From positions 320,001 through 384,000 of the forward strand of contig CAVSGP010000004.1 in the NCBI GenBank assembly GCA_963727505.1: a stretch of 64,000 nucleotides of DNA. Reading direction: 5' to 3'. The notes under the pieces are model-generated. The model saw only the letters and a list, made by a program, of their open reading frames with translations, did no database searches and was not told the DNA's origin. The DNA comes from an uncultured Trueperaceae bacterium. GTDB lineage: Bacteria > Deinococcota > Deinococci > Deinococcales > Trueperaceae. Positions 1-64,000 of the stretch are shown here, one piece after another; position 1 is the first letter of the stretch, and the number at the start of each line of letters is the position of its first letter. Position numbers and translations under genes: made by a program.

Positions 1-1054
1 CAGCGGCGTGCCCGGACCCGACACCTGGAACGTCACGCTCGTCAAGGACGCCAACCAGGTGCTGAGCCGCGCCGTCACGGGCCAGTCGGACTTCTACTGG
101 CCGGTCAACCTCGACCAGGTCAAGGCCGTCAAGGACGCGCTCGACAAGGGCACCATCAAGGGCGACCTCTATGCCAACATCGGGCCCAGCAGCGCCGTCG
201 ACTTCATCACCTACAACTTCAACAACACCGACAAGTGCAAGGCCGACATGTTCGGCAACGTCTACTTCCGCCGCGCCATCAGCGACATGATCGACCGCAA
301 CGCGCTGGTCAACGCCGCTCTGGGTGGCCTGGGCTTCCCGGCCAAGGACTGGAACACCGAGGCGGCCAAGCCCTTCGACGCGCCCAACGTCAAGCCCTTC
401 GCGTTCGACCCGGAGCAGGGCGTGCAGCTCCTGCACAACATCGGCTTCACCCAGAAGGATTCCGACGGGGTGCTCACCAACCCCACCACCGGCTGCAAGG
501 TGGCGTTCGACCTGCAGTACAACAGCGGCAACACCCGCCGCGGCCAGGAAGCGCAGGTCATCGCGCAGACCGTGGCGCCCTACGGCGTGAAGATCAACCC
601 GCGTGAGGTCTCGACACAGATCTGGGCCAACTCCATCGTGGGCACGAGCGCCGACTACGACCCCGCCAAGGGCCGCACCGTCAACTACGACGCCCAGATC
701 TGGGGCCTCGCCGGCGGCGACGTCGACAACCCCAGCTTCGACAACGGTCTGCGCCCGGGCACCAACCTGAACTCCTGGAACAAGAGCAAGACCGACCTGC
801 AGTCCTGGGAGATCCTGATGGGCCAGTACACCGTCGAGATGAACGCGGCCCTGGACCTGCAGAAGCGCGTGGATCTCTACAACCAGCGCGCCGCGCTGAT
901 GCGCGAGTGGCTGCCGCTCACGCCCCTGATCAGCCAGGCCTTCAGCTTCTACACCGATCTGGGCAACACCTGGCCCAAGTCGGCGCTGGACGCCAACAGC
1001 ATCCAGTCGCCCTACAACCCGGGCAGCTATCGGGAGTTGCTCACCGCAAACTGA
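1..1054 (+). CDS. ABC transporter substrate-binding protein, family 5 (peptide/nickel type), 5'-truncated by window edge
   Basis: Motifs FRRAISDMIDRNALV, AFDPEQGVQLL and 'RVDLYNQRAALMREWLPLTPL' match the SBP_bac_5 C-terminal half. Permease and ATPase genes follow. Confidence 0.85.
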   Translation, partial: SGVPGPDTWNVTLVKDANQVLSRAVTGQSDFYWPVNLDQVKAVKDALDKGTIKGDLYANIGPSSAVDFITYNFNNTDKCKADMFGNVYFRRAISDMIDRNALVNAALGGLGFPAKDWNTEAAKPFDAPNVKPFAFDPEQGVQLLHNIGFTQKDSDGVLTNPTTGCKVAFDLQYNSGNTRRGQEAQVIAQTVAPYGVKINPREVSTQIWANSIVGTSADYDPAKGRTVNYDAQIWGLAGGDVDNPSFDNGLRPGTNLNSWNKSKTDLQSWEILMGQYTVEMNAALDLQKRVDLYNQRAALMREWLPLTPLISQAFSFYTDLGNTWPKSALDANSIQSPYNPGSYRELLTAN

Positions 1055-1086
1055 GCCTCCGGTAACAGGCCTCTATGCAAGGGGAA

Positions 1087-1119
1087 CGGGGGCTCCGGTA
1101 CGACAGGCCGGAGCCCCCG
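1087..1119 (+). terminator. GC-rich stem-loop after the SBP gene (terminator or mRNA stabiliser)
   Basis: Perfect 12-bp inverted repeat cgggggctccgg / ccggagcccccg with a 9-nt loop. There is no U-tract. Confidence 0.55.
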
Positions 1120-1249
1120 AATCCTGGAGGGCCACTCTCAGCCGACGGCTCCCCCATCTGGCTTACAATGCTCCATTGAGTGCCGGGCACGTGCCCGCCC
1201 CGTCTTCAGGGCGCGCCCCGCAAACCGACCCCGGAGGCCCGTCTTCGCG

Positions 1250-2230
1250 ATGTTGCCGTTCATCGTTCGCCGGCTGTTCAATCTCATCCCTACCTTCATC
1301 ATCGCGACCTTCCTCGCATGGGGCATCATCCAGGCGGCCCCGGGCGATTTCGCGACGCAGTTCGCCTTCGACCAGGTCGACCCCAACAAGGCCGATCGCA
1401 TCCGGCAGCTGCTGGGGCTCGATCAGGCCTGGTACGTCCGTTATTTCTACTGGCTGCGCAATCTGATCCTGCACTTCAACCTGGGCACCAGCATGACCAG
1501 TAAGGCCAGCGTGACCGCGCTCATCTTGCCGCTGATGCGCAACAGCATGGTGTTGCTGATCCCGGCGACCGTCCTGGCGTTCGCGATCGCCATCCCCATC
1601 GGCGTGTATTCGGCGCTTCACAAGTACTCGCTCGCCGACCGCTTCCTCACCGTCTTCAGCCTCCTCGGGCTGGCGGTTCCCAACTTCTTCCTGGCGCTCA
1701 TCGTGCTGGCGTTCAGCGTGCAGTGGTTCCACCACTACCACTGGTTCCTCATCCCGACCGGCGGCATGACCAGCACGGACTTCAGCAGCTTCAGCCCGGT
1801 CCGCCAGGTCCTCGACGTCGGGTGGCACCTGATCGGACCGGTGCTGGTGGTCACCCTTTCCTCCCTTGCGTTCGTCAGCCGCGTGATGCGCGGCGAGATG
1901 CTCGAGGTGCTCGGGCAGGACTACGTCCGGACCGCCCGCTCCAAGGGCCTGTCGGAGCGCTCCGTGAACGTCAAACATGCCCTGCGCAACGCCATCCTGG
2001 TGATCGTCGCCATCATCGGATCCACGCTGCCCGGCCTTGTATCCGGCGCGGGCTCGGTCGAGTACGTGACCGGCTGGCCCGGCATCACCCCGCTGTTCAT
2101 CAGCTCGATCTTCGCGCAGGACGTCTACGTGGTGATGGCGCTGCTCACCATCCTGACGCTGCTGTTGATGGTGGGAAACCTCCTGTCCGACCTGGCGCTC
2201 GCCATGATCGACCCCAGGATCCGGTACTGA
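1250..2230 (+). CDS. Peptide ABC transporter permease (DppB/OppB family)
   Basis: N-terminal 'FIVRRLFNLIPT...APGD' and EAA loop 'QDYVRTARSKGLSER...KHALRNA'. Ends in DPRIRY. Confidence 0.93.
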   Translation: MLPFIVRRLFNLIPTFIIATFLAWGIIQAAPGDFATQFAFDQVDPNKADRIRQLLGLDQAWYVRYFYWLRNLILHFNLGTSMTSKASVTALILPLMRNSMVLLIPATVLAFAIAIPIGVYSALHKYSLADRFLTVFSLLGLAVPNFFLALIVLAFSVQWFHHYHWFLIPTGGMTSTDFSSFSPVRQVLDVGWHLIGPVLVVTLSSLAFVSRVMRGEMLEVLGQDYVRTARSKGLSERSVNVKHALRNAILVIVAIIGSTLPGLVSGAGSVEYVTGWPGITPLFISSIFAQDVYVVMALLTILTLLLMVGNLLSDLALAMIDPRIRY

Positions 2231-2231
2231 C

Positions 2232-3443
2232 ATGGAGCGCGTGCCTAACGAGGTCGAGACCGCGCAGGCCCCTGTGGACAAGCAAGCCGTCCAGGGCGCC
2301 AGCCTCACCACCATCGCCTGGCAGCAGTTCAAGAAGCACCCCATGGCGCGCACCGCGCTCGTCATCCTGGGCGTCATGTACCTGCTGGCGGCCTTCGCCG
2401 ACTTCGTCGCCCCCTATCCGGAGCACGACATCAACCCCAACGCCACCTTCGAGCCTCCGACCGTCGTCCACTTCCTCGACTCGCAGGGGCAGCTGACCTG
2501 GCCGTACATCTATGGCCTGAAGAAGACCATCAACATGCAGACCTTCGCATCGGTGTGGACGACGGATACCTCGACGCGCTACCCGCTGACGCTGTTCGTC
2601 CACCGCACGGGGATCCGCGACCGCTACGTGCCCTTCCCGGTGAACCTGATCCCGGTTCAGCTCCGTCACGTGCTCGGCATACGGCCCTGGGCGACGCTCC
2701 ACCTGTTCGGGGTCGCCGACGCGAGCGACCAGGCCAAGATCCATCTGCTGGGCACCGATGACATCGGGGCCGACGTCTTCGGGAAGCTGATGTTCGGAGC
2801 GCGCATCAGTCTCACCATCGGCATCCTGGCCAGCGCGGTGGCCATCGTCATCGGCATGCTCATGGGCGGGTTGGCCGGCTTCTACGGCGGCTGGCTCGAC
2901 GAGATCATCCTGCGCTTCGTCGAGGCGCTCTCGGCCATCCCCTTCCTGTTCCTATTGCTCACCCTGTCTGCCATCTTCTACCCACTCCACCTGCCGTCCA
3001 CCACGCAATTCATGGTGATCATCGTGGCGCTGTCGGTGATCGGCTGGGGTCAGATCGCGCGCGCGGTTCGCGGCCAGGTGTTGAGCCTGCGCGAGCGCGA
3101 TTTCACGGTCGCCGCACAGGCCCTCGGAGCGAGCAACATGCGCGTCATCACGCGCCACCTGTTGCCCCAGACCCTGAGCTTCATCATCATCTCCCTCTCG
3201 ATCCAGATCCCGGAGTACACGCTCGCCGAGTCGGTGCTGAGTTTCTTCGGGCTGGGGATCCAACCGCCCTCCACGAGCTGGGGCCTGATGCTCTCGACGG
3301 CGCAATCGTTCGCGGGCGTCACCGGTCTGGGCGACCGCTGGTGGATCTTCACGCCCGGCGTCGCCATCTTCGTCGCAGTGCTGACGTGGAACCTGTTGGG
3401 GGACGGCCTGCGGGACGCCTTCGATCCCAAGAGTCGCCGATGA
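2232..3443 (+). CDS. Peptide ABC transporter permease (DppC/OppC family) with a large extracytoplasmic loop
   Basis: Motifs 'HLLGTDDIGADV...GARISL', EAA 'DFTVAAQALGAS...RHLLP' and 'GDGLRDAFDPK'. Confidence 0.93.
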   Translation: MERVPNEVETAQAPVDKQAVQGASLTTIAWQQFKKHPMARTALVILGVMYLLAAFADFVAPYPEHDINPNATFEPPTVVHFLDSQGQLTWPYIYGLKKTINMQTFASVWTTDTSTRYPLTLFVHRTGIRDRYVPFPVNLIPVQLRHVLGIRPWATLHLFGVADASDQAKIHLLGTDDIGADVFGKLMFGARISLTIGILASAVAIVIGMLMGGLAGFYGGWLDEIILRFVEALSAIPFLFLLLTLSAIFYPLHLPSTTQFMVIIVALSVIGWGQIARAVRGQVLSLRERDFTVAAQALGASNMRVITRHLLPQTLSFIIISLSIQIPEYTLAESVLSFFGLGIQPPSTSWGLMLSTAQSFAGVTGLGDRWWIFTPGVAIFVAVLTWNLLGDGLRDAFDPKSRR

Positions 3444-3494
3444 CGGGCGCCGCGGCAGAGCCCGAACGTGCCGCCGCCATGGGACGGGAGGGAT

Positions 3495-3523
3495 TTGACC
3501 TGTGCGCGCCCGCGCTATATTCT
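3495..3523 (+). promoter_or_regulatory. Sigma70-type promoter in the dppC-dppD gap
   Basis: TTGACC (3495-3500), a 17-nt spacer, then TATTCT (3518-3523). Confidence 0.55.
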
Positions 3524-3854
3524 CGCGGGGACCGGCCCGCCGAAACGCGAGCGAGCCGCGCTCCTCGGGAGCGCGCCTCGGCCTCGACACTTCCTCGGCC
3601 CGTCCGGTACGCTCGGTCACAAGGGCGCGCTCGTCGTCCGACCGGGTTTCGGCACCGCCGCGACGCGGACCTTCCGGATCCGGGAGCGCCCGCAGGCGGA
3701 ACCGGCTATTTCCTTGCAATGGGGGTATCTCGCTGGGCGCGACGGCGTCTCACCATCTTGCGTGGGATCCACCGCGTCCCGGACGGGGGTTTGGCTCCCG
3801 TCCGACCCCGGCGTATTCGGGTAGAATCGAACCTTGTGAGGAGTGTACGCGCTG

Positions 3855-4868
3855 ATGCCTAGTTCCGACCGGCTACTCGAGGTCACGGACCTCAAGACCT
3901 ACTTCGACACCGACGAAGGCGTCGTGAAGGCCGTCGACGGGGTGAGCTTCCACCTCGACAAGGGCGAGACGCTTGCCGTGGTGGGCGAGTCCGGCTCCGG
4001 CAAGTCCGTCACCAGCCTCTCGGTCATGCGCCTCATCCCCACCCCTCCGGGACGGATCGCGTCCGGCCAGATGCTGTTCGAGGGCCAGGACCTGGCCCGC
4101 AAGAGCGAGCGCGACATGCGCCGGATCCGTGGCAACGACATCTCCATGATCTTCCAGGAGCCCATGACGAGCCTCAACCCGGTGTACACCGTGGGCGACC
4201 AGATCGCTGAGGCCATCGTCCTGCACCAGGGCAAGAGCTACCGCGATGCCATGAAGGTGGCCGTCGACATGCTGGATCTGGTCGGCATCCCCGAACCCGG
4301 CAAGCGCGTGAAGAACTACCCGCACCAGATGTCGGGCGGCATGCGGCAGCGCGTCATGATCGCCATGGCACTCTCCTGCGGGCCCAAGTTGCTGATCGCC
4401 GACGAGCCCACCACGGCCCTCGACGTGACCATCCAGGCGCAGATCCTCGACCTGATGCGCAAGCTGCAACGCGAGATCGGCATGTCCATCCTCTTCATCA
4501 CCCACGACCTGGGCGTCGTCGCTGAGATCGCCGACCGCGTGGTGGTGATGTACGCCGGACGGGCCGTGGAAGAGGGCGACGTCAACGATATCTTCGCCCG
4601 GCCCCAGATGCCTTACACGCTTGGCCTGATGAACTCCATCCCGCGCGTCGACCGCGCCGCCGAGCACCAGGACCGCCTCGAGGCCATCCCTGGCAACGTG
4701 CCCAACCCGCTCTACCTGCCCGAAGGCTGCGCCTTCCATCCGCGCTGCCGCTTCGCCACCCCCGAGTGCAAGGAAGCCATCCCGGCTCTCGAAGACACCG
4801 GCAACGGCCACATGGTGCGATGCATACGCTGGAAGGACCTCGATCTCAAGCAGGAGATGGTGGCATGA
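3855..4868 (+). CDS. Peptide ABC transporter ATP-binding protein (DppD/OppD family)
   Basis: Walker A GESGSGKS, signature [16 protein letters not shown] and a C-terminal GCAFHPRC domain. GAGGAG RBS lies upstream of the ATG at 3855. Confidence 0.95.
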
Positions 4869-5878
4869 CTTCGTCGACGACCCGCGCGGAATCCGAAGCG
4901 ATCCGCGACGCCACGGACAACCTCCTCGAGGTCCGCAACCTTCGCAAGTACTTCCCCATCCGCGGCGGGATCTTCTCACGCGTCGTGGCGAACGTCAAGG
5001 CAGTCGAGGACGTGTCGTTCGAGATCAAGAAGGGCGAGGTCGTGGGGTTGGTGGGCGAATCGGGCTCCGGCAAGACCACGGCCGGCCGCAGCATCCTGAG
5101 GCTCATCGAACCCACCGACGGCGAGATCCTGTTCAATGGCGTCGACATCGCCAAGCTCCCCAAGGCGAAGATGCGGGACTACCGCAAGGAGATGCAGATC
5201 ATCTTCCAGGATCCCTTCGCCAGCCTGAATCCGCGCATGTCGGTCGGCGACATCATCGGCGAGGCCATGACCATCCACAACCTCGCTCGCGGCAAGGACA
5301 AGGAGCAGCGCGTCGCTGACCTGCTCGATCGCGTCGGCATGTCCCCGAACCACATGCGCCGCTACCCGCACGAGTTCTCCGGCGGACAGCGCCAGCGCAT
5401 CGGCATCGCCCGCGCCCTCGCGGTGGACCCGCAGTTCATCGTGGCCGACGAGCCGGTGTCCGCGCTCGACGTGTCCATCCAGGCGCAGGTCGTCAACCTC
5501 CTCCAGGACCTCAAGGAGGAGCTGGGCCTGACGCTGCTGTTCATCGCGCACGACCTGGGCGTGGTGGAGTACATCAGCGACCGCGTCGTGGTGATGTACC
5601 TGGGCCGCGTCATGGAGGTCGCTCCTTCGAAGGACCTCTACGCCAACCCGATCCACCCCTATACCGAGGCGCTGCTGTCGGCCGTGCCCATCCCGGACCC
5701 CACCATCAAGCGCGACCGCGTCATCCTGCAAGGTGACATCCCCAGTCCCATCAACCCACCCTCCGGCTGCGTGTTCCGCACGCGCTGCCCGATCGCGGTG
5801 GAGGACTGCGCCCACGTGGTGCCGCCGCTCGAAGAGGTGAGCCCCGGTCACTTCAAAGCCTGCATCCGGCGGCCCTGA
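4865..5878 (+). CDS. Peptide ABC transporter ATP-binding protein (DppF/OppF family)
   Basis: [24 protein letters not shown] and '[17 protein letters not shown]'. Shares an ATGA overlap with the previous stop. Confidence 0.95.
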
Positions 5879-5921
5879 GGCCGGTGCTGGCAACGCCTCG
5901 GCGCGAGCGCGAGGGGACGTC

Positions 5922-6938
5922 GTGAACGCGCCCGCCAGCGACCTTCCGGCACGCATCCGGCAGGCTGTCGTGGCGGCGTTGCCCGAGGGTCACAGCCATC
6001 CGGAGCTGCGGCGCTTCATCGAGCTGCAGCGTGCCTACCCGGAGCGCGCCGGCAAGACCCTGCGCGGCCAGATCGTGGTGCTCTCGGCCCGCGCGCATGC
6101 CGGCGACGAGCGATCGGCGCTGACCGCCGCCGCCGGCGTCGAGCTCTTCCAGAACTGGGTGCTGGTCCACGACGACATCGAGGACGACTCGGAGGAGCGC
6201 CGGGGACGGCCCGCCCTGCATCGGCTCGTCGGAACACCGATCGCGATCAACGTTGGCGACGCACTCCACGTTGCGATGTGGCGGCTCGTGATGTCGCTCC
6301 CCCCGGTCTCCGCCGGCGGACTCGATCGGGAAGCCGTCCTGCAGGAGTTCCTGTGGATGATCGAACGCACCGCCGAGGGGCAGCACCTCGATCTGAGCTG
6401 GGTCGCGTCCGGCCGCTTCGACGTCACCGAAGAGGACTACCTGACCATGGTCACGCTCAAGACGGCCTACTACACGGTCGTCTGCCCCCTGCGGCTGGGA
6501 GCAGCCTGTGCCGGCGTTGAGCCCTCGCCCGTCTTCGAGGCGGCCGGGATCGATCTGGGCGTCGCCTTCCAGATCCGCGATGACGTCCTGAACCTCACGC
6601 CCGGCATCGCATACGGCAAGGAGTTCGCCGGCGACCTCTACGAGGGCAAACGCACCCTCATCCTCGCCCACCTGCTGGCGAATGCCTCGAGCAGCGAGCG
6701 CGACGAGGTCGTGGAGGTGCTGGCCGAACCCCGCGACGTCAAGAGCCCCGACGGGATCCGTCGCGTACTCGATGCCATCGAGCGCCACGGCTCGCTGGCC
6801 TACGCCCAGTCCGTTGCGGAGGACCGCGCACGGCGCGGGCTCGCGCGCCTGTCCGAGGCGTTCGCGCCCCTGCCGGGTCGGCCGGCCGCGAACGAACTCG
6901 AAACGCTCCTCCGGTCGCTGGCGCTCCGCTCCACCTGA
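5922..6938 (+). CDS. Short-chain polyprenyl diphosphate synthase (GGPP synthase type)
   Basis: FARM 'WVLVHDDIED..RRG' has a bulky Trp five residues upstream, a short-chain determinant. Also GQHLDL, KTAYY and SARM 'FQIRDDVLN'. Confidence 0.9.
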   Translation: MNAPASDLPARIRQAVVAALPEGHSHPELRRFIELQRAYPERAGKTLRGQIVVLSARAHAGDERSALTAAAGVELFQNWVLVHDDIEDDSEERRGRPALHRLVGTPIAINVGDALHVAMWRLVMSLPPVSAGGLDREAVLQEFLWMIERTAEGQHLDLSWVASGRFDVTEEDYLTMVTLKTAYYTVVCPLRLGAACAGVEPSPVFEAAGIDLGVAFQIRDDVLNLTPGIAYGKEFAGDLYEGKRTLILAHLLANASSSERDEVVEVLAEPRDVKSPDGIRRVLDAIERHGSLAYAQSVAEDRARRGLARLSEAFAPLPGRPAANELETLLRSLALRST

Positions 6939-7019
6939 CGCTCCCGCTCCTGCCCAGGACTGGCCGATCGCAGCCCATCACCGCCTCTCCCGGCCACGGG
7001 GTCCGGCTAGAGTCTGGGC

Positions 7020-8261
7020 ATGACCGTTCCCCTGCGTGCGCTCCGGTCCGCCTTGGAGGCGGGAGTGTCCGCGACCCTGGGCGCGACCCTGGGCGCGCTC
7101 CTGCCCTGCCCGGCCTGCGGCGCCCGGCCCGCCGGCCGGCGGGGCTGCTGCGGCCGCTGCCGTCGCCGAGCCTGCCGTCCAGGGCGCCTCGGCGACGCGT
7201 TGTGGCTGGGGCCGTATACAGGGCCGCTCGGACGTGCGGTGCGCGCCCTGAAGTACCGCGGCGCCACGCGGCTGGCCGGCTGGCTGGGCGAGAGACTGGC
7301 GCGCGAGGTGGCCGACGCCGGCTGGCACCCTACGGTGGTGAGCGCGGTGCCCTTGCACCCCTCCCGCCGTCGCCGGCGCGGCCATGACCAGGCGCTGCTG
7401 CTGGCCCGCCATGCGGCCGCCGCGCTCCACGTGCCCTACCGCCCGCTCCTGGTGCGCACCCGCGCCACGGAGTCACAAGCCCGGCTGAGCCGCGAAGCAC
7501 GCTTGCGCAACGTAGTGGGCGCCTTCCGCAGCGAGCGGGCGCCCGGCGCCTCGGTCCTGCTGGTGGACGACGTGCTCACCACCGGCGCCACCGCCGCGGC
7601 CTGCCGTGAGGCGCTTTACGCCGCCGGTGCATCCAGGGTTCACCTGGCCGTCATCGCCCGCTCTGAACGCTCGCACTCGCCGTCTGCGACGTCGCGCGTG
7701 CCGACCGCGCCTCCGCTCCGCTCAAAGGGCGACCAGCAGGGCGGTCGTGATGCCGACCAGGGCCCCCACCAGCACCTGCGGGTAGGTGTGCCCGAGGAGC
7801 GTCTTGAGCGCCTGGGGTTGGAAGCCCTCGTCGAACAGGTGCGCGAGCTCCTGCACGAGGTCGTTGATCAGCTCGGCCTGCACGCCGGCCGCCCTGCGGA
7901 TACCGGTGGCGTCGTACATCACGATCGAGCCGAAGACCGCTGCGATCGCGAACTGCGGGCTCCCCCAGCCGAAGCGCAGACCGAGCGACGTCGCCAGCGC
8001 CGTGACGGCAGCCGTGTGCGACGAAGGCATCCCGCCGGTCTCGAGAAACCTCCCGAGGGCCAGACGCCGCTCGGTCATGACGACGAGCAGCACCTTCAGG
8101 ATCTGCGCCGCAGAAGTCGCGATCAGCGCGGTCAGCAACACGCCGTTGGACAGCACCGTGCTCATCCGCTCGAGCGCCTGCGCCGGGCCGCCTCCACGGT
8201 GGTGTCGATGACCATGGCCACCGTCATCAGGCCCGTGCCCCCGGGCATCGGGGTCAGGTGA
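7020..8261 (+). CDS. comF: ComF family protein (Zn finger + PRTase domain); recognisable part ends near 7665 and the frame then reads through antisense to the next gene
   Basis: CPACG...CCGRC, 'LKYRG', 'VPLHPSRRRRRGHDQA' and 'VLLVDDVLTTGAT'. The true 3' end is uncertain (see findings). Confidence 0.75.
   Translation: MTVPLRALRSALEAGVSATLGATLGALLPCPACGARPAGRRGCCGRCRRRACRPGRLGDALWLGPYTGPLGRAVRALKYRGATRLAGWLGERLAREVADAGWHPTVVSAVPLHPSRRRRRGHDQALLLARHAAAALHVPYRPLLVRTRATESQARLSREARLRNVVGAFRSERAPGASVLLVDDVLTTGATAAACREALYAAGASRVHLAVIARSERSHSPSATSRVPTAPPLRSKGDQQGGRDADQGPHQHLRVGVPEERLERLGLEALVEQVRELLHEVVDQLGLHAGRPADTGGVVHHDRAEDRCDRELRAPPAEAQTERRRQRRDGSRVRRRHPAGLEKPPEGQTPLGHDDEQHLQDLRRRSRDQRGQQHAVGQHRAHPLERLRRAASTVVSMTMATVIRPVPPGIGVR
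7722..8165 (-). CDS. DUF212 / divergent PAP2 family membrane protein
   Basis: 'TGGMPSSHTA', 'VMYDATGIRRAAG' and 'LGHTYPQV'. The start overlaps the folD stop. Confidence 0.9.
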   Translation of the reverse strand: MSTVLSNGVLLTALIATSAAQILKVLLVVMTERRLALGRFLETGGMPSSHTAAVTALATSLGLRFGWGSPQFAIAAVFGSIVMYDATGIRRAAGVQAELINDLVQELAHLFDEGFQPQALKTLLGHTYPQVLVGALVGITTALLVAL

Positions 8262-9004
8262 CCCGCCACCTCGGCGACGTCCGGCGCGACGTCCCCTACG
8301 ATGCCCTGCTCCTCCCGGGTCATGCCGACATCGAGCACGGCGGCCCCAGGCTTGACCATCCACCCGCTGATCATCCGGGCACGGCCCGCCGCGGCGACCA
8401 CGATGTCCCCTTGCCGTACGACGTCACCGAGGTCGCGCGTGCGCGAGTGCGCCATCGTCACCGTGGCGTTGCGGTGCTGGAACAGCGCGGCCGCCGGCCG
8501 GCCGACCAGGTTCGAGCGCCCCACGATGACCACGTGCCGCCCCTCGATCTCGACACCGTAATGGTCGAGAAGCGCCAGCAGCCCGCGCGGCGTGGCGGGC
8601 GCCAGGGCGGGACGGCCGGTCCACAGCCGGCCCACGTTGACCGGGTGCAAGCCGTCGACGTCCTTGTCGGGATCGATGAGGTCGAGCACCGGCTGCGACG
8701 CCAGACCGTCGGGCAACGGTAGCTGCACCAGGATGCCGTCGACCTCCGGGTCGGCGTTCAGGTCGCCGATGAGCTTCTCCAGCGCGCCCTGCGACGTCCC
8801 CACCGGCAACACGTGCGTCTCGGACACGACTCCCACGCGCTTCGCCATGCGCTCCTTGGAGCGGACATAGAACGCGCTCGCCGGGTCCTCTCCGACCCGG
8901 ACGAACACCAGCTTGGGCGCGAAGGCGAGCTCCGCCACCGTCTCCTTGAGCCGCTCGGCCACCGCCGCCGAGACCACCTTGCCGTCGAGCCTGATCGCCG
9001 CCAC
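8162..9004 (-). CDS. folD: Methylenetetrahydrofolate dehydrogenase/cyclohydrolase
   Basis: 'GEDPASAFYVRSK', 'GILVQLPLP', 'KDVDGLHPVN' and 'VGRSNLVGRP'. Confidence 0.96.
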   Translation of the reverse strand: MAAIRLDGKVVSAAVAERLKETVAELAFAPKLVFVRVGEDPASAFYVRSKERMAKRVGVVSETHVLPVGTSQGALEKLIGDLNADPEVDGILVQLPLPDGLASQPVLDLIDPDKDVDGLHPVNVGRLWTGRPALAPATPRGLLALLDHYGVEIEGRHVVIVGRSNLVGRPAAALFQHRNATVTMAHSRTRDLGDVVRQGDIVVAAAGRARMISGWMVKPGAAVLDVGMTREEQGIVGDVAPDVAEVAGHLTPMPGGTGLMTVAMVIDTTVEAARRRRSSG

Positions 9005-9017
9005 GTGTTACCTCATC

Positions 9018-9473
9018 TCATGCTCGTTCGCCGGCCAGGCGCCGGAACAGCTTGGCCAGCACGCCGTTGACGAAGCGTCCGGACTCCTCGCCGCCGAACT
9101 TCTTGGCGAGCCGGACCGCCATCTCGATCGCAACTTCCGGGGGCCCAGGGGGCCCGTACCTCATCTCGGTCACCGCCAGGCGCAACACGTTGAGATCGGT
9201 CTGCGCCATCTGGCCGAAGCTCCAACCGCTGACGAGGTCGGTCAGCTCGCTGTCGACCTCGTCCCGGTGCTCGGCATACGCCCGCACCAGGGTCTGCGCG
9301 AAATCGAGGGCCGGGGTATCCAGGCCCTCGCCGTAGGCCGCGTCCGCCTCCGGCTCGGGCTCCTCGAGCGCCTCCTCGCGGACCTGACGCCAGACCTCGA
9401 GGACCGGAGTACCTCCACGCTCGGATTGGAACAGGGTGCGGAACGCCAGCTCGCGTGCCTTCCGCCTAGCCAC
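9018..9473 (-). CDS. nusB: Transcription antitermination factor NusB
   Basis: 'ARRKARELAFRTLF', 'DLNVLRLA' and 'AKKFGGEESGRFVNGVL'. GTG start chosen at 9473; an alternative ATG lies at 9494. Confidence 0.93.
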   Translation of the reverse strand: MARRKARELAFRTLFQSERGGTPVLEVWRQVREEALEEPEPEADAAYGEGLDTPALDFAQTLVRAYAEHRDEVDSELTDLVSGWSFGQMAQTDLNVLRLAVTEMRYGPPGPPEVAIEMAVRLAKKFGGEESGRFVNGVLAKLFRRLAGERA

Positions 9474-9810
9474 CGGGCGGTTCCTCCGGAGCATCGACGC
9501 TCTCCACGTTGACGTTGACGCTCCGGACCTTCAGGCCGGTCATCGACGCCACCGCCTCCCGCACCGACGTCTGCGCCCGCGACGCCACGGCGGGGATCTC
9601 CACGCCGTAGGCAACCGCCACCCGCAGGTCGACGTACACGTCCGCGCCTTCGCGCTCGATCTGGATCCCCTTCGCGCGGCGGCCGCTCAGGAACTCGCCG
9701 ACCCGGGCCGGCGGCACGATCGGTCGCATGCCCTCGATCTCGTCGAGGGCGAGCTGAGCGATGCCGTACAGCACATCGGGGGCGATCTCGAGATCGGGAC
9801 CTTCGGTCAC
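9466..9810 (-). CDS. Asp23/Gls24 family protein (YqhY-like)
   Basis: 'IAPDVLYGIA...VDLRVAVAYGVEIPAVA...MTGLKVRSVNVNV'. Sits in its typical position between accC and nusB. Confidence 0.88.
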   Translation of the reverse strand: MTEGPDLEIAPDVLYGIAQLALDEIEGMRPIVPPARVGEFLSGRRAKGIQIEREGADVYVDLRVAVAYGVEIPAVASRAQTSVREAVASMTGLKVRSVNVNVESVDAPEEPPGG

Positions 9811-11144
9811 GGTGACATCCTTCGAGCCACGAAGTTGGTGTAGATCGCGCCACGCCGGAAGAAAGCGTTGTCCAGGACCTTCAGGTGGAACGGCACGGTG
9901 GTCTTCACCCCTTCGATGACGGTCTCGCGCAGGGCGCGCTCCATGCGGGCGATCGCCTCTTGCCGGGTAGGCGCCCAGGCGATGATCTTGGCGATGAGGC
10001 TGTCGTAGTTGGGCGGGATGCGATAGCCGGCGTAGACGTGCGAGTCCACACGGATGCCCGGCCCGCCGGGCCAGTGGACGTCGCTGATGGTTCCCGCCGA
10101 GGGGCGGAAGTCGTGGTCGGGGTCCTCCGCGGTGACCCGCACCTCGATGGCGTGCCCCTCCAGGCGCACGTCCTCCTGGGCCAGCGAGAGGCCCATGCCG
10201 GCCGCGACCCGGAACTGCTCCTGCACCAGATCGAAGCGGGTGACCATCTCGGTGGTCGGGTGTTCGACCTGGATGCGCGTGTTCATCTCGCTGAAGTAGA
10301 AGTTGCCGTCGCGGTCGACCAGGAACTCGCACGTGCCGGCGCCGCGATACTCGATGTGGCGCGCAAGCTTCACGGCGGCCTCGATGATGCGCTGGCGCAG
10401 GTCGTCGTCGACGATGCTGGGCGCCTCCTCCAGCATCTTCTGGTAGCGACGCTGGATCGAGCAGTCGCGCTCGAAGAAGTGGATCACGTTGCCCTCGCCG
10501 TCCCCGAACACCTGCACCTCGATGTGCTTGGGCTCCTCCAGGTACTTCTCCATGTAGAGCTCGGGATTGGCGAAGGCGGCCCGCGCTTCCTCCTGGGCGT
10601 TCACGAACTGCCGCTCGAGGTCCTGGAAGCTGTGGACGACGCGCATGCCGCGCCCCCCACCCCCTGCCGAAGCCTTGAGGATGAGCGGGAAGCCGATGCG
10701 CTCGGCGAACGCTCGAGCAGCGTCCAGGTCCTTGAGCGGCTCCGACCCCGGCGTGATCGGGACCCCCGCCTCCTCGGCCAGCCGCCGCGCGGCCGCCTTG
10801 TCGCCGATGCGCTGGATGTTCTCGGCGCGGGGGCCGATGAAGACGAGATTGTGCTCCTCGCACTTCTCCGCGAACTCCGCATTCTCGGCCAGGAAGCCGT
10901 AGCCCGGATGGATCGCCTCGGCGCCGGTCACCAGCGCCGCGGACAGGATGTTACGGACGTTGAGGTAGCTCGCGCTCGCGGGGGCGGGGCCGATGCAGAT
11001 GGCCTCGTCGGCGAGCAGGACCGGCAGCGAGTTCTCATCGACCTGTGAGTACACCACCACCGTCTGGATGCCGAGCTCACGCGCGGCGCGCAGCACGCGC
11101 AGGGCGATCTCGCCTCGGTTCGCGATCAGGATCTTGCGGAACAC
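9807..11144 (-). CDS. accC: Acetyl-CoA carboxylase biotin carboxylase subunit
   Basis: 'KILIANRGEIA', 'HPGYGFLAEN', 'GGGGRGMR', 'ERDCSIQRR' and 'EMNTRIQVEH'. Confidence 0.97.
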   Translation of the reverse strand: MFRKILIANRGEIALRVLRAARELGIQTVVVYSQVDENSLPVLLADEAICIGPAPASASYLNVRNILSAALVTGAEAIHPGYGFLAENAEFAEKCEEHNLVFIGPRAENIQRIGDKAAARRLAEEAGVPITPGSEPLKDLDAARAFAERIGFPLILKASAGGGGRGMRVVHSFQDLERQFVNAQEEARAAFANPELYMEKYLEEPKHIEVQVFGDGEGNVIHFFERDCSIQRRYQKMLEEAPSIVDDDLRQRIIEAAVKLARHIEYRGAGTCEFLVDRDGNFYFSEMNTRIQVEHPTTEMVTRFDLVQEQFRVAAGMGLSLAQEDVRLEGHAIEVRVTAEDPDHDFRPSAGTISDVHWPGGPGIRVDSHVYAGYRIPPNYDSLIAKIIAWAPTRQEAIARMERALRETVIEGVKTTVPFHLKVLDNAFFRRGAIYTNFVARRMSP

Positions 11145-11162
11145 GATGTCGGTCCCCGAGCC

Positions 11163-11659
<497 letters not shown>

Positions 11660-11660
<1 letters not shown>

Positions 11661-12217
11661 CAGGCACGCCCCAGGTATTCGCCGCTGCGCGTGTCGACGC
11701 GGATCACCTCGCCCTGCTCGATGAACAGGGGCACGTTGACGGTCGCCCCCGACTCGAGAAGCGCAGGCTTGTTGCCGCCCGAGACGGTGTCCCCGCGTAC
11801 GCCGGGATCGGTCTGCGTGATCTCGAGCTCGACCACGTTGGGCAACGTGACCTTGAGGGGTCTGCCCTGGTAGTAGTCCACCGTCACCTCCAGGTTGGGC
11901 TTGAGGAAGCGGGCCGTTTCACCGATCTGGTCCCGGCTCAGCACGGGTTGCTCGAACGTCTCCATATCCATGAAGGTGCACAGGTCACCGTCGGCGAACA
12001 GGTACTGCATCTGACGGTAGTCGATGAAGATGTCCTGCAGCTTCTCCGTGGCGTTGAAAGTGCGCTCGACGATCGACCCGCTCTCCAGGCTGCGGAACTT
12101 GCCGACCACCTTGGCACCCCCCCGCCCGATCTTCTGGTGCTGGTAGTCCAGGCACTCCCACAGGCCGCCATCCATCTCGACCTTCGTCCCGTTGCGCAGG
12201 TCCGTCACACTGATCAT
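11660..12217 (-). CDS. efp: Elongation factor P
   Basis: 'DLRNGTK', 'HQKIGRGGA' (Arg at the loop tip), 'PGVRGDT' and 'VDTRSGEYLGRA'. Confidence 0.96.
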
Positions 12218-12361
12218 CCACTAGCCTCCGACGCATCACGGCACGTACCCGACCGCAGATGGCGGCACGCGCTCGCGGAAGTTCAAGACGCAGCACAGTG
12301 TAGCACCCGGGCACGCGTGCCCCTGGCGCGCCGTGCTGCTCGTTCAACGCTCTGGGCGCCT

Positions 12362-13264
12362 TCAGGACGTGAGCTCGAGCACCGTCGGCTCGAGCCCCGC
12401 CTCCTCGATCATGGCACGGTAGCGCTCGGCGGAGAGCTCGCCCGAGCCTCCATCGATGGCGACGAACGCGGCCTCCAACAGATTCGTACCCACGCTGCGC
12501 CCGTCGAAACGTGGGGTGGTCGTGATCAGGGTACGCACGCCGCGCGCCTTCAGGAAGGCGACATCGGACTCGGTGGTGGTGTTGGTGAGCACCGTCTTGC
12601 CACGCATATCGTCGGGGGCGTAGCGACGGATGAAGTGCCAGTCTCCCGCGATGACGTCGGCCCAGCGGTAGTAGCGCGAGAAGCGCTCGGTGGTGACCTC
12701 GGTCTCCTGGCTCGCCCCTACCGGGTAGAGCCACTTGAACGGGAGCTTCACGAACACCGGCAAGAGGACCGTGGCGAGGGCATGCAGGGTCCCCAACCGG
12801 TACAGCGGGATCGGCAGGCCCAGCGAGAAGATGAAGTCTCCGAACAGCACGTGGGCGCCGTGCGACGCCAGCTCCTCAGCCATGCCGAAGCGGTCGAGCG
12901 CGGAGACCATCAGCACCTTGCGTCCCTGCCACGGCAGCCGGTCCGAGAGTGCCCGCACCATGGCCCGCTCCAGGCTGTTCTTCAGGCCTGCGCCGCACAC
13001 CACCGGCGTGCGCTTCGCCGCCGCAGCGAGGCCGCGCGCGTCGCGAAAGTAGTAGCGCCGGCTCCCCACCGGAAGGAAGAGGTCGATGCCCCCCAGACCG
13101 ATGGCGTCGACCTCGCCGTCGAGCTCACGGATGAGGTCACGCGCGGCGTCGAAGTCGCCCTGCGTCCCCCGCCGTTCCAGGTGGACCTGCTCGCCCAGGA
13201 TGCTGACGGTCTGATCGGTATCGCGCGTGGCCGAACCGAGGGAGACGCTGACGACATGCTTCAT
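12362..13264 (-). CDS. Conserved uncharacterised protein (family often auto-annotated 'quinate 5-dehydrogenase')
   Basis: 'MKHVVSVSLGS', 'VDAIGLGGIDL', 'DRFGMAE', 'LTNTTT' and 'GRSVGTNLLEA'. A TATCCT -10 box lies 7 nt before the ATG. Confidence 0.65.
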   Translation of the reverse strand: MKHVVSVSLGSATRDTDQTVSILGEQVHLERRGTQGDFDAARDLIRELDGEVDAIGLGGIDLFLPVGSRRYYFRDARGLAAAAKRTPVVCGAGLKNSLERAMVRALSDRLPWQGRKVLMVSALDRFGMAEELASHGAHVLFGDFIFSLGLPIPLYRLGTLHALATVLLPVFVKLPFKWLYPVGASQETEVTTERFSRYYRWADVIAGDWHFIRRYAPDDMRGKTVLTNTTTESDVAFLKARGVRTLITTTPRFDGRSVGTNLLEAAFVAIDGGSGELSAERYRAMIEEAGLEPTVLELTS

Positions 13265-13353
13265 GGCGGAAAGGATACACCGTCGTCTCCCCGGGGCACA
13301 CATCCCTGCTCGCCCCGTGCGGTCGGGGTCGCGATTCTCCGTCAGGCCCAGGG

Positions 13354-13890
13354 TCAGCCGAGCTGCTTGGCGTACCAGTCGAGCACGGGCTTCGCGTCGA
13401 TCGCGAAGGCGTACCCCAGTCTCTCCCAGAAGCGGCGCGCGCGCGGATTCTGCCCGTAGATGCTGGCGAGCACCCGTCGCACGCGGCCGCGTAGACGCTC
13501 TTCGAGATCGCGCACGCATTGGCCGCCGATGCCGCGCCCCTGCAGGTCGCCTTCGACCAACAGCAAGTTGACCGTGGCATCTCCGGCGTCGGGGTAGTCG
13601 AGCTTGTAGTCGAGGTAGCCCACGACCTGACGCCCGCTCACCGGGTCCTCGAGTTCGGTATCGCGCGGAAGGCGCTCATGAGGAGGCAAGAGCACCAGCT
13701 CGATTCGCCGCCGGCTGTCGCGGACCGCGGTGTCGAGGTCCGTCTTGACTTCGGCGAGCGTCGGGATCGGGATGGAGATGACGTCGAAATAGCCGGGGGT
13801 CTTCTCGTAGAGTCGATGGACCAGGGTGGCATCTGACGCGTCGGCGGGACGCGTCAGGGCACCGGGCGACGTCAGATTCAATGCGCTCAT
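13354..13890 (-). CDS. GNAT family N-acetyltransferase
   Basis: Acetyl-CoA motif 'LQGRGIG' and 'NPRARRFWERLGY'. GGAAGG RBS precedes the ATG at 13890. Confidence 0.85.
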   Translation of the reverse strand: MSALNLTSPGALTRPADASDATLVHRLYEKTPGYFDVISIPIPTLAEVKTDLDTAVRDSRRRIELVLLPPHERLPRDTELEDPVSGRQVVGYLDYKLDYPDAGDATVNLLLVEGDLQGRGIGGQCVRDLEERLRGRVRRVLASIYGQNPRARRFWERLGYAFAIDAKPVLDWYAKQLG

Positions 13891-14122
13891 CCTTCCGGCA
13901 CTCCTCGCATGCACGGCACGTAGGTTTTGACGGCCACGGCACGAGTATATCGTGCCCGGCGGAACACTCGCGGAGGATTGGGTCACACGCCGAGGGCCCC
14001 TGGGGCCCGTTCCCGTTCGCTGGAGGACAGGGCGATAAGGAGGAAACATCGCTTGCGCCTGGGAGCACCATTGCGTAGGGTGTGACGAGCCATCGCCCCC
14101 GTGCAGGACTTCGACGGGTGCG

Positions 14123-14131
14123 TGCTATAGT
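14123..14131 (+). promoter_or_regulatory. Extended -10 promoter for the spt operon
   Basis: TGcTATAGT (TG at 14123-24, TATAGT at 14126-31), about 25-35 nt upstream of the TTG starts. Confidence 0.5.
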
Positions 14132-14154
14132 GCCCTAATTGGCTTGCAGCCGCG

Positions 14155-15423
14155 TTGGAGGAAGTCTTGTCAGAGGTCGTTGACGCCCGCCAGAATCCGG
14201 TGACTCAGGAAGGCTCCGAGCAGCGCTCGGGGCGAGCCCGGGACGCCTTCGCGAAGGCCTTCGCGTTCAGTCGCGCCGAACAGGCCGAGTCGGCGGGCCT
14301 GCACCCCTACTTCAAACCCATCGCCGCCCAGCACGGCGGAACCGTCCGCGCGAACGGACGGGAGATGGTCATCACCGGTTCGAACGACTACCTGGGCCTG
14401 ACCCAGGACGAGCGCCTCAAGAACGCGGCCCGCGACGCGCTGGACGACTTCGGCACGAGCTGCACCGGCTCGCGCTTCCTGACCGGCACGCTGACGCTCC
14501 ACGAGACGCTCGAGCAGCGTCTCGCGAGCTTCCTCAACAAGGAGGCGGCTCTCACGTTCAGCGCCGGTTATCTCGGTTGCCTCTCGGTTGTGAGCGCCCT
14601 CGCCGGTCGGCACGACATCCTGTACTACGACCGCGAGAACCACGCCTCGCTCTACGACGCTGCTCGTCTGTCGTTCGCGACCTTGCGCAAGTACGATCAC
14701 AATGACCTCGATCACCTCGAGCGCCTTCTGGCTGCGGACGCCGACAAGCCGGGTGGGCGCATCATCGTGTCCGACGGCGTCTTCTCCATGAGCGGCCACA
14801 TCGTGGACCTGCCGGGCCTGGTCGAGGTCAAGCGCCGCTACGGCGCGCGCCTGATGATCGACGACGCCCACGCCAGCGGCGTTCTGGGCGACGGCGGCCG
14901 TGGCACCGGCGAGCACTTCGGCCTCGAGGACGAGGTCGACGTCATCATCGGCACCTTCTCGAAGTCGTTCGCGAGCGTCGGCGGGTTCATGGCCGGTGAT
15001 CACAAGGTGGTGCAGTTCGTCAAGCATCACGCGCGCCCCTTCATCTTCACCGCCGCCCTGCCCGCCATGCAGATGGCGGCCGCGCTTGCCGCGCTCGACA
15101 TCATGGAGACCGAACCCGAGCATCGCCGGCGCCTGTGGAGCAACGTCCAGCGCTTCCGCACCGGGATGCAAGAGCTCGGCTTCGATACGCTCGGCTCCGA
15201 GACCCCGATCGTGCCTGTGCTGGTAGGCGAGGATGACCGAGCGCTGGCCTTCTGGAAGGGCCTGTGGGACGCGGGTGTGTTCACGACCCCGGCGCTGCCG
15301 CCCGGTGTTCCCCCCGGGCACTCGATCATCCGGACCAGCGTCAACGCGAACCACACGGACGACGAGCTCGACCGCCTTCTCACCGCGTTCGAAACGGTGG
15401 GCAAGGGGCTTGGTGTAATCTGA
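14155..15423 (+). CDS. spt: Alpha-oxoamine synthase, serine palmitoyltransferase-like clade
   Basis: N-terminal 'GLHPYFKPI', 'GSNDYLGL', 'GTSCTGSRFLTGTL', 'DRENHAS', 'DDAHASG' and PLP-Lys motif 'GTFSKS'. These resemble Bacteroidota/Sphingomonas SPT more than BioF/Kbl. The start may be TTG 14167 (GGAGG upstream). Confidence 0.72.
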   Translation: MEEVLSEVVDARQNPVTQEGSEQRSGRARDAFAKAFAFSRAEQAESAGLHPYFKPIAAQHGGTVRANGREMVITGSNDYLGLTQDERLKNAARDALDDFGTSCTGSRFLTGTLTLHETLEQRLASFLNKEAALTFSAGYLGCLSVVSALAGRHDILYYDRENHASLYDAARLSFATLRKYDHNDLDHLERLLAADADKPGGRIIVSDGVFSMSGHIVDLPGLVEVKRRYGARLMIDDAHASGVLGDGGRGTGEHFGLEDEVDVIIGTFSKSFASVGGFMAGDHKVVQFVKHHARPFIFTAALPAMQMAAALAALDIMETEPEHRRRLWSNVQRFRTGMQELGFDTLGSETPIVPVLVGEDDRALAFWKGLWDAGVFTTPALPPGVPPGHSIIRTSVNANHTDDELDRLLTAFETVGKGLGVI

Positions 15424-15447
15424 CAACCGAATAAGGGGTGATCAGCC

Positions 15448-16557
15448 ATGGTCGAGATCAAGAAGGTCGCGACGAAGCGCGACCTCGGTCGTTTCATTGA
15501 TTACGTCTACGACAAATACCGGGGTGATCCGACCTTCGTGCCCCCGCTGCGCATGGGGGAGTTCGACAAGCTGAACCCGAAGAAGAACCCCTTCTTCGAG
15601 CACGGCCGGATCACCCCCTACCTCGCCGAACGCGACGGACGCATCGTCGGCCGCATCGCCTGCATCGACAACGACGCCCACAACGAGCAGTTCGGAGACA
15701 ACCTGGTGTTCTTCGGGTTTTTCGAGGCCGAGGACGCCGAGATCGCCGCGGCGCTGTACGAAGCCGTCGAGAAGGAGGCGCGGGCGCTGGGCAGGGACAC
15801 CGTTCGCGGTCCCGCCAACCCCACCATGGACGACGGCGCCGGCTTCCAGATCGATGCCTTCGAGACCAGGCCGTTCATCATGATGCCGCAGAATCCGCCG
15901 GACTATCTGGGCTTCGCCGAGGCTTCCGGTTACAGCAAGATCAAGGACCTCTACGCTTGGAAGATCGACATCCGCCACGGCGCCACCGAACGCCTGGAGC
16001 GCATGGCCGATCGCGTACGCAAGCGCTACGACGTCACGGTGCGACCCGCCGACATGAAGCAGTTCAAGCGCGAGGTCGGCCTGCTCAAGCACCTCTACAC
16101 CGTCGCCTGGGAGGAGAACTGGGGGCAGGTGCGCGGCACCGACGCGGAGTTCGACTATCTTGCCAACGACCTCAAGATGATCATGGAGCCGGAGCTGGCG
16201 CTCTTCCTCGAGTACAAGGGGGAGACGGTGGGGCTCTCGATCACCATCCCGGACCTCAACCAGGTGCTGGCGAAGTTCAACGGCCGGCTCTTCCCCTTCG
16301 GGATCTTCCACCTGCTCAACCGCAAGAAGATCATCGACCAGGGACGGCTCGCCATCCTCGGGGTGTTGCCGGAGTATCGCCGGAAGGGTTTCGAGCTGCT
16401 CATGATCGCCGAGACCGCGCGGCGCGGTCGCGCCATCGGCTACACCGGCGGCGAGTGCAGCTGGGTGCTCGAGGACAATGACGCCATGAACCGTGGGATC
16501 GAGGCGGCGGGCAGCGAGCTCTACAAGACCTACCGTATGTACCAGAAGGCGCTGTGA
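15448..16557 (+). CDS. Tandem-GNAT N-acyltransferase, YghO / bacterial ceramide synthase (bCerS)-like
   Basis: 'DLGRFI..Y..DP.FVPPL...NPKKNPFFEH', 'VGRIA', 'FFGFFE', 'FIMMPQNPPDY', 'AWEENWG', 'IPDLNQ', 'LGVLPEYRRKG' and 'ECSWVLEDN..MNR'. Confidence 0.75.
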   Translation: MVEIKKVATKRDLGRFIDYVYDKYRGDPTFVPPLRMGEFDKLNPKKNPFFEHGRITPYLAERDGRIVGRIACIDNDAHNEQFGDNLVFFGFFEAEDAEIAAALYEAVEKEARALGRDTVRGPANPTMDDGAGFQIDAFETRPFIMMPQNPPDYLGFAEASGYSKIKDLYAWKIDIRHGATERLERMADRVRKRYDVTVRPADMKQFKREVGLLKHLYTVAWEENWGQVRGTDAEFDYLANDLKMIMEPELALFLEYKGETVGLSITIPDLNQVLAKFNGRLFPFGIFHLLNRKKIIDQGRLAILGVLPEYRRKGFELLMIAETARRGRAIGYTGGECSWVLEDNDAMNRGIEAAGSELYKTYRMYQKAL

Positions 16558-17288
16558 GCCCGCTGCGTTCGGTCGGCGTGGTGTTCGCCGACCTGGCGCA
16601 GCTGTTCGACCGGAAGCACGCCCGGCTGTGGTTCCTGCTCACTGCGGCGGTGCTTCTGCAGGTGGGATTCTGGTACATCGCCAGCCCCGGCCCCGCGCTC
16701 ATGCAGTTCCAGCCGCGCACGCTGACGACAGGCATCACCACGGTGGCGTGGTCCCTGGTGTTCCTGCTGGCCCTGCCCGCACTGTTGCTGGCGGTCGTGG
16801 GCGTCGATCTCAGGCACGTCGGGCTTCGCCTCGGCGACGCCCGGTTCGGCCTCTCCGTGGCGCTGGGCGGCGCCGTGATCGTCGTGCCGCTGATGTACCT
16901 GGCCAGTTTCGACAAGGGGCTCCAGGCGACCTACCCCTGGGCGGGCGCCTGGGTCGGGCGCAGCCTCGGCACCATCTTGCTTTGGGCCCTCATCTACGGC
17001 CTGTACTACGTCGCGTTCGAGTTCTTCTACCGAGGCTTCCTGCAGCGCATCGTCGCCGACGCCTGGGGCGCCCCGCAGGGCATCTGGGTGCAGACGTTGG
17101 CGGCCACCCTCATCCACCTAGGGAAGCCCATGACCGAGCTGCTGGCCGCGCTGCCCGCCAGCCTGCTCTTCGGAGCGCTGGCGCTGCGCAGCCGGTCGGT
17201 GCTCTACTCCACCATCATCCATCTGGTCATCGGCCTGTCCACCGATCTGTTCGTGCTCTACCACCAGGGCCTGCTGTTCCACCGCTGA
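16554..17288 (+). CDS. CPBP (Abi/CAAX) family intramembrane metalloprotease-like protein
   Basis: Multiple TM helices with 'FEFFYRGFL', 'LIHLGKP' and 'STIIH'. Shares a GTGA overlap with the previous gene. Confidence 0.8.
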   Translation: MSPLRSVGVVFADLAQLFDRKHARLWFLLTAAVLLQVGFWYIASPGPALMQFQPRTLTTGITTVAWSLVFLLALPALLLAVVGVDLRHVGLRLGDARFGLSVALGGAVIVVPLMYLASFDKGLQATYPWAGAWVGRSLGTILLWALIYGLYYVAFEFFYRGFLQRIVADAWGAPQGIWVQTLAATLIHLGKPMTELLAALPASLLFGALALRSRSVLYSTIIHLVIGLSTDLFVLYHQGLLFHR

Positions 17289-17348
17289 CGCCATGGCCCG
17301 CCGCGACGCCCGAAATGACCGAGCGAGACCCCTTCCTGGTAGGCTTGG

Positions 17349-18350
17349 ATGGCGACGGCTGTCATGAAAGTCCTGGTTACCGGTGCCCATGGCTTCCTCG
17401 GGAGCCACATCAGCGAACACCTGCTGGCCGCAGGCCACCAGGTGCGGGCCCTCGTCTCCCCCTGGGGGACCATCGGGAACCTGTCCGCGGTGCTCGATCG
17501 GCAGAGCTTGGAGATCCGGCGCGCCGACCTCAGCCGCGAGGGCGCCCTGGGCGGCGCCTGCGACGGCGTCGATGCCGTGGTGCACGCCGCCGCCCGCGTC
17601 GCCGACTGGGGACCTTGGGACGCCTTCTACCGCACCAACGTGATGGGCACGCAACAGCTCCTGCAGGAGGCCACCCGTGCGGGCGCAGCTCGTTTCGTGC
17701 TCATCTCCAGCGTCGCCGTCCACCGCTACAGCGGCTTCCGCAACGCCGACCCGCGTGAGGTCCCCCGCGACAACCTGCGCGAGGCCTACGCGCACTCCAA
17801 GATCATGGCCGAGGACCTGGTCCGGCAGGCCGAGGGGATCGAGGGCGTGATCGTGCGCCCCGGGCTGTGGCCCTTCGGCCCGCGGGATCCCAACTTCCGC
17901 CGCGTGGCACGCGCGCTCGAGCAGGGCGTTCTCCCCATGGTGGGGAGCGGCGACAGCGTCATCAACACGGCCTACGCCGAGAACCTCGCCCTCGGGATAC
18001 GCCTGGCGTTGGAGCGCGCGGAGGCGGCCCACCGCTCGTACGTGATCGCCGACGACGGCATGCCGAGCTGGCGGGAGCTGCTCGCCGAGCTGGCGCGCCT
18101 CCTGGGCGAGCGTCCGCCCCGGTTGCGCCTGCCCGGGACCCCCACCAAGGCGCTCGCCCGCGGCGTGGAAGCGACCTGGGGAGCCCTCTTCCCGCGCAAC
18201 GAGCCCCCCATGACACGCTACCGTGCTGGATTGATGACCCGCGACGTGCACTTCAGCATCCGGCACGCCGTGGAGGAGCTGGGCTACCACCCGGTGGTGT
18301 CCTGGCGCGAGGGGCTGCGCCGCTCGGTAGGTGCCCTCGCCCCCGTCTAG
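17349..18350 (+). CDS. Extended SDR NAD-dependent epimerase/dehydratase (3-beta-HSD-like); candidate 3-keto-sphingoid/ceramide reductase
   Basis: 'VLVTGAHGFLG', 'VVHAAA', 'TNVMGT', 'ISSVAV' and catalytic 'YAHSK'. An alternative start is ATG 17364. Confidence 0.82.
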   Translation: MATAVMKVLVTGAHGFLGSHISEHLLAAGHQVRALVSPWGTIGNLSAVLDRQSLEIRRADLSREGALGGACDGVDAVVHAAARVADWGPWDAFYRTNVMGTQQLLQEATRAGAARFVLISSVAVHRYSGFRNADPREVPRDNLREAYAHSKIMAEDLVRQAEGIEGVIVRPGLWPFGPRDPNFRRVARALEQGVLPMVGSGDSVINTAYAENLALGIRLALERAEAAHRSYVIADDGMPSWRELLAELARLLGERPPRLRLPGTPTKALARGVEATWGALFPRNEPPMTRYRAGLMTRDVHFSIRHAVEELGYHPVVSWREGLRRSVGALAPV

Positions 18351-18416
18351 GGCCGGTTCGACGTGCCGCCGCCCCTCCAACCGGGAGCTCTGGCGGCGGT
18401 GGTATGGTGGCGCGAC

Positions 18417-19517
18417 ATGAGCGAGGGATTCGACTTCCTCATCGTGGGCGCAGGCTTCTCGGGAGCTGTCCTCGCCGAACGGATCGCCAGCCAGCGCGGC
18501 GGTAGCGTGCTGGTCGTGGACCGCCGCGATCACATCGGGGGCAACGCCTACGACGAGTACGACGACAACGGCGTGCTGGTCCACCGCTACGGGCCGCACA
18601 TCTTCCACACCAACGCCAAGAGCGTGTTCGATTACCTGTCACAGTTCACGGGCTGGCGTCCCTACCAGCACCGCGTGAGGGCCCTGGTCGATGGCCGCCT
18701 GGTGCCGATCCCGATCAATCTCGATACCATCAACACCCTGTACAACCTCGACCTGTCGAGTTCCGAGCTGGAGGCGTTCTTCTCGGCGCGCGCCGAGAAG
18801 CGCGAGCGCATCGAGACGTCCGAAGACGTGGTGGTGGCGCGCGTCGGGCGGGAGCTGTTCGAGAAGTTCTTCCGCGGCTACACCAAGAAGCAGTGGGGGC
18901 TCGAGCCCAAGGAGCTCGACGCCACCGTGACCGCGCGCGTGCCGGTGCGCACCAACCGCGACGACCGCTACTTCACCGACGTCTACCAGGCGATGCCCCT
19001 CCACGGCTACACGGCGATGTTCCGCCGCATGCTGCGCCATCCCAACATCAAGGTGATGCTCAACACCGACTACCGCGAGGTGGCCGATCTGGTACCCCAC
19101 AAGCACCTGATCTACACCGGTCCCATCGACGGCTACTTCGAGCACAGCCTGGGCCCGCTACCCTACCGTTCGCTGGAGTTCGAGTTCGTCACCCACGACG
19201 AGGAGCAGGTGCAGGAGACCGGCACCACCAACTACCCGAACGACTACGCCTACACCCGGCGCACCGAGATGAAGCACCTGACCGGCCAGCGGCACGCCAA
19301 GTCGGTGCTCGTGTACGAGCACCCACGCGCCGAGGGCGATCCCTACTACCCGGTGCCCAGGCCCGAGAACCGGGCGCTCTACGAGGAGTACAGCACCATG
19401 GCCGCCGAGCTCGCGCACGTCACGTTCGCCGGCCGTCTCGGTACCTACCGGTACTACAACATGGATCAGGTCGTGGCACAGGCGCTCAAGACCTTCGAGA
19501 CGCTGCCGGACGTGTGA
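18417..19517 (+). CDS. glf: UDP-galactopyranose mutase
   Basis: 'IVGAGFSG', 'HIGGNAYD', 'HRYGPHIFHT', 'YTKKQWG', 'DPYYPVP' and 'GRLGTYRYYNMDQVV'. Confidence 0.96.
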   Translation: MSEGFDFLIVGAGFSGAVLAERIASQRGGSVLVVDRRDHIGGNAYDEYDDNGVLVHRYGPHIFHTNAKSVFDYLSQFTGWRPYQHRVRALVDGRLVPIPINLDTINTLYNLDLSSSELEAFFSARAEKRERIETSEDVVVARVGRELFEKFFRGYTKKQWGLEPKELDATVTARVPVRTNRDDRYFTDVYQAMPLHGYTAMFRRMLRHPNIKVMLNTDYREVADLVPHKHLIYTGPIDGYFEHSLGPLPYRSLEFEFVTHDEEQVQETGTTNYPNDYAYTRRTEMKHLTGQRHAKSVLVYEHPRAEGDPYYPVPRPENRALYEEYSTMAAELAHVTFAGRLGTYRYYNMDQVVAQALKTFETLPDV

Positions 19518-19542
19518 CGTCCGGGACACCGGGGTCAAGCTC

Positions 19543-20721
19543 ATGACGTCACCGAGCGGCACGCGCCCGCGCATCCTCATCGCCATGATCGAGGCCGGGG
19601 GCGGACACCGGGCGCCCGCCCTGGCGTTGCAGGCCGCCCTGGAGCGGGTCCGGCCCGGACGCTTCGACGTCGACGTCTTCGACATCATGCGCCACGTCGG
19701 CGAGGTGGCGCTGGACCGTCGCCACAAGCAGAGCTGGAAGTGGATGCTCGCCCACCCGCGGGTCACCTTCGTGCTGCAGAACGCCATCGATCGCGTCGTA
19801 CCCGTGGCCTGGACCCAGGCCGTGCAGGCTCGGACGCTAGCCGGCTTCCGCCGACGTCTCTCCTCCTTCGTGCGCGAGCAGGGCTACGATCTGGTCGTGG
19901 CCGTGCACTTCATGCCGCTGCAGGCGGCCGCGATGGCCCGCCGTCGGGGCGAGCTGGGCGCCCGGGTGGTGGGCGTCGATACCGACCCCTTCGACGGCCA
20001 CGCCCTCTGGGCGGTCCGGGACGCCGACGAGATCGTGGTGGCGAGCGAGCAGGCGAGGGCGCTGCTGAGCGCCAAGGGCGTGCCCGCTGAGCGGGTGAAG
20101 GTCTTCGGCTACCCGCTCAACCTCGCCTTCGTGGAAACCGTTCCCGACGCCGAAACCGCGCGCCGTCAGCTCGGCCTCGACGCCGCCCGCCTCACCGTGC
20201 TCCACACTCCGGGAGGCGAAGGCATCGGCGGTGATGTCGAAGGCATCGTCAAGGCGGTGCTGGCAGCCGATCTCGACCTGCAGTATGTGGTCATCGCCGG
20301 GCGCAACGAGCAACTCCGCGCGCGGCTGCAGGACCTGGCGGACGCCCACGCCGCTCGGGGAGGCCGGACCCGCCTCAAGGTCGAGGGGTTCACCACCAAC
20401 ATGCCGGAGTGGATCGCGGCCAGCGATCTGGTGCTCGGCAAGGCCGGGGCGGCATCGACCTTCGAGGCGCTGGCGCTGGGCAGGCCCATCTTCCACACCA
20501 GCTACGTGGCGCCCAACGAGAAGCGCAACCTCGAGTACTGCCGGCAGCACGAGATCGGCGGCTACGTGCCCAGGCCCCGAGACGTCGTCGGGCTGCTGGC
20601 GCCCCTCTGCCAGGATCCGGCGCCCCTGCACACCTGGCAAGAGCGCGTCCGAGCTCTGGGCCTCCAGCCGGGAACACTCGACATCGCTGAGCATCTGGCG
20701 GCGCTGGCGGAGGCCCCTTGA
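19543..20721 (+). CDS. GT28-type glycolipid glycosyltransferase (MGDG synthase/UgtP family)
   Basis: 'AGGGHRAPALAL', 'VDTDP...HALW', 'GGEGIG', 'GFTTNMPEWIAASDLVLGKAG' and 'EKRN'. Confidence 0.87.
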   Translation: MTSPSGTRPRILIAMIEAGGGHRAPALALQAALERVRPGRFDVDVFDIMRHVGEVALDRRHKQSWKWMLAHPRVTFVLQNAIDRVVPVAWTQAVQARTLAGFRRRLSSFVREQGYDLVVAVHFMPLQAAAMARRRGELGARVVGVDTDPFDGHALWAVRDADEIVVASEQARALLSAKGVPAERVKVFGYPLNLAFVETVPDAETARRQLGLDAARLTVLHTPGGEGIGGDVEGIVKAVLAADLDLQYVVIAGRNEQLRARLQDLADAHAARGGRTRLKVEGFTTNMPEWIAASDLVLGKAGAASTFEALALGRPIFHTSYVAPNEKRNLEYCRQHEIGGYVPRPRDVVGLLAPLCQDPAPLHTWQERVRALGLQPGTLDIAEHLAALAEAP

Positions 20722-21713
20722 ACAGGATGGTCCTGCGCTCGCTGATCGTCTCCATGGTGCTCAGCGCGTTGGGGCTCGCCTGGGTCGTGTTCCGGGTAGG
20801 CACGCTCCAGGACCTCGCCAGCATCCGCCAACTACGATGGACCTACGGTGTCTGCGCCGTGCTCGGCCTGCTCGGCGCCTTCGTGATGGCGGCGTTCCGG
20901 TTGCGCTTCATGTGCCGCCGCCTGGGCCACACGGTGAAGCTCCGCCATGCCCTGAGAGCGCACATCTTAGGCATGTTCAGCGCCACCGTCACGCCGGGCG
21001 GAAGCGGCGCCACTCCAGCCCTGGCCCTGTCGCTGCAGAGCCAGGGTCTGCCGCCGGGGGTGGCGTGGGCGGTAGGCGTGTCCGTGTTCGGGGCCGACGC
21101 GCTGTTCCACGCCTGGGGGCTCCCCATCGCGCTCGGTCTGCTCTACGCCCTGCATCTCTACCCGCACGCGCCCGGTTGGCTGGCGCTCGGCGCGCTGACG
21201 GTGGCGCTGTCGGCGGGGGTGGCCTACCTGGTGCAGTTCCGGCTCGAGTGGTTGGAGCCGATCGCGCGCTGGGCTCTCCGCGGGCCGCTGGTCCGCTTCC
21301 GCCGTCGCGGATTGCGCTTCGTCGAAACCATGCTCGAGTCCAACCGACTGTTCAAGCGCGCACCGGCGCGCTTCCACCTGATTCTGCAGGCCCTCACGAC
21401 TCTCTCATGGATCTCGTTCTTCTCGGTCCTGTTCTTCGTGGCGCGCGGCCTCGGGCTGCTGGTCTCCCTCGCCTCCATCGAAGCCGCACAGATGGTGGTG
21501 ACGGTGATGTCCACCTTCGTGCCCACACCGGGCGGGAGCGGCTTCCTGGAGCTCGGCATCTCCTACGTGCTGGTCTCGTCCGGAGGCAGTGCGTCGGCAT
21601 CGGTCCCTGCGGCGGTGCTGCTGTGGCGGCTCGTGACCTACTACTCGATCTTCCTACTCGGCCCCCTACTGGGCGGGTACCTGCTGACGCAGCGGATGGC
21701 CCCCGATGCCTGA
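20718..21713 (+). CDS. UPF0104 / lysylphosphatidylglycerol synthase TM-domain (flippase-like) membrane protein
   Basis: Hydrophobic protein with 'VTPGGSGATP', 'FVPTPGGSGFLE' and 'LLWRLVTYY'. Confidence 0.85.
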   Translation: MNRMVLRSLIVSMVLSALGLAWVVFRVGTLQDLASIRQLRWTYGVCAVLGLLGAFVMAAFRLRFMCRRLGHTVKLRHALRAHILGMFSATVTPGGSGATPALALSLQSQGLPPGVAWAVGVSVFGADALFHAWGLPIALGLLYALHLYPHAPGWLALGALTVALSAGVAYLVQFRLEWLEPIARWALRGPLVRFRRRGLRFVETMLESNRLFKRAPARFHLILQALTTLSWISFFSVLFFVARGLGLLVSLASIEAAQMVVTVMSTFVPTPGGSGFLELGISYVLVSSGGSASASVPAAVLLWRLVTYYSIFLLGPLLGGYLLTQRMAPDA

Positions 21714-21765
21714 GAAGCCGCCCGGCCGCACCCACGACCGGGTGCCCGGTGGTACGCTTCGCCGG

Positions 21766-23025
21766 ATGAGCGACTCGGAGACGGCGCTCCGCTTTGCACT
21801 CGCCACGCCGGACTACCCCCCCGATCCCATGGGAACCGGCATCGGAACCTACGCCAAGAGCCTCGCCGAAGGCCTGACGAGGCGTGGGCACCGGGTCCAC
21901 GTTGTAACGCGGGGGCCGGAGGGGGACGCCACGGTCGACGACGGCGGCGTGACGGTTCACCGTATCGGCGTGCAACGGCCGGACTTCCCGACCCACATCG
22001 CCCCGCTCGCCTTCGTAGGCCTCGCCGCGCGGAGCATCGCGAACGAGTTCCGCTACCGCTCGCGCGTCGCGGCCACGCTCGACATGCTGGTGCGGCGCGA
22101 AGGCGTGCAACTCGTGGAGGCCGCGGACTCCTTCGTAGAGGCGCTCTTCTACCGAGCCGCCCGCCACCCGAAGGTGCCCTTCGTGATCCGGCTCCACACC
22201 CCGATGTCGGTGGCAGAACGCTTCGATCGGAACTTGCCCGAGCCGGCCCGCCGCTTGCTTCAGAGTATCGAGCGCGTCCATCTGCGTAGGGCGACACATC
22301 TGAGCGTGCCGAGCGCCACTCCCCGCCGCACCTTCCGGGAGGCCATGCGCCTCGGCGGTCGTCCCATCGAGGCCATCCCCAACCCGCCGCCGGGAATGCC
22401 CGCTGTCACGGCTGCACGAACCAGCATCACGAACGCCGTAACGGACCCGGCCGCACCCGAGGTCCTTTACGTCGGGAGGATCACCGCCGTCAAGGGCGTA
22501 TTCGTGCTCGCCGATGCCATACCCAAAGTGCTCGAGAAGGTGCCAGGAGCGCACTTCCGCTTCGTGGGCGCAGACAGCCCTGCCTCCTCCGGATCGGGCA
22601 CCACGGTGGAGGCCCTCAGGGACCGCCTACCGCAGGCGGCCGCAGCGAAGGTCACCTTCGAGGGGCGCGTTCCGCTACAGCGCATCGGCGCCTACTTGCA
22701 GGGCGCGAGCGTTTGCGTCTTCCCCTCGTTGTTCGAGAACTTCCCCTATACCTGCCTAGAGGCGATGGCTGCCGGCAAAGCCGTCGTCGGCAGCGCGGCG
22801 GGCGGCATGCAGGACATGCTGGACGGCGGGGAGTGCGGCCTTCTTTACCATCCTCCGAACGTCGGCGAGCTCGCCGACGCCATCGTCCGGCTTCTCACCG
22901 ATCACGAGCTTCGCAGCCGCCTGGGCGCCGCTGCCCGTCGCCGCGCCGGCGATGCGTACGGCGAGGACCGGGTCTTCGACGCGACCGTCGGCTTCTACCG
23001 GCGCGCCATCGAGAGCCTCGCCTGA
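21766..23025 (+). CDS. Glycosyltransferase family 4
   Basis: 'YPPDPMGTGIGTY', 'GHRVHVVT', 'YVGRITAVKG' and the EX7E motif 'PSLFENFPYTCLEAMAAG'. A TACGCT -10 box lies 7 nt before ATG 21766. Confidence 0.9.
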   Translation: MSDSETALRFALATPDYPPDPMGTGIGTYAKSLAEGLTRRGHRVHVVTRGPEGDATVDDGGVTVHRIGVQRPDFPTHIAPLAFVGLAARSIANEFRYRSRVAATLDMLVRREGVQLVEAADSFVEALFYRAARHPKVPFVIRLHTPMSVAERFDRNLPEPARRLLQSIERVHLRRATHLSVPSATPRRTFREAMRLGGRPIEAIPNPPPGMPAVTAARTSITNAVTDPAAPEVLYVGRITAVKGVFVLADAIPKVLEKVPGAHFRFVGADSPASSGSGTTVEALRDRLPQAAAAKVTFEGRVPLQRIGAYLQGASVCVFPSLFENFPYTCLEAMAAGKAVVGSAAGGMQDMLDGGECGLLYHPPNVGELADAIVRLLTDHELRSRLGAAARRRAGDAYGEDRVFDATVGFYRRAIESLA

Positions 23026-23083
23026 TGTCGCACCGGCCGAACGTTCACGATTTCGTTCTGGAGCGCCCTGTACACTGGGGGTC

Positions 23084-25651
23084 GTGACGGCGCTGCGTCG
23101 TTTGGCCCTCCTGAACCTGCTCCGGCACCCCTGGCGCAGCCTGGCCACGGTCCTGGGTGTGGGGATCGGCATCGCGGCGGTGCTGACCACCCTGTCGGTC
23201 GGCGCCAACGTCGAGGCCAACGTGCGCGGCGCGCTGCAGGCGGCCGCGGGCAAGGCCGACCTGCTGGTCACGCCGGGCGCCGGCGGACGCGCCGTCTTCG
23301 AGGACGGCCCCGCCCTCGACCTGCTGCGCACCGTCACCGGCGTGAAGGCGGTCTATCCGGTCCTCAACACCCGCGCGGAACCCGTGCGCGCCATCCAGGA
23401 CTTCCAGAAGTCGATCATCCCCGGCGTCGATACCGGGTTCCAGCTCAGCGGTCGCGTCACGACCGAGCCCGCTGACCTGCCGGCCGAGCTCGCGCAGGGC
23501 GCCCTCCCCCAACCCGGGTCGAACGGCGTGGCCATCGCTCAGGGATTCGCTCGCGAACGCGGGATCGCGATGGGCGACACCGTTCGCTTCGCCACCAGCT
23601 TCGGCGACATCCCGCTCACGGTGACGGGCCTCCTCGACGACCGCTACGGGCTGGCCAGCACCAACGGCGGGCGGGTCGGCATCATCGCCATCCAGGACCT
23701 CCGGACCATCCTCCACATGCAGGGGCGCGCCTCCCACATCGAGGTCCTGGTGGATCCATCGGTGCCGGTGGAGGACGTGCGCACGCGCATCGAGGCCCGT
23801 CTCCCGTCGCTGTCGCAGGATCTGACCGTCACCTACCCGGCGGTATCCGGCAACGTGGCATCGGGCATCGTCGACACGCTGCAGTCAGGGCTGTCCGTGC
23901 TTGCGGTGACCCTGCTCGCGCTGGGCGGGTTCATGGCTTACAACACCTTCATGGCCTCGGTGGTGGAGCGCACGCGGGAGTACGCGCTGCTGCGCACCAT
24001 CTGTATGACGCGGGGGGACGTGCAACGCCTGGCGCTGTACGAGGCGGGCGCCCTGAGCCTCGTCGGGGTGCTGGCGGGGCTTGTCCTCGGCGTCGGACTG
24101 GCCTACGTCATCACGCGCATGAACGCGGTCAACCTGGGTTTCGATTTCCGGACGCTGGTCATCCCGGTTCGCAGCGTGGCCCTGGCATCCGGGGTCGGCA
24201 TGATCGTCTCGCTGGCCGCAGGCGTCCTGCCGGCGCGCAGCGCCTCACGCACACCCCCCATCGCGGCCAGCCGCGTTGCGGACGAAGCCCCGTCGCCGCG
24301 CCTGGCGGCGCTGGGCTGGGGCCTGCTGGCATTGGGCGTGGTGTTGGGCGTCCTGCCGTGGTCGGGGTATCTCGCGCTCGCCGCCAGCGGCACCGCGATG
24401 GCGGTGTTCTTCGTCGGGGTGGCCCTGGCCACGCCGAGCCTGCTCCGCCCCTCCCTCCGGCTGCTCACGCCCCTGCTCGCGCGCCTCTTCGGCGCCTCGG
24501 GACGCCTGGGCAGCAACTTCGCCCTGCGCAACGCCGCCCGCAACGGCGTGGCCATCGGCACCGTGGCCGTCGGCACCGGGCTGATCATCGGCGTCGGGTC
24601 GATGGTCGCCGGCATCAACCGGGCCATCGGCTCCTGGGTCGACACCACCATCGTGGGTGACCTGTTCGTGACCTCTCCGGTCAGCTTCCCGGACGACTTC
24701 GAGCAGAAGGCGCAGCAGGTCCCGGGCGTGAACGTGGCCAGCGGCGTCGGCATCCGGGTCGTCCGGTTCGAGCCGAAGGGAGGCGGGCGCGGCCGCTCGA
24801 TCGCGATGATCCTGGTCGACCCGCAGCGCTTCGACCCCAGCGGCGGCTTCGGCCACTTCCAGTACATCCAGGGCCAGGGCGACAACCGCGAGGGCTACCG
24901 CGCTCTGTCGAAGGGCAGTGAGGTCCTGGTGGCCAACACCATGCGCGACAAGTATGGCGTCCAGAAGGGCGACACCATCCGCTTGCGAACCGTCGACGGC
25001 TTCAAGGACTTCCCCGTCGCCGGCGTGGTGGTCGACTTCACCGGCGGTGGCGAGACGGTGGTGGGAAGCATCCACGACCTGCCCCTGTTCGGGGGCGGCT
25101 CGCCCGACCTCTTCGTCATCGCCGACAAGCCCGGTGCCGACCCGCAGCAGGTGCGCCAGGCGTTGCTGACCCGTTTCCCGGGGCTGCACCTCGACGTCAC
25201 CCTCAACGCCGACTACCGGCGCTACGTCTTGAGCCTGACGCAACGATCGTTCCAGACCACCAACATGCTGCTGCTCATCGCGGTGCTGGTCGCGGCGCTG
25301 GGCGTGGCCAACACGCTGGGTATGAACCTGGTGAGCCGCAGTCACGAAATCGCCGTCCTGCGCACGGTCGGCATGACGCGCGGCGGAGTCAGGCGTCTCA
25401 TCGCCTCAGAGGGTATGGTGGTGACTTTGGTGGGCGCCGTACTCGGCGTGGCCTTCGGGTTGCTCCTCTCCCGCGTGATCAGTGCGGGCGCGAGCGCCCT
25501 GACCGGCTTCCTGCTGACGCCTGCGATCAACTGGGCCCTGGTGGGCCTGGCGCTGGCGGCGTCCCCCCTGGTGGGCCTGCTCGCGTCGCTGCTCCCCGCG
25601 CGGCGTGCGGCGCAACTCTCCCCCACCCGGGCGCTGGGATTCGTGGAGTGA
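23084..25651 (+). CDS. FtsX/MacB-like ABC transporter permease (duplicated periplasmic + FtsX domains)
   Basis: 'LLRHPWRSLATVLGVGIG', 'NTFMASVVERTREYALLR', a second repeat 'NTLGMNLVSRSHEIAVLRTVGMTR' and 'LLPARRAA'. A TACACT -10 box lies 7 nt before the GTG. Confidence 0.9.
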   Translation: MTALRRLALLNLLRHPWRSLATVLGVGIGIAAVLTTLSVGANVEANVRGALQAAAGKADLLVTPGAGGRAVFEDGPALDLLRTVTGVKAVYPVLNTRAEPVRAIQDFQKSIIPGVDTGFQLSGRVTTEPADLPAELAQGALPQPGSNGVAIAQGFARERGIAMGDTVRFATSFGDIPLTVTGLLDDRYGLASTNGGRVGIIAIQDLRTILHMQGRASHIEVLVDPSVPVEDVRTRIEARLPSLSQDLTVTYPAVSGNVASGIVDTLQSGLSVLAVTLLALGGFMAYNTFMASVVERTREYALLRTICMTRGDVQRLALYEAGALSLVGVLAGLVLGVGLAYVITRMNAVNLGFDFRTLVIPVRSVALASGVGMIVSLAAGVLPARSASRTPPIAASRVADEAPSPRLAALGWGLLALGVVLGVLPWSGYLALAASGTAMAVFFVGVALATPSLLRPSLRLLTPLLARLFGASGRLGSNFALRNAARNGVAIGTVAVGTGLIIGVGSMVAGINRAIGSWVDTTIVGDLFVTSPVSFPDDFEQKAQQVPGVNVASGVGIRVVRFEPKGGGRGRSIAMILVDPQRFDPSGGFGHFQYIQGQGDNREGYRALSKGSEVLVANTMRDKYGVQKGDTIRLRTVDGFKDFPVAGVVVDFTGGGETVVGSIHDLPLFGGGSPDLFVIADKPGADPQQVRQALLTRFPGLHLDVTLNADYRRYVLSLTQRSFQTTNMLLLIAVLVAALGVANTLGMNLVSRSHEIAVLRTVGMTRGGVRRLIASEGMVVTLVGAVLGVAFGLLLSRVISAGASALTGFLLTPAINWALVGLALAASPLVGLLASLLPARRAAQLSPTRALGFVE

Positions 25652-26394
25652 CCATGGCGACGAGCGACGTTCCTGTCCTACGTGCGACCGCGTTGACCAA
25701 ACGCTACCGCCTCGGCGACCTCACCATCGAGGCGCTGAAGGAGGTCGATCTCACCGTGAAGGCGGGCGAGTTCCTGGCCGTGATGGGCCCCAGCGGCAGC
25801 GGCAAGAGCACGCTCCTGCATCTGCTGGGGCTGCTCGACCTGCCGGACGGCGGCGGCGTCGAGGTGGCCGGGCAGGTCACCGCCGACCTGGACGACGACG
25901 CCCTGACGGGGCTGCGGCGCACCAAGCTGGGGTTCTTGTTCCAGAGCTTCGAGCTGATCCCCAACCTCACGGCCCGTGAGAACATTCTGTTGCCGGCGGA
26001 GATCGCCGGACGCGCTGCCCAGGCGGCCGACCGTCTCCGCGAGCTCTCCGAGCAACTCGCCATCGTCGATCGGCTCAACCACCGTCCCCGTCAGCTTTCC
26101 GGCGGCCAGCGACAGCGTGTGGCACTGGCCCGCGCGCTCATCAACGACCCCGTGGTGGTGCTTGCCGACGAACCCACCGGCAATCTCGACACCCACACCG
26201 GTTCCGAGGTCCTCGACCTGCTCCGGCACGGGGTCGATACCCTTGGTTGGACCGTGGTGATGGTCACCCACGACCCCAACGCCGCCATGCACGCCGACCG
26301 CATCGTATTCCTGCGTGACGGCCGGGTCTCGGGCGAAACCGGCACCGCCCAGAGCAACGCCCGCGACATCATCGAACATTTCGTGGGGGTGTGA
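25648..26394 (+). CDS. ABC transporter ATP-binding protein, LolD/MacB family
   Basis: GPSGSGKS, LSGGQRQR, 'LADEPTGNLD' and 'VTHD'. Confidence 0.95.
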   Translation: MTMATSDVPVLRATALTKRYRLGDLTIEALKEVDLTVKAGEFLAVMGPSGSGKSTLLHLLGLLDLPDGGGVEVAGQVTADLDDDALTGLRRTKLGFLFQSFELIPNLTARENILLPAEIAGRAAQAADRLRELSEQLAIVDRLNHRPRQLSGGQRQRVALARALINDPVVVLADEPTGNLDTHTGSEVLDLLRHGVDTLGWTVVMVTHDPNAAMHADRIVFLRDGRVSGETGTAQSNARDIIEHFVGV

Positions 26395-26422
26395 GCGGGC
26401 CGGCGCGGCCCCCGCAAACCGC

Positions 26423-28663
26423 ATGTTGAGACGCATCGCAAGGATCACGGCCCGCTACCCACGATGGGTCCTGGCCGCGTGGCTGTTGCTGGCGGGGATC
26501 TCGCTCCCCTTCGCAGCGCGGGTCGGCGACGTCCTTACGGCCCAGCCTGGAATGGCGCCGCACAGTGTCGCCAAGCAGGTGCGTGCCGTGCTGCGCCAGC
26601 AGTTCGCGCTGCCCGACGACTACAACGTCGTGCTGGTGGTACACGGCGTCGGCGACAAGGTGGGGCAACCCGCCTTCGACGACTCCTTCGCCCGGGTGGT
26701 CGACAACATCAAGGCGGTCCCCGGCGTCACAGCGGTCCGCGACCATCGCAGTGTCACCGGACTGAACCTGGTCGCGCCCGACAACAGCTACACGGTCGCC
26801 CTGGTCAGCATGGCGGCGCCCGACCTCGGCAAGGCCAAGATCATCACCAACCGGATCCGCCAGGTCTTGAAGGGCGCGCCCGGTCTACGCTTCACCATGG
26901 CCGGCGGGCCGGCCACCGTACAGGAGCTCGAGCACGTGAGCGAACGCGACGCTCGGCGCGCCGAAGTGTTCGGCCTGCCCATCTCGTTGCTCATCCTCAT
27001 CATCGCCTTCGGCGCCGTCATCGCCTCGGCGCTGCCGCTTCTGGTGGCGCTGGCCTCGATCACTGTTTCGCTCGCCGCCCTCTACGCCATGGGCCAGGTG
27101 GTCGAGTTCGCCGTGTTCACCCAGACGATCGTCACCATGCTGGGGCTGGCGACGGGCATCGACTACGCGCTGTTGATGGTGAACCGCTTCCGCGAGGAGC
27201 TCCGCCACACCTTCGACCCTCGAGAGGCGGCCGAACGCACCGCGCAGACGGCGGGTAAAGCCGTGGCCTTCAGTGGGCTGACGGTGGTGATGGCGTTGAG
27301 CGGCCTGCTGGTGCCCCCGCTGGCGTTCATCCGCTCGATCGGCGTCGGCACCATCATCGTGCTCCTGATCAGCGTCTCGGTGTCGGTCACGGCGCTGCCC
27401 GCCGCGCTGGCGTTGCTCGGACACCGGGTGAACTGGCTCAAGGTCACGCGCCGCGAGCCCGGGCTGCGCAGCCGCAGCTTCTGGCGCGCCCGCGCCAACG
27501 AGATCATGAGGCGCCCCGTGCTCTGGGCGGTCATCGGTGGGGTCGTCCTGGTCGCTGCCGGGTTGCCTGCGCTCGGCATGCAGGTGGCCGACCCGGGTCC
27601 CCGCGGGCTCTCGAAGACCACCGACGCCAACCGCACCGTCACCGCACTGGAGAACCTGGGCCTGGAGGGCCTGCTGAACTCTTTCGACGTGCTGGTGGAT
27701 TTCGGCCCCAAGGGCTTCTACCGCCCGGACAACGTCCGCAAGATCTCACAGCTCGACCGTAGCCTGACGGAGCTGGACCGGGTGGAGGCCATCACCAGCC
27801 CGATGGCTGTCAGCAGCGTTCCGCGGCTGTTCCTCTACCAGTACTACGCTTCGCCCGACATCGCCTTGAAGAGCGAGATCGCCCCCCTCGCCCGGGCTAC
27901 GATCAGCACGGCCGGGCGCTACGCGCTGGTCCGGGTCTTCCCCAAGGGAACGCTCACCCCCGCGCAGGGCGGTACCCTGCTGTCTACGATCGAGCATCGG
28001 GCGCAGGCGCTCGGCCTCGACGTGAAGGTAGGCGGGGGCTACGTGCAGGAGGCCGAGTGGGCGGCGGTGCTCTATCGCAGCTTCCCGTGGGCGGTGCTGC
28101 TGGTGTACCTCGCCACCATCGTGGTCCTGGGCCTGGCCTTCCGGTCGCTGCTGATCCCCATCAAGGCCATCATCCTCAACACGCTCACCGTCGCTGCGGC
28201 CTACGGCGTCATCACCCTGGTGTTCCAGCAGGGCGTGCTGACGACGCTCTTCGGAGGCGGGCCGGTGCTCGGGTACATCGACACCAGCGCGCCGCTGTTC
28301 ATCTTCGCGATCGTGTTCGGGCTCAGCATGGACTACGAGGTCTTCCTGGTGGCGCGCATCCTCGAGCAGCACGAGCGCGGCGCAAGCGACCGGGAGGCCG
28401 TCGCCACCGCGCTGTCGGCCACGGGCGGCGTGATCACCAGCGCTGCGGCCGTCATGATCACGGTCTTCGCGCTGTTCCTGTTCAGCCACGTGGTGCTCGT
28501 ACGTACCCTCGGCCTGGGGCTTTCCGTCGCGGTCTTGCTCGACGGCACCCTGGTGCGCATGGCGCTGGTCCCGGCGGTGATGACCCTGGCGGGCCGCTGG
28601 AACTGGTGGATGCCGGCTGCACTGACGCGCCTCACGAAGCGAAGCAAACTCAGCCCCGACTAG
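26423..28663 (+). CDS. MMPL family (RND superfamily) transporter
   Basis: 'RWVLAAW', 'GLATGIDYALLMVNRFREE', 'TAGKAVAFSG', 'FGLSMDYEVFL', 'TGGVITSAA' and 'GRWNWWMP'. Confidence 0.93.
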   Translation: MLRRIARITARYPRWVLAAWLLLAGISLPFAARVGDVLTAQPGMAPHSVAKQVRAVLRQQFALPDDYNVVLVVHGVGDKVGQPAFDDSFARVVDNIKAVPGVTAVRDHRSVTGLNLVAPDNSYTVALVSMAAPDLGKAKIITNRIRQVLKGAPGLRFTMAGGPATVQELEHVSERDARRAEVFGLPISLLILIIAFGAVIASALPLLVALASITVSLAALYAMGQVVEFAVFTQTIVTMLGLATGIDYALLMVNRFREELRHTFDPREAAERTAQTAGKAVAFSGLTVVMALSGLLVPPLAFIRSIGVGTIIVLLISVSVSVTALPAALALLGHRVNWLKVTRREPGLRSRSFWRARANEIMRRPVLWAVIGGVVLVAAGLPALGMQVADPGPRGLSKTTDANRTVTALENLGLEGLLNSFDVLVDFGPKGFYRPDNVRKISQLDRSLTELDRVEAITSPMAVSSVPRLFLYQYYASPDIALKSEIAPLARATISTAGRYALVRVFPKGTLTPAQGGTLLSTIEHRAQALGLDVKVGGGYVQEAEWAAVLYRSFPWAVLLVYLATIVVLGLAFRSLLIPIKAIILNTLTVAAAYGVITLVFQQGVLTTLFGGGPVLGYIDTSAPLFIFAIVFGLSMDYEVFLVARILEQHERGASDREAVATALSATGGVITSAAAVMITVFALFLFSHVVLVRTLGLGLSVAVLLDGTLVRMALVPAVMTLAGRWNWWMPAALTRLTKRSKLSPD

Positions 28664-28714
28664 ACCTCCGAGCACCGCGCGTGCACCGGCCGCTTGCCGG
28701 CGCACGCACCTCGG

Positions 28715-29614
28715 TCAGCGCAGCGTGCCGGTCAGGAGCGCCGTCGCATCGACCTGGTGGCTGGCGAGCCCGGGGGCCTGCAGGCTGAGCGGACCCGACA
28801 CCCGGAAGTCGAGGCTGCCGGCGCCCGACGCCACGGCCGAGACCTGGGCCGCCAGCGCGGGTCCGACCTGCAACGGGTTGAATCGGAACCGCAGGTCGAT
28901 GGGAACGGTCGCGCCCGCGGGCGCGATGATCCGACCGAGTTGCAAGGTGGCGACGTTGGCTCCGCCGAGCACGAGCCTCACGGTCGGTGCCTGGACGACG
29001 TAACCCAGCGGCGACGGGTTGTGTAGCGTCGCCTGGATGTCGAGGGTCGCGCTCGTCAGCGAGTCGACGTGCAGCGTGGGGCCCGAGGAAGCCAGACGGA
29101 TCTCGGGCGCGACCCACTTCGGCGACCACCGAACGCTCCCCTGGGCCAGGGTGGCGCGCGGGAAGCGCTGCACGGCACCGAACACGCGCACGCCCACCGT
29201 GGCGTCCACGCGGTAGGAGGTCGCGGCGCCGGTGAGCAGGCCGGCGACGGTCTGGAGGAGGGCGGGCGCCTGGGCGAGCGGCACCCGGACCTCCATCGTG
29301 AGATCGCTGCTGCCCCGCGCAGGAAGCTCGATGCCGTGACGGAAGGTGGTCGTGGCGGCCCGGCGGTCGCCAAGGTAGAAGTCGCCGTCGAGGGTGGCCA
29401 GACTCAGGCCGATGCTGTTGGGGTTGTGCGCCCGCAGGTGGATGTCGAAGACGGCGGCGCCCTCCCCGACCCCGGGCGGATCGACGTACTGGAAGCCGGT
29501 CCCACTCTCCAGCACCGTGAACGTCGGCGCAGCGATGGCCGGCTCCGCGCCCGGCGCACACGCTGTCAACAGCAGGGGGATCGCCACTAGGAACAGAAGC
29601 CATGAGCGACGCAC
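28715..29614 (-). CDS. Lipoprotein with two LEA_2/WHy-like domains
   Basis: Lipobox 'LLLTAC' and two repeats of the 'HNPN/HNPS...L..L.G' beta pattern. GGAGG RBS precedes GTG 29614. Confidence 0.7.
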   Translation of the reverse strand: MRRSWLLFLVAIPLLLTACAPGAEPAIAAPTFTVLESGTGFQYVDPPGVGEGAAVFDIHLRAHNPNSIGLSLATLDGDFYLGDRRAATTTFRHGIELPARGSSDLTMEVRVPLAQAPALLQTVAGLLTGAATSYRVDATVGVRVFGAVQRFPRATLAQGSVRWSPKWVAPEIRLASSGPTLHVDSLTSATLDIQATLHNPSPLGYVVQAPTVRLVLGGANVATLQLGRIIAPAGATVPIDLRFRFNPLQVGPALAAQVSAVASGAGSLDFRVSGPLSLQAPGLASHQVDATALLTGTLR

Positions 29615-29645
29615 ACGACACCTCCGCGGCGCTCGGAAGCGCCTG

Positions 29646-30590
29646 TCACCGCAGGGTAATGCGGGGATTGAAGGCGGCATATAAGATATCCGCCACCAGG
29701 TTCGCCAGTGCGAATCCGAGCACCGCCACCAGTGCCACCGCCTGGAGCAGCGGGATGTCGCGCCGCGCGATGGCGAAGGTCAGCAACCTGCCCAGTCCAG
29801 GGTAGTTGAAGACGTTCTCGACGACGATGAGCCCGCTGATGAGCCAACCGAAGCTGATGGCCACCACCGTGATGGTCGGCAGCAGGGCGTTGCGTAGCAC
29901 GTGCGCCACGACCACGCGCCGCCAGCGCACGCCCTTGAGGACGGCCGTGCGGACGTAGGGACGTTTGAGCTCGACCAGCATGCTGGCACGGGTCAAGCGC
30001 GCGACGTAGGCGAGCAACACCAGGGTGGCCGTCAGGGCCGGCAGCACCAGCGACGGCAAGGCCGCGATGAAGCCGGTGTCCGGCGCGATGGATGAGTTGG
30101 CCGGCAACCAGCCGAGCCGGAAGCTGAAGATCTGGATGAGCACCAGTCCGGTGATGAACTCCGGCAGTCCCACCACCGACAGGCTGGCGAGGCTGATGAG
30201 GGTGTCGATCCAGCTCTCCTCGTAAAGGGCGGCAACGACCCCCAGTGTGACGGCGGTCGGCACGGCGATGACGAGCGTCAGTCCGGCCAGCTCGAGCGAG
30301 TTCCCGAGCCGCGCCAGCACCAGGGCGCGCACGCTCTGACCGGTGCTGAACGACGTGCCCCAGTCGCCACGGACGAAGTCGCCCAGCCAGCTCAGGTACT
30401 GCATGGGCAGGGGGCGGTCGAGACCGAGCTGGCTTCGGAGCTGGTCGAGCGCCTGCTGGCTCGCCTCCCGGCCCAGCAGGATACGCGCGACGTCACCGGG
30501 AAGCGCCTGCGTGATGAGGAAGATCAGCAAGGAGGTGAAGACCATCGTCAGGAGCAGGAAGCCCAGACGCCGGAGCAGGAACCTACCCAT
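29646..30590 (-). CDS. Peptide/nickel ABC transporter permease (DppB family)
   Basis: 'FLLRRL...LPGD', 'PYVRTAVLKG...HVLRNA' and 'NPRI'. Confidence 0.92.
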   Translation of the reverse strand: MGRFLLRRLGFLLLTMVFTSLLIFLITQALPGDVARILLGREASQQALDQLRSQLGLDRPLPMQYLSWLGDFVRGDWGTSFSTGQSVRALVLARLGNSLELAGLTLVIAVPTAVTLGVVAALYEESWIDTLISLASLSVVGLPEFITGLVLIQIFSFRLGWLPANSSIAPDTGFIAALPSLVLPALTATLVLLAYVARLTRASMLVELKRPYVRTAVLKGVRWRRVVVAHVLRNALLPTITVVAISFGWLISGLIVVENVFNYPGLGRLLTFAIARRDIPLLQAVALVAVLGFALANLVADILYAAFNPRITLR

Positions 30591-32682
30591 GGTCCTCCTG
30601 CTCCGGACCCGCATCGCGCGCGTACCCGAACGCGGGCGCTTGCGAAGCGCGGAGCTCCTCCAGCGGGATGTGGCAGTAGATGCCGTGGGCATCCGCCGCT
30701 TCTCGCCAGGGGGGCGGTTCATCGCGGCACACGTCCCCGAGGTAGCGGGGGCAGCGCGTGTGGAAGGGACATCCGGAGGGCGTGTCTACCGCGCTCGGCA
30801 CCTCCCCCTCGAGGCGGATGTGCGAGCGCTCCGCGCCCGGGTCGAGAAGCGGGATCGCCGACAGCAGCGCCTCGGTGTAGGGGTGGTAAGGGGGCTGCAG
30901 CACCTGCTCCGCCGGACCGGACTCCATCACCTTGCCCAGATACACCACCGCCACGTAGTCGGCGAGGAAGCTCACCACCGCTAGATCGTGCGAGATGAAC
31001 AGGTAACCCGTGCCCCGCTCCTCCTGCAACGAGCTGAGGAGGTTGAGGATGGCCGCCTGGACCGACACGTCGAGCCCCGATACGGACTCGTCGAAGACCA
31101 GCACCTCGGGCTCGGCGGCGAAGGAGCGTGCGATGGCCACGCGCTGCTTCTCGCCTCCCGACAGTTCCGACGGACGGCGCGTGGCGTAGTCTCCCGTGAG
31201 TTGAACGTCCTGGAGAAGCTGGGTGACGCGCTGCGAGGCCTCGGAGCGCGACAGGCCCGCCAGCCGGCGGAAGGGCCGGCGCAGGGTGGCTCCCACCGTG
31301 CGGTAGGGGTTCAGCGCCTCATCGGAGCTCTGGAACACCATCTGCAAGCGACGGATGGCACGCTGCGAGCGCCGCTCGAGCGCGCGCGCTACCGGCTCGC
31401 CAACGAGCTCGATGGTGCCCGCGGAGGCGGGATCGAGCCCAACGATGGCGCGCGCCGTGGTGCTCTTGCCCGAACCGCTCTCCCCCACCAGGCCCAGCGT
31501 GTGGCCGCGCCTCACGGTAACGCTGATGTCCTCCACGGCGCGCACCGCGCGTTGCGGTCCGCCCGAAAGCAGCTCGCCCAGCGACCGCCGCAGCGGAAAG
31601 TGCTTGCGCAGGCCGGCGACGTCGAGCACGGCGTCGACCTCGCCGGCAGGCGTCGAGACGCGCGAAGGGGGCGCGCTCTGGTGCGGGTCCACGCTCCCAG
31701 CCTCGATGTCGCGCCATCGGATGCACCGCACCGAGCCCTCCCCGGCGGCCTCCAGCGGAGGCTGATCCGCACGGCAGGCGTCGATCGCGATCGGACAGCG
31801 CGGCGCGAACACGCATCCGGGCGGCAGCGCCGACGGTGAGGGGATGCGTCCCGGAATCGGTCGCAGCGCAACCGACCGTCGGTTGGTCCCCAGCCTCGGC
31901 ACGCTGTCGAACAGACCCTGGGTGTACGGGTGACGCGGGCGATCGTACAGCTCCCGGGTCGGCGCGTCCTCCACCAGCTCGCCGGCGTAGAGCACCGCGA
32001 CCCGGTCGCACAGCTCGGCGACGACGCCCAGGCTGTGCGAGACGTAGAGAACCGCGGTGTCGCGGTCGCGCACCAGGTCCCGGACCAGGTCGAGGATCGT
32101 GGCTTCGGTCGTGACGTCGAGATTGGTGGTGGGCTCGTCCAGCACCAGCAGATCGGGCTCGCCGGCGAGCGCCATGGCGATGAGCGCGCGCTGCTGCATC
32201 CCACCCGAGAGCTGGTGGGGGTAGGAGCGCGCCACCCTCTCGGGGTCGGCCATCCCCACGGCCTGCAGCATCTCCAAAGCGCGTGACCGGGTCCCCGAGC
32301 CGGACCCACCGGTTGGGTCGACCACCTCCTCGATCTGACGTCCGATCCGCCGGGCCGGGTTGAGCGACGGCAAAGGATCCTGGGGAACGAGCGCCACGCT
32401 GCGATAGAAGTCGCGGAGCTCGTCGGACGTGAGATCGGCCAGCACGCGACCACGGTAGCGGATGGTCCCCTCGATGACCCGGCCGTTGGGGGGCAATACC
32501 TGCAGCAACGCCAGCGCCAGCGTGCTCTTCCCGCTGCCGCTCTCCCCCACCAGCCCGTAGGTCATGCCCGCACGGATGCGGAGGTCGACGCCGCGCACGG
32601 CGCGTGACCAGTGCCGACCACGCCGGTAGGCGACGGTGACGCCGTCGAACTCGACCAGGGGGGTGTCAGCGGCGCCGCTCAC
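30583..32682 (-). CDS. Fused DppD/DppF ABC ATP-binding protein
   Basis: Two GESGSGKS Walker A motifs, two LSGG signatures and two Cys-rich C-terminal domains. Confidence 0.93.
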   Translation of the reverse strand: MSGAADTPLVEFDGVTVAYRRGRHWSRAVRGVDLRIRAGMTYGLVGESGSGKSTLALALLQVLPPNGRVIEGTIRYRGRVLADLTSDELRDFYRSVALVPQDPLPSLNPARRIGRQIEEVVDPTGGSGSGTRSRALEMLQAVGMADPERVARSYPHQLSGGMQQRALIAMALAGEPDLLVLDEPTTNLDVTTEATILDLVRDLVRDRDTAVLYVSHSLGVVAELCDRVAVLYAGELVEDAPTRELYDRPRHPYTQGLFDSVPRLGTNRRSVALRPIPGRIPSPSALPPGCVFAPRCPIAIDACRADQPPLEAAGEGSVRCIRWRDIEAGSVDPHQSAPPSRVSTPAGEVDAVLDVAGLRKHFPLRRSLGELLSGGPQRAVRAVEDISVTVRRGHTLGLVGESGSGKSTTARAIVGLDPASAGTIELVGEPVARALERRSQRAIRRLQMVFQSSDEALNPYRTVGATLRRPFRRLAGLSRSEASQRVTQLLQDVQLTGDYATRRPSELSGGEKQRVAIARSFAAEPEVLVFDESVSGLDVSVQAAILNLLSSLQEERGTGYLFISHDLAVVSFLADYVAVVYLGKVMESGPAEQVLQPPYHPYTEALLSAIPLLDPGAERSHIRLEGEVPSAVDTPSGCPFHTRCPRYLGDVCRDEPPPWREAADAHGIYCHIPLEELRASQAPAFGYARDAGPEQEDHG

Positions 32683-33548
32683 GGCCCGGCTCCGACCTGC
32701 AGGACGCGCTTGAGCCCGTCCGCCAGGAGGTTGACGCCGATCACCAGCAGCGAGATCGCCAGCGCCGGAAAGGTCAGCGTCCAGGGCGTGATGTAGACGA
32801 AGTCCCGCGCCTCGCTGACCATGAGACCCCAGTCGGGGTTGGGGGGCTGCACCCCGACCCCCAGGAACCCCAGCGACGCGACCAGGAAGATGGCGTAGGA
32901 GAAGCGAAGGGCCGACTCGACCGCCAGCGCGGGCAGCACACTGGGGAGGATCTCACGACCCAGGATGAAGGCCGTGCTCTCCCCCTGCATCCGCGCGGCG
33001 AGCACGTACTCCTTGGTCTTGGTGTCGAGCACCACGCTCCGCACAACGCGCGCGACGATCGGGGTATACGCCACCGCGATGACCGCCAGCACACTGCTGC
33101 GTGACGGCCCCAGCGAGCCCAGCAGCAGCAGCGCCAGCAGCAGCGCTGGAACCGCCAGCAGGCTGTCGAAGAAACGGTAGGTGATCTCATCGGCCCAACC
33201 GCCGCGGTAGGTGGCGAACAACCCCAGCAGCGTTCCCACCAGCACGGCGATGAGCGTTCCGCTGCCGGCGAGGAGGAAGATGTCGCGGTCGCCGACCACC
33301 ACCCGACTGAAGACGTCGCGGCCGAGGTGATCGGTGCCGAACAGATGCTGCATGGACGGGGGCTGGCTGCGGTCGGTGAAGACCTGCTCGGTGGCCCCGT
33401 AGGGCGTCGCCAGCGGTCCCAGCACCGCCAGGACCAGGAAGACCGCTACCAGGCTGGTCCCGAGAGCGGACGACGGCTTGCCGTAGAGCTCGAGCAGGCC
33501 ACGCAGCCAGCCGCTGCGGCGCACGGTGGCCCGCGCGGAGCTAGCCAT
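32679..33548 (-). CDS. Peptide/nickel ABC transporter permease (DppC family)
   Basis: 'HLFGTDHLGRDVFSR', 'EYVLAARMQGES' and 'PPNPDWG'. Confidence 0.92.
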   Translation of the reverse strand: MASSARATVRRSGWLRGLLELYGKPSSALGTSLVAVFLVLAVLGPLATPYGATEQVFTDRSQPPSMQHLFGTDHLGRDVFSRVVVGDRDIFLLAGSGTLIAVLVGTLLGLFATYRGGWADEITYRFFDSLLAVPALLLALLLLGSLGPSRSSVLAVIAVAYTPIVARVVRSVVLDTKTKEYVLAARMQGESTAFILGREILPSVLPALAVESALRFSYAIFLVASLGFLGVGVQPPNPDWGLMVSEARDFVYITPWTLTFPALAISLLVIGVNLLADGLKRVLQVGAGP

Positions 33549-33634
33549 GGCCGATGCCCGCATGCGAATGGGTCATCGTGGGGGGCATCGGAAGCTCGTG
33601 GGCATGCCGTTCAGCGTGCCCACGAGCCACGTAC

Positions 33635-35164
33635 CTACTGGGCGTGGACGGCCGCCAGGTCGGTGCGACCGGCGAACGCCTTCATCTGGAAGCCGGTGAA
33701 GCCATCTCGGATGGCGCCGAGCTGCGGGAAGAAGTACGGGATCACGATGGGACCGCTGCTCGCCAGCAACTGCTGGATCTTGTGGTAATCGTCGATGCGC
33801 TTCTGGGTGTCCAGGGTGTTGCCGGCCTCCTTGGCCAGCTTGTCGAACTCCTGGTTACAGAAGTGGCTCTCGTTCCACTTGGCCCCGCACTCGAGCATCA
33901 CGTTCAAGTAGAACTGCGGGTAGGGGCGCGAGCCCCAGCCGGTGATGCCGAAGTCGACCTGCAGCCACTTGTTGTCCCCGTAGTAGACGCTCTCGGGCTC
34001 GACCACGACGTTGATGTCGAACCCGGCCTTGGCGAGCTGCTGCTTCAGCACGACGGCCAGGTCGGGCCTATCGCCGGTGTTGGGGGTGTACAGGTCGAGC
34101 TTGAGGCCGTTGGGGTAGCCGGCTTCCTTGAGCAGCTCCTTGGCCTTGGCGGGATCGGTAGCGGGCGGCGTGGCACCGGCGTCGAAGTACTTCTTGTACA
34201 GCGGGCCGATGGGGCTGTCGTTGCCGACGACGCCCAGCCCCTGGGTCACGGCCTCGGTGATGGCCTTGCGATCGACCCCCAGCTTCAAGGCCTGGACGAC
34301 CCGGGGGTCACTGCCCGGCTTGTGGTCGCTGCGGAGCCGCACGACGTTGAAACCGTTGGTGGGCACGTCGACCCGCGTGACCCCGTTCACGCCCTTGAGG
34401 GACTCATAGAGCGAGCTCGGAAGGCGCATCGCGAGGTCGATCTGTCCGCCCCGAAGGGCCGAAACCTCGGCCGACTGGTCGCTGAAGAAGATGAGTTGCA
34501 GCGTGCCGACCCCGGGTTTGCCGGCCATGAAGTAGTCCGGGTTGGCCTTGAGCACCATGCGGTCGTCGGGGTGGTAGCTCTGCACGACGAACGGGCCACT
34601 GCCGTCGAAGTTCGAGCCGAAGTCGGTGGTTCCGTTCTTGACGATGACGGCGTGGTTGTCGCTGAGGTCGTAGAGGAAGAAGGGATTGGTCTGCTTGAGC
34701 GTGAAGGTGACCTCGTGCGTGCCGGTGGCCTTGATGGTGTCGATATCGGAGTACAGGTCGGACGTCGGCAGCTTGAGGTCCGGGTTGCGGAGGCGATCGA
34801 AGGTGAAGACCACGTCCTGTGCCGTGACCGGGCTGCCGTCGTGCCAGGTGGCGTTCGGAGCGAGCTGGAAGGTATAGGTCAGCCCGTCCTGAGACACCTT
34901 CCAGGAGCTCGCCAGCCGCGGTTGGATGTTGTTCTCCGCGTCGACATCGACCAAGTAGTCGTAAACGGCGTTGAGGACCGCGATCTCAGCGTCGCTGGAG
35001 GCGTAGGCAGGGTCGAGCTTCGAGGGGGACTCCATCCCCACCCGCAGGGTGCCCGCGGGAACCGACTGCGCCGTCACGCCCCCCAGCATGACCAGGCCCA
35101 GCAGCGCGGCCAGCCCCAAACGCAGACGCGTCAGACGGACGTTCCGAAGGATGTGCATGTACAT
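33635..35164 (-). CDS. ABC transporter substrate-binding protein, family 5
   Basis: Signal peptide, 'LDPA', 'PRLASSW...DGLTYTFQL', 'WHDGSPVTAQDV' and 'GSGPF'. GGAGG RBS precedes ATG 35164. Confidence 0.92.
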   Translation of the reverse strand: MYMHILRNVRLTRLRLGLAALLGLVMLGGVTAQSVPAGTLRVGMESPSKLDPAYASSDAEIAVLNAVYDYLVDVDAENNIQPRLASSWKVSQDGLTYTFQLAPNATWHDGSPVTAQDVVFTFDRLRNPDLKLPTSDLYSDIDTIKATGTHEVTFTLKQTNPFFLYDLSDNHAVIVKNGTTDFGSNFDGSGPFVVQSYHPDDRMVLKANPDYFMAGKPGVGTLQLIFFSDQSAEVSALRGGQIDLAMRLPSSLYESLKGVNGVTRVDVPTNGFNVVRLRSDHKPGSDPRVVQALKLGVDRKAITEAVTQGLGVVGNDSPIGPLYKKYFDAGATPPATDPAKAKELLKEAGYPNGLKLDLYTPNTGDRPDLAVVLKQQLAKAGFDINVVVEPESVYYGDNKWLQVDFGITGWGSRPYPQFYLNVMLECGAKWNESHFCNQEFDKLAKEAGNTLDTQKRIDDYHKIQQLLASSGPIVIPYFFPQLGAIRDGFTGFQMKAFAGRTDLAAVHAQ

Positions 35165-35234
35165 GGTGTCCTCCCAGATCCTGATGCTAAGCGGCCATCG
35201 TAGCCGACTTGACGGTGGTCGATGCGAACGCGGC

Positions 35235-35876
35235 TCACGCGCGCGGCGTGTTCCAGCCGTTCGCGGGCAAGCACTCCCCGGCTTCCAGCGCCATGTCGAC
35301 GCGGTTCTCGGGGGGTGCCAGTGGGCAGTCCCACCGCGGGCTGTAGGCGCAGCTCGGGTGGTAGGCATAGTTGAAGTCGAGGACCATGCGTCCGTCCTCG
35401 ACGCCGAGGTCGGCGTGCTTGCGGGTATCGATCAGGTAGCGACCGCCACCGTAGGTGCGGTCGCCGGCGGAGCCGTCCCGGAACGGCAGGAAGAGGCCGC
35501 CCCCGTAGCCCAGGAGACGGTAGAGGGCAAGCCGGAAGCGCCGTCCAGCGAGGTCGAACGCCAGGTACGCCAGACGCTCCAGCTGCAACACCCCGTCCTC
35601 GTGCAAGGTGATCTGGAAAGCCTCCCCCGGCGCGTCCTCCGCGTCCGCCAACACCCGGTAAGCGGGGTCGAACGAGAAGTAGGGCACGCTCGTCATCGAC
35701 GCCCGGTCCTCGGTACGGAGCGGCGAGCACGGATGGTGGGCGAACAGCTCGTCGCGCAGGGCGCGGAAGTGCCTCCATCGGACATCGGCCGGGCCGGCGC
35801 CACGCGCCACCTCGTACATCCCAGCCACCCGCCGACGGAAATCGACGAGTTGCAGTGCGCTGGCGGTGGCGTCCAG
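35235..35876 (-). CDS. DUF1684 family protein (start uncertain)
   Basis: 'LFLPFRDGSAG..TYGGGRYL', 'LDFNYAYHPSCAYS' and 'CPLAPPEN'. Confidence 0.82.
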   Translation of the reverse strand: MDATASALQLVDFRRRVAGMYEVARGAGPADVRWRHFRALRDELFAHHPCSPLRTEDRASMTSVPYFSFDPAYRVLADAEDAPGEAFQITLHEDGVLQLERLAYLAFDLAGRRFRLALYRLLGYGGGLFLPFRDGSAGDRTYGGGRYLIDTRKHADLGVEDGRMVLDFNYAYHPSCAYSPRWDCPLAPPENRVDMALEAGECLPANGWNTPRA

Positions 35877-35943
35877 GATGCAGCCTCCCCTTGGAGAACG
35901 AGCCACGAGACGGTGCCACAAGACGGACCCGTAGAATGAGCCT

Positions 35944-36720
35944 ATGCAACCCATCCTAACGGACCGGCAGGGGGCAGTCCGTATTCTCACCTTGAATCGA
36001 CCGACCGTTAGGAACGCCCTCAGCACGGAGCTTCGCGGCGCCCTGGCGGAGGCGCTGCGGGAGGCGGCCGACGACGAGGAAACCCGTGCGGTGGTGCTCA
36101 CCGGCGCGGGCGAGGCCTTCTGCGCCGGTCTCGACCTCCGGGAGTTGGAGGGGATGAGCGAACGCAGCGCCGAGGAGAACCGCACCGACTCGCGCCGCCT
36201 GGCCGACCTCCTGCTGCAGATCGCGACGTTCCCCAAGCCGGTCGTGGCGGCCGTCAACGGGCCGGCGGTGGCGGGCGGGGCGGGGATCGTGACCGCTTGC
36301 GATCTCGCCGTGATGGACCGCAACGCACGTATCGGTTACACGGAGGCGCGCATCGGCTTCGTCGCGGCGCTGGTGTCGGTGTTCCTGGTGCGCCAGGTGG
36401 GCGAGAAGCACACCCGCGATCTGCTGTTGAGCGCGCGCCTGGTCACGGCCGAGGAGGCCGCGGCGATCGGCCTGGTCAACGAGGTCGCGGCGCCCGGCCA
36501 GGCCCTGGCAGCCGCGCTCGACCGGGCGCGGGGACTGGCCCGGAATGCCCCCGGATCCCTGTCGATGACCAAGACGCTGCTGGCCGGGGTGCCCTCGATG
36601 AGCCTGGAGGACGGCCTGCGCTATGCCGTGGAGGTGAACGCCGCCGCACGGGAGCGCGACGAGCTGCGCGAGGGCGTACGCGCCTTCCTGGAGAAGCGCG
36701 AGCCGCGCTGGCGCTCGTAA
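35944..36720 (+). CDS. Enoyl-CoA hydratase/isomerase (methylglutaconyl-CoA hydratase-like)
   Basis: 'LTLNRP..RNALS', 'FCAGLDL', 'PKPVVAAVNGPAVAGG' and 'TEARIG'. Confidence 0.9.
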   Translation: MQPILTDRQGAVRILTLNRPTVRNALSTELRGALAEALREAADDEETRAVVLTGAGEAFCAGLDLRELEGMSERSAEENRTDSRRLADLLLQIATFPKPVVAAVNGPAVAGGAGIVTACDLAVMDRNARIGYTEARIGFVAALVSVFLVRQVGEKHTRDLLLSARLVTAEEAAAIGLVNEVAAPGQALAAALDRARGLARNAPGSLSMTKTLLAGVPSMSLEDGLRYAVEVNAAARERDELREGVRAFLEKREPRWRS

Positions 36721-36725
36721 CGCGC

Positions 36726-36777
36726 TTGACCCGCTGGCCGCACGGTCCTACGATAGCCAGCATGTGTAACTTACACA
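36726..36777 (+). promoter_or_regulatory. ddl promoter with a downstream palindromic operator-like site
   Basis: TTGACC-N17-TACGAT (36726-36754), then TGTGTAA-C-TTACACA (36763-36777). Confidence 0.6.
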
Positions 36778-36793
36778 ACTTAGGCGGGACGCC

Positions 36794-37846
36794 GTGACGT
36801 CTGGCAGCGTCGCTCCGCGCGTGTTGCTCCTGTGCGGCGGACGCTCCGAAGAGCACGACGTGTCGCTGGCCTCCGCCCGCTCGGTGCTCGAGGCCGTGGG
36901 CGGCTCGCTCGATGTCACGCCGCGCGTGATCGACCGGAGCGGGCGACTGCTCACGGGCGAGGCCTCTCGTCGCGCCCTGGTCGAGGGGGCCGTCACCGCC
37001 GACGCTCCCGAAGCCGGCGAGGGCGAGGAGCTCACGGGCGGACTGGCCCGCCTCACCGGCGATGGCGTCGACGTGGTGTTCCCGCTGCTCCACGGTCCCT
37101 TCGGGGAAGACGGCAGCGTCCAGGGACTGCTGAGGTTGCTGGGTGTCCCCTTCGTGGGGTCCGACGTGCTGGCGAGCTCGGTTGCGATGGACAAACTCAT
37201 GATGAAGGCGGTCTTCGCCGCCCACGGATTCCCGCAGGTTGGCTACGGGGGTGTGCGCCGCGACGGTTGGACGCTTGACCGCGAGGCGAGCCTGAGCTCC
37301 CTGGAGGCCCTGCCCTGGCCACGTTTCGTCAAGCCCGCCAACCTCGGCTCGAGCATCGGCATCCGCCGGGTCGATACCGCCCTTGCCCAGCAGGAGGCCA
37401 TCGAGGACGCCTTCCGCTTCGACCGCCGCGTCATCGTCGAAGAGGGCGTCCACCCCGTGCGCGAGCTCGAGGTGGCGGTGCTCGGCAACGACGCGCCGGC
37501 GGTGAGCCCGGTCGGCGAGATCCGCCACCGTGCGGACTTCTACGACTACGCCACCAAGTACACCGACGGGCGGGCCGAGTTGCTCATTCCGGCACCCGTG
37601 CCCGCGTCGGTGGCGGAGCGGGCACGGAGCCTGGCCGAACGGGCGTTCCGCGCTCTCGACGTCGCCGGCCTGGCGCGCGTCGACTTCCTCTACCGTGCCG
37701 ACGGCGATGACCTGCTGCTCAACGAGGTCAACACCATGCCGGGCTTCACGCGCCACAGCATGTACCCCAAGCTGTGGGAGGCCGCCGGCGTCCCCTACCC
37801 GGAGCTGATCCGCAGGTTGATCGCACTCGGCATGGAGACGCGCTGA
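36794..37846 (+). CDS. ddl: D-alanine--D-alanine ligase
   Basis: 'GGRSEEHDVSLASA', 'HGPFGEDG', 'KPANLGSSIG', 'FYDYATKY' and 'NEVNTMPGFT'. Confidence 0.96.
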   Translation: MTSGSVAPRVLLLCGGRSEEHDVSLASARSVLEAVGGSLDVTPRVIDRSGRLLTGEASRRALVEGAVTADAPEAGEGEELTGGLARLTGDGVDVVFPLLHGPFGEDGSVQGLLRLLGVPFVGSDVLASSVAMDKLMMKAVFAAHGFPQVGYGGVRRDGWTLDREASLSSLEALPWPRFVKPANLGSSIGIRRVDTALAQQEAIEDAFRFDRRVIVEEGVHPVRELEVAVLGNDAPAVSPVGEIRHRADFYDYATKYTDGRAELLIPAPVPASVAERARSLAERAFRALDVAGLARVDFLYRADGDDLLLNEVNTMPGFTRHSMYPKLWEAAGVPYPELIRRLIALGMETR

Positions 37847-37985
37847 TCGCGTCCGCGGGGGCCGAGGGACGAGGACGGGCTGCTATACTCCTCCCAAGTC
37901 CAATCTGGAGGTAACGGCCGCCGCCCGAGCTCCGCACAACACGCCCGACGACATTCCTGCCGCCACCGGGGCCGGGGGCGGGACG

Positions 37986-38537
37986 CTGGCGCCCGGCGCG
38001 GACGGCGCAGCGCGCCGCACCCCGCTCCTCAACGTCAACCACGCGCGCGTCCTGATCCTCAACGCCAGCTTCGAACCGCTCCACGTCTGCTCGCTCAAGC
38101 GGGCGGTAGGGTTGCTCATGCACGAGGTGGCCGAGCGCGTCGAGGACGGTGACAAGGTCCTCAGGTCGGTCAACCAGGCGTTCCCCGTGCCCAGCGTGAT
38201 CCGACTCAAGCGGTTCGTGAAGCGCCCGTTCCGGCAGCGCGTCGCGTTCAACCGTCGCAACCTCTTCAAGCGCGATGACCACACCTGCCAGTACTGCGGC
38301 ACGCGCAGCAACGACCTCACCCTCGACCACGTCGTTCCGCGCAGCCGTGGCGGCCCCACCAACTGGCACAACGTGGTCGCCTGCTGCAAGCGCTGCAATG
38401 CGCGCAAGCGCGACCGCACCCCCGACGAAGCGAGGATGGCGTTGCGGCGCGATCCGTACGCGCCGCGCTTCATCTTCTCGAGCGCCTACGGCGTGCTTCC
38501 CGACATCGATCCGATCTGGGAGAAGTACCTTCCCTGA
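37986..38537 (+). CDS. HNH endonuclease (McrA-like, HNH_5); start uncertain
   Basis: 'RDDHTCQYCG...LTLDHVVPRSRGG..NW.NVVACCKRCNARK'. The conserved 'RVLILNASFEPL' lies in frame upstream of the first canonical start (38112). Confidence 0.85.
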   Translation: MAPGADGAARRTPLLNVNHARVLILNASFEPLHVCSLKRAVGLLMHEVAERVEDGDKVLRSVNQAFPVPSVIRLKRFVKRPFRQRVAFNRRNLFKRDDHTCQYCGTRSNDLTLDHVVPRSRGGPTNWHNVVACCKRCNARKRDRTPDEARMALRRDPYAPRFIFSSAYGVLPDIDPIWEKYLP

Positions 38538-38606
38538 CGTCGACCGCTCGTCGGGGGCCGGCGCGCGGAAGCGCTCGGCTGCTGGCCGACACGCGCCCGA
38601 CCGGGG

Positions 38607-38969
38607 CTAGATGCGACGGTTGCTGCGCTTGTCCTTGAACAGCCGAGACAAGACCGCGCTGATGACGGTGAGCACGAGCGCCCCGAGCACCGCGCCCCCG
38701 AAGCCACTGACCGTGAGCGGCGTCAACGCGGCGACCACAAGAATCGCGACCGCGTTCACCACCAACAGGAACAAGCCGAAGCTCAGGATGGTGAGCGGGA
38801 GCGTGAGCAGGACCATCAGTGGCCTCACCACGGCGTTCACCAGCCCCAGGACGAGGGCGGCCACCAGATAGGCGCCCACCGTCGGAGGCACGATTCTCAG
38901 CCCCACATGGAGCGCGACGGTAAGCCATAGCGCCAGGGCGTTGAGCGCCCATCGTAAGAGGAGGTTCAT
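38607..38969 (-). CDS. 4-TMS phage-holin-like membrane protein (YvlD/DUF360 family)
   Basis: 'LLRWALNALAL', 'LGLVNAVVRP' and 'TLPLTILSFGLFLLVVNA'. Confidence 0.88.
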   Translation of the reverse strand: MNLLLRWALNALALWLTVALHVGLRIVPPTVGAYLVAALVLGLVNAVVRPLMVLLTLPLTILSFGLFLLVVNAVAILVVAALTPLTVSGFGGAVLGALVLTVISAVLSRLFKDKRSNRRI

Positions 38970-39021
38970 GGCGTGAGTATAGCTGTCCAGGTCCGGGCAA
39001 CCTCCGCGAACGGCGCTGGGC

Positions 39022-39909
39022 TCACGCCGGCATGCGCACCAGCAGCGCGTAGCGTTCCACGGTCGTGAAGCCCAGCGACATCAGGATGTCGATCAGCTTC
39101 GGGTCGGACGTGCTGAGTTCGGCCACCATCGTGCCGAACGGGCTGACGCCCGCCAGCTCGTTCAGGGTGGAGACCACCAGGCGCCTGAGCATCTCGCTCG
39201 ATTCCCGGTGCTCCTGCAGCACGCCCACACCGTTCAACATGTAACCGGCGTCCAGGCCACGCCGTTCAGCGCCGCAGAAGGCATAGCCGACCGGCTCCTG
39301 GTCGAGCGTCTCACGCGCCACGAACCAGAGGTCGGGCCGGAACGAACCATGTCGGCGCTTCAGGTAGGCCCAGAGGCGATCACTGACGCGGCGGGCTTCG
39401 GCCCGCTCATAGAGATCCCGGAACGCCCGGTCGACCGGCAGGGACCAGGACTCCAACACCAGCGGCAGGCCCAGCGGAGGAACATCGGCGAGCTCGAAGC
39501 GCACCCGTCGGATCTCGTCGGGCAGGAAGCCGAGGGGTTCCAGGACGGACGCCAGTTCGGTCGACCGACGCTCAGGCACGGCGTGGAGCGGGGCGACCGC
39601 CGCCTCGTGAGGGAAACGCTCGAGCATCGCGCCGATCAAGTCCCGGAGCCCGTCCGGATCGTCGTCGTGCCAGGGGCTGACCAACGTCAGCGTCTGGTCG
39701 TCGTCCTCGGACCCGGGAGAGCGCACGTAGACGCCGGCCGACGGCTCGTTGCCGGCGCCGTTCACGAAGCAACGCGAGGCGTCGGTGGTCGGATCGCGCA
39801 GGCGCGGCGCGAGCCGCTGCGACAATCCACGCGGGTCGGAGTGGCCGAGATAGGCCACCGCCCTGCTCACGAACCAGGCCACCTCGTCGGGCGTGAGGCT
39901 TCGAATCAC
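39022..39909 (-). CDS. Hypothetical protein, possible GNAT-like fold
   Basis: Long ORF with 'PVGYAFC', 'GVGVLQEHR' and 'ILMSLGF'. A TAGACT -10 box lies 8 nt before GTG 39909. Confidence 0.6.
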
Positions 39910-40108
39910 GGTCGACCAGTCTACCCGATGGCTCGCGGCATCCTCGGGCCGAGGCGTGCCCCCACGCCTGCCCACGGACGCGCCGGCGCGCGAGCGCATT
40001 GCGGTGTACCCGCGACCGCCCTGCATGACGGGACCGTTGGCACGGTATGGTGACATGAGTTCACGCTTCTTTGGCGCGGCCGCTCCGCGCCGAAAGGGGG
40101 AAGGTCGG

Positions 40109-41311
40109 ATGCGAACCTTCAAGTTCGTCGTCGCTGCCTTGGTGCTGGCCCTCGTAGGGTTCGGCGCCATGGCCTCCGCTCAAACCATCACCTTCGGTAC
40201 GTCGCTGCAGCTCACCGGCAGCCTCGCCAACACCGGGCGCTACTACAAGGACGCCTTCCAGATGGCGATCGACACCATCAACCAGCAGGGCGGGGTCACG
40301 GTGGGCGGCAAGACCTACCAGCTCGCGCTCAAGGTGCTGGACAACCAGTCGGACAACAACCTCGCCGTGCGCCAGTACACGCAGCTGCTGACGCAGGACA
40401 AGGTCGACTTCCTACTCGGGCCCTACGCGAGCGACTTCGTGCTGGTGACCTCGGCCGTGGCCGAGAAGTACCAGGTCCCCATGATCGAGGGGGGCGGCTC
40501 CTCCGGCCAGATCTTCAGCCGCGGCTACAAGTACATCTTCGGGACCCTCCCGGCCGCCGGCTCCTACTTCAAGAGCACCATCGACATGATGGGCCAGTTG
40601 AACCCGCCCGTGAAGACGATCGGGCTCCTCTACGCCGACGACTCGTTCGACGTCAGCGTCGCCGAGGGCACCAAGAAGCTGGCGCAAGCCGCTGGTATCG
40701 ACGTGGTGCTCGATCAGCGCTACAGCACCAACGCTTCGGACTTCAGCACCGTCATCTCGCAGCTCAAGAGCAAGAACCCTGACGCCGTGCTGGTCGCGGG
40801 GCATGAGACCGAGTCGCTCAACTTCATCCGTCAGGCCAGGAGCCTCAACTTCAGTCCCAAGATGTACTCCTTCACCGTGGGCGTGCCGACCGCCGACTTC
40901 CGTAAAGCGCTCGCCGCCGACGCGAACTACGCTTTCGGCATGACGCCCTGGCTGCCGCTGGCGAGCCTCAAGGACAGCTACTTCGGGGACGCCGCGCAGT
41001 TCGAGCAGGCCTACAACAAGCGCTTCGGCTACGAGCCCGACTACCACGCCGCATCCGGCGTCGCCGATGTCGAGGCCTTCGTGAAGGCGTTCGAAGCGGC
41101 CGGCAGCCTGGATCCGACAGCGGTGCGCGACGCCATCGCCAACGTCTCGTTCGACAGCCTCTACGGGCACGTGGCGTTCGGCGCCACCGGTCAGATCGAC
41201 CTGCCGCAGACCGTCATCCAGGTCCAGGACGGTAAGCTGGCCACCGTGTTCAGCGGTAGCAACTTCGAGACGCAACCCCAGTACCCGATGCCGGCATGGA
41301 GCGCGCGCTAG
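40109..41311 (+). CDS. Branched-chain amino acid-type ABC substrate-binding protein
   Basis: Signal peptide, 'LTGSLANTG', 'INQQGGV' and '[10 protein letters not shown]'. The liv permeases follow. Confidence 0.9.
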
Positions 41312-41336
41312 CGCCCTCCGACGCCGGAGTCCGCGT

Positions 41337-41363
41337 GCGGCCCGTCCGTCCAGGACGGGCCGC
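41337..41363 (+). terminator. Stem-loop between the SBP and permease genes
   Basis: 11-bp inverted repeat gcggcccgtcc / ggacgggccgc with a 5-nt loop. Confidence 0.45.
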
Positions 41364-41438
41364 CGCACAGGCGCGCCGCGATCGACCCGGGGGCCGGTCG
41401 CGGCGCCGCCTCGCGCGTACCCTGCGCGGGCCTCGAAC

Positions 41439-42299
41439 GTGCTAGTCCTCCAGGTCCTCACCAACGGCATCCTGCTGGGCGGCCTCTACGCCGTCGTCGC
41501 GCTCGGGCTCGCCCTGGTGTGGGGCGTGCTGGACATCATCAACCTCGCCCACGGCGCCTTCATCATGCTGGGCGGCTACCTCGCCTACTACCTGTTCACC
41601 GGACTCGGTCTCGACCCCTTCGCGGCCCTGCCGCTCGTGATGGCGGCGATGTTCGTCTTCGGTTATCTGATCCAGTGGGGGCTGCTCAACTTCCTGGTCC
41701 GCGCCCCCATGTTCAACATGCTGCTCGTCACCTTCGGCATCGACGTGGTGCTGACCTATCTTGCGCAACTCCTGTTCTCGGCCGACCTGCGGACCATCCG
41801 CCCCGCCTACGCCGGGAGCAACTTCCAGTTCCTGGGCGTCACCATCCCCTGGGCCAACCTGATGGCGTTCGTGGTAGCGATGCTGCTCACCGGCCTGCTG
41901 GCGCTGTTCCTGCAACGCCAGCGCTGGGGACGTGCCATCCGCGCCACCGCCCAGAACCTCGGGGCGGCGCGACTGCACGGCGTCCCTCCCCGCTTCGCCT
42001 ACGCCTTGACGTTCGGCATCGGTGCCGCGCTGGCCGGCGGCGCAGGCACGCTCTACGGTGTCGTCGCCCAGCTCACGCCCTACGTCGGGGTCCCCTTGAC
42101 GGCCAAGTCCTTCGCGATCGCCATCATCGGCGGCCTGGACAACCCGCTCGGCGTCATCGTCGGCGGCATGGTGCTGGGCTTGGCCGAAGCGTTCGGCAGC
42201 CTGTGGCTGGGCCCGACCTACCGTGACGCGGTGAGCCTGGGCCTGCTGGTGCTGGTGCTCATCGTGCGCCCCACCGGCATCCTGGGGAGGGCGGCATGA
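41439..42299 (+). CDS. livH: Branched-chain amino acid ABC permease LivH-like
   Basis: 'NGILLGGLYA..ALGLALVWGV..IINLAHG' and 'GRAIRATAQN'. Confidence 0.88.
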   Translation: MLVLQVLTNGILLGGLYAVVALGLALVWGVLDIINLAHGAFIMLGGYLAYYLFTGLGLDPFAALPLVMAAMFVFGYLIQWGLLNFLVRAPMFNMLLVTFGIDVVLTYLAQLLFSADLRTIRPAYAGSNFQFLGVTIPWANLMAFVVAMLLTGLLALFLQRQRWGRAIRATAQNLGAARLHGVPPRFAYALTFGIGAALAGGAGTLYGVVAQLTPYVGVPLTAKSFAIAIIGGLDNPLGVIVGGMVLGLAEAFGSLWLGPTYRDAVSLGLLVLVLIVRPTGILGRAA

Positions 42300-43243
42300 A
42301 GGCCCTCCCCTGGGTCCTGTCGCTGGTGGCTGTCGCGGCGCTCGCCCTGGTCCCCTTCACGCTCTCCCCGGTGATCGTGCAGTTCGGCATCAGCACGCTG
42401 CTGCTGGCCGTGCTGGCGCAGGGGTGGAACATCATCGGCGGCTTCACCGGCTACGCCTCGTTCGGCAACTCGGTGTTCTACGGCCTCGGTACCTACGGCA
42501 CGGCGGTCGCCATGGTGCAGCTCCATCTGCCGTTCTGGCTGGGGCTGGCGATCGGGGCCGTGGTGGCAGTCGCGTTCGCGCTGCTGCTCGGCCTGCCCGT
42601 GTTGCGCCTGCGAGGCCACTACTTCGCCATCACCACCCTCGCCCTGTCCGAGGCGGTTGCCGCCATCATCTCCAACCTCGACATCGCGGGACGCAACACC
42701 GGCCTGATCCTGCCGCTCATCCGTGGGGACACCATGTTCTACGAGCTCAGCCTGGGGCTGATGGTGCTGGCCACCCTGACCGTGCTGTGGCTGTCGCGCA
42801 GCCGCTTCGGGTTCGGGTTGATCGCCATTCGCGAACGTGAGGACGCTGCCGAGGTCATGGGGATCCCGACGACCCTCTACAAGACGCTCGCCTTCGGGCT
42901 GGCGGCCCTGTTCAGCGCCCTGGCCGGGGGCATCCACGCCTACTGGATCACGTTCATCGACCCCGCCAGCGCCTTCGACATCTCGCTCAACGTGCGCATG
43001 ATCATCATGGCGGTCTTCGGCGGCGCCGGCACCGTCATCGGCCCGGTCGTCGGCGCCCTCCTGCTGTCGGGCGTGTCGGAGGTGCTGGCCTCCTACATCA
43101 CCGGCGTCGCCAGCCTGTTCTTCGGGCTCGTCATCATCGCAGCGGTGGTGTTCACGCCGCGCGGGGTCATCGACGCCATCCGCCGCCTTCCCAGCCGCGG
43201 CCTGGCGACGTTCCTCGACTCGGTCCGGGGGACCCGGCTGTGA
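42296..43243 (+). CDS. livM: Branched-chain amino acid ABC permease LivM-like
   Basis: 'WNIIGGFTGYASFG', 'LRLRGHYFAI' and 'IREREDAAEVMGI'. Confidence 0.88.
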   Translation: MKALPWVLSLVAVAALALVPFTLSPVIVQFGISTLLLAVLAQGWNIIGGFTGYASFGNSVFYGLGTYGTAVAMVQLHLPFWLGLAIGAVVAVAFALLLGLPVLRLRGHYFAITTLALSEAVAAIISNLDIAGRNTGLILPLIRGDTMFYELSLGLMVLATLTVLWLSRSRFGFGLIAIREREDAAEVMGIPTTLYKTLAFGLAALFSALAGGIHAYWITFIDPASAFDISLNVRMIIMAVFGGAGTVIGPVVGALLLSGVSEVLASYITGVASLFFGLVIIAAVVFTPRGVIDAIRRLPSRGLATFLDSVRGTRL

Positions 43244-43983
43244 CGGTGCAGCCCGGCGCCCTCTTCGAGGCGCGCCATGTCACCAAGCGCTACGGCGGCC
43301 TCGTGGCTGTGTCGGACGTGTCCTTCCGCCACGCAGAGGGCGAGATCCTGGGCCTCATCGGCCCCAACGGCGCCGGCAAGACGACCCTCATCAACCTGAT
43401 CAGCGGCACGCAGGAACCCACCAGCGGAGCGCTGCTGTTCGAAGGACGTTCCCTGCGGGGGGTCCCCCCCTACCGCCGCGCCCACCTGGGCATCGGCCGC
43501 ACCTTCCAGATCATGAAGCCGTTCCCCGGCCTGAGCGTCCTCGACAACGTCACCGCCGGCGCTCTCTTCGGCCGCCGGCCGGAACGCGCCATGGCCTCGG
43601 CACGCGCCGCGGCAGCTCACTGGCTGGAGTTCGTGGGGCTCGGCGACAAGCTCGACCAACCCGCCGACGCCCTCGGCGGACCCGACCGCAAGCGTCTGGA
43701 GCTGGCCAAGGCCCTGGCGCTGAAACCCCGGCTGCTGTTGCTCGACGAGGTGATGGCCGGGCTCAACACGGTGGAGATCGACGAAGTGGTCGACCTCATC
43801 CGCCGCATCCGTGACAGCGGCACCACCATCCTGGTCATCGAGCACGTGGTGAAGGCCATCCGCCAGCTCTCGGACCGGCTGCTGGTGCTGCAGTACGGTC
43901 AGCTCATCGCCGAAGGCACGGCCGAGGACGTGCTCGACGATCCCAAGGTGATCGAAGCGTACCTGGGCAGGAGGCGGCACTAG
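43240..43983 (+). CDS. livG: ABC ATPase LivG-like
   Basis: GPNGAGKTT, 'GIGRTFQ', 'LLDEVMAGL' and 'VIEAYLG'. Confidence 0.9.
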   Translation: MTVQPGALFEARHVTKRYGGLVAVSDVSFRHAEGEILGLIGPNGAGKTTLINLISGTQEPTSGALLFEGRSLRGVPPYRRAHLGIGRTFQIMKPFPGLSVLDNVTAGALFGRRPERAMASARAAAAHWLEFVGLGDKLDQPADALGGPDRKRLELAKALALKPRLLLLDEVMAGLNTVEIDEVVDLIRRIRDSGTTILVIEHVVKAIRQLSDRLLVLQYGQLIAEGTAEDVLDDPKVIEAYLGRRRH

Positions 43984-44691
43984 ATGGCGCTTCTGGAGGT
44001 CTCCGGCCTGAGCGCGGGCTACGGCGACGCGGTGGTCTTGCACGACCTGGAGCTGCGCGTGGAGGAGGGCGAGATCGTCGCCGTCGTCGGCAGCAACGGC
44101 GCCGGCAAGACGACGCTGCTGCGCGCCCTGTCCGGCGTGATCCCCAGCCGCGGCGAGGTCCGCTTCGCCGACCGGCCGGCGTCGTCGATCAGCCCCGACG
44201 AGGCGTTCGGCCGCGGCCTGGTGCAGGTCCCCGAAGGGCGTCAACTGTTCGACCGCATGACGGTGGAGGACAACCTGCGGATGGGCGCGTTCCGACGGCG
44301 CGACGCCGCGGCGGTGCGGCGCGACTTCGAGCGGATGTACGAGCTCTTCCCCGTCCTGGCCGAGCGGCGGCGCCAGCTCGCCGGCGACATGTCGGGCGGG
44401 GAGCAGCAGATGTGCGCCATGGCGCGCGGACTGATGGCGGCGCCCCGCCTGCTGATGGTCGACGAGATGAGCCTGGGCCTGGCGCCGGTGATCGTGGAGC
44501 GACTGCTGGAGGTGCTCGGCGACATCCACGAGCAAGGAGTCACGGTGCTGCTGGTCGAGCAGGACGTCAACAGCGCGCTCTCCATCGCGCATCGCGGCTA
44601 CGTACTCGAGCACGGGAAAGTGGCCCTGACGGGAAACGCGGACAGCCTGCTCGACGACCCGCGCGTCAAGGAGGCGTACCTCGGCTTGTGA
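43984..44691 (+). CDS. livF: ABC ATPase LivF-like
   Basis: GSNGAGKTT, 'VPEGRQLF', 'MSGGEQQM' and 'DEMSLGLAP'. Confidence 0.9.
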   Translation: MALLEVSGLSAGYGDAVVLHDLELRVEEGEIVAVVGSNGAGKTTLLRALSGVIPSRGEVRFADRPASSISPDEAFGRGLVQVPEGRQLFDRMTVEDNLRMGAFRRRDAAAVRRDFERMYELFPVLAERRRQLAGDMSGGEQQMCAMARGLMAAPRLLMVDEMSLGLAPVIVERLLEVLGDIHEQGVTVLLVEQDVNSALSIAHRGYVLEHGKVALTGNADSLLDDPRVKEAYLGL

Positions 44692-44750
44692 AGCGTGCGT
44701 GTGTTGCGCACTGGTAGCATGTCGGCCGTGACCGACGCCGAGGATCTCCC

Positions 44751-45290
44751 GTGAGCCGCCCCCGCATCCTGGGCGGTAGCGCCAAGGGCCGCGAGCTCGA
44801 CGCTCCGCGCCGCGGAACGCGGCCGAGCCCGTCGCGGCTGCGTGAGGCGCTCTTCGACATCCTCGCGTTCGAAGAAGTAGGCCCCTTCCTCGATCTCTTC
44901 AGCGGCTCCGGCGCGGTCGGGCTGGAAGCCGCCAGCCGCGGCTGGGACGCCACCTGCGTCGATCTGTCGCGTGAGGCGGTCAGCGTCATCCGTCGCAACG
45001 CCGCCCGCGCCGCCCTGCAAGTCGAGGTGGTCCGGGGCGACGCATTGCGATTCGCGCGCGAGCACCGGGGCGCCTTCGGCGTGGTGTTCGCTGCACCGCC
45101 CTACGATCTGGAACTGACGCCCGTCTTCCAGGCGATCCTGGACGCAGGCACGGTACGGGCCGGCGGGCTCTACGTGTTCCAGCACCCCAGCCGGGAACCT
45201 CCGTCGCTCGAGCCCCAGGAAGGTCTGGAGGCGCGGCGCGAGAAGCGATACGGGACCAATGCCGTGACGTTGTTTCGCCGTTCGCGCTGA
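44751..45290 (+). CDS. rsmD: 16S rRNA m2G966 methyltransferase RsmD family
   Basis: 'RILGGSAKGR', 'TRPS..RLREALF', 'LDLFSGSGAVGLEAASRG', 'APPY' and 'YGT'. Confidence 0.85.
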   Translation: MSRPRILGGSAKGRELDAPRRGTRPSPSRLREALFDILAFEEVGPFLDLFSGSGAVGLEAASRGWDATCVDLSREAVSVIRRNAARAALQVEVVRGDALRFAREHRGAFGVVFAAPPYDLELTPVFQAILDAGTVRAGGLYVFQHPSREPPSLEPQEGLEARREKRYGTNAVTLFRRSR

Positions 45291-45440
45291 GGCCCCCGCA
45301 GCACCCACGGAACGCCCCGGAACCCTGTCTCCGACTACCGGCAGGCCTGTGAGGGCGTGCTAGAGTAGCATGTTACCGTCGCGCCCGGAGACGGGTAAGG
45401 CACGAGTACCGCCCCGCCGGCGCGCGCTGGAAGGTCTTGA

Positions 45441-48203
<2,763 letters not shown>

Positions 48204-48230
<27 letters not shown>

Positions 48231-48426
48231 GAACGACAACGGGCAATGCATCCCCACCCGGCAATGCCCATTGCCATGGGAGGGCCGCCGCTTAGGAACG
48301 ACAACGGGCGATGCATCCCCCACCCGGCAATGCCCATTGCCATGGGCGGGCCGCAGCCTGACAGCAACCTCAGGCGGCGTCACGTTGCGCGGCAATGCCC
48401 ATTGCCACGGGAGGGCCGCAGCCTAG
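48204..48426 (+). repeat. Four copies of the 27-nt secA 3' end at a 65-66 bp period
   Basis: Copies at 48204-48230, 48269-48295, 48335-48361 and 48400-48426. Copies 2-4 are each preceded by cggcaatgcc. Confidence 0.92.
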
Positions 48427-48568
48427 GGGGACCGCCGGCGGCGCGCCCCGCGAATCCGCCTAGACTGTCCGCGGCCCGCCATCGAGCGGGCCGCTTCAAC
48501 GTGCTGCGGCCGCGGGGCCGGCGCCCGCCCGTCGGCCGACGCCCCTACTCTGCTAAGCTGAGCGCCGC

Positions 48569-49459
48569 ATGGACTTCGTCCGCAGCCTGCACGACCGCAT
48601 CCGCGCCACGGACTCGCGCGTCTGTCTCGGCATCGACCCGCGCCCCGCGCTGAGTCCGCTGACCGATCCGGCGCGGCTCGACGACGACGCCGAGCGCGTT
48701 GCCCACGCGGTCGAGGCGAGCTTCGCCGCCATCTTGCGTGCCAGCGCAGACGCCATCGCCTGCTGCAAGCCGCAGGTCGCCTTCTTCGAGGCCCTGGGCC
48801 TGCCGGGGCTGCGTGCGCTTGTCGGGCTGCTGCGTACGGCCCGCGAACTCGGGGTACCGGTGATCCTCGACGGCAAACGCGGCGATATCGGCAGCACCGC
48901 CGAGGCGTACGCGCACGCCTACCTGGCGAACGGCACGTTCGCTGCCGACGCCCTCACCGTCAATGCCTACCTGGGGCTCGACACCCTCGAACCCTTCCTC
49001 GACGCCGCACTGGAGCACGGCCGGGGGCTCTTCGTGGTACTCAAGACCTCGAACCCGGGCAGTGCCGACCTGCAGGACCTCGTCCTCGCCGACGGCCGCC
49101 TGCTCCACGAGGCCCTCGCCGACCGGCTAGCGGCACGGGCGAGCGACCTTCCCCGCGGTCCGGACGGCTACAGCGCTCTCGGCGTCGTGGTCGGCGCGAC
49201 CTATCCGGAGGCGCTGGCGGCACTGCGGAGTCGCGTCCCCGCCAGCGTCGTGCTGGTCCCCGGATACGGCGTCCAGGGCGGGCGAGCCGGGGACGTCGCC
49301 GCCGCCTTCGACGCCGACGGTCTCGGAGCCGTGGTGAGCGCCAGCAGGTCCCTCACCTACCTTCCAGCGACGAACGAGCAGGAGCTCGCTTCAGCCGCCC
49401 TGGCGGCCGTCCGGGAGATGCGCGACGCCATCAATCGCGCACTCGACGCGCGCGCCTGA
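48569..49459 (+). CDS. pyrF: Orotidine-5'-phosphate decarboxylase
   Basis: 'CLGIDP', 'KPQVAFFE', 'ILDGKRGDIGSTAEAYA', 'KTSNPGS', 'VVGAT' and 'PGYGVQGG'. Confidence 0.95.
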   Translation: MDFVRSLHDRIRATDSRVCLGIDPRPALSPLTDPARLDDDAERVAHAVEASFAAILRASADAIACCKPQVAFFEALGLPGLRALVGLLRTARELGVPVILDGKRGDIGSTAEAYAHAYLANGTFAADALTVNAYLGLDTLEPFLDAALEHGRGLFVVLKTSNPGSADLQDLVLADGRLLHEALADRLAARASDLPRGPDGYSALGVVVGATYPEALAALRSRVPASVVLVPGYGVQGGRAGDVAAAFDADGLGAVVSASRSLTYLPATNEQELASAALAAVREMRDAINRALDARA

Positions 49460-49486
49460 CGCACCTCGCGGCTCAGGAACCGCCCG

Positions 49487-50401
49487 TCAGGGCGTCTTCA
49501 TGTAGCTGAGGAAGCGTGTGGGCGACATGTTCGTCCGCAGCTTGGGGAGCAGCCCGAGGACGGTCCGGAACCCCACCTCCGGGCCATCGAACACCGCAGC
49601 GTAGCTGTCGAGGCTCTCGACCAGCGCCGTGCGGAACGCGAAGGTTTCGAGCTCCTTACCGGCCGCGACCTGCTTGGGCCAGCTCGCGACGCCGCCGGGA
49701 ACACTGCCCACCACGTACATGCGCGATTGGTTGGTCGCCAGGAAGAGCTGCGAGGCGTCCCGCTCAGGCGCCATCACGTAGCTGGAGATGTGCACGGCGC
49801 AGTCGCCCATGTGTTGCAACACCGGCTTCGGTCCGTTCGCCAGCGTGACGTCGTTCCTGGGGTGCAGCACGATGAGCCGCGGGTACACGGTCCAGTTCCA
49901 GATGATGGCCCAGAAGGCAATGCGCTTCGGATCGTTGGGGTCGGAGGCGAGCAGGGCGGCCGGGCGGATCGCCTGCGACACGCGATCGAGCGCCGTGCCA
50001 CCGTCGAGGAGAAGGTCGCTGACGCGCGCGGGCGCATGGACCGGGAAGGGCTTCACCTTGTACCAGCTCTGGAAGCGGTCGAGCATGGCCTGCCAGGTCT
50101 TGGCGTCGATGGGACCCGGCTTCCAGCTCCCGGGCAGCAACCGGCGTTCGGCCAGGTAGAGCACGTCGGCGTAGTGCGGAGCGTCCTTGGCGATCGGGAC
50201 GTCGTTCACGGCGACCATGCGGGGCAGGGCCGGCTCCACCAGGCGGACCGCCCGCTCCACCACCAGCGCCGCGTCGACCCCGGTCGCGGGCCGGTCGGTA
50301 CTCAGATCGGTGAGCGCGTCACGGAGCTCCGGGACGCAGATCGGGGCGGCGGCGGCCGAGGACACGAGAACCGCGAGGAGGAGGAGAAGGAAACGCCGCA
50401 T
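49487..50401 (-). CDS. Secreted hypothetical protein
   Basis: Signal peptide MRRFLLLLLAVLVSSAAAA. A TAGACT -10 box lies 6 nt before the ATG. No family recognised. Confidence 0.7.
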   Translation of the reverse strand: MRRFLLLLLAVLVSSAAAAPICVPELRDALTDLSTDRPATGVDAALVVERAVRLVEPALPRMVAVNDVPIAKDAPHYADVLYLAERRLLPGSWKPGPIDAKTWQAMLDRFQSWYKVKPFPVHAPARVSDLLLDGGTALDRVSQAIRPAALLASDPNDPKRIAFWAIIWNWTVYPRLIVLHPRNDVTLANGPKPVLQHMGDCAVHISSYVMAPERDASQLFLATNQSRMYVVGSVPGGVASWPKQVAAGKELETFAFRTALVESLDSYAAVFDGPEVGFRTVLGLLPKLRTNMSPTRFLSYMKTP

Positions 50402-50469
50402 GGCCCGAGTCTATCGGGCCATGCGGCGTGCGTCATGTGAGGCACCGGCACATCCTGCGCCGGCGTAGC

Positions 50470-51297
50470 TCAGTAGGAGAGGTCGTACCGGCTCACGCCG
50501 GAAGAGCCCGCATATCCGTTGACGGACTGGACCATCAGGTAGTCCCCGGCCAGGACCGAGATGGTCGCGGAGTTCGAGGGGCTGTACGTGTTGATATAGT
50601 CACCGTTGCTGGCGTACAGCTCCGCCTCCAACGAGATCGCGCTCGACACCTTGGTGAAGGTCAGGTTACCTGTTGACGAGATGTGCCACCAGTCAACGTC
50701 ACCGAGCGTCTCGATCGCCCCGGAGTCCGGCGAACCGGAGTACAGCGGCACTGCCCCCGACCGCACATCGTTCCCGCTCTCGTAGGAATCCTGATAGTCG
50801 TAGCCGTAGGCGTACAAGTCAACGGTGGTGGACGAGCTACCCGTGTTCTCGATCCCAACATAGACGTGGCTCTCGCCGCTCATCGGCCAGATGACGCACG
50901 AGCCATGGCAGTTGTAGTTGACTCCGACGGCCTGCGGCGCAAGCCCTCCGGCCGCCGAGAGCGACGTCAGACCCACGGTGCCCGACGCGAAGAAGCCGGA
51001 GCTGTGGCTCGACGCCAGGGTGTGGTAGGTACTGTAGCTGATGAGGCTCAGGTTCAGGTTCGAGTCGAGCTCGACGTAGAGCAACGGGTGCGCCCTAACC
51101 GAGCTGGGGAGCGCGACGTCGAAGTAGACGGTCGAGTTCCCGGGCACGGTCACGTTCGGAGCGACCGGCGTCGTGTTGTCGGTGTTCGCCGTCGCCGGGT
51201 CTGGATTGGGAGGCGCACTGTAGGTGACGGTGATGGTACAAGCCGCCAGGACGCCTGCGAGCATGAGGAGCGCTGCGAAGAGTCCGAATCGTCTCAT
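50470..51297 (-). CDS. Ser/Thr/Tyr-rich lipoprotein with PPC-like beta-sandwich domain(s)
   Basis: Lipobox 'VLAAC' and 'DSYESGND...GAIETLGDVDWW...ELYASNG...YDLSY'. GGAGG RBS present. Confidence 0.65.
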   Translation of the reverse strand: MRRFGLFAALLMLAGVLAACTITVTYSAPPNPDPATANTDNTTPVAPNVTVPGNSTVYFDVALPSSVRAHPLLYVELDSNLNLSLISYSTYHTLASSHSSGFFASGTVGLTSLSAAGGLAPQAVGVNYNCHGSCVIWPMSGESHVYVGIENTGSSSTTVDLYAYGYDYQDSYESGNDVRSGAVPLYSGSPDSGAIETLGDVDWWHISSTGNLTFTKVSSAISLEAELYASNGDYINTYSPSNSATISVLAGDYLMVQSVNGYAGSSGVSRYDLSY

Positions 51298-51412
51298 GAT
51301 GGAGCCTCCTTGTCGCAGTGTAGCGAGCCCACACGGACCGCGGTTGCGAGCACCTTCACCCTTCACTCATGACGGGTCTGAAATGCCGCTCTGCACCGTC
51401 GCCTTCGCCCCC

Positions 51413-53017
51413 TCACTCCAGCGACATCAGGTAGGGATACAGGTCGGGCGCGCCGGCCAGCACCTCCAGCTCCAGCTCCGGGAAACGCTCGCGGATCGTC
51501 TCGGCCACGGCCTCGGCGCGCTCCTTGCCGAGCGACGCACTGTAGAACAGCGTGCCCAGCTCGTAGTCGTTCGCGCGCTCTTCGAGCAGCGCGAGTAGGC
51601 AGCCGTCGGCGTCCTCGTCGGCGACCTTGAGCTGGCCGTCGACGAGTCCGATGGAATCGCCCTGAGCGATGTCGACGTCCTCGATGGTGGCGCTGCGGCT
51701 GGCCGTCGTGATCTCGAGGGTGAGCGAGGCGTCCGCCGCCTCCTGCATGGCCTCGAGCAGCGGGCCGATGTCCTCACCCTCCTGGAACAGCACGGCGGCC
51801 GCCAGACCCTGGCCCAGCGTCCGCGTCGGAAGCACCTCGACGCGCTTCTCCGGGACCACCTCGCGCACCCGCTCGGCCGCCATGAGGATGTTCTTGTTGT
51901 TCGGCATCACGATGACGTCGGGCGCACCCACCGAACGCACTGCATCAGCGATGTCCTGCACGCTCGGGTTGTCACTCTGACCGCCGCCGACCACGCGCGC
52001 ACCGAAGCTGCGGAACACCCGCGTCACGCCGTAGCCGCTCGACACCGTCACCAGGCCCGTGCGGGGAGGCTCGGCCTCCTCCGGCTCCACGTTGGCCAGG
52101 ATCTCGTGGTGCTGCTCGCTCATGTCTTCGACCTTGGAGCGCACCATGGTGCCGTAGTGCGCGACGTCCGCCAGCAGCTTCTCGGGGTCCTCGGTGTGGA
52201 TGTGGCCCTTGACGAATCCCTCGGCGCCCACCACCAGCAGGGAGTCGCCGTAGGGCTCGACCAGCTTCTGGATCTCGCGCGTCGGTACCGTCACGTCAGA
52301 GAGGAGAAACTCGGTGCAGAAACCGAACTCCTCCTCACCGAACTGCTGTTGCGCCCGCACCGTCACCTCGGGCGGCGCCGGGAGGTCGAGCCCGTCGAAG
52401 TAGGCGAGGACCCCTTCGAGGACCCGCACGAAGCCCTTGCCGCCGGCATCCACCACCCCGGCCTGCTTGAGGATGGCAAGCTGGTCGGGGGTGCGCACCA
52501 GCGCTTCCTCGGCGGCCTGGAACGAGACGCGCAGCACCTCGAGCGGCGGGCGCGCCTCGACCTTGCGGGCCGACTCCGCGGCGGCCTTCACGACGCTCAG
52601 GATGGTGCCCTCCACCGGCTTCATGACCGCGTGGTAGGCGCTCTTGGTGCCGGCGCCGAGGGCGGCGGCGACGTCGCGTCCGCCGAGGCGCTTATGCTTC
52701 CGAGCCACTTCGCCGAAACCCTTGAGCACCTGCGACAGGATCACCCCGGAGTTGCCGCGAGCGCCGAGCAACGAGCCGTAGGCCAGGGCGTGCGCGAAAC
52801 CCTCCATGGTGCCCGGGTTCTCGTCGGTGAGCTGGCGCCGCACCGACTGCATGGTGAGGTGCATGTTGGTTCCGGTGTCGCCGTCCGGGACCGGGTAGAC
52901 GTTGAGGGCGTTGACCTCGTCCACGTACACACCGAGCCACTCGGTGGCGTAGCTGAAGGCGTGGCTGAGCTGCCGCGCCCCCAGCGTCTCGGGTTCCTTG
53001 GTCGCGACATCAGCCAC
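51413..53017 (-). CDS. DAK2 domain protein (fatty acid kinase FakA/YloV family)
   Basis: 'VNALNVYPVPDGDTGTNM', 'GARGNSGVILSQ', 'KPVEGTIL', 'VVDAGG', 'FCTEF', 'HIHT' and 'MPNNKNI'. Confidence 0.92.
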   Translation of the reverse strand: MADVATKEPETLGARQLSHAFSYATEWLGVYVDEVNALNVYPVPDGDTGTNMHLTMQSVRRQLTDENPGTMEGFAHALAYGSLLGARGNSGVILSQVLKGFGEVARKHKRLGGRDVAAALGAGTKSAYHAVMKPVEGTILSVVKAAAESARKVEARPPLEVLRVSFQAAEEALVRTPDQLAILKQAGVVDAGGKGFVRVLEGVLAYFDGLDLPAPPEVTVRAQQQFGEEEFGFCTEFLLSDVTVPTREIQKLVEPYGDSLLVVGAEGFVKGHIHTEDPEKLLADVAHYGTMVRSKVEDMSEQHHEILANVEPEEAEPPRTGLVTVSSGYGVTRVFRSFGARVVGGGQSDNPSVQDIADAVRSVGAPDVIVMPNNKNILMAAERVREVVPEKRVEVLPTRTLGQGLAAAVLFQEGEDIGPLLEAMQEAADASLTLEITTASRSATIEDVDIAQGDSIGLVDGQLKVADEDADGCLLALLEERANDYELGTLFYSASLGKERAEAVAETIRERFPELELEVLAGAPDLYPYLMSLE

Positions 53018-53411
53018 GACTGACCCCGTCCACGTGGACGCGTACGTCGTCGAGGGTGATCCCGGCGTACCGACGCGCGGCGTAGCGGGCGCGATCACGC
53101 ACGGATTCGGCGACGACCGGGATGTTGACGCCGTAGGCCACCACCACGTGGATATCGACGTTGGCGCGCGTCTCCCCCTTGGGGTGCTCGATGACCACGC
53201 CCTCGTCGACCTGGGACAGTCCGAGCACGCGGCGCAGGCCCTCGCCGATGTTGGCTGGCGCCATGCCGACCACGCCGGGGACCTCGTGCGCAGCCAGGCC
53301 GAGGATCGACGCCAGGGCGCCGTCCGAAACGTGGACCTGGTCGATCTCGCGCTCCTTGATCTTGCGCTTGGTGGGGCGGGGCGCGTCTTGCCCTGCCTTG
53401 CCTTCCTCCAT
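53010..53411 (-). CDS. Asp23/Gls24 family protein (YloU-like)
   Basis: 'VPGVVGMA' and 'VVVAYGVNIPVVAESV'. Lies directly upstream of the DAK2 gene. Confidence 0.88.
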   Translation of the reverse strand: MEEGKAGQDAPRPTKRKIKEREIDQVHVSDGALASILGLAAHEVPGVVGMAPANIGEGLRRVLGLSQVDEGVVIEHPKGETRANVDIHVVVAYGVNIPVVAESVRDRARYAARRYAGITLDDVRVHVDGVSRG

Positions 53412-53576
53412 GACACGTCCCTCCCGTTCACGCTCCGTCGCCTCGTGATCCGGCCCCGATCGTGCGGACCAGCGAGTCACGCGAGACTCTATCGCGTCGT
53501 CAGCGCATTCTAGCCCGTGCCGTGACGACGTCCCGTGGTGTCCCCCGCACGCCGAGCGTCGGCGCTGTCCGGCCGC

Positions 53577-53885
53577 TCATCCGTCGTCCCAGACGTCGAC
53601 CTCGATGCTCGACGTGCGCACGCTCAGCCCGCGCCCCTCGACGAAGGCCAGTGCCGAGCCCAGTGTCCTCTCGAGCCAGCTCGGGTCGGCGCTGATGGCG
53701 CTGACACCGATGCGCTCCCAGGCGTGCGCGTTCAGCCCCTCGAGCCGTGCGACCGACACCGGGAAGCGCGCCTTGAGGCGCTCGGTGATCGGAAGGATCA
53801 GGGATCGCTTCTCCTTGAGGCTGCGGACGCCGGGCGTTTCCAGGGTGACGAGCAGGACCCCTACGTACACGGGGTTGCCGGCCAC
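53577..53885 (-). CDS. DUF503 (YlxP) family protein
   Basis: 'SLKEKRS..PI..RL..RFPVSVA' and 'IGVSAIS'. Confidence 0.85.
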   Translation of the reverse strand: MAGNPVYVGVLLVTLETPGVRSLKEKRSLILPITERLKARFPVSVARLEGLNAHAWERIGVSAISADPSWLERTLGSALAFVEGRGLSVRTSSIEVDVWDDG

Positions 53886-53890
53886 CGAAG

Positions 53891-54115
53891 CTACTCCATC
53901 CCGGCGAGGAAGCCGAGCCGCCGAAGTGCGCGGATCAGGTCCATCACCGTGACCTCGCCGGCGTCGTACTCCACCGCCACCTGCAGGTCGCTGCTGGCCT
54001 CGACGGCAAGCACGCCGCGAACCGAGCGCAGGGTCTCCTCGACGCGGGTGCGGCTGGCAGCGGTGTCCATGCCACGTACGCCCAGCAAGACGCGGGTCAC
54101 CTCGGGCTCAGCCAC
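53891..54115 (-). CDS. Small HMA-fold protein lacking the CxxC motif
   Basis: 'LGVRGMDTAASRTRVEETLRSVRGV...VEYD...DLIRALRRLGF'. Confidence 0.7.
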   Translation of the reverse strand: MAEPEVTRVLLGVRGMDTAASRTRVEETLRSVRGVLAVEASSDLQVAVEYDAGEVTVMDLIRALRRLGFLAGME

Positions 54116-54611
54116 GCCCGGCACCACCCTTCGCGCCACTATCGTCGCTGCGGGCACTGGCGGCTGCAGCCACGGCGTCGGCACGCGAACCGAGCTGACG
54201 CGTGAAGACGGAGGTGACCGCAGGCCGGTAGCTCTCGGCGTCGAGAGCGGCCGCCCCCGCCGCATCCTCGGCGGGCAACTCGACGCGCAGGTCGTACACG
54301 CCGGCGTCGTACGCGCTCTTGGTCAAGGCGCGGAGCAGCGCCAGCAGGGCCTCCCCGTCGCCCGGCGGCGGGCTCGCGAAGCGGCTCGCGAAGAGCGTGG
54401 GGCGCTCGCCGTCGAACACTGCCTGCGCCAGCACGTAACCCCTCACGCCCCCCTCCCCGACGGCCACGAAGGCGTGGCCGGTGCGCGCGAAGAAGCGCAG
54501 GCTGGCCTCGCCGGCGCGTGGCTCGAGCCCGTAGGCCCGCGCGTAGGCGCCGTCGATGGCGCGAACGACCGGAGCGTCGTCAGGCTCTAATGGTCTGGCG
54601 TGCGTGTCCAT
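54108..54611 (-). CDS. DUF1999-like protein (Deinococcota GNAT-like)
   Basis: 'SLRFFARTGHAFVA', 'GYVLAQAVFDGERP', 'KSAYDAGVY' and 'LGSR'. Confidence 0.75.
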   Translation of the reverse strand: MDTHARPLEPDDAPVVRAIDGAYARAYGLEPRAGEASLRFFARTGHAFVAVGEGGVRGYVLAQAVFDGERPTLFASRFASPPPGDGEALLALLRALTKSAYDAGVYDLRVELPAEDAAGAAALDAESYRPAVTSVFTRQLGSRADAVAAAASARSDDSGAKGGAGRG

Positions 54612-55057
54612 GAGCCGGAACGGCCCCCCTCCTTGTGAAGCAGCCTGACGGCCTCGATCACGATGTCCTTGCTGGCGCCCTTGAGCATATCGTAGAGGGT
54701 CAACGCGGCCACGCTGGCGGCCGTCAGTGCCTCCATCTCCACCCCGGTAGACGCCGTGGTGCCGCACGAAGCCTCGAAACGAACGCGCCCCGCCAGGCGC
54801 TCGGCGCGCACGCTCACCGACGTCAGCGGCAACGGGTGCGCCAACGGGATCAGCTCAGGGGTACGCTTCGCCGCCATGATGCCGGCGAGTTCGGCCACCT
54901 GCAACGCATCCCCCTTGGGAGCGCCGTCCTCGAGCCAGCGTGCGGCCTCCGCCGGCAGCGTCACGATCGCCTCGGCCACGGCGCGGCGCACGGTGGCGGG
55001 CTTGACGCCCACGTCCACCATGGTCGGGTGCCCGTCCTCGAAGTGGTTCGACGGCAT
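54587..55057 (-). CDS. moaC: Cyclic pyranopterin monophosphate synthase
   Basis: 'MVDVG.K', 'KGD', 'AGIMAAKRTPELIPLAHP', 'TGVEMEAL', 'YDMLK' and 'KEGGRSG'. Confidence 0.95.
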   Translation of the reverse strand: MPSNHFEDGHPTMVDVGVKPATVRRAVAEAIVTLPAEAARWLEDGAPKGDALQVAELAGIMAAKRTPELIPLAHPLPLTSVSVRAERLAGRVRFEASCGTTASTGVEMEALTAASVAALTLYDMLKGASKDIVIEAVRLLHKEGGRSGSWTRTPDH

Positions 55058-55079
55058 GGGCTCATTGTACGGCCGTGCG

Positions 55080-55871
55080 CTACAGGACGAGCCCTTCCAA
55101 GGCGGCCTCCGACCGCTGCGGGTGCCAGGGAGCGTAGCCCGCCTCGACGAAGTACAGGCCGTGCGGCGCCACGTTGCGGCCCGCCAGCGTCCGATCGCGG
55201 GCGGCCAGCAGGCCGGGGATGGCGTCGGGACGGAGCTTCCCCTTCCCCACCCATAGCAGCGTCCCCACGACGGTGCGCACCATGCCGCGCAGGAAGCCGT
55301 CGGCGGCGATGTGCAGGCGCAGCTCACCGCCTTCCTCGCGCAGCTCGCACAGGTGGAGCGTGCGTTCGCGTGTGCGGGTCTCACGCGTGGCGAAGGTGCT
55401 GAAGTCGTGCCTGCCCAGCATCGGGACGCAGGCCGCCTGCATCGCCGTCACGTCGAGATGGCGGAACACCGGAAGGACCCTGTAACGCTGCAGTGCCAGC
55501 CCTCGAGGATCGTTCCGCGTCACGCGCAGGCGATAGAGGTAGCGACGGTAGCGGCAGTCGAACTGCGCGTGGAAGCCCTCGTCCGCCGTCTCCAGGCGAA
55601 GTACCACCACGTCCTTCGGCAGGTGGGCGTTGAGGGCGAGACGCAACTTCTCGTCGGGGATCGTCGAGCCCGTGTCGACGTGCGCGACCATGGCCAGCGC
55701 ATGTACGCCCGTGTCGGTGCGCCCGGCGGCCACCACGCTGCCGTGGTCGCCCGGGAGCTTCGCCAGCGCCTCCTCCACGACGGCCTGTACGGTTCGTTCC
55801 CCGGCGGCCTGCCGCTGCCAGCCGTAGAAAGCGGTCCCGTCGAACTCGAGCGTGAAGCGGATGCGGCGCAC
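55080..55871 (-). CDS. truA: tRNA pseudouridine(38-40) synthase
   Basis: 'FDGTAFYGWQRQ', 'AGRTDTGVHA', 'GRHDFSTF' and 'GFLRGMVR'. Confidence 0.96.
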   Translation of the reverse strand: MRRIRFTLEFDGTAFYGWQRQAAGERTVQAVVEEALAKLPGDHGSVVAAGRTDTGVHALAMVAHVDTGSTIPDEKLRLALNAHLPKDVVVLRLETADEGFHAQFDCRYRRYLYRLRVTRNDPRGLALQRYRVLPVFRHLDVTAMQAACVPMLGRHDFSTFATRETRTRERTLHLCELREEGGELRLHIAADGFLRGMVRTVVGTLLWVGKGKLRPDAIPGLLAARDRTLAGRNVAPHGLYFVEAGYAPWHPQRSEAALEGLVL

Positions 55872-55875
55872 GGGC

Positions 55876-56736
55876 TCAACCGTCGGCGACGGCGGGCGTC
55901 AAACGCAGACCGCGCCCCAGGGCGGGCACCAGGACGGTTCCGGTGAGCCCGACACTCAGGTAGCGGGCGAAGGCCACCAGCGGTGCGTGTCGTACCGCAT
56001 CCGAGAGCAGCAGGCCGCTGCCGAACTGGACCGCGAACACCAGCACGACCCCCACCACCGTCAGCACCGCGCGTCCCTGCCAGGGTCCTCGGGTGCTGTG
56101 GGGGAGCAGCTCGGGACCGACCACGAAGGCCGCCAGCGCGCCCATCAGCACACCCGACTCCGGCGTCGGCAGCAGCAGGTGCACGGCAAGCGGCAGGCCC
56201 AGCCCGAGCAGCAGCACCGTGCTCCGGCGGGGCTCCAGGCGCAACCGGTCGATGGCGGCGGCGGCGCTCACCACCGCCAGTCCCACCAGGATGCCGCCAG
56301 CGATGTCGACCGGCAGGTGGACGCCCAGGTAGAGGCGCGAGAGCGACACCAGCAGCACCAGCAGCACGGCAACGATCGTGAGCCACGTGCGCTTGCCGTA
56401 CACCGCCGCGAGGCCCCAGAAGGTCGTGCTCGACTGGGCGTGCCCGGACGGGAAACCGTTGCCCTGTGCGGTGGCGAGCGCGGCCGGCGACCTAACGATG
56501 CCGGGCTCGAGCGTGAAGGGGCGGGGCGTGTGGAACAACGCCTTGAGTTGCTGGTTGAGGTAGAAGCCGGCAAGGAAGTAGATCGCCAGGCGCCGGCCGA
56601 CGCGGGCGTCCACGCCGATGTAGGCGATCAGCAGGAGCACGATGTAGGCCTGCTCCGACCCGAGCTGGGTGACGAACAGCATCAGCCGATCGAGCGCAGG
56701 GCTGGCGGCGGATTGCAGGGCGTGGATGACCTCCAT
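55876..56736 (-). CDS. PAP2 family membrane phosphatase
   Basis: C1 'LKALFHTPRP', C2 'FPSGHA' and C3 'SRLYLGVHLPVDI'. Confidence 0.9.
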   Translation of the reverse strand: MEVIHALQSAASPALDRLMLFVTQLGSEQAYIVLLLIAYIGVDARVGRRLAIYFLAGFYLNQQLKALFHTPRPFTLEPGIVRSPAALATAQGNGFPSGHAQSSTTFWGLAAVYGKRTWLTIVAVLLVLLVSLSRLYLGVHLPVDIAGGILVGLAVVSAAAAIDRLRLEPRRSTVLLLGLGLPLAVHLLLPTPESGVLMGALAAFVVGPELLPHSTRGPWQGRAVLTVVGVVLVFAVQFGSGLLLSDAVRHAPLVAFARYLSVGLTGTVLVPALGRGLRLTPAVADG

Positions 56737-56865
56737 GCGCTCCTCCCGGCACGAGCGCAGCACGGCGCACCCTCTGCCTCCCGGGATTGTAGCAGCCCCG
56801 CGTGGGTGGCGGTCGCGTCGCCCAGGTCCGTTGCGGCGCCCGGGGAGGCGTGCGATTCTACGCCC

Positions 56866-58164
56866 ATGGACACGGCTCGATCGGACAGCCTCTTCGAACG
56901 CGCCCGCAGGGTCACGCCCGGCGGGGTCAACTCCCCGGTCCGCGCCTTCGGGTCGGTGGGCGGCTCGCCCCGCTTCATGCGCTCCGGTAGCGGTTGCCGC
57001 CTCGAGGACGTCGATGGCAACCTCTACATCGACATGGTGGGCTCGTGGGGGCCGCTGCTCATGGGGCACGCGCACCCGGACGTGGTGGCCGCGTTGCAGC
57101 GCTCGCTGGCGCGTGGCACCTCCTTCGGCGCCCCCATCGAAGACGAGGTGACCCTGGCGGAGACGGTCCTCGAGCGGGTCCCCTCGATGGACCGAGTGCG
57201 CTTCGTCAACTCCGGGACCGAGGCGACGATGAGCGCGATCCGGCTGGCGCGCGGTGTCACCGGCCGCGACCTGCTGGTGAAGTTCGAGGGCAACTATCAC
57301 GGGCATGCCGACAGTCTGTTGGTCGCTGCCGGCTCCGGCGCGCTCACGACCGGCGTTCCCTCGAGCGCCGGCGTTCCCGCCGGGACCGCTGCCGACACGC
57401 TGGTGGCCGGCTTCAACGATCTCCCGAGCCTGCGCGCGCTCTTCGACACCCACCGAGACGCCATCGCAGCGGTGATCGTGGAGCCGGTCGCGGGGAACAT
57501 GGGAGTGGTCCCCCCCGCCCCAGGCTTCCTGGAAGGGATGCGGGAGCTGACACGCGCGCACGGCACCGCGCTGATCGTCGATGAGGTGATGACCGGCTTC
57601 CGAGTCGCCCGCGGGGGCGCCGTCGAACGCTTCGGTCTCGAGCCCGACCTGATCGCGTGGGGGAAGGTGATCGGCGGCGGTCTGCCGGTGGGCGCCTACG
57701 GCGGCACGGACCGGTTCATGGACCGCGTCTCCCCTCTCGGCCCCGTCTACCAGGCGGGCACGCTCTCCGGCAATCCACTGGCGATGGCCGGTGGCTTGGC
57801 CACGCTGCGTGCCATCGACGACGCCGGCGACGTCTATGAAGCGCTGGAAGCGCGCGGCCGGCAGCTCCAGGAGGGGCTGCGTCGGGCCGCCCGCGGCGCT
57901 GGCGTGGACGTGCGCATCAACCGCGTGGGCTCGATGATCACCGTGTTCTTCACCGGCTCCGAGGTCACCGACTACGCCACGGCCACCAGTAGCGACCGCG
58001 ACCGGTTCGCGCGCTGGTTCCACGGGCTGCTGCAGCGCGGTGTGTACTGGCCGGCCAGCCCCTTCGAGTCCGCCTTCCTCTCCTACGCTCACACTCCGAA
58101 CGACGTCGACACGGTCGTCGAGGCCGCAGCCGGCGCGTTCGAGGACCTCGCAACGGGGGCTTGA
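56866..58164 (+). CDS. hemL: Glutamate-1-semialdehyde 2,1-aminomutase
   Basis: 'PGGVNSPVRAF', 'NSGTEATM', 'YHGHAD', 'DEVMTGFR', 'GKVIGGGLPVGAYGG' and 'YQAGTLSGNPL'. Confidence 0.97.
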   Translation: MDTARSDSLFERARRVTPGGVNSPVRAFGSVGGSPRFMRSGSGCRLEDVDGNLYIDMVGSWGPLLMGHAHPDVVAALQRSLARGTSFGAPIEDEVTLAETVLERVPSMDRVRFVNSGTEATMSAIRLARGVTGRDLLVKFEGNYHGHADSLLVAAGSGALTTGVPSSAGVPAGTAADTLVAGFNDLPSLRALFDTHRDAIAAVIVEPVAGNMGVVPPAPGFLEGMRELTRAHGTALIVDEVMTGFRVARGGAVERFGLEPDLIAWGKVIGGGLPVGAYGGTDRFMDRVSPLGPVYQAGTLSGNPLAMAGGLATLRAIDDAGDVYEALEARGRQLQEGLRRAARGAGVDVRINRVGSMITVFFTGSEVTDYATATSSDRDRFARWFHGLLQRGVYWPASPFESAFLSYAHTPNDVDTVVEAAAGAFEDLATGA

Positions 58165-58165
58165 C

Positions 58166-59530
58166 GTGCCGCTGCCGCCTACCGGAGACACCATCGCCGC
58201 CATCGCCACCGCACCCGGGGCGGCGGCGATCGGCATCGTGCGGGTCTCGGGACCGGCGGCATACGACGTTGCGGACCGGTTGTTCCGGCCGCGACGCGGC
58301 GAAGCCCCCAGCCGGCACCCGGCGGGCCGCGTGGTACACGGGCGCATCGTGGACGGGCGCGCGGCAGGGGCGCCCGATGACGTGATCGACGAGGCTCTTC
58401 TGCTCACCTTTCGCGCGCCGCACTCCTACACAGGCCAGGACGTGATCGAGCTGCAGACGCACGGCGGGCCGGCCGTGCTGCGCACGGTGCTCGACCTGTG
58501 CGTGGCGGCGGGGGCGCGGCTGGCGGGACCGGGCGAGTACACGCTGCGCGCGTTCCTGGCCGGGCGGCTCGACCTGGCCCAGGCCGAGAGCGTGATGGAC
58601 CTGGTCGGGGCCCAGACCGACAGCGCCCGCCGCAACGCCGCGCTGGGACTTTCGCGGGCCCTCGGCGAGCGCCTCGACCGCATCCAGACCGACGTCACCC
58701 AGGCCTACGCGGCGCTGCAGGCGAGCCTCGACTACCCTGAGGAGGGCGTTCCAGAGGCCGAGTTGGAGGCGCCGTTGGCGCAGGCCCTGCGCCAGGTCGA
58801 GGAGCTTCTGGCCACAGCCGAAGCGGGTCGGATCAGTCGCCACGGCGCGCGGCTCGCTCTGCTGGGCCGTCCCAACGCCGGCAAGTCGAGCCTGCTGAAC
58901 GCGCTGCTGGGGTTCGAACGCTCGATCGTCAGCGCCACGCCGGGGACCACGCGCGATTACCTCGAGGCGCCGCTCTCGCTGGGCGGCATCCCGCTGACCG
59001 CCATCGACACCGCCGGGATCCGCAACGCCGAAGACGCCGTCGAAGCGTCCGGCGTGAGGATCGCCAAGCAGATCGCCGAGGCGTCGGATCTGTGCCTGCT
59101 GCTCCTCGACCGGTCGGTCCCCCTGGACCCCGACGACCTGGCGCTGACCGCCGAGTTGCCACCCGAGCGGACGCTGGTGCTCGCCAGCAAGGCCGACCTG
59201 GCCGCCGTGTGGGGCGACGATGCGCTGCCGATACCGGTCCTTCCCGTGTCCGCGCGAACCGGCGCCGGCCTCGACGCACTCAAGGCGCGGCTGCGCGAGC
59301 GTCTGCTGGGGGACGCCGCGGGCACGGAGCTGTGGATCTCCAACGAGCGACACGCGCAGGCTCTCGAGGCGGTGCGCGCCCACCTGACGGGTGCGCGGGG
59401 CGCTAGCCCCGACATCGCGTCGCTCGAGTTGCAGGACGCACTCGACGCGCTCGGCCAGATCACCGGCCGCTCGGGCGTGGCCGAGGAGACGCTGGCCGCG
59501 ATCTTCGCGAACTTCTGCGTGGGGAAGTGA
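58166..59530 (+). CDS. mnmE: tRNA modification GTPase MnmE
   Basis: 'DTIAAIAT', 'SYTGQD', 'GRPNAGKSSL', 'PGTTRD', 'DTAGIR' and C-terminal 'FCVGK'. Confidence 0.97.
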   Translation: MPLPPTGDTIAAIATAPGAAAIGIVRVSGPAAYDVADRLFRPRRGEAPSRHPAGRVVHGRIVDGRAAGAPDDVIDEALLLTFRAPHSYTGQDVIELQTHGGPAVLRTVLDLCVAAGARLAGPGEYTLRAFLAGRLDLAQAESVMDLVGAQTDSARRNAALGLSRALGERLDRIQTDVTQAYAALQASLDYPEEGVPEAELEAPLAQALRQVEELLATAEAGRISRHGARLALLGRPNAGKSSLLNALLGFERSIVSATPGTTRDYLEAPLSLGGIPLTAIDTAGIRNAEDAVEASGVRIAKQIAEASDLCLLLLDRSVPLDPDDLALTAELPPERTLVLASKADLAAVWGDDALPIPVLPVSARTGAGLDALKARLRERLLGDAAGTELWISNERHAQALEAVRAHLTGARGASPDIASLELQDALDALGQITGRSGVAEETLAAIFANFCVGK

Positions 59531-59539
59531 GGCGCGTCG

Positions 59540-60049
59540 TCAGGCCCAGGCGGCCTCGACCTCGCGCGCCGCAGCCCGCACGGCGGCGGGGAAGCTGGCC
59601 ATCACGCCCTGCAAGACGCTCTTGGCGGTGAACTCGATCATGCTGAGCAGCGCCCGCCCACCCCACTTCTCGGGCGCCGGAAGGGCCAGATGGATGGTGA
59701 TGCAGAAGCGATACTCCACGCGACAACCCCGCTCCGCGTGCAGCACCCGGGCGTCGCCCGATACCTCGGCCCATCCGGGTCCCTCGGGAGCGAGCGGCAG
59801 GCCCGTCAGACGGGCGCCGGCGTCGGTGTAGGTGAGCTCGGAGCGGAAGGGCAGCTCGCGCTGGCCGAAGAGCGCAGCGTTGACCGGCAGCGTGGCCGTC
59901 ACGACCTTCGGCGAACCCTCCACGACCTGCAGGTCGGCCAGAAATGTCGCCTGCGAGAGCGACCGAGGTACGTCCCGGACGAAGCTCCGGCCCGCCTCGG
60001 GGGGCAAGTCCAGGTCCAGGATGAAGCTCACCTCGTGCGTCAAGTCCAC
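59540..60049 (-). CDS. DUF3809-like protein
   Basis: 'ELPFRS', 'WAEVSG' and 'EKWGGRAL'. Paired with a DUF3248-like gene, as in Deinococcus/Thermus. Confidence 0.65.
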   Translation of the reverse strand: MDLTHEVSFILDLDLPPEAGRSFVRDVPRSLSQATFLADLQVVEGSPKVVTATLPVNAALFGQRELPFRSELTYTDAGARLTGLPLAPEGPGWAEVSGDARVLHAERGCRVEYRFCITIHLALPAPEKWGGRALLSMIEFTAKSVLQGVMASFPAAVRAAAREVEAAWA

Positions 60050-60053
60050 GCCT

Positions 60054-60341
60054 TCACCTCTCGGCCTGGCCACGCGGACGCGGCCCGACCCACTCGACCC
60101 GCAACGCGCTCTCTTCCACCGCGGCCTCGATCTCGCTGTCGCTGGCCGTCCTCAGGCGAGGTAGCTCGTGGAAGAGCCCGGCGCTCGACGCCAGGCCCAC
60201 CCGCACGGTGACGGGGCCGTCGTCGCTCACGCGGCCGATGCGCCACAGCAACTGACCTGCCAGGTCGTCGAGCTGAGGCAGGCTCACACCCGTCCCCGAC
60301 AGCAATTCGCTCTTGCGCTCCTGAACCTCGGCTTCGCTCAC
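60054..60341 (-). CDS. DUF3248-like small protein
   Basis: 'LLWRIGR...VRVGLAS...F..LPRLR...EIE.......RVEWV'. GGAAGGGG RBS precedes GTG 60341. Confidence 0.72.
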   Translation of the reverse strand: MSEAEVQERKSELLSGTGVSLPQLDDLAGQLLWRIGRVSDDGPVTVRVGLASSAGLFHELPRLRTASDSEIEAAVEESALRVEWVGPRPRGQAER

Positions 60342-60468
60342 CGGCCGGCCCCTTCCTGGCATCAGACTACCGCATTCGACCGGCGCTCGCTGGCACGGCC
60401 GCCCTCGCTCCACGACCTTCGAAACGCCGGCCTGCCGCCCGCCACCGGGCGCGTGGTAGCTTACGCGG

Positions 60469-61380
60469 GTGTCCGCGCCCTCATCGCCTAGCCCTCGAGC
60501 GCGGCATCGCTCGACCCTCCCCGGCCCCCTGGGCCTGTACCTGCGCGGGGTCGCCATGGGCACCTCCGACCTGATCCCCGGCGTTTCGGGCGGAACGATG
60601 GCGCTCATCCTGGGCATCTACCAGGAGCTGATCGCCAGCCTGGGGGCGTTGACCTCGGGCCCGTTCCTGGCCGCGGTCGGGCGCCTACGCCTGCGGCGCG
60701 CCTTCCGGCTTGCCAACGGCGGCTTCCTGGTCGCGGTGCTGCTGGGGATCGCGACCGCGGTGGGTGCGCTCTCCCGGCTGATGCACTGGCTCCTCACCGC
60801 CCATCCGAGCGGCGTGCATGCCTTCTTCTTCGGGCTCATCCTGGCATCGGCCGGACTGGTCGCCAGGCTCGTCGGCCGCTGGACGGCCGGCGGCATCGTC
60901 GGCGCCCTGGTGGCGACGGCCGGGGCGTTCTGGCTGGTGGGTCTGACGCCGGCGGTCACGCCCGACGCTCCCGCCTTCCTGCTGCTGAGCGGCGCGCTGG
61001 CGGTGTGCGCACTGATGCTCCCGGGCATCTCCGGCGCGTTCGTGCTGGTGCTCCTCGGCAAATACGACACGGCCCTCGCGGCCGTGACGAACCTCGACCT
61101 GGCCGTGCTGCTGCCGCTGGCGGTCGGCGCGGTCCTGGGCCTGCTCACGTTCGCGCGCCTGCTGGCGTGGTTGCTGCACCGCGCCCACGACACGACGCTG
61201 GCCATCCTTGCCGGCTTCATGCTCGGCAGCCTGCGCAAGGTGTGGCCCTTCGTGGCACCGAACGGGCATGTCACCTGGCCCTGGCTGAGCACCGGCACCG
61301 CCCTGCTACTGTTGTTGTTGGTGATGGGCGCAGCCCTCGTGGCATGGCTGGAGCGCGCCGGATCCCGACGCGACGCCTGA
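60469..61380 (+). CDS. DUF368 family membrane protein (undecaprenyl-phosphate translocase family)
   Basis: 'MGTSDLIPGVSGGTMALILGIY', 'FFFGLILAS', 'ALMLPGISGA' and 'GSLRKVWPF'. Confidence 0.9.
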   Translation: MSAPSSPSPRARHRSTLPGPLGLYLRGVAMGTSDLIPGVSGGTMALILGIYQELIASLGALTSGPFLAAVGRLRLRRAFRLANGGFLVAVLLGIATAVGALSRLMHWLLTAHPSGVHAFFFGLILASAGLVARLVGRWTAGGIVGALVATAGAFWLVGLTPAVTPDAPAFLLLSGALAVCALMLPGISGAFVLVLLGKYDTALAAVTNLDLAVLLPLAVGAVLGLLTFARLLAWLLHRAHDTTLAILAGFMLGSLRKVWPFVAPNGHVTWPWLSTGTALLLLLLVMGAALVAWLERAGSRRDA

Positions 61381-61553
61381 CCGGCGCCCTCCCCCTCAGG
61401 AAGTTCATTGTGGTCTCCGCTCACGTTAACCCTGCGCCCGTACAGTAGCGGTGGTAGGCGGGTTGTGCGGGCCCGCTCCCCAAGGCGCATCCCGCGTCCG
61501 ACAGACACCGCGACCGGAAGCCGGGCGACGGCTTTTCGAAAAGGAGGAGGACC

Positions 61554-62876
61554 TTGTTTCGCAAGCGCATAGCCTTCGGCTTGGGAACGTTGATCGTGGC
61601 AGTGGGGCTGGTGCTGGTCGGCGCCAACCTGTTCCCGGCAGTGAGTGCGCAGTCGAGCACCACCCCGTCCGGGAATCAGCCTTCGGCGCTCCTACAGAAC
61701 GAGCAGAACACCGTCAACATCGTCAACACCTACGGCCCGAGCGTGGTGGCGATCAACGTCACCGTGCAGGGTCAACGGGTCAACCCGTTCCAGCAGCAGG
61801 GCGTGCCCCCGCAGTTCCAACAGTTCCTGCCGCAGCAGCCGCAGGTCATCCAGGCGGCCGGCTCAGGCTTCGTGATCGACGCCCAGGGGCAGATCATCAC
61901 CAACTACCACGTGGTGCGCGACGCCCTTCAGAAGGGGACGGTGCAGCTCCAGAGCAGCGCCAAGATGACGGTCACGTTCCAGGGCAGCCAGAAAGAGCTA
62001 CCGGTGCACGTGATCGGCGCGGATCCCGACTACGACCTCGCCCTGTTGCAGCTCGACAATCCCAGCAACCTGCCGAGCAACGCCACGCCGATCCCCGTCG
62101 GCAACGCCGCCAACGTGAAGGTGGGCCAGAAGGCCATCGCCATCGGCAACCCGTTCGGGCTCCAGTCGACCGTGACCGAAGGGATCGTGTCGGCCATGGG
62201 GCGTGAGCTGCCTTCCGTCGGCCAGGTGAAGATCTCCATGATCCAGACCGACGCGGCCATCAACCCCGGCAACTCCGGTGGTCCACTGCTCGACTCCGCG
62301 GGTCAGGTCATCGGCATCAACACGATGATCATCCCCGGCATGAGCGCCAACGGCCAGGCCGGCAACATCGGCATCGGCTTCGCCGTGCCGTCCAGCCTCA
62401 TCCAGAAGGCGTTGCCCGATCTGAAGAAGGGCGGCCTCACCGGCATCTACGCGCAGGCCCTCGACATCCAGAACAAGCCGCGGATCGGCGTGTCGGTCAT
62501 CGGCGTCGACAACTTCCCGAACGACGTCCGCAAGACGCTCAACATGCCCGACCAAGGTGCCGTGGTGATGCAGGTGGCCCCCGGCGGTCCCGCCGACAAG
62601 GCCGGGCTGCAGGGCCCCGGCTACCAGGCCAACGTCAACGGGCAGAACTATCCCGCCGGCGGCGACATCATCCTGCAGGCCGACGGCACCGCGATCAACA
62701 CGGTGACCGACCTCCAGCGCATCGTCCTCAGCAAGAAGGCGGGCGACAAGCTCGAGCTGCAGGTCGAACGCAACGGTAAGACGCGCAACGTCACCGTCAC
62801 GCTCGAGGTCGTGCAGCCGAGCCCGAACTCGAACGGCTCGGGCAACTCCAACGGGTCCGGCGGCTCCGGGCAGTGA
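61554..62876 (+). CDS. htrA: HtrA/DegP family serine protease with one PDZ domain
   Basis: Catalytic triad 'TNYHV', 'DYDLAL' and 'GNSGG', plus PDZ 'PGGPADKAGL'. AAGGAGGAGG RBS precedes the TTG start. Confidence 0.93.
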   Translation: MFRKRIAFGLGTLIVAVGLVLVGANLFPAVSAQSSTTPSGNQPSALLQNEQNTVNIVNTYGPSVVAINVTVQGQRVNPFQQQGVPPQFQQFLPQQPQVIQAAGSGFVIDAQGQIITNYHVVRDALQKGTVQLQSSAKMTVTFQGSQKELPVHVIGADPDYDLALLQLDNPSNLPSNATPIPVGNAANVKVGQKAIAIGNPFGLQSTVTEGIVSAMGRELPSVGQVKISMIQTDAAINPGNSGGPLLDSAGQVIGINTMIIPGMSANGQAGNIGIGFAVPSSLIQKALPDLKKGGLTGIYAQALDIQNKPRIGVSVIGVDNFPNDVRKTLNMPDQGAVVMQVAPGGPADKAGLQGPGYQANVNGQNYPAGGDIILQADGTAINTVTDLQRIVLSKKAGDKLELQVERNGKTRNVTVTLEVVQPSPNSNGSGNSNGSGGSGQ

Positions 62877-62906
62877 TGGACTGAGACGGCCCATGCAACC
62901 GGAATG

Positions 62907-62939
62907 GAAGGGAGGGCGGCCTCGAGCCGCCCTCCCTTC
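62907..62939. terminator. Hairpin between convergent genes (likely terminator)
   Basis: 14-bp perfect stem gaagggagggcggc / gccgccctcccttc with a 5-nt loop. Confidence 0.7.
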
Positions 62940-62960
62940 TTCGTGACGCATGGGTGCGCC

Positions 62961-64000
62961 TCAATCCTCCGTCGGCGGCCATGGTGCCGAGACGCCGGCG
63001 ACACGCGCCGCCACCTCCGCGACCACGCCGGCCACACCGGCCAGGTCGTGGAGCAGCCCGACGCCGGAACCGGCAAGCAGCCACCAGCGCTCGGCCACGC
63101 GACGTGCGACCGGAAGCCCGTCCGCGGGCACGCTGGTGCGTGCCCCACGCACCGCACGCACGCTCTTACCGAGATCCAGGCGGCCGGAGGCCAGCAGCGC
63201 TTCGAGCTCCGGCGCGTCGAGGAGCGCCTCCACCAGTTCGCGCCGAAGCCCCACGGGGACCCCTAGCAGGCGCCCGCCGACGGGCTCGTAGCCTACCGGA
63301 TCGGGAGGCAGCGCGGGGGCCACCAGCCGCGCCCCGCCAGGCGCCGGCCGGAACCGCCAGTTCCCCAGGCTCACGACGGGCAGCGTGACGCCGGCCGGGA
63401 ACGGCTCCAGGCGCACCCGCGGGTACTGCTGGAAGGCGGTGTCGAGACGCACCGGCCGATCCAGCGCCGACTCGGCCACCTCGGCACCGTCGGCTCCGCA
63501 CGCCACCACCACGGCCCGCGAGGCGACCGTGTGGCGGGCGCGAACCTCGAGCGTCATGCGACGGTCGAGGGCCAGCCGCTCCAACACCAGCTCCTCACCG
63601 CTCCGCGGCCGGACCCGGGTGTTGAGCATCAGGTCGGCCCCGCTACGCACGGCCTCCCGGGCGAAACGGTACGCCAGCGCGTCCCCGCCCAGGTAGCCGC
63701 CCGCCTCCAACACAGCCGGGCGGTCGGCGGCAACGCCGGTCATTGCGCGGACCGCCTCCACCGCCGGCGCCGTCAGCAGGCGATCGAGAGGCCGGGCCGC
63801 GGCGCCCTGACCGGGTGCCAGCTCGAGCCACCCCGCACGCACCCCGCCCTCCGAGGGCAGCGCCGCCTCGACCAGCGAGCGCGCCCAACGCAACGCGGCG
63901 ACCGGCACGCCCCCGCCGTCCTCGGAGATCGGCGGCAGCAGCCCGGGCGACGCCACCGTGGCGCCGCCCTCGTTGGGGATTCCGGCGGCCTCGATGAGCA
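62961..64000 (-). CDS. FAD-dependent oxidoreductase (DAO-like), 5'-truncated by window edge
   Basis: 'LIEAAGIPNEGGATVASPG', 'VVVACGADG' and 'ADGLPVA'. Confidence 0.55.
   Translation of the reverse strand, partial: LIEAAGIPNEGGATVASPGLLPPISEDGGGVPVAALRWARSLVEAALPSEGGVRAGWLELAPGQGAAARPLDRLLTAPAVEAVRAMTGVAADRPAVLEAGGYLGGDALAYRFAREAVRSGADLMLNTRVRPRSGEELVLERLALDRRMTLEVRARHTVASRAVVVACGADGAEVAESALDRPVRLDTAFQQYPRVRLEPFPAGVTLPVVSLGNWRFRPAPGGARLVAPALPPDPVGYEPVGGRLLGVPVGLRRELVEALLDAPELEALLASGRLDLGKSVRAVRGARTSVPADGLPVARRVAERWWLLAGSGVGLLHDLAGVAGVVAEVAARVAGVSAPWPPTED

Follow-up and report, generated by a model that had tools for sequence, protein, structure and literature searches.

A putative ceramide-type pathway locus with head-group and export genes in a Trueperaceae genome (Deinococcota)

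The 64,000-nucleotide stretch of DNA analysed here (the window) comes from a member of the Trueperaceae, relatives of Deinococcus, and carries a tightly packed ceramide-type gene core together with genes for sugar addition and export. The locus is likely to encode the bacterial ceramide pathway in its Trueperaceae form, with genes for head-group addition and export in the same operon, and its gene complement suggests that the organism probably makes a glycosphingolipid, the likely product being a glycosylated (dihydro)ceramide. To judge from the sequences, this is a known bacterial pathway in a lineage-specific variant, within a lineage for which no report was found: a literature search, with the supplements of two survey papers outside its scope, turned up none that connects Deinococcota, Truepera or Rubrobacter with Spt or with the making of sphingolipids, in line with the statement of the first-pass annotation that ceramide synthesis was not known to have been described for Deinococcota. 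The observations concern gene content, homology, fold, phylogenetic position and conserved synteny.

Table 1. Genes of the locus, with positions in the window and family matches or product lengths.
Gene product	Position	Strand	Length or family match
Small GNAT, RimI-like, divergent orientation	13354..14049	-	Acetyltransf_1
Spt-like alpha-oxoamine synthase	14155..15423	+	422 aa
bCerS/CerS-like tandem-GNAT N-acyltransferase, YghO family	15448..16557	+	369 aa
CPBP / Rce1-like intramembrane protein	16554..17288	+	244 aa
Extended SDR, predicted 3-keto reductase of the pathway	17349..18350	+	333 aa
UDP-galactopyranose mutase (Glf)	18363..19517	+	TIGR00031
GT28 / MGDG-synthase-like lipid glycosyltransferase	19543..20721	+	MGDG_synth + Glyco_tran_28_C
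MprF-TM-type flippase-like membrane protein	20718..21713	+	LPG_synthase_TM, TIGR00374
GT4 glycosyltransferase	21706..23025	+	Glycos_transf_1 + Glyco_trans_4_4
MacB/LolC-type duplicated ABC permease, possible exporter	22952..25651	+	FtsX x2, MacB_PCD x2
ABC transporter ATPase, permease partner	25648..26394	+	ABC_tran

The first-pass annotation had described three co-oriented genes at 14155-18350, and these open reading frames are indeed present, all on the plus strand. The unit is larger than it had proposed, however, as both the CPBP gene inside this interval and the downstream run of genes to about 26394 had been overlooked. Intergenic gaps within the operon range from -8 to 60 bases, with about -74 at the permease, whose start is uncertain, and no plus-strand terminator was detected across 13300-26600. 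Neither the gene list nor a Pfam search of the locus revealed an ACP or an acyl ligase, as had been noted before.

The synthase matches Aminotran_1_2 in Pfam (5.2e-59), and the motifs earlier quoted as SPT-type signatures of an alpha-oxoamine synthase were all found in the alignment (HPYF, GTSCTGSRFLTGT and GTFSKS). Its best NCBIfam match is SerpalmtaseCFB at 432 bits (cut-off 640), and it falls under the cut-off of every NCBIfam SPT model; among PDB entries it scores best with the Sphingobacterium multivorum SPT (361 bits), followed by Thermus BioF/KBL (291), CFAT (270) and Kbl (240). Phylogeny against BioF, Kbl and HemA had been named beforehand as the test that could refute an SPT assignment. 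In a careful maximum-likelihood tree of 31 rows (12 references and 19 of the 80 loci retrieved) the window synthase groups with curated SPTs, within a 26-row clade (support 98/97) whose members include proteins above the NCBIfam SPT equivalog cut-offs, namely those of Sphingomonas (833 bits vs 670), B. finegoldii (700 vs 640), the E. coli cluster (600 vs 500) and Roseomonas (613 vs 500). The Kbl proteins of E. coli and Ralstonia form a separate clade with the second alpha-oxoamine synthase of the window genome (100/100), and BioF and HemA also lie outside the SPT clade. A quick tree of 43 rows gives the same grouping with a support of 97. A long stem of 0.96-1.08 changes per site, shared by the window synthase and Rubrobacteraceae, is present in both trees.

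Mapped onto the S. multivorum SPT structure, the synthase keeps Asn52, Gly80-Ser81, His138, Ser185, Asp210 and His213, as well as Thr241, Ser243 and Lys244 of GTFSKS, and at the sites where SPT differs from Kbl, BioF and HemA (GSR, Ala238, Ser269, Ala300) it has the SPT state. Asn117 (S. multivorum numbering) is replaced by Cys142. This position is Asn in 11/11 references and 17/17 distant homologues; it is Cys (39), Ser (12) or Ala (2) in 53 Trueperaceae-like synthases and Met, Val or Ser in 10 Rubrobacteraceae-like ones, so that, on these alignments, the synthase clade of Trueperaceae and Rubrobacteraceae has lost an otherwise invariant active-site Asn. The cysteate enzyme CFAT carries Gly-Met here.

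In Pfam the second core gene has just a weak GNAT match (PF00583, 2.1e-4). Annotated E. coli YghO aligns with 100% of the length of its product at 31% identity (3e-46). The AlphaFold model (pLDDT 90.8, pTM 0.89) finds solved tandem-GNAT proteins as its best structural matches (2wpw at 7.5e-14, then 7q3a, 5kf1 and MshD), and together with the YghO alignment this bears out the earlier description as a tandem GNAT of the YghO type. The protein also aligns over its full length with the N-acetyltransferase of the Sphingomonas spt locus (31% identity, E 2e-61), and in the reverse search the Sphingomonas protein has the window GNAT as its sole match in the window genome (6e-54). The Sphingomonas gene adjoins lptF/lptG close to cerR-like, acp and spt genes, and in E. 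coli PN43 the YghO gene stands beside FAAL, epimerase, ACP and alpha-oxoamine synthase genes, homologues of aasR-cerR-acp-spt. In Caulobacter the corresponding genes are CC_1165-1162, plus CC_1154 (cerS) adjoining LptF2/G2 (PMC11324152), and from this shared layout the Sphingomonas and E. coli N-acyltransferase genes can be taken as cerS/bCerS. The proposal that the window GNAT is bCerS-like is supported, with orthologues defined by synteny as its tie to the characterised enzymes.

The reductase candidate matches Epimerase (3.5e-29) and 3Beta_HSD (2.7e-23) in Pfam, and its best NCBIfam matches are OleD 2-alkyl-3-oxoalkanoate reductase (160 bits) and HpnA (141 bits), both under cut-off. GAHGFLG and YAHSK supply the GxxGxxG and YxxxK motifs of the extended SDR that it had been called. 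An SDR tree places it, together with CerR-like SDRs and others encoded beside a synthase, in a clade of 37 rows (99), where it forms a long-stemmed lineage of its own; relationships among the three groups are not resolved by this tree. A Sphingomonas CerR-like query ranks it third in the window genome (2.3e-9, after 2.4e-11 and 3.8e-10) and reciprocal searches are mixed. The earlier reservation that the SDR is not clearly CerR-like was thus well placed, while its class and position fit the predicted role.

The ceramide genes of Caulobacter and Sphingomonas comprise spt (CC_1162), cerS/bCerS (CC_1154), cerR (CC_1164), acpR and aasR (PMC11324152, PMC11087976), papers that cite Olea-Ozuna 2021 and Stankeviciute 2022 for this pathway. 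Those systems and the window have in common a PLP enzyme of the SPT clade, a tandem-GNAT N-acyltransferase of the YghO family and an extended SDR that depends on NAD(P), with glycosyltransferase, flippase and exporter genes nearby. In contrast, the Trueperaceae locus has no dedicated ACP or acyl-ACP synthetase, its reductase belongs to a distinct lineage of SDRs, it contains an additional CPBP gene, and a MacB-type system stands in place of the second LptF/G exporter; its cerS-like gene lies directly 3' of spt in the same operon, whereas proteobacterial cerS is described as always in a different operon (PMC11324152). The window and Sphingomonas synthases share just 36% identity. The closest solved relative, S. 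multivorum SPT (PDB 3A2B, 8GUH; PMC10196870), has in common with the window synthase the ACP-independent type, GTFSKS and the serine- and PLP-contacting residues, and differs by Asn117 to Cys, Glu187 to Ser and Met271 to Ile. The three pathway genes, clustered in Trueperaceae, are reported as dispersed in Bacteroidota (PMC11334938). Working from Black Sea metagenomes, Ding et al. 2024 (PMC11334938) predicted Spt-like 'clade B' loci in some 40 phyla, and there, as here, the Spt-like gene has bCerS and CerR homologues near it on the scaffold; the main text of that paper makes no mention of Deinococcota, Truepera or Rubrobacter, the phyla being listed in its supplement.

In the sample of Deinococcota genomes, the GNAT occurred solely in the family of the window (87/102) and in one sister family (10/10), and not phylum-wide. 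Beyond Deinococcota, its nearest homologues belong to Rubrobacteraceae. The GNAT gene adjoins the synthase gene in 49/50 Trueperaceae-like, 10/10 Rubrobacteraceae-like and 9/17 distant-phylum loci, and has an SDR gene beside it in 44/52, 9/9 and 15/17, respectively. Rubrobacteraceae loci, including that on plasmid 1 of cultured Rubrobacter radiotolerans RSPS-4, encode synthases 67-72% and GNATs 51-57% identical to those of the window; the synthases of both lineages form one clade (100/100), with Asn117 lost in both. The loci of Rubrobacteraceae MAGs share the GT28 and flippase-like tail with Trueperaceae. Rubrobacteraceae loci differ in that they have no CPBP gene and a CerR-like SDR that shares 31-34% identity with the window SDR. 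In R. radiotolerans, where the genes are plasmid-borne, an LTA-synthase-family gene occupies the GT28/flippase position, and such a swapped head-group module is the pattern expected behind a ceramide core.

Downstream of the core, Glf exceeds its model cut-off (TIGR00031, 388 bits vs 303.75) and is a variable accessory gene, being found in just 4/41 Trueperaceae-like loci; GT4 is likewise variable, with a homologue in just 2/80 loci. The GT28 protein reaches 97 bits with the NCBIfam diglucosyl-DAG synthase model (cut-off 500), and its gene follows the core in 34/41 Trueperaceae-like and 6/7 Rubrobacteraceae-like loci. The flippase-like protein matches LPG_synthase_TM (1.1e-32) and TIGR00374 (88.8 bits, cut-off 43.2); its gene overlaps the GT28 gene by 4 bases and the GT4 gene by 8, and follows the core in 29/40 and 6/7 loci of the two types. 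A MacB-type permease gene lies downstream in 23/34 Trueperaceae-like loci, and by gene position the permease may be part of the ceramide pathway. The ATPase gene (ABC_tran, 5.3e-32) overlaps the permease end.

It is very improbable that the PLP enzyme is a housekeeping BioF/Kbl or a CqsA-type signal synthase with unrelated neighbours. The NCBIfam bioF (385 bits) and BioF/Kbl-related (380) models do score little under the SPT model, but the trees separate the synthase from Kbl, the residue states are of SPT type and not those of Kbl or BioF, CqsA reaches a mere 202 bits in NCBIfam and 121 in PDB, and the GNAT and SDR genes stay adjacent across several phyla. A pathway as proposed but with a first enzyme that uses a non-serine amino acid, yielding a sphingolipid-like, non-canonical amino-lipid, is unlikely, and this low probability is shared jointly by alanine or glycine (leading to 1-deoxy bases), cysteate (leading to a sulfonolipid) and any other amino acid. 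It is favoured by the loss in the clade of Asn117, next to the PLP ring, with CFAT the sole other family member seen without this residue (Gly-Met, compared with Gly-Cys in the window and Met in Rubrobacteraceae), by a change at position 213 too, by the long clade stem and by the score under the SPT equivalog cut-offs. Cysteate use is opposed by the higher score to SPT than to CFAT and by the SPT state of the window synthase at the other sites that PMC13692747 names as distinguishing CFAT (Ser106 vs CFAT Ala82, Ser165 vs Cys141, Ser269 vs Ala249, Ala300 vs Lys280); Ala and Gly, for their part, are reported to be poorly accepted already by known SPTs (PMC10196870).

A real core of synthase, GNAT and SDR might, on the other hand, merely adjoin a separate glycoglycerolipid or envelope pathway made up of Glf, GT28, the flippase-like protein, GT4 and the ABC system, a reading that we consider doubtful, though less so than a non-serine substrate. 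GT28/MGDG-synthase-like enzymes, going by NCBIfam names, usually act on diacylglycerol, and weak GT28 homologues occur in three Deinococcota families that have no GNAT (99/112, 22/62 and 12/14), so the sugar module could act on diacylglycerol; Glf and GT4 are variable, and the ABC system lies at varying distance from the core. Against this, two phyla have GT28 and the flippase-like gene downstream of the core, the genes are tight or overlapping with no plus-strand terminator found, strong GT28 matches within Deinococcota adjoin the GNAT gene, and the sphingolipid loci of Roseomonas and of Caulobacter (CC_1166; PMC11324152) also have glycosyltransferases and a flippase.

For the favoured reading, a ceramide pathway joined with its head-group and export module, we infer all chemical steps, substrates and sugars from the sequences. 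The Spt-like PLP enzyme would condense a long-chain acyl-CoA, here probably iso or anteiso, with an amino acid, L-serine being the likeliest, to a 3-keto long-chain base; the locus encodes no dedicated ACP, a trait shared with the Bacteroidota type. The bCerS-like tandem GNAT would then N-acylate the 3-keto base, and the extended SDR would turn the product into dihydroceramide by reducing its 3-keto group, with acylation before reduction as the presumed order. GT28 would add a hexose, and Glf and GT4 galactofuranose or further sugars. The MprF-type flippase-like protein would carry the glycolipid across the inner membrane, and its extraction towards the outer layers may fall to the MacB-type ABC system.

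Two further genes are features of the Trueperaceae-like loci. The CPBP protein matches Rce1-like in Pfam (1.7e-9) and MrtA-like in NCBIfam (67.8 bits, cut-off 200), and keeps Glu155, Arg159, His188 and His223 across 43 sequences; its gene, the start of which overlaps the GNAT stop by 4 bases, is present in 40/44 Trueperaceae-like, 0/9 Rubrobacteraceae-like and 0/17 distant loci. The small RimI-like GNAT (Acetyltransf_1, 3.4e-9), a part of the pathway only with uncertainty, is encoded upstream in 39/49, 0/8 and 0/17 loci of the same three groups.

Bacterial sphingolipids were long held to be limited to a few groups of organisms; today dozens of phyla are predicted from gene surveys to have them, and the chemistry trails. 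The first-pass annotation read a ceramide biosynthesis pathway into the Trueperaceae locus, and this reading is well supported: the observation is real, the alpha-oxoamine synthase (AOS) falls with the serine palmitoyltransferases (SPTs; support 98/97), and the GNAT-like protein is a full-length match of the N-acyltransferase of a Sphingomonas locus. The locus is a known pathway in a variant particular to the lineage: a CPBP gene is inserted, the reductase forms a lineage of its own, an SPT active-site residue is altered, and a module for glycosylation and export is attached. A survey by Ding et al. 2024 (PMC11334938) found Spt-like genes in MAGs of 38 phyla, put the potential producer phyla at 40, and described spt, bcerS and cerR as often clustered; its main text makes no mention of Deinococcota, Truepera or Rubrobacter. 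Literature searches pairing Deinococcota, or Rubrobacter, with serine palmitoyltransferase found no paper, and the papers retrieved on sphingolipids in Truepera or Rubrobacter, or on Spt and sphingolipids in deinococci, appear unrelated, judging by titles and abstracts. No published report on such a pathway in this lineage was found.

The annotated trio of synthase, GNAT and SDR genes does lie on the plus strand; a further gene inside the interval, encoding a CPBP/Rce1-like protein, had gone unnoticed. The plus-strand run continues into a set of putative head-group and export genes with intergenic gaps of -8 to 60 bases, apart from about -74 at the permease, the start of which is uncertain, and no plus-strand terminator-like sites were found between 13300 and 26600. 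The window (G000:C4:320001-384000) belongs to a genome of 3.26 Mb (G+C 65-73%). Directly upstream of the lipid operon lie accC, accB and efp (9807-12217, minus strand), and this housekeeping setting places the locus in the core chromosome with no obvious island. In the approximately 1.1 kb between efp and a small divergent GNAT gene (12220-13350) there is nothing but a pair of long ORFs that overlap on the two strands (11948-13459, plus; 12362-13519, minus), neither of which has a Pfam match at E 0.1.

Coordinates, strand and domain matches of the genes in the plus-strand run
Gene product	Position	Strand	Domain or family match
Alpha-oxoamine synthase	14155-15423	+	Pfam Aminotran_1_2
GNAT-like protein, 369 aa	15448-16557	+	
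CPBP/Rce1-like membrane protein	16554-17288	+	
Extended SDR	17349-18350	+	Pfam Epimerase, 3Beta_HSD
UDP-galactopyranose mutase (Glf)	18363-19517	+	TIGR00031 above cut-off
GT28/MGDG-synthase-like glycosyltransferase	19543-20721	+	
LPG_synthase_TM flippase-like protein	20718-21713	+	TIGR00374 above cut-off
GT4	21706-23025	+	
Duplicated MacB/FtsX permease	22952-25651	+	
ABC ATPase	25648-26394	+	

The synthase was compared with BioF- and Kbl-type condensing enzymes. Family scores lean towards SPT: the top NCBIfam model is SerpalmtaseCFB (432 bits), ahead of bioF (385) and a Kbl-related model (380). The enzyme stays under every SPT equivalog cut-off (SerpalmtaseCFB 432 vs 640, BetaP 385 vs 500, AlphaP 299 vs 670), these being models built on Bacteroidota and Proteobacteria. 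Against solved structures, S. multivorum SPT scores highest at 361 bits, above Thermus BioF/KBL (291), Sphingomonas SPTs (266-275), cysteate acyltransferase (CFAT; 270), Kbl (240) and BioF (211). The trees used 12 reference rows. Labelled references came from annotated records: the SPTs, all of which exceed an NCBIfam SPT cut-off, were those of Sphingomonas parapaucimobilis, B. finegoldii, the E. coli PN43 cluster and Roseomonas, and to these were added sequences from Prevotella and R. radiotolerans, BioF and Kbl of E. coli, Kbl of Ralstonia, HemA of S. meliloti and the sole other AOS of the window's genome. In trees where BioF and HemA form long branches and CFAT and CqsA rows were left out, the window enzyme joined all SPTs in a 38-row clade (support 97) of a quick tree (43 rows, with 31 of 80 fetched loci) and lay within the SPT clade at 98/97 in a more careful one (31 rows, with 19 of 80 loci). 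In the latter, Kbl and the genome's second AOS formed a 100/100 clade, and BioF and HemA fell outside. The grouping with BioF or Kbl that would have spoken against the first-pass annotation was not obtained.

The active site gives a mixed picture, with most mapped residues kept and some changed. Residues were mapped by alignment to S. multivorum SPT, with sites taken from PMC10196870 and PMC13692747; the motif GTFSKS, named as an SPT motif in the former, occupies residues 266-271 of the synthase, and its Lys270 aligns with Lys244, as expected of a fold-type I PLP enzyme that has its Schiff-base lysine in this motif. The synthase and SDR motifs quoted by the first-pass annotation were found as given, in the synthase/SPT alignment and the SDR sequence, respectively. 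Among PLP/L-serine-site residues (S. multivorum numbering), Asn52, Gly80, Ser81, His138, Ser185, Asp210, Ala212, His213, Thr241, Ser243, Lys244 and Phe272 are kept, and Asn117 is changed to Cys and Met271 to Ile. Four columns (GSR, Ala238, Ser269 and Ala300) jointly split SPT from Kbl, BioF and HemA, each column on its own telling SPT apart from two or more of the three, and the window synthase has the SPT state in 4/4. Asn117 is present in 11/11 references spanning SPT, Kbl, BioF and HemA, and in 17/17 distant-phylum homologues. Its counterpart beside the PLP ring is Cys142 in the window enzyme (codon 14578-14580); the 53 Trueperaceae-like synthases have Cys (39), Ser (12) or Ala (two) at this position, and the ten Rubrobacteraceae-like ones Met (six), Val (three) or Ser (one). 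In CFAT, the cysteate enzyme, the site reads Gly-Met; at the remaining CFAT-specific sites the window synthase is SPT-like. Serine would thus most likely be the substrate. If the pathway is confirmed, nature would have provided in this lineage a test of how an SPT works with a changed active site.

Trueperaceae and Rubrobacteraceae are unrelated lineages, both noted for radiation and desiccation tolerance. The closest relatives of the synthase are MAG proteins labelled Trueperaceae or Deinococcales (69-94% identical), followed by Rubrobacteraceae (67-72%) and, more distantly, KSB1, Aminicenantes, Cytophagia, Nitrospirota, Zixibacteria, Methylomirabilis and WOR-3 (49-55%); a search of genome contigs with a Truepera MAG synthase gave no named isolate among its matches. 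In the careful tree the Trueperaceae and Rubrobacteraceae synthases form one clade with 100/100 support and a long stem, which suggests that the gene may have moved between the two phyla, in either direction. Outside the phylum, the closest relative of the genes is the cultured Rubrobacter radiotolerans, where the synthase, GNAT and SDR trio lies on the 191-kb plasmid 1 of strain RSPS-4 (L083:7707-13299); next after it comes a gene of the LTA-synthase family, and a few kb upstream there is a CRISPR-Cas locus of type I-D.

The GNAT-like protein belongs to a large family (5481 proteins at E <=1e-5 among 8000 candidates scored) that profile libraries hardly capture. NCBIfam models did not match it even at E 10, nor did they match its Sphingomonas and E. 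coli homologues; Pfam was almost uninformative, a PDB sequence search gave nothing useful, and the ESM Atlas returned generic 'N-acetyltransferase' clusters only. A structure model (pLDDT 90.8) shows a tandem GNAT, and its top structural matches are tandem-GNAT proteins: 2wpw (7.5e-14), 7q3a (TM 0.63) and MshD. A tblastn search matched 45 plasmid records, and identities are 56% to R. radiotolerans, 35% to Roseomonas, 31% to E. coli YghO (over 100% of length), 31% to Sphingomonas (E 2e-61, 380 aligned columns) and 30% to Prevotella. In the reciprocal search the Sphingomonas N-acyltransferase matches the GNAT-like protein alone in the window's genome (6e-54). The Sphingomonas homologue adjoins lptF/lptG and a desaturase, and genes for an NAD(P)H-binding protein, an ACP and SPT are found six genes away; E. 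coli PN43 yghO neighbours a fatty acyl-AMP ligase, an epimerase-family SDR, an ACP, an AOS and lptG/lptF; and the Roseomonas homologue lies within a 25-kb lipid cluster. These layouts match the Caulobacter region as described in PMC11324152. The GNAT-like protein is a putative bCerS/CerS-like enzyme with a predicted role in N-acylation, and its link to Caulobacter CC_1154 runs via these synteny-defined orthologues.

The SDR carries GAHGFLG (GxxGxxG) and YAHSK (YxxxK) and matches the NCBIfam models OleD (160 bits), HpnA (141) and SdmB (74), a pattern of matches similar in kind to what the CerR-like proteins of Sphingomonas and E. coli show. It is 30% identical to the former (259 columns), 28% to the latter (333) and 34% to the R. 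radiotolerans protein. Queried against the window's genome, the E. coli protein ranks the SDR first (2.3e-14; next match 1.1e-7) and the Sphingomonas protein ranks it third. In a quick tree of 41 rows, from which loci L027 and L031 were left out, a 37-row clade (99) is a polytomy of three groups: the Trueperaceae SDRs (11 rows, support 100, stem 1.14), the proteobacterial CerR-like proteins with the Rubrobacteraceae SDRs and that of locus L034, and synthase-adjacent SDRs from other phyla. Of the paralogues in the genome of the window, three lie outside this clade and two, both short and long-branched, inside. From its class and position, we infer that the SDR is a 3-keto-lipid reductase.

The CPBP/Rce1-like gene is translationally coupled to the ceramide-synthase-like gene. 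Its product keeps Glu155, Arg159, His188 and His223 across 43 sequences and is without the first Glu of the usual EExxxR motif. The gene is kept in most Trueperaceae-like loci and is absent from all other sphingolipid-type loci examined. We know of no role in lipid synthesis for a CPBP/Rce1-like protein.

Gene presence at loci with enough flanking sequence; the three groups were drawn up from the titles of the records and how similar the synthases are
Gene	Trueperaceae-like	Rubrobacteraceae-like	Distant phyla
GNAT	49/50	10/10	9/17
CPBP	40/44	0/9	0/17
SDR	44/52	9/9	15/17
GT28	34/41	6/7	0/16
Flippase-like	29/40	6/7	0/16
Glf	4/41	0/7	0/16

Of 301 Deinococcota genomes sampled, 98 gave a match to the GNAT gene, among them 87 of 102 in the window's own family (a count that takes in the unpublished genome G251) and 10 of 10 in a sister family; it was found in none of the 112, 62 and 14 genomes of families f2, f3 and f4. 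Strong GT28 matches adjoin the GNAT gene, and f2-f4 have weak GT28 paralogues only. The idea that the cluster is the source of the alkylamine or long-chain-diol lipids of Deinococcota was rejected on the GNAT counts in f2-f4.

Glucosylation of ceramide in vitro has been reported for GT28 enzymes of the YpfP type. The genes downstream of the SDR would supply the head group, because synteny holds across two phyla, the genes are tightly packed, and an LTA-synthase-family gene occupies the GT28 position in R. radiotolerans. If true, synthesis, head-group and export chain would be whole within one operon, and glycosphingolipids would join the envelope repertoire of the Deinococcus-Thermus phylum. 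The lineage is open to direct testing, since the family includes the cultured extremophile Truepera radiovictrix; R. radiotolerans, which has the nearest outside relatives of the genes, is likewise cultured. The polar lipids of T. radiovictrix have never been resolved, and its genome paper notes glycolipids and leaves them unresolved. A bolder and rather improbable scenario is that Trueperaceae and Rubrobacteraceae share, probably via gene transfer, a remodelled Spt-like enzyme without the family-invariant Asn that makes a non-canonical long-chain base; in Trueperaceae, the lineage-specific reductase and a CPBP-type membrane enzyme would convert it into a new class of galactofuranose-bearing amino-glycolipid, which could explain part of Truepera's uncharacterised glycolipids.

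A glycosphingolipid serving as LPS substitute, as in Sphingomonas, was considered and rejected, as the genome has an LpxC gene (PF03331, 200.8 bits; G000:C9:313883-314629, outside the window); a weak LpxB-like match lies 3 kb from it. In the D. radiodurans and T. thermophilus control genomes this search found no LpxC match. A molecule resembling lipid A may be among the products of the window's Deinococcota lineage.

In some E. coli a complete gene set adjoins glcC: in the PN43 record (L085:2346-10125) lptF/lptG paralogues, an SPT-equivalog AOS, an ACP, an epimerase-family SDR, a fatty acyl-AMP ligase and yghO lie together. Given this complete set around its gene, the uncharacterised YghO is a ceramide-synthase-family protein.

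Follow-up and report, generated by a model that had tools for sequence, protein, structure and literature searches.

The chromosome of an uncultured Trueperaceae bacterium (Deinococcota) carries glycosylation genes directly after genes resembling those of bacterial ceramide synthesis, and the locus raises the question of which lipid receives the sugars and whether galactofuranose (Galf) is one of them. The window analysed here is a stretch of 64,000 nucleotides. Within it, an operon of 11 genes, all on the same strand, runs from 14155 to 28663, with neighbours overlapping by 4–8 nt or separated by short gaps throughout. Profile scores and cut-offs, in bits, are given in brackets.

14155–15423, + strand: SPT-like α-oxoamine synthase (AOS), PLP-dependent (PF00155, 200.7)
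15448–16557, + strand: bCerS-like GNAT N-acyltransferase, 369 aa (PF00583 GNAT, weak, 22)
16554–17288, + strand: CPBP/Rce1-like polytopic membrane protein (PF02517, 38.3)
17349–18350, + strand: extended SDR, 3-β-HSD/OleD/HpnA-like (PF01370, 102; PF01073, 83)
18417 (ATG) or 18363 (GTG)–19517, + strand: UDP-galactopyranose mutase, Glf (TIGR00031, 388, cut-off 303.75; PF03275, 252.5)
19543–20721, + strand: GT28 MGDG-synthase/UgtP-like lipid glycosyltransferase (PF06925, 36.5, cut-off 25; PF04101, 29.8, cut-off 22)
20718 (TTG) or 20727 (ATG)–21713, + strand: UPF0104/MprF-type flippase-like membrane protein (PF03706, 114, cut-off 33.4)
21706–23025, + strand: GT4 glycosyltransferase in a strain-variable slot (PF00534, 109.5; PF13579, 74.6)
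23083–25651, + strand: MacB/LolCE-type duplicated FtsX permease with two periplasmic core domains (PF02687, 110.8; PF12704, 93.7; two stretches each)
25648–26394, + strand: ABC ATPase partner, MacB/LolD-like (PF00005, 111.7)
26315–28663, + strand: MMPL (RND-type) putative lipid transporter (PF03176, 249)

The original prediction had dealt with the four genes from Glf to the GT4, which form the middle third of the operon, and all four lie on the + strand at the stated coordinates, with identities supported by the family profile scores. It had correctly placed the SPT-like, bCerS-like and SDR genes upstream, but had passed over the CPBP gene at 16554–17288 and had left the conserved MacB-type ABC exporter and the MMPL gene downstream out of the module. 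Its view that this is not an O-antigen or capsule locus holds: neither Wzx/Wzy-type nor initiating transferase families (Bac_transf, WecA-type, Wzx, Wzy and Wzz) occur among the 59 called window ORFs that were scanned, which were those of at least 70 aa that passed the GC3 filter. The same gene order is seen again in 21 independent loci at protein identities of 33–99%, so the clustering goes beyond chance.

The SPT-like enzyme is predicted to catalyse the first step, in which serine and an acyl thioester give 3-ketosphinganine. Among the NCBIfam models serine palmitoyltransferase (CFB type) fits it best, although the scores lie under the cut-offs of all three NCBIfam SPT models (432 against 640, 385 against 500 and 299 against 670 bits) and under that of the BioF model (385 against 426 bits). 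SPT structures lead its PDB matches by 70 bits (Sphingobacterium SPT, 361 bits; Thermus BioF/KBL, 290–291 bits; KBL, 240 bits; BioF, 211 bits), the GTFSKS and DDAH motifs are identical to those of SPT in the alignment and the PLP-lysine motif is kept. The bCerS-like protein, which is predicted to N-acylate the long-chain base, has the weak PF00583 hit as its sole Pfam match and matched no NCBIfam family. There is no curated bCerS model, and membership is supported indirectly, through homology to a GNAT-like protein in locus L037 (end-to-end alignment, 34% identity, E = 1e-67), the gene for which adjoins an α-oxoamine synthase above the NCBI SPT equivalog cut-off (531 against 500 bits). Its homologues of about 370 aa number more than 5481, with 56–63% identity among the matches listed beyond the closest relatives; the nearest Atlas clusters are from Planctomycetota, Bacteroidota, Pseudomonadota and Chloroflexota.

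The CPBP gene, which shares 4 nt with the end of the bCerS-like gene, lies between the bCerS-like and SDR genes in most SPT-linked loci and is a conserved member of the cluster. Its product has eight hydrophobic segments, some of them overlapping, and at each of the positions E156, R160, H188 and H223 at least 95% of 19 aligned sequences (that of the window and 18 homologues) have the same residue. The SDR is predicted to be the 3-keto reductase, equivalent to the CerR step; it scores 160 bits against the OleD 2-alkyl-3-oxoalkanoate reductase model (cut-off 580). A Rossmann motif, MATAVMKVLVTGAHGFLG, forms its N-terminus, and inspection of the sequence revealed neither a signal peptide nor a hydrophobic segment.

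The GT28 transferase is the gene of the glycosylation module that is most firmly tied to these lipid-base genes. To place it, 79 loci with an aligned GT28 were compared; they were picked by GT28 similarity from the best 80 of 248 confirmed matches, so all locus counts are conditional on this sampling, and none of the 79 is from a Thermus or Deinococcus genome. In a tree built with a quick method (SH-aLRT support only, with long-branch warnings), the window GT28 falls within a mostly Deinococcota clade of 39 rows, corresponding to 36 loci. SPT-like and bCerS-like genes lie just 5' of GT28 in 21 of the 36, are clearly missing in seven, and the remaining eight are truncated or only partly clustered. 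The SDR is usually about 1 kb ahead of GT28 in the 21 linked loci, and in the sister clade (40 rows, Spirochaetota and Bacillota) no row has an SPT-like or bCerS-like neighbour. Minimal clusters in L022, L024 and L069 read AOS–bCerS–CPBP–SDR–GT28–MacB, with GT28 as the sole transferase; the ABC and MMPL genes follow in L024 and L069, and the L022 locus ends after MacB. In two Alphaproteobacteria MAGs (L037 and L044) a CPBP–SDR–GT28 module 40–62% identical to that of the window adjoins SPT-like and bCerS-like genes with just 33–38% identity to those of the window; in L037, the one of the two that is annotated, an LptF-like gene follows. GT28 is thus bound physically and evolutionarily to the SPT/bCerS/SDR genes and is a core gene of the cluster.

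The remaining genes of the module are associated more loosely. The UPF0104 protein, predicted to be a glycolipid flippase, has seven hydrophobic segments and scores 88.8 bits against TIGR00374 (flippase-like domain; cut-off 43.2). Its gene lies directly 3' of GT28 in 21 of the 36 clade loci and in 16 of the 21 SPT-linked loci; it is a frequent member of the cluster, and since five SPT-linked loci are without it (L022, L024, L037, L044 and L069) the pathway does not require it. The predicted overlap with the GT28 stop exists if translation begins at the TTG (as TTGA) but not if it begins at the in-frame ATG 5 nt past that stop, and it is therefore plausible rather than certain. Glf, which from the in-frame ATG at 18417 comprises 366 aa (364–366 aa in relatives), is an accessory, present in five of the 21 SPT-linked loci and absent from the other 16. 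It lies between SDR and GT28 in six genomes (the window, L001–L004 and L011) and adjoins GT28 in nine of 17 clade-A loci compared with none of 19 clade-B loci.

The GT4 gene, which shares 8 nt with the end of the UPF0104 gene, is a swappable cassette. Nucleotide homology to L001, L011, L002, L004 and L003 stops at about 21690–21698 and restarts at 23063–23114, and in the three of these with an annotated slot (L001, L011 and L002) the slot holds a GT4 on the minus strand. That of L001 is unrelated to the window GT4 (E = 0.026); thus, a relative with flanking proteins 94–99% identical carries an unrelated GT4 in the opposite orientation. Orthologues of the window-type GT4 (40–52% identity) occur in L006, L013, L014 and L015, in the last three of which no Glf is adjacent. 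The suggested survey of whether glf, GT28 and UPF0104 travel with spt therefore gave a divided answer: GT28 belongs to the core of the cluster and UPF0104 is frequent in it, but with Glf in five and the window-type GT4 in just two of the 21 SPT-linked loci, the four genes are not a single unit.

Downstream, the MacB-type permease, a predicted lipid extractor, recurs in 15 of the 21 SPT-linked loci. Its longest ORF opens at 22952; reading of the sequence and homologues of 855 aa point to a GTG near 23083 as the likely start. The ATPase, the gene of which shares 4 nt with the end of the permease gene, scores 229 bits against the MacB model and 210 bits against the LolD model, both below the cut-offs. 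The MMPL protein scores 266 bits against the MmpL3 model (cut-off 1400), and its N-terminus suggests that the real start may be an ATG near 26423.

Three other readings of the locus were weighed. The product of the module could be a glycoglycerolipid of the Thermus type, on diacylglycerol, or a glycolipid linked to a diol; its genes would then lie near SPT and bCerS only because both sets are part of a general envelope-lipid island and share its exporters. Both of the nearest solved GT28 relatives, Arabidopsis MGD1 (4wyi, 96 bits) and a processive DAG β-glucosyltransferase (9wde, 67 bits), act on diacylglycerol. The subclade nearest the SPT-linked group of the window comprises eight loci (GT28 identity 45–50%); in five of them (L006, L007, L009, L010 and L012) both SPT-like and bCerS-like genes are missing over about 10 kb: L006 reads Glf–GT28–UPF0104–GT2–GT4–MacB–ABC with neither gene within 10 kb upstream, and in the other four GT28 adjoins a second GT28, UPF0104, a GT4 or GT2 and sometimes Glf. 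As the GT28s of this sister subclade are found in loci where no SPT gene adjoins, a diacylglycerol acceptor retains some probability. The consulted parts of PMC3398001 moreover describe a Thermus thermophilus diacylglycerol glycolipid with a β-linked terminal Galf, in agreement with the original statement that Thermus glycolipids can carry this sugar. We nevertheless consider a glycerolipid or diol product unlikely: GT28 comes directly after SDR in most of the 21 linked loci and is the only transferase of the minimal clusters, the Alphaproteobacteria MAGs join the CPBP–SDR–GT28 module to a different SPT/bCerS pair, and SPT neighbours are absent from all 40 sister-clade rows, which are plausibly diacylglycerol enzymes. 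A further reading, that the AOS–GNAT–SDR set makes some other N-acylated amino lipid that is then modified, for example a cysteate-derived sulfonolipid-like compound or a glycine- or alanine-derived 1-deoxy base, appears quite improbable. Homology cannot tell amino-acid specificity, the synthase lies under every SPT equivalog cut-off and cysteate-C-fatty acyltransferase is also a good PDB match (270 bits), but the SPT structures remain 70 bits ahead, the homologous module of L037 accompanies an enzyme above an SPT cut-off, and a glycosyltransferase fixed beside the reductase would imply a free C1 hydroxyl, which serine only would provide.

A glycosylceramide might also be made with GT28 using UDP-glucose or UDP-galactose. 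The UDP-Galf would then go to the GT4 or into a glycan assembled elsewhere, and Galf would either be a sugar that GT28 does not add or be missing from this lipid altogether. Closely placed GT28s (49–50% identity) stand in sister clusters without Glf (L013 and L015), clade-B clusters lack Glf in every case, and Glf-associated GT28s have no clear residue signature, with just five weak columns tracking Glf status. We nonetheless rate this somewhat less likely again than a glycerolipid product. Glf is embedded as SDR–Glf–GT28 in the six genomes, and GT28 is the likeliest galactofuranosyltransferase because it is the only transferase common to all six; L013, L014 and L015 carry the window-type GT4 without Glf. 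GT28 is an inverting family in CAZy and GT4 is a retaining one, which would yield α-Galf. The Galf of the Thermus lipid is β-linked in the part of PMC3398001 consulted, which fits an inverting family such as GT28. The order originally proposed, with GT28 acting first and GT4 extending, cannot be regarded as established; of the two, GT28 is the stronger candidate for attaching Galf, most likely as β-galactofuranose.

The ceramide-based reading can be set beside systems already described. To our knowledge, neither a ceramide or glycosylceramide acceptor nor a UDP-Galf donor is known for GT28 enzymes of the MGD1/UgtP type. The window GT28 shares their domain pair (PF06925 and PF04101), but resembles them weakly (96 bits to MGD1; 97 bits to the UgtP equivalog model, cut-off 500), and its context predicts such an acceptor, possibly with UDP-Galf as donor. 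In the sections consulted, the Caulobacter/Sphingomonas pathway comprises Spt, bCerS and CerR followed by Sgt1/Sgt2, with LptC2/F2/G2 paralogues proposed for transport (PMC11087976, PMC11324152, PMC6445935). The window cluster follows the same plan of SPT-like, bCerS-like and SDR genes, two glycosyltransferases and dedicated transport genes. It differs in its Deinococcota host, in the absence of an ACP or acyl-ACP synthetase gene from the cluster in profile scans, in its core CPBP protein, in the presence of Glf, in its transferases (an MGDG-synthase-like GT28 and a cassette GT4) and in its transport genes (UPF0104, the MacB-type ABC pump and MMPL, with no Lpt paralogues). Its SDR has no signal peptide, whereas Caulobacter CerR is described as periplasmic in the consulted text of PMC11087976.

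Thermus thermophilus, of the same phylum as the window host, has a membrane glycolipid, NGL-C, given in the part of PMC3398001 consulted as Galf(β1-2)Galp(α1-6)GlcpNacyl(β1-2)Glcp(α1-)diacylglycerol. It thus ends in β-galactofuranose, but its anchor is diacylglycerol, whereas the window transferase genes lie inside an SPT/bCerS/SDR operon; an NGL-C-like lipid may be the product of the Deinococcales MAG loci that have GT28, UPF0104, GT4 and in some cases Glf but lack SPT. The UPF0104 protein belongs to the membrane-domain family of MprF and the GlcN-PG flippases (PF03706/TIGR00374/NF053789) and is likewise encoded next to a head-group-modifying enzyme, but it lacks a synthase domain, scores 66.5 bits against NF053789 (cut-off 320) and has a neutral glycolipid as its predicted cargo. 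Like MacB and LolCDE, the permease combines FtsX and MacB periplasmic core domains with a LolD/MacB-like ATPase, and the last gene has MMPL domains as in MmpL3-type exporters; in contrast to these, the permease consists of one duplicated chain, about 855 aa long, and every equivalog cut-off is missed. A MacB-type ABC pump and MMPL protein paired with an SPT cluster was not found in the literature searched.

Taken together, the analysis bears out the original interpretation in part and leads us to favour, with moderate confidence, an operon at 14155–28663 for the synthesis, glycosylation, flipping and export of a glycolipid built on ceramide, the sugars of which probably include Galf. The gene families, operon layout, conserved synteny and cassette variation are observed directly; every substrate, the question of which transferase acts first, the donor of Galf, flipping and export we infer. 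The SPT-like synthase would condense serine with a branched acyl thioester, the bCerS-like GNAT would N-acylate the product and the cytoplasmic SDR would reduce the 3-keto group to give a dihydroceramide. Glf would convert UDP-galactopyranose to UDP-galactofuranose, and GT28 would transfer a sugar, most likely β-galactofuranose, to the lipid at the cytoplasmic face, either onto the ceramide C1 hydroxyl or onto a glycosylceramide primed by the GT4; the interchangeable GT4 would supply a second, strain-specific sugar. UPF0104 would then flip the glycolipid across the inner membrane, and the MacB-type pump and MMPL would move it towards the outer membrane. If true, a new phylum would join the bacteria with sphingolipids, bringing new components for sugar addition and transport.

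The four genes named in the original prediction (Glf, GT28, UPF0104 and GT4, 18417..23025) lie within a row of 11 consecutive plus-strand genes at 14155-28663, which is unbroken in the GC3-based ORF call and the ORF list and has tight junctions (overlaps of 4-8 nt or short gaps). The ORF list and the family scans bear out the coordinates and names proposed for these four genes. The module is larger than was described, as the CPBP gene and three transport genes had been missed.

Genes of the operon, in order, as assigned by family scans (the score behind the Glf assignment is given in its line).
14155-15423, + strand, alpha-oxoamine synthase
15448-16557, + strand, GNAT-like protein, 369 aa
16554-17288, + strand, CPBP/Rce1-like membrane protein
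17349-18350, + strand, extended SDR
18363 or 18417 to 19517, + strand, UDP-galactopyranose mutase Glf (TIGR00031, 388 versus a cut-off of 303.75)
19543-20721, + strand, GT28 MGDG-synthase-like transferase
20718-21713, + strand, UPF0104/LPG_synthase_TM flippase-like protein
21706-23025, + strand, GT4
longest ORF from 22952, likely start GTG near 23083, + strand, duplicated MacB/FtsX permease
25648-26394, + strand, ABC ATPase
26315-28663, + strand, MMPL transporter

Upstream, the operon borders on minus-strand housekeeping genes (efp, accB, accC, nusB and folD); its downstream neighbours are a LEA_2 gene on the minus strand and a peptide ABC importer. A scan of 13500-29200 returned two promoter-like sites (0.9 expected) and two terminator-like sites (4.6 expected). 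A Pfam scan of 59 ORFs of the window returned no PGT, Wzx, Wzy or Wzz family, and an O-antigen or capsule locus is therefore rejected, as had been proposed from the sequence.

Several other genes of the window were recorded. A small GNAT acetyltransferase gene (13354-13891, minus strand) is divergent from the operon start, and beyond it lies a 385-aa ORF without a Pfam family (12362-13519, minus strand); a 503-aa ORF without a family on the plus strand (11948-13459) probably represents a shadow ORF. An HNH endonuclease gene (38112-38537, plus strand) adjoins a phage-holin-4_2 family gene (38607-38969, minus strand), both isolated amid housekeeping genes. A VCA0040-like membrane protein (PF04018, undecaprenyl-phosphate translocase-like) is encoded at 60469-61380, near a DUF3809/DUF3248 gene pair (59540-60617, minus strand) and a gene for a FakA/DAK2-type fatty-acid kinase subunit (51413-53431, minus strand).

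The product of the first gene (14155-15423) is SPT-like: its sequence is clearly nearest to serine palmitoyltransferase (SPT), and use of serine is predicted. It falls below all of the NCBIfam SPT equivalog cut-offs (CFB 432 versus 640, BetaP 385 versus 500, AlphaP 299 versus 670); its top-scoring NCBIfam family is still SPT, with the Bacteroidota-type model (CFB) the best at 432 bits. Among solved structures, it is nearer to SPT (Sphingobacterium, 361 bits) than to KBL, BioF or ALAS (Thermus BioF/KBL, 290-291; KBL, 240; BioF, 211). The PLP-lysine motif is conserved, and the GTFSKS and DDAH motifs are identical to those of SPT in the alignment.

Stankeviciute and coworkers reportedly defined bCerS and CerR in 2022 and listed nine phyla. 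The GNAT-like protein of the window, referred to here as bCerS-like, is of about the same length as its family (some 370 aa) and is encoded beside the SPT-like gene and a reductase gene; the same adjacency to an SPT-like gene is found in 21 loci. It has a single weak GNAT match in Pfam, and no bCerS family match was obtained in Pfam or NCBIfam. The family is very large (more than 5481 matches); among the matches listed, identity is 56-63% once the closest relatives are set aside, and the nearest Atlas clusters are from Planctomycetota, Bacteroidota, Pseudomonadota and Chloroflexota. A bCerS has been defined experimentally in Caulobacter (CC_1154/CCNA_01212). The putative link of the window protein to bCerS is indirect and would run via L037, a locus from an Alphaproteobacteria MAG, in which the alpha-oxoamine synthase passes the NCBI SPT cut-off (531.5 versus 500) and is neighboured by a protein that can be aligned with the window protein over the full length (34% identity, E 1e-67).

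The SDR is most like lipid 3-keto/3-hydroxy enzymes in the NCBIfam scan, for example OleD and HpnA, and has a Rossmann motif from residue 8. Caulobacter CerR is described as periplasmic in the available part of PMC11087976, whereas the window SDR has no signal peptide and no N-terminal hydrophobic segment, and so differs from CerR in this respect. A constant part of the SPT cluster is the gene for the CPBP/Rce1-like protein (16554-17288), which has the bCerS-like gene on one side and the SDR on the other. In an alignment of 19 sequences (the window protein and 18 homologues), at least 95% share each of the residues E156, R160, H188 and H223. The usual CPBP motif is EExxxR; the window protein has Phe where the first Glu would stand. 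We know of no lipid role for the CPBP family.

Glf passes its equivalog cut-off, also matches PF03275 (252.5 bits) and has the FAD-binding Rossmann motif (PF13450, 67.4 bits, residues 27-95; IVGAGFSG in the N-terminus). Both domains of GT28 score above the Pfam gathering scores (PF06925, 36.5 versus 25; PF04101, 29.8 versus 22), and the best PDB match is MGD1 (96 bits, residues 8-353). By the equivalog models GT28 is not a UgtP ortholog (PRK13609, 97 versus 500; PRK13608, 70 versus 557), and a MurG-like role was rejected on a score of only 23.9 bits with TIGR01133 (cut-off 250). UPF0104, with seven hydrophobic segments, is above the cut-offs of PF03706 (114.2 versus 33.4) and TIGR00374 (88.8 versus 43.2) and is not the glucosaminyl-PG flippase equivalog (NF053789, 66.5 versus 320). 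GT4 has the expected domain pair (PF13579, 74.6; PF13439, 66.5; PF00534, 109.5) and reaches no equivalog cut-off in the NCBIfam scan. A fusion of GT28 and UPF0104 was rejected, as the two matches are in different reading frames; GT28 ORFs of 610-710 aa in five loci (L003, L027, L030, L035 and L066) are open-frame artefacts of high G+C DNA.

Relatives of GT28 are few (84 matches), and the named ones at the top are from Deinococcales or Trueperaceae. A genome scan with an alignment of 24 of these relatives as the query gave 328 pattern matches, of which 248 were confirmed as relatives; the best 80 of the 248 define 79 loci (numbered here from L001), all of which were searched with the 11 window proteins by tblastn. 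The GT28 tree has 85 rows (83 matches with at least 70% coverage, the window protein and an extra GT28 from L001; L065, L072 and L078 were excluded for low coverage) and was built with the quick method of IQ-TREE; SH-aLRT is its sole support measure, and it comes with long-branch warnings. The window GT28 falls within a 39-row clade (support 92) comprising 36 loci from Deinococcota, two Alphaproteobacteria MAGs and one actinobacterial MAG. This clade has two parts, clade A (17 loci) and clade B (19 loci).

Upstream context of GT28 in the 36 loci of its clade.
SPT-like and bCerS-like genes both upstream, 21/36: L001-L004, L011, L013, L015, L017, L018, L022, L024, L025, L030, L035-L037, L044, L051, L053, L066, L069
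Contig end cuts the locus, other cluster genes visible, 3/36: L014, L027, L028
bCerS-like gene 10 kb upstream, at the locus edge, 1/36: L005
SDR and MacB, no SPT-like gene within 6 kb, 1/36: L016
Diverged CPBP and SDR only, 1/36: L008
Short contigs, uninformative, 2/36: L026, L034
At least 8.5 kb upstream without an SPT-like or bCerS-like gene, 7/36: L006, L007, L009, L010, L012, L020, L021

The sister clade (Spirochaetota and Bacillota) has SPT-like or bCerS-like neighbours in none of its 40 rows. Because 21 of the 36 clade loci are SPT-linked, against 0/40 sister rows, GT28 belongs to the core of the Trueperaceae cluster, and in three clusters (L022, L024 and L069) it is the sole transferase. 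UPF0104 lies directly 3' of GT28 in 21 of the 36 clade loci; of the 21 loci linked to SPT, 16 have this arrangement. Glf is beside GT28 in five SPT-linked loci (L001-L004 and L011) and in four loci of a neighbouring subclade (L005, L006, L008 and L010), and in none of the 19 clade-B loci; a GT4 of the window type occurs in 4/36 clade loci (L006, L013, L014 and L015). Glf and GT4 are accessory and vary between loci. On the question put in the original prediction, whether glf, GT28 and UPF0104 travel with spt, these loci give a divided outcome: GT28 does, UPF0104 frequently does and Glf does so in five of the 21 SPT-linked loci.

In the two Alphaproteobacteria MAGs (L037, 1-14100, and L044) a CPBP-SDR-GT28 module 40-62% identical to that of the window adjoins SPT-like and bCerS-like genes that are transcribed divergently and are only 33-38% identical to those of the window. 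The module appears to have passed from one phylum to another.

The operon is best read as making a glycosylated ceramide-type lipid, a reading that we rate slightly better than even. The acceptor of GT28 could instead be diacylglycerol, which the solved GT28 homologues use. The lineage of the window GT28 also occurs outside SPT clusters: four loci (L007, L009, L010 and L012) combine a clade-A GT28 (46-50% identical to that of the window) with a second, distant GT28, a GT4 or GT2, sometimes Glf and, in all but L010, UPF0104, with SPT-like and bCerS-like genes absent within about 10 kb. A further locus, L006, has a Glf-GT28-UPF0104-GT2-GT4-MacB-ABC row behind arabinofuranosidase genes. These five loci look like loci for Thermus-type glycoglycerolipids. 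The gene context nevertheless favours ceramide, with 21 SPT-linked loci in the clade as opposed to seven clearly without SPT neighbours. Owing to the occurrence of the lineage outside SPT clusters and the acceptor of the solved homologues, we keep diacylglycerol as a candidate, albeit quite an unlikely one.

The original prediction was of a galactofuranose-bearing glycosphingolipid. It is supported in part: its genes and the linkage of GT28 to SPT stand, while Glf and GT4 prove to be accessory and the module proves to be larger. Galf is likely in the lineage of the window strain. Glf occurs inside the SPT cluster in six genomes (the window, L001-L004 and L011), and the clade-A GT28 is the sole transferase common to all six clusters (67-94% identity). 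Orthologues of the window GT4 occur in L013, L014 and L015 without an adjacent Glf, and the Glf-bearing L001, L002 and L011 have a different, minus-strand GT4. In CAZy, GT28 is an inverting family and GT4 a retaining one. The Galf of Thermus thermophilus glycolipid is beta-linked according to the available text of PMC3398001, which fits an inverting enzyme. Since GT28 is common to the six Glf clusters, GT4 occurs without Glf and the linkage is beta, GT28 would be the likeliest Galf transferase of the cluster. The evidence is weak, as Glf status is tracked by no residue signature; a comparison of the two Glf-bearing subclades gave just five weak columns in GT28 that follow Glf adjacency. GT28 may act directly on ceramide, as would fit its position directly after the SDR in L013, L015 and all clade-B clusters, or it may extend a GT4-primed product, as would fit both the clade-B-type GT28 that L001 also keeps and the clade-A relatives in multi-transferase loci without SPT.

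The GT4 slot is a variable cassette. Nucleotide homology to the five closest loci stops at about 21690-21698 and restarts at 23063-23114, exactly spanning the GT4 gene. In L001, the other cluster proteins of which are 78-99% identical to those of the window, the slot is occupied by an opposite-strand GT4 that is unrelated to the window GT4 (E 0.026). L011 and L002 also have a minus-strand GT4 in this slot (slots were annotated in L001, L002 and L011), and the variable slot of L002 (12146-15830) additionally contains a second UPF0104 (54% identical to that of the window) and a GT2. A second UPF0104 match is present in L004 (56% identical). Between the SDR and Glf, L001, which is the closest relative of the window, further carries an insert of 3.5 kb (5255-8854) with the extra GT28, a divergent clade-B-like protein of 408 aa, and two ORFs without a Pfam family (250 and 360 aa). 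Variation limited to transferase genes in an otherwise conserved operon would be expected for a surface-exposed glycoconjugate. The operon nominates a strain-variable glycan cassette, as a surface-exposed lipid would lead one to expect.

How sphingolipids get through the inner membrane and arrive at the surface of the cell is an unsettled question on which this operon bears, since its candidates for a flippase and for exporters are encoded immediately after the putative ceramide genes. According to the available part of PMC11087976, a bacterial sphingolipid flippase or transporter had not been identified; Lpt paralogues are proposed for Caulobacter sphingolipid transport in the accessible text of a 2026 preprint. 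Of the 21 SPT-linked loci, 15 have a MacB-type permease gene (L013 ends too early downstream to show transport genes), in most of them with the ABC ATPase and MMPL alongside. In L037, the annotated one of the two Alphaproteobacteria loci, an LptF-like gene and a GT2 occupy the transport-gene position; this LptF-like gene recalls the Caulobacter Lpt paralogues that are linked to sphingolipid transport in the part of PMC11324152 available. The conservation of MacB, ABC and MMPL together with the LptF-like gene of L037 supports the prediction that the downstream genes act in export. How UPF0104, MacB and MMPL would share this work is inferred.

Bacterial sphingolipid synthesis genes have been defined only recently. 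Among the papers searched, none was found that pairs Deinococcota with bCerS, Deinococcota with both sphingolipid and serine palmitoyltransferase, or Deinococcus-Thermus with serine palmitoyltransferase; the main text of PMC11334938, as far as available, makes no mention of Deinococc*, and the papers pairing Truepera with sphingolipid are, judging from their accessible parts, all community or microbiome studies. SPT and bCerS may be new to the phylum; they were not found in the literature covered, which does not take in the full data of two large SPT/bCerS/CerR surveys. For Truepera radiovictrix, the available text of PMC3072082 reports the polar lipids only as a complex mixture and assigns two compounds to long-chain 1,2-diols by chromatographic equivalent chain length alone. 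Given the SPT cluster of the family, one may speculate that these peaks are long-chain-base-derived products. L027, from a MAG assigned to T. radiovictrix, contains the end of CPBP, the SDR, GT28, UPF0104, MacB, ABC and MMPL, and its contig ends upstream of CPBP; this cluster is of the clade-B type and has no Glf. Being culturable and having a MAG with a partial cluster, T. radiovictrix is a simple test organism, and the lipid prediction is for this reason directly testable.

To our knowledge, the Deinococcota lack LPS. A more far-reaching reading, which we consider rather unlikely as a whole, is that GT28 would be a new beta-Galf transferase acting on (glycosyl)ceramide, and that its strain-variable product would be a major lipid of the outer leaflet of the Trueperaceae outer membrane with an LPS-like role, flipped by the MprF-like UPF0104 and exported by the MacB-type ABC transporter and MMPL. 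If true, sphingolipids would here be exported by a route that has nothing in common with the Lpt paralogues proposed for Caulobacter. The operon is a variation on bacterial glycosphingolipid pathways already known, with a transferase family that is unusual and with candidates for a flippase and for exporters; it nominates an MGDG-synthase-like GT28 enzyme as a transferase acting on ceramide, possibly with UDP-Galf as donor.
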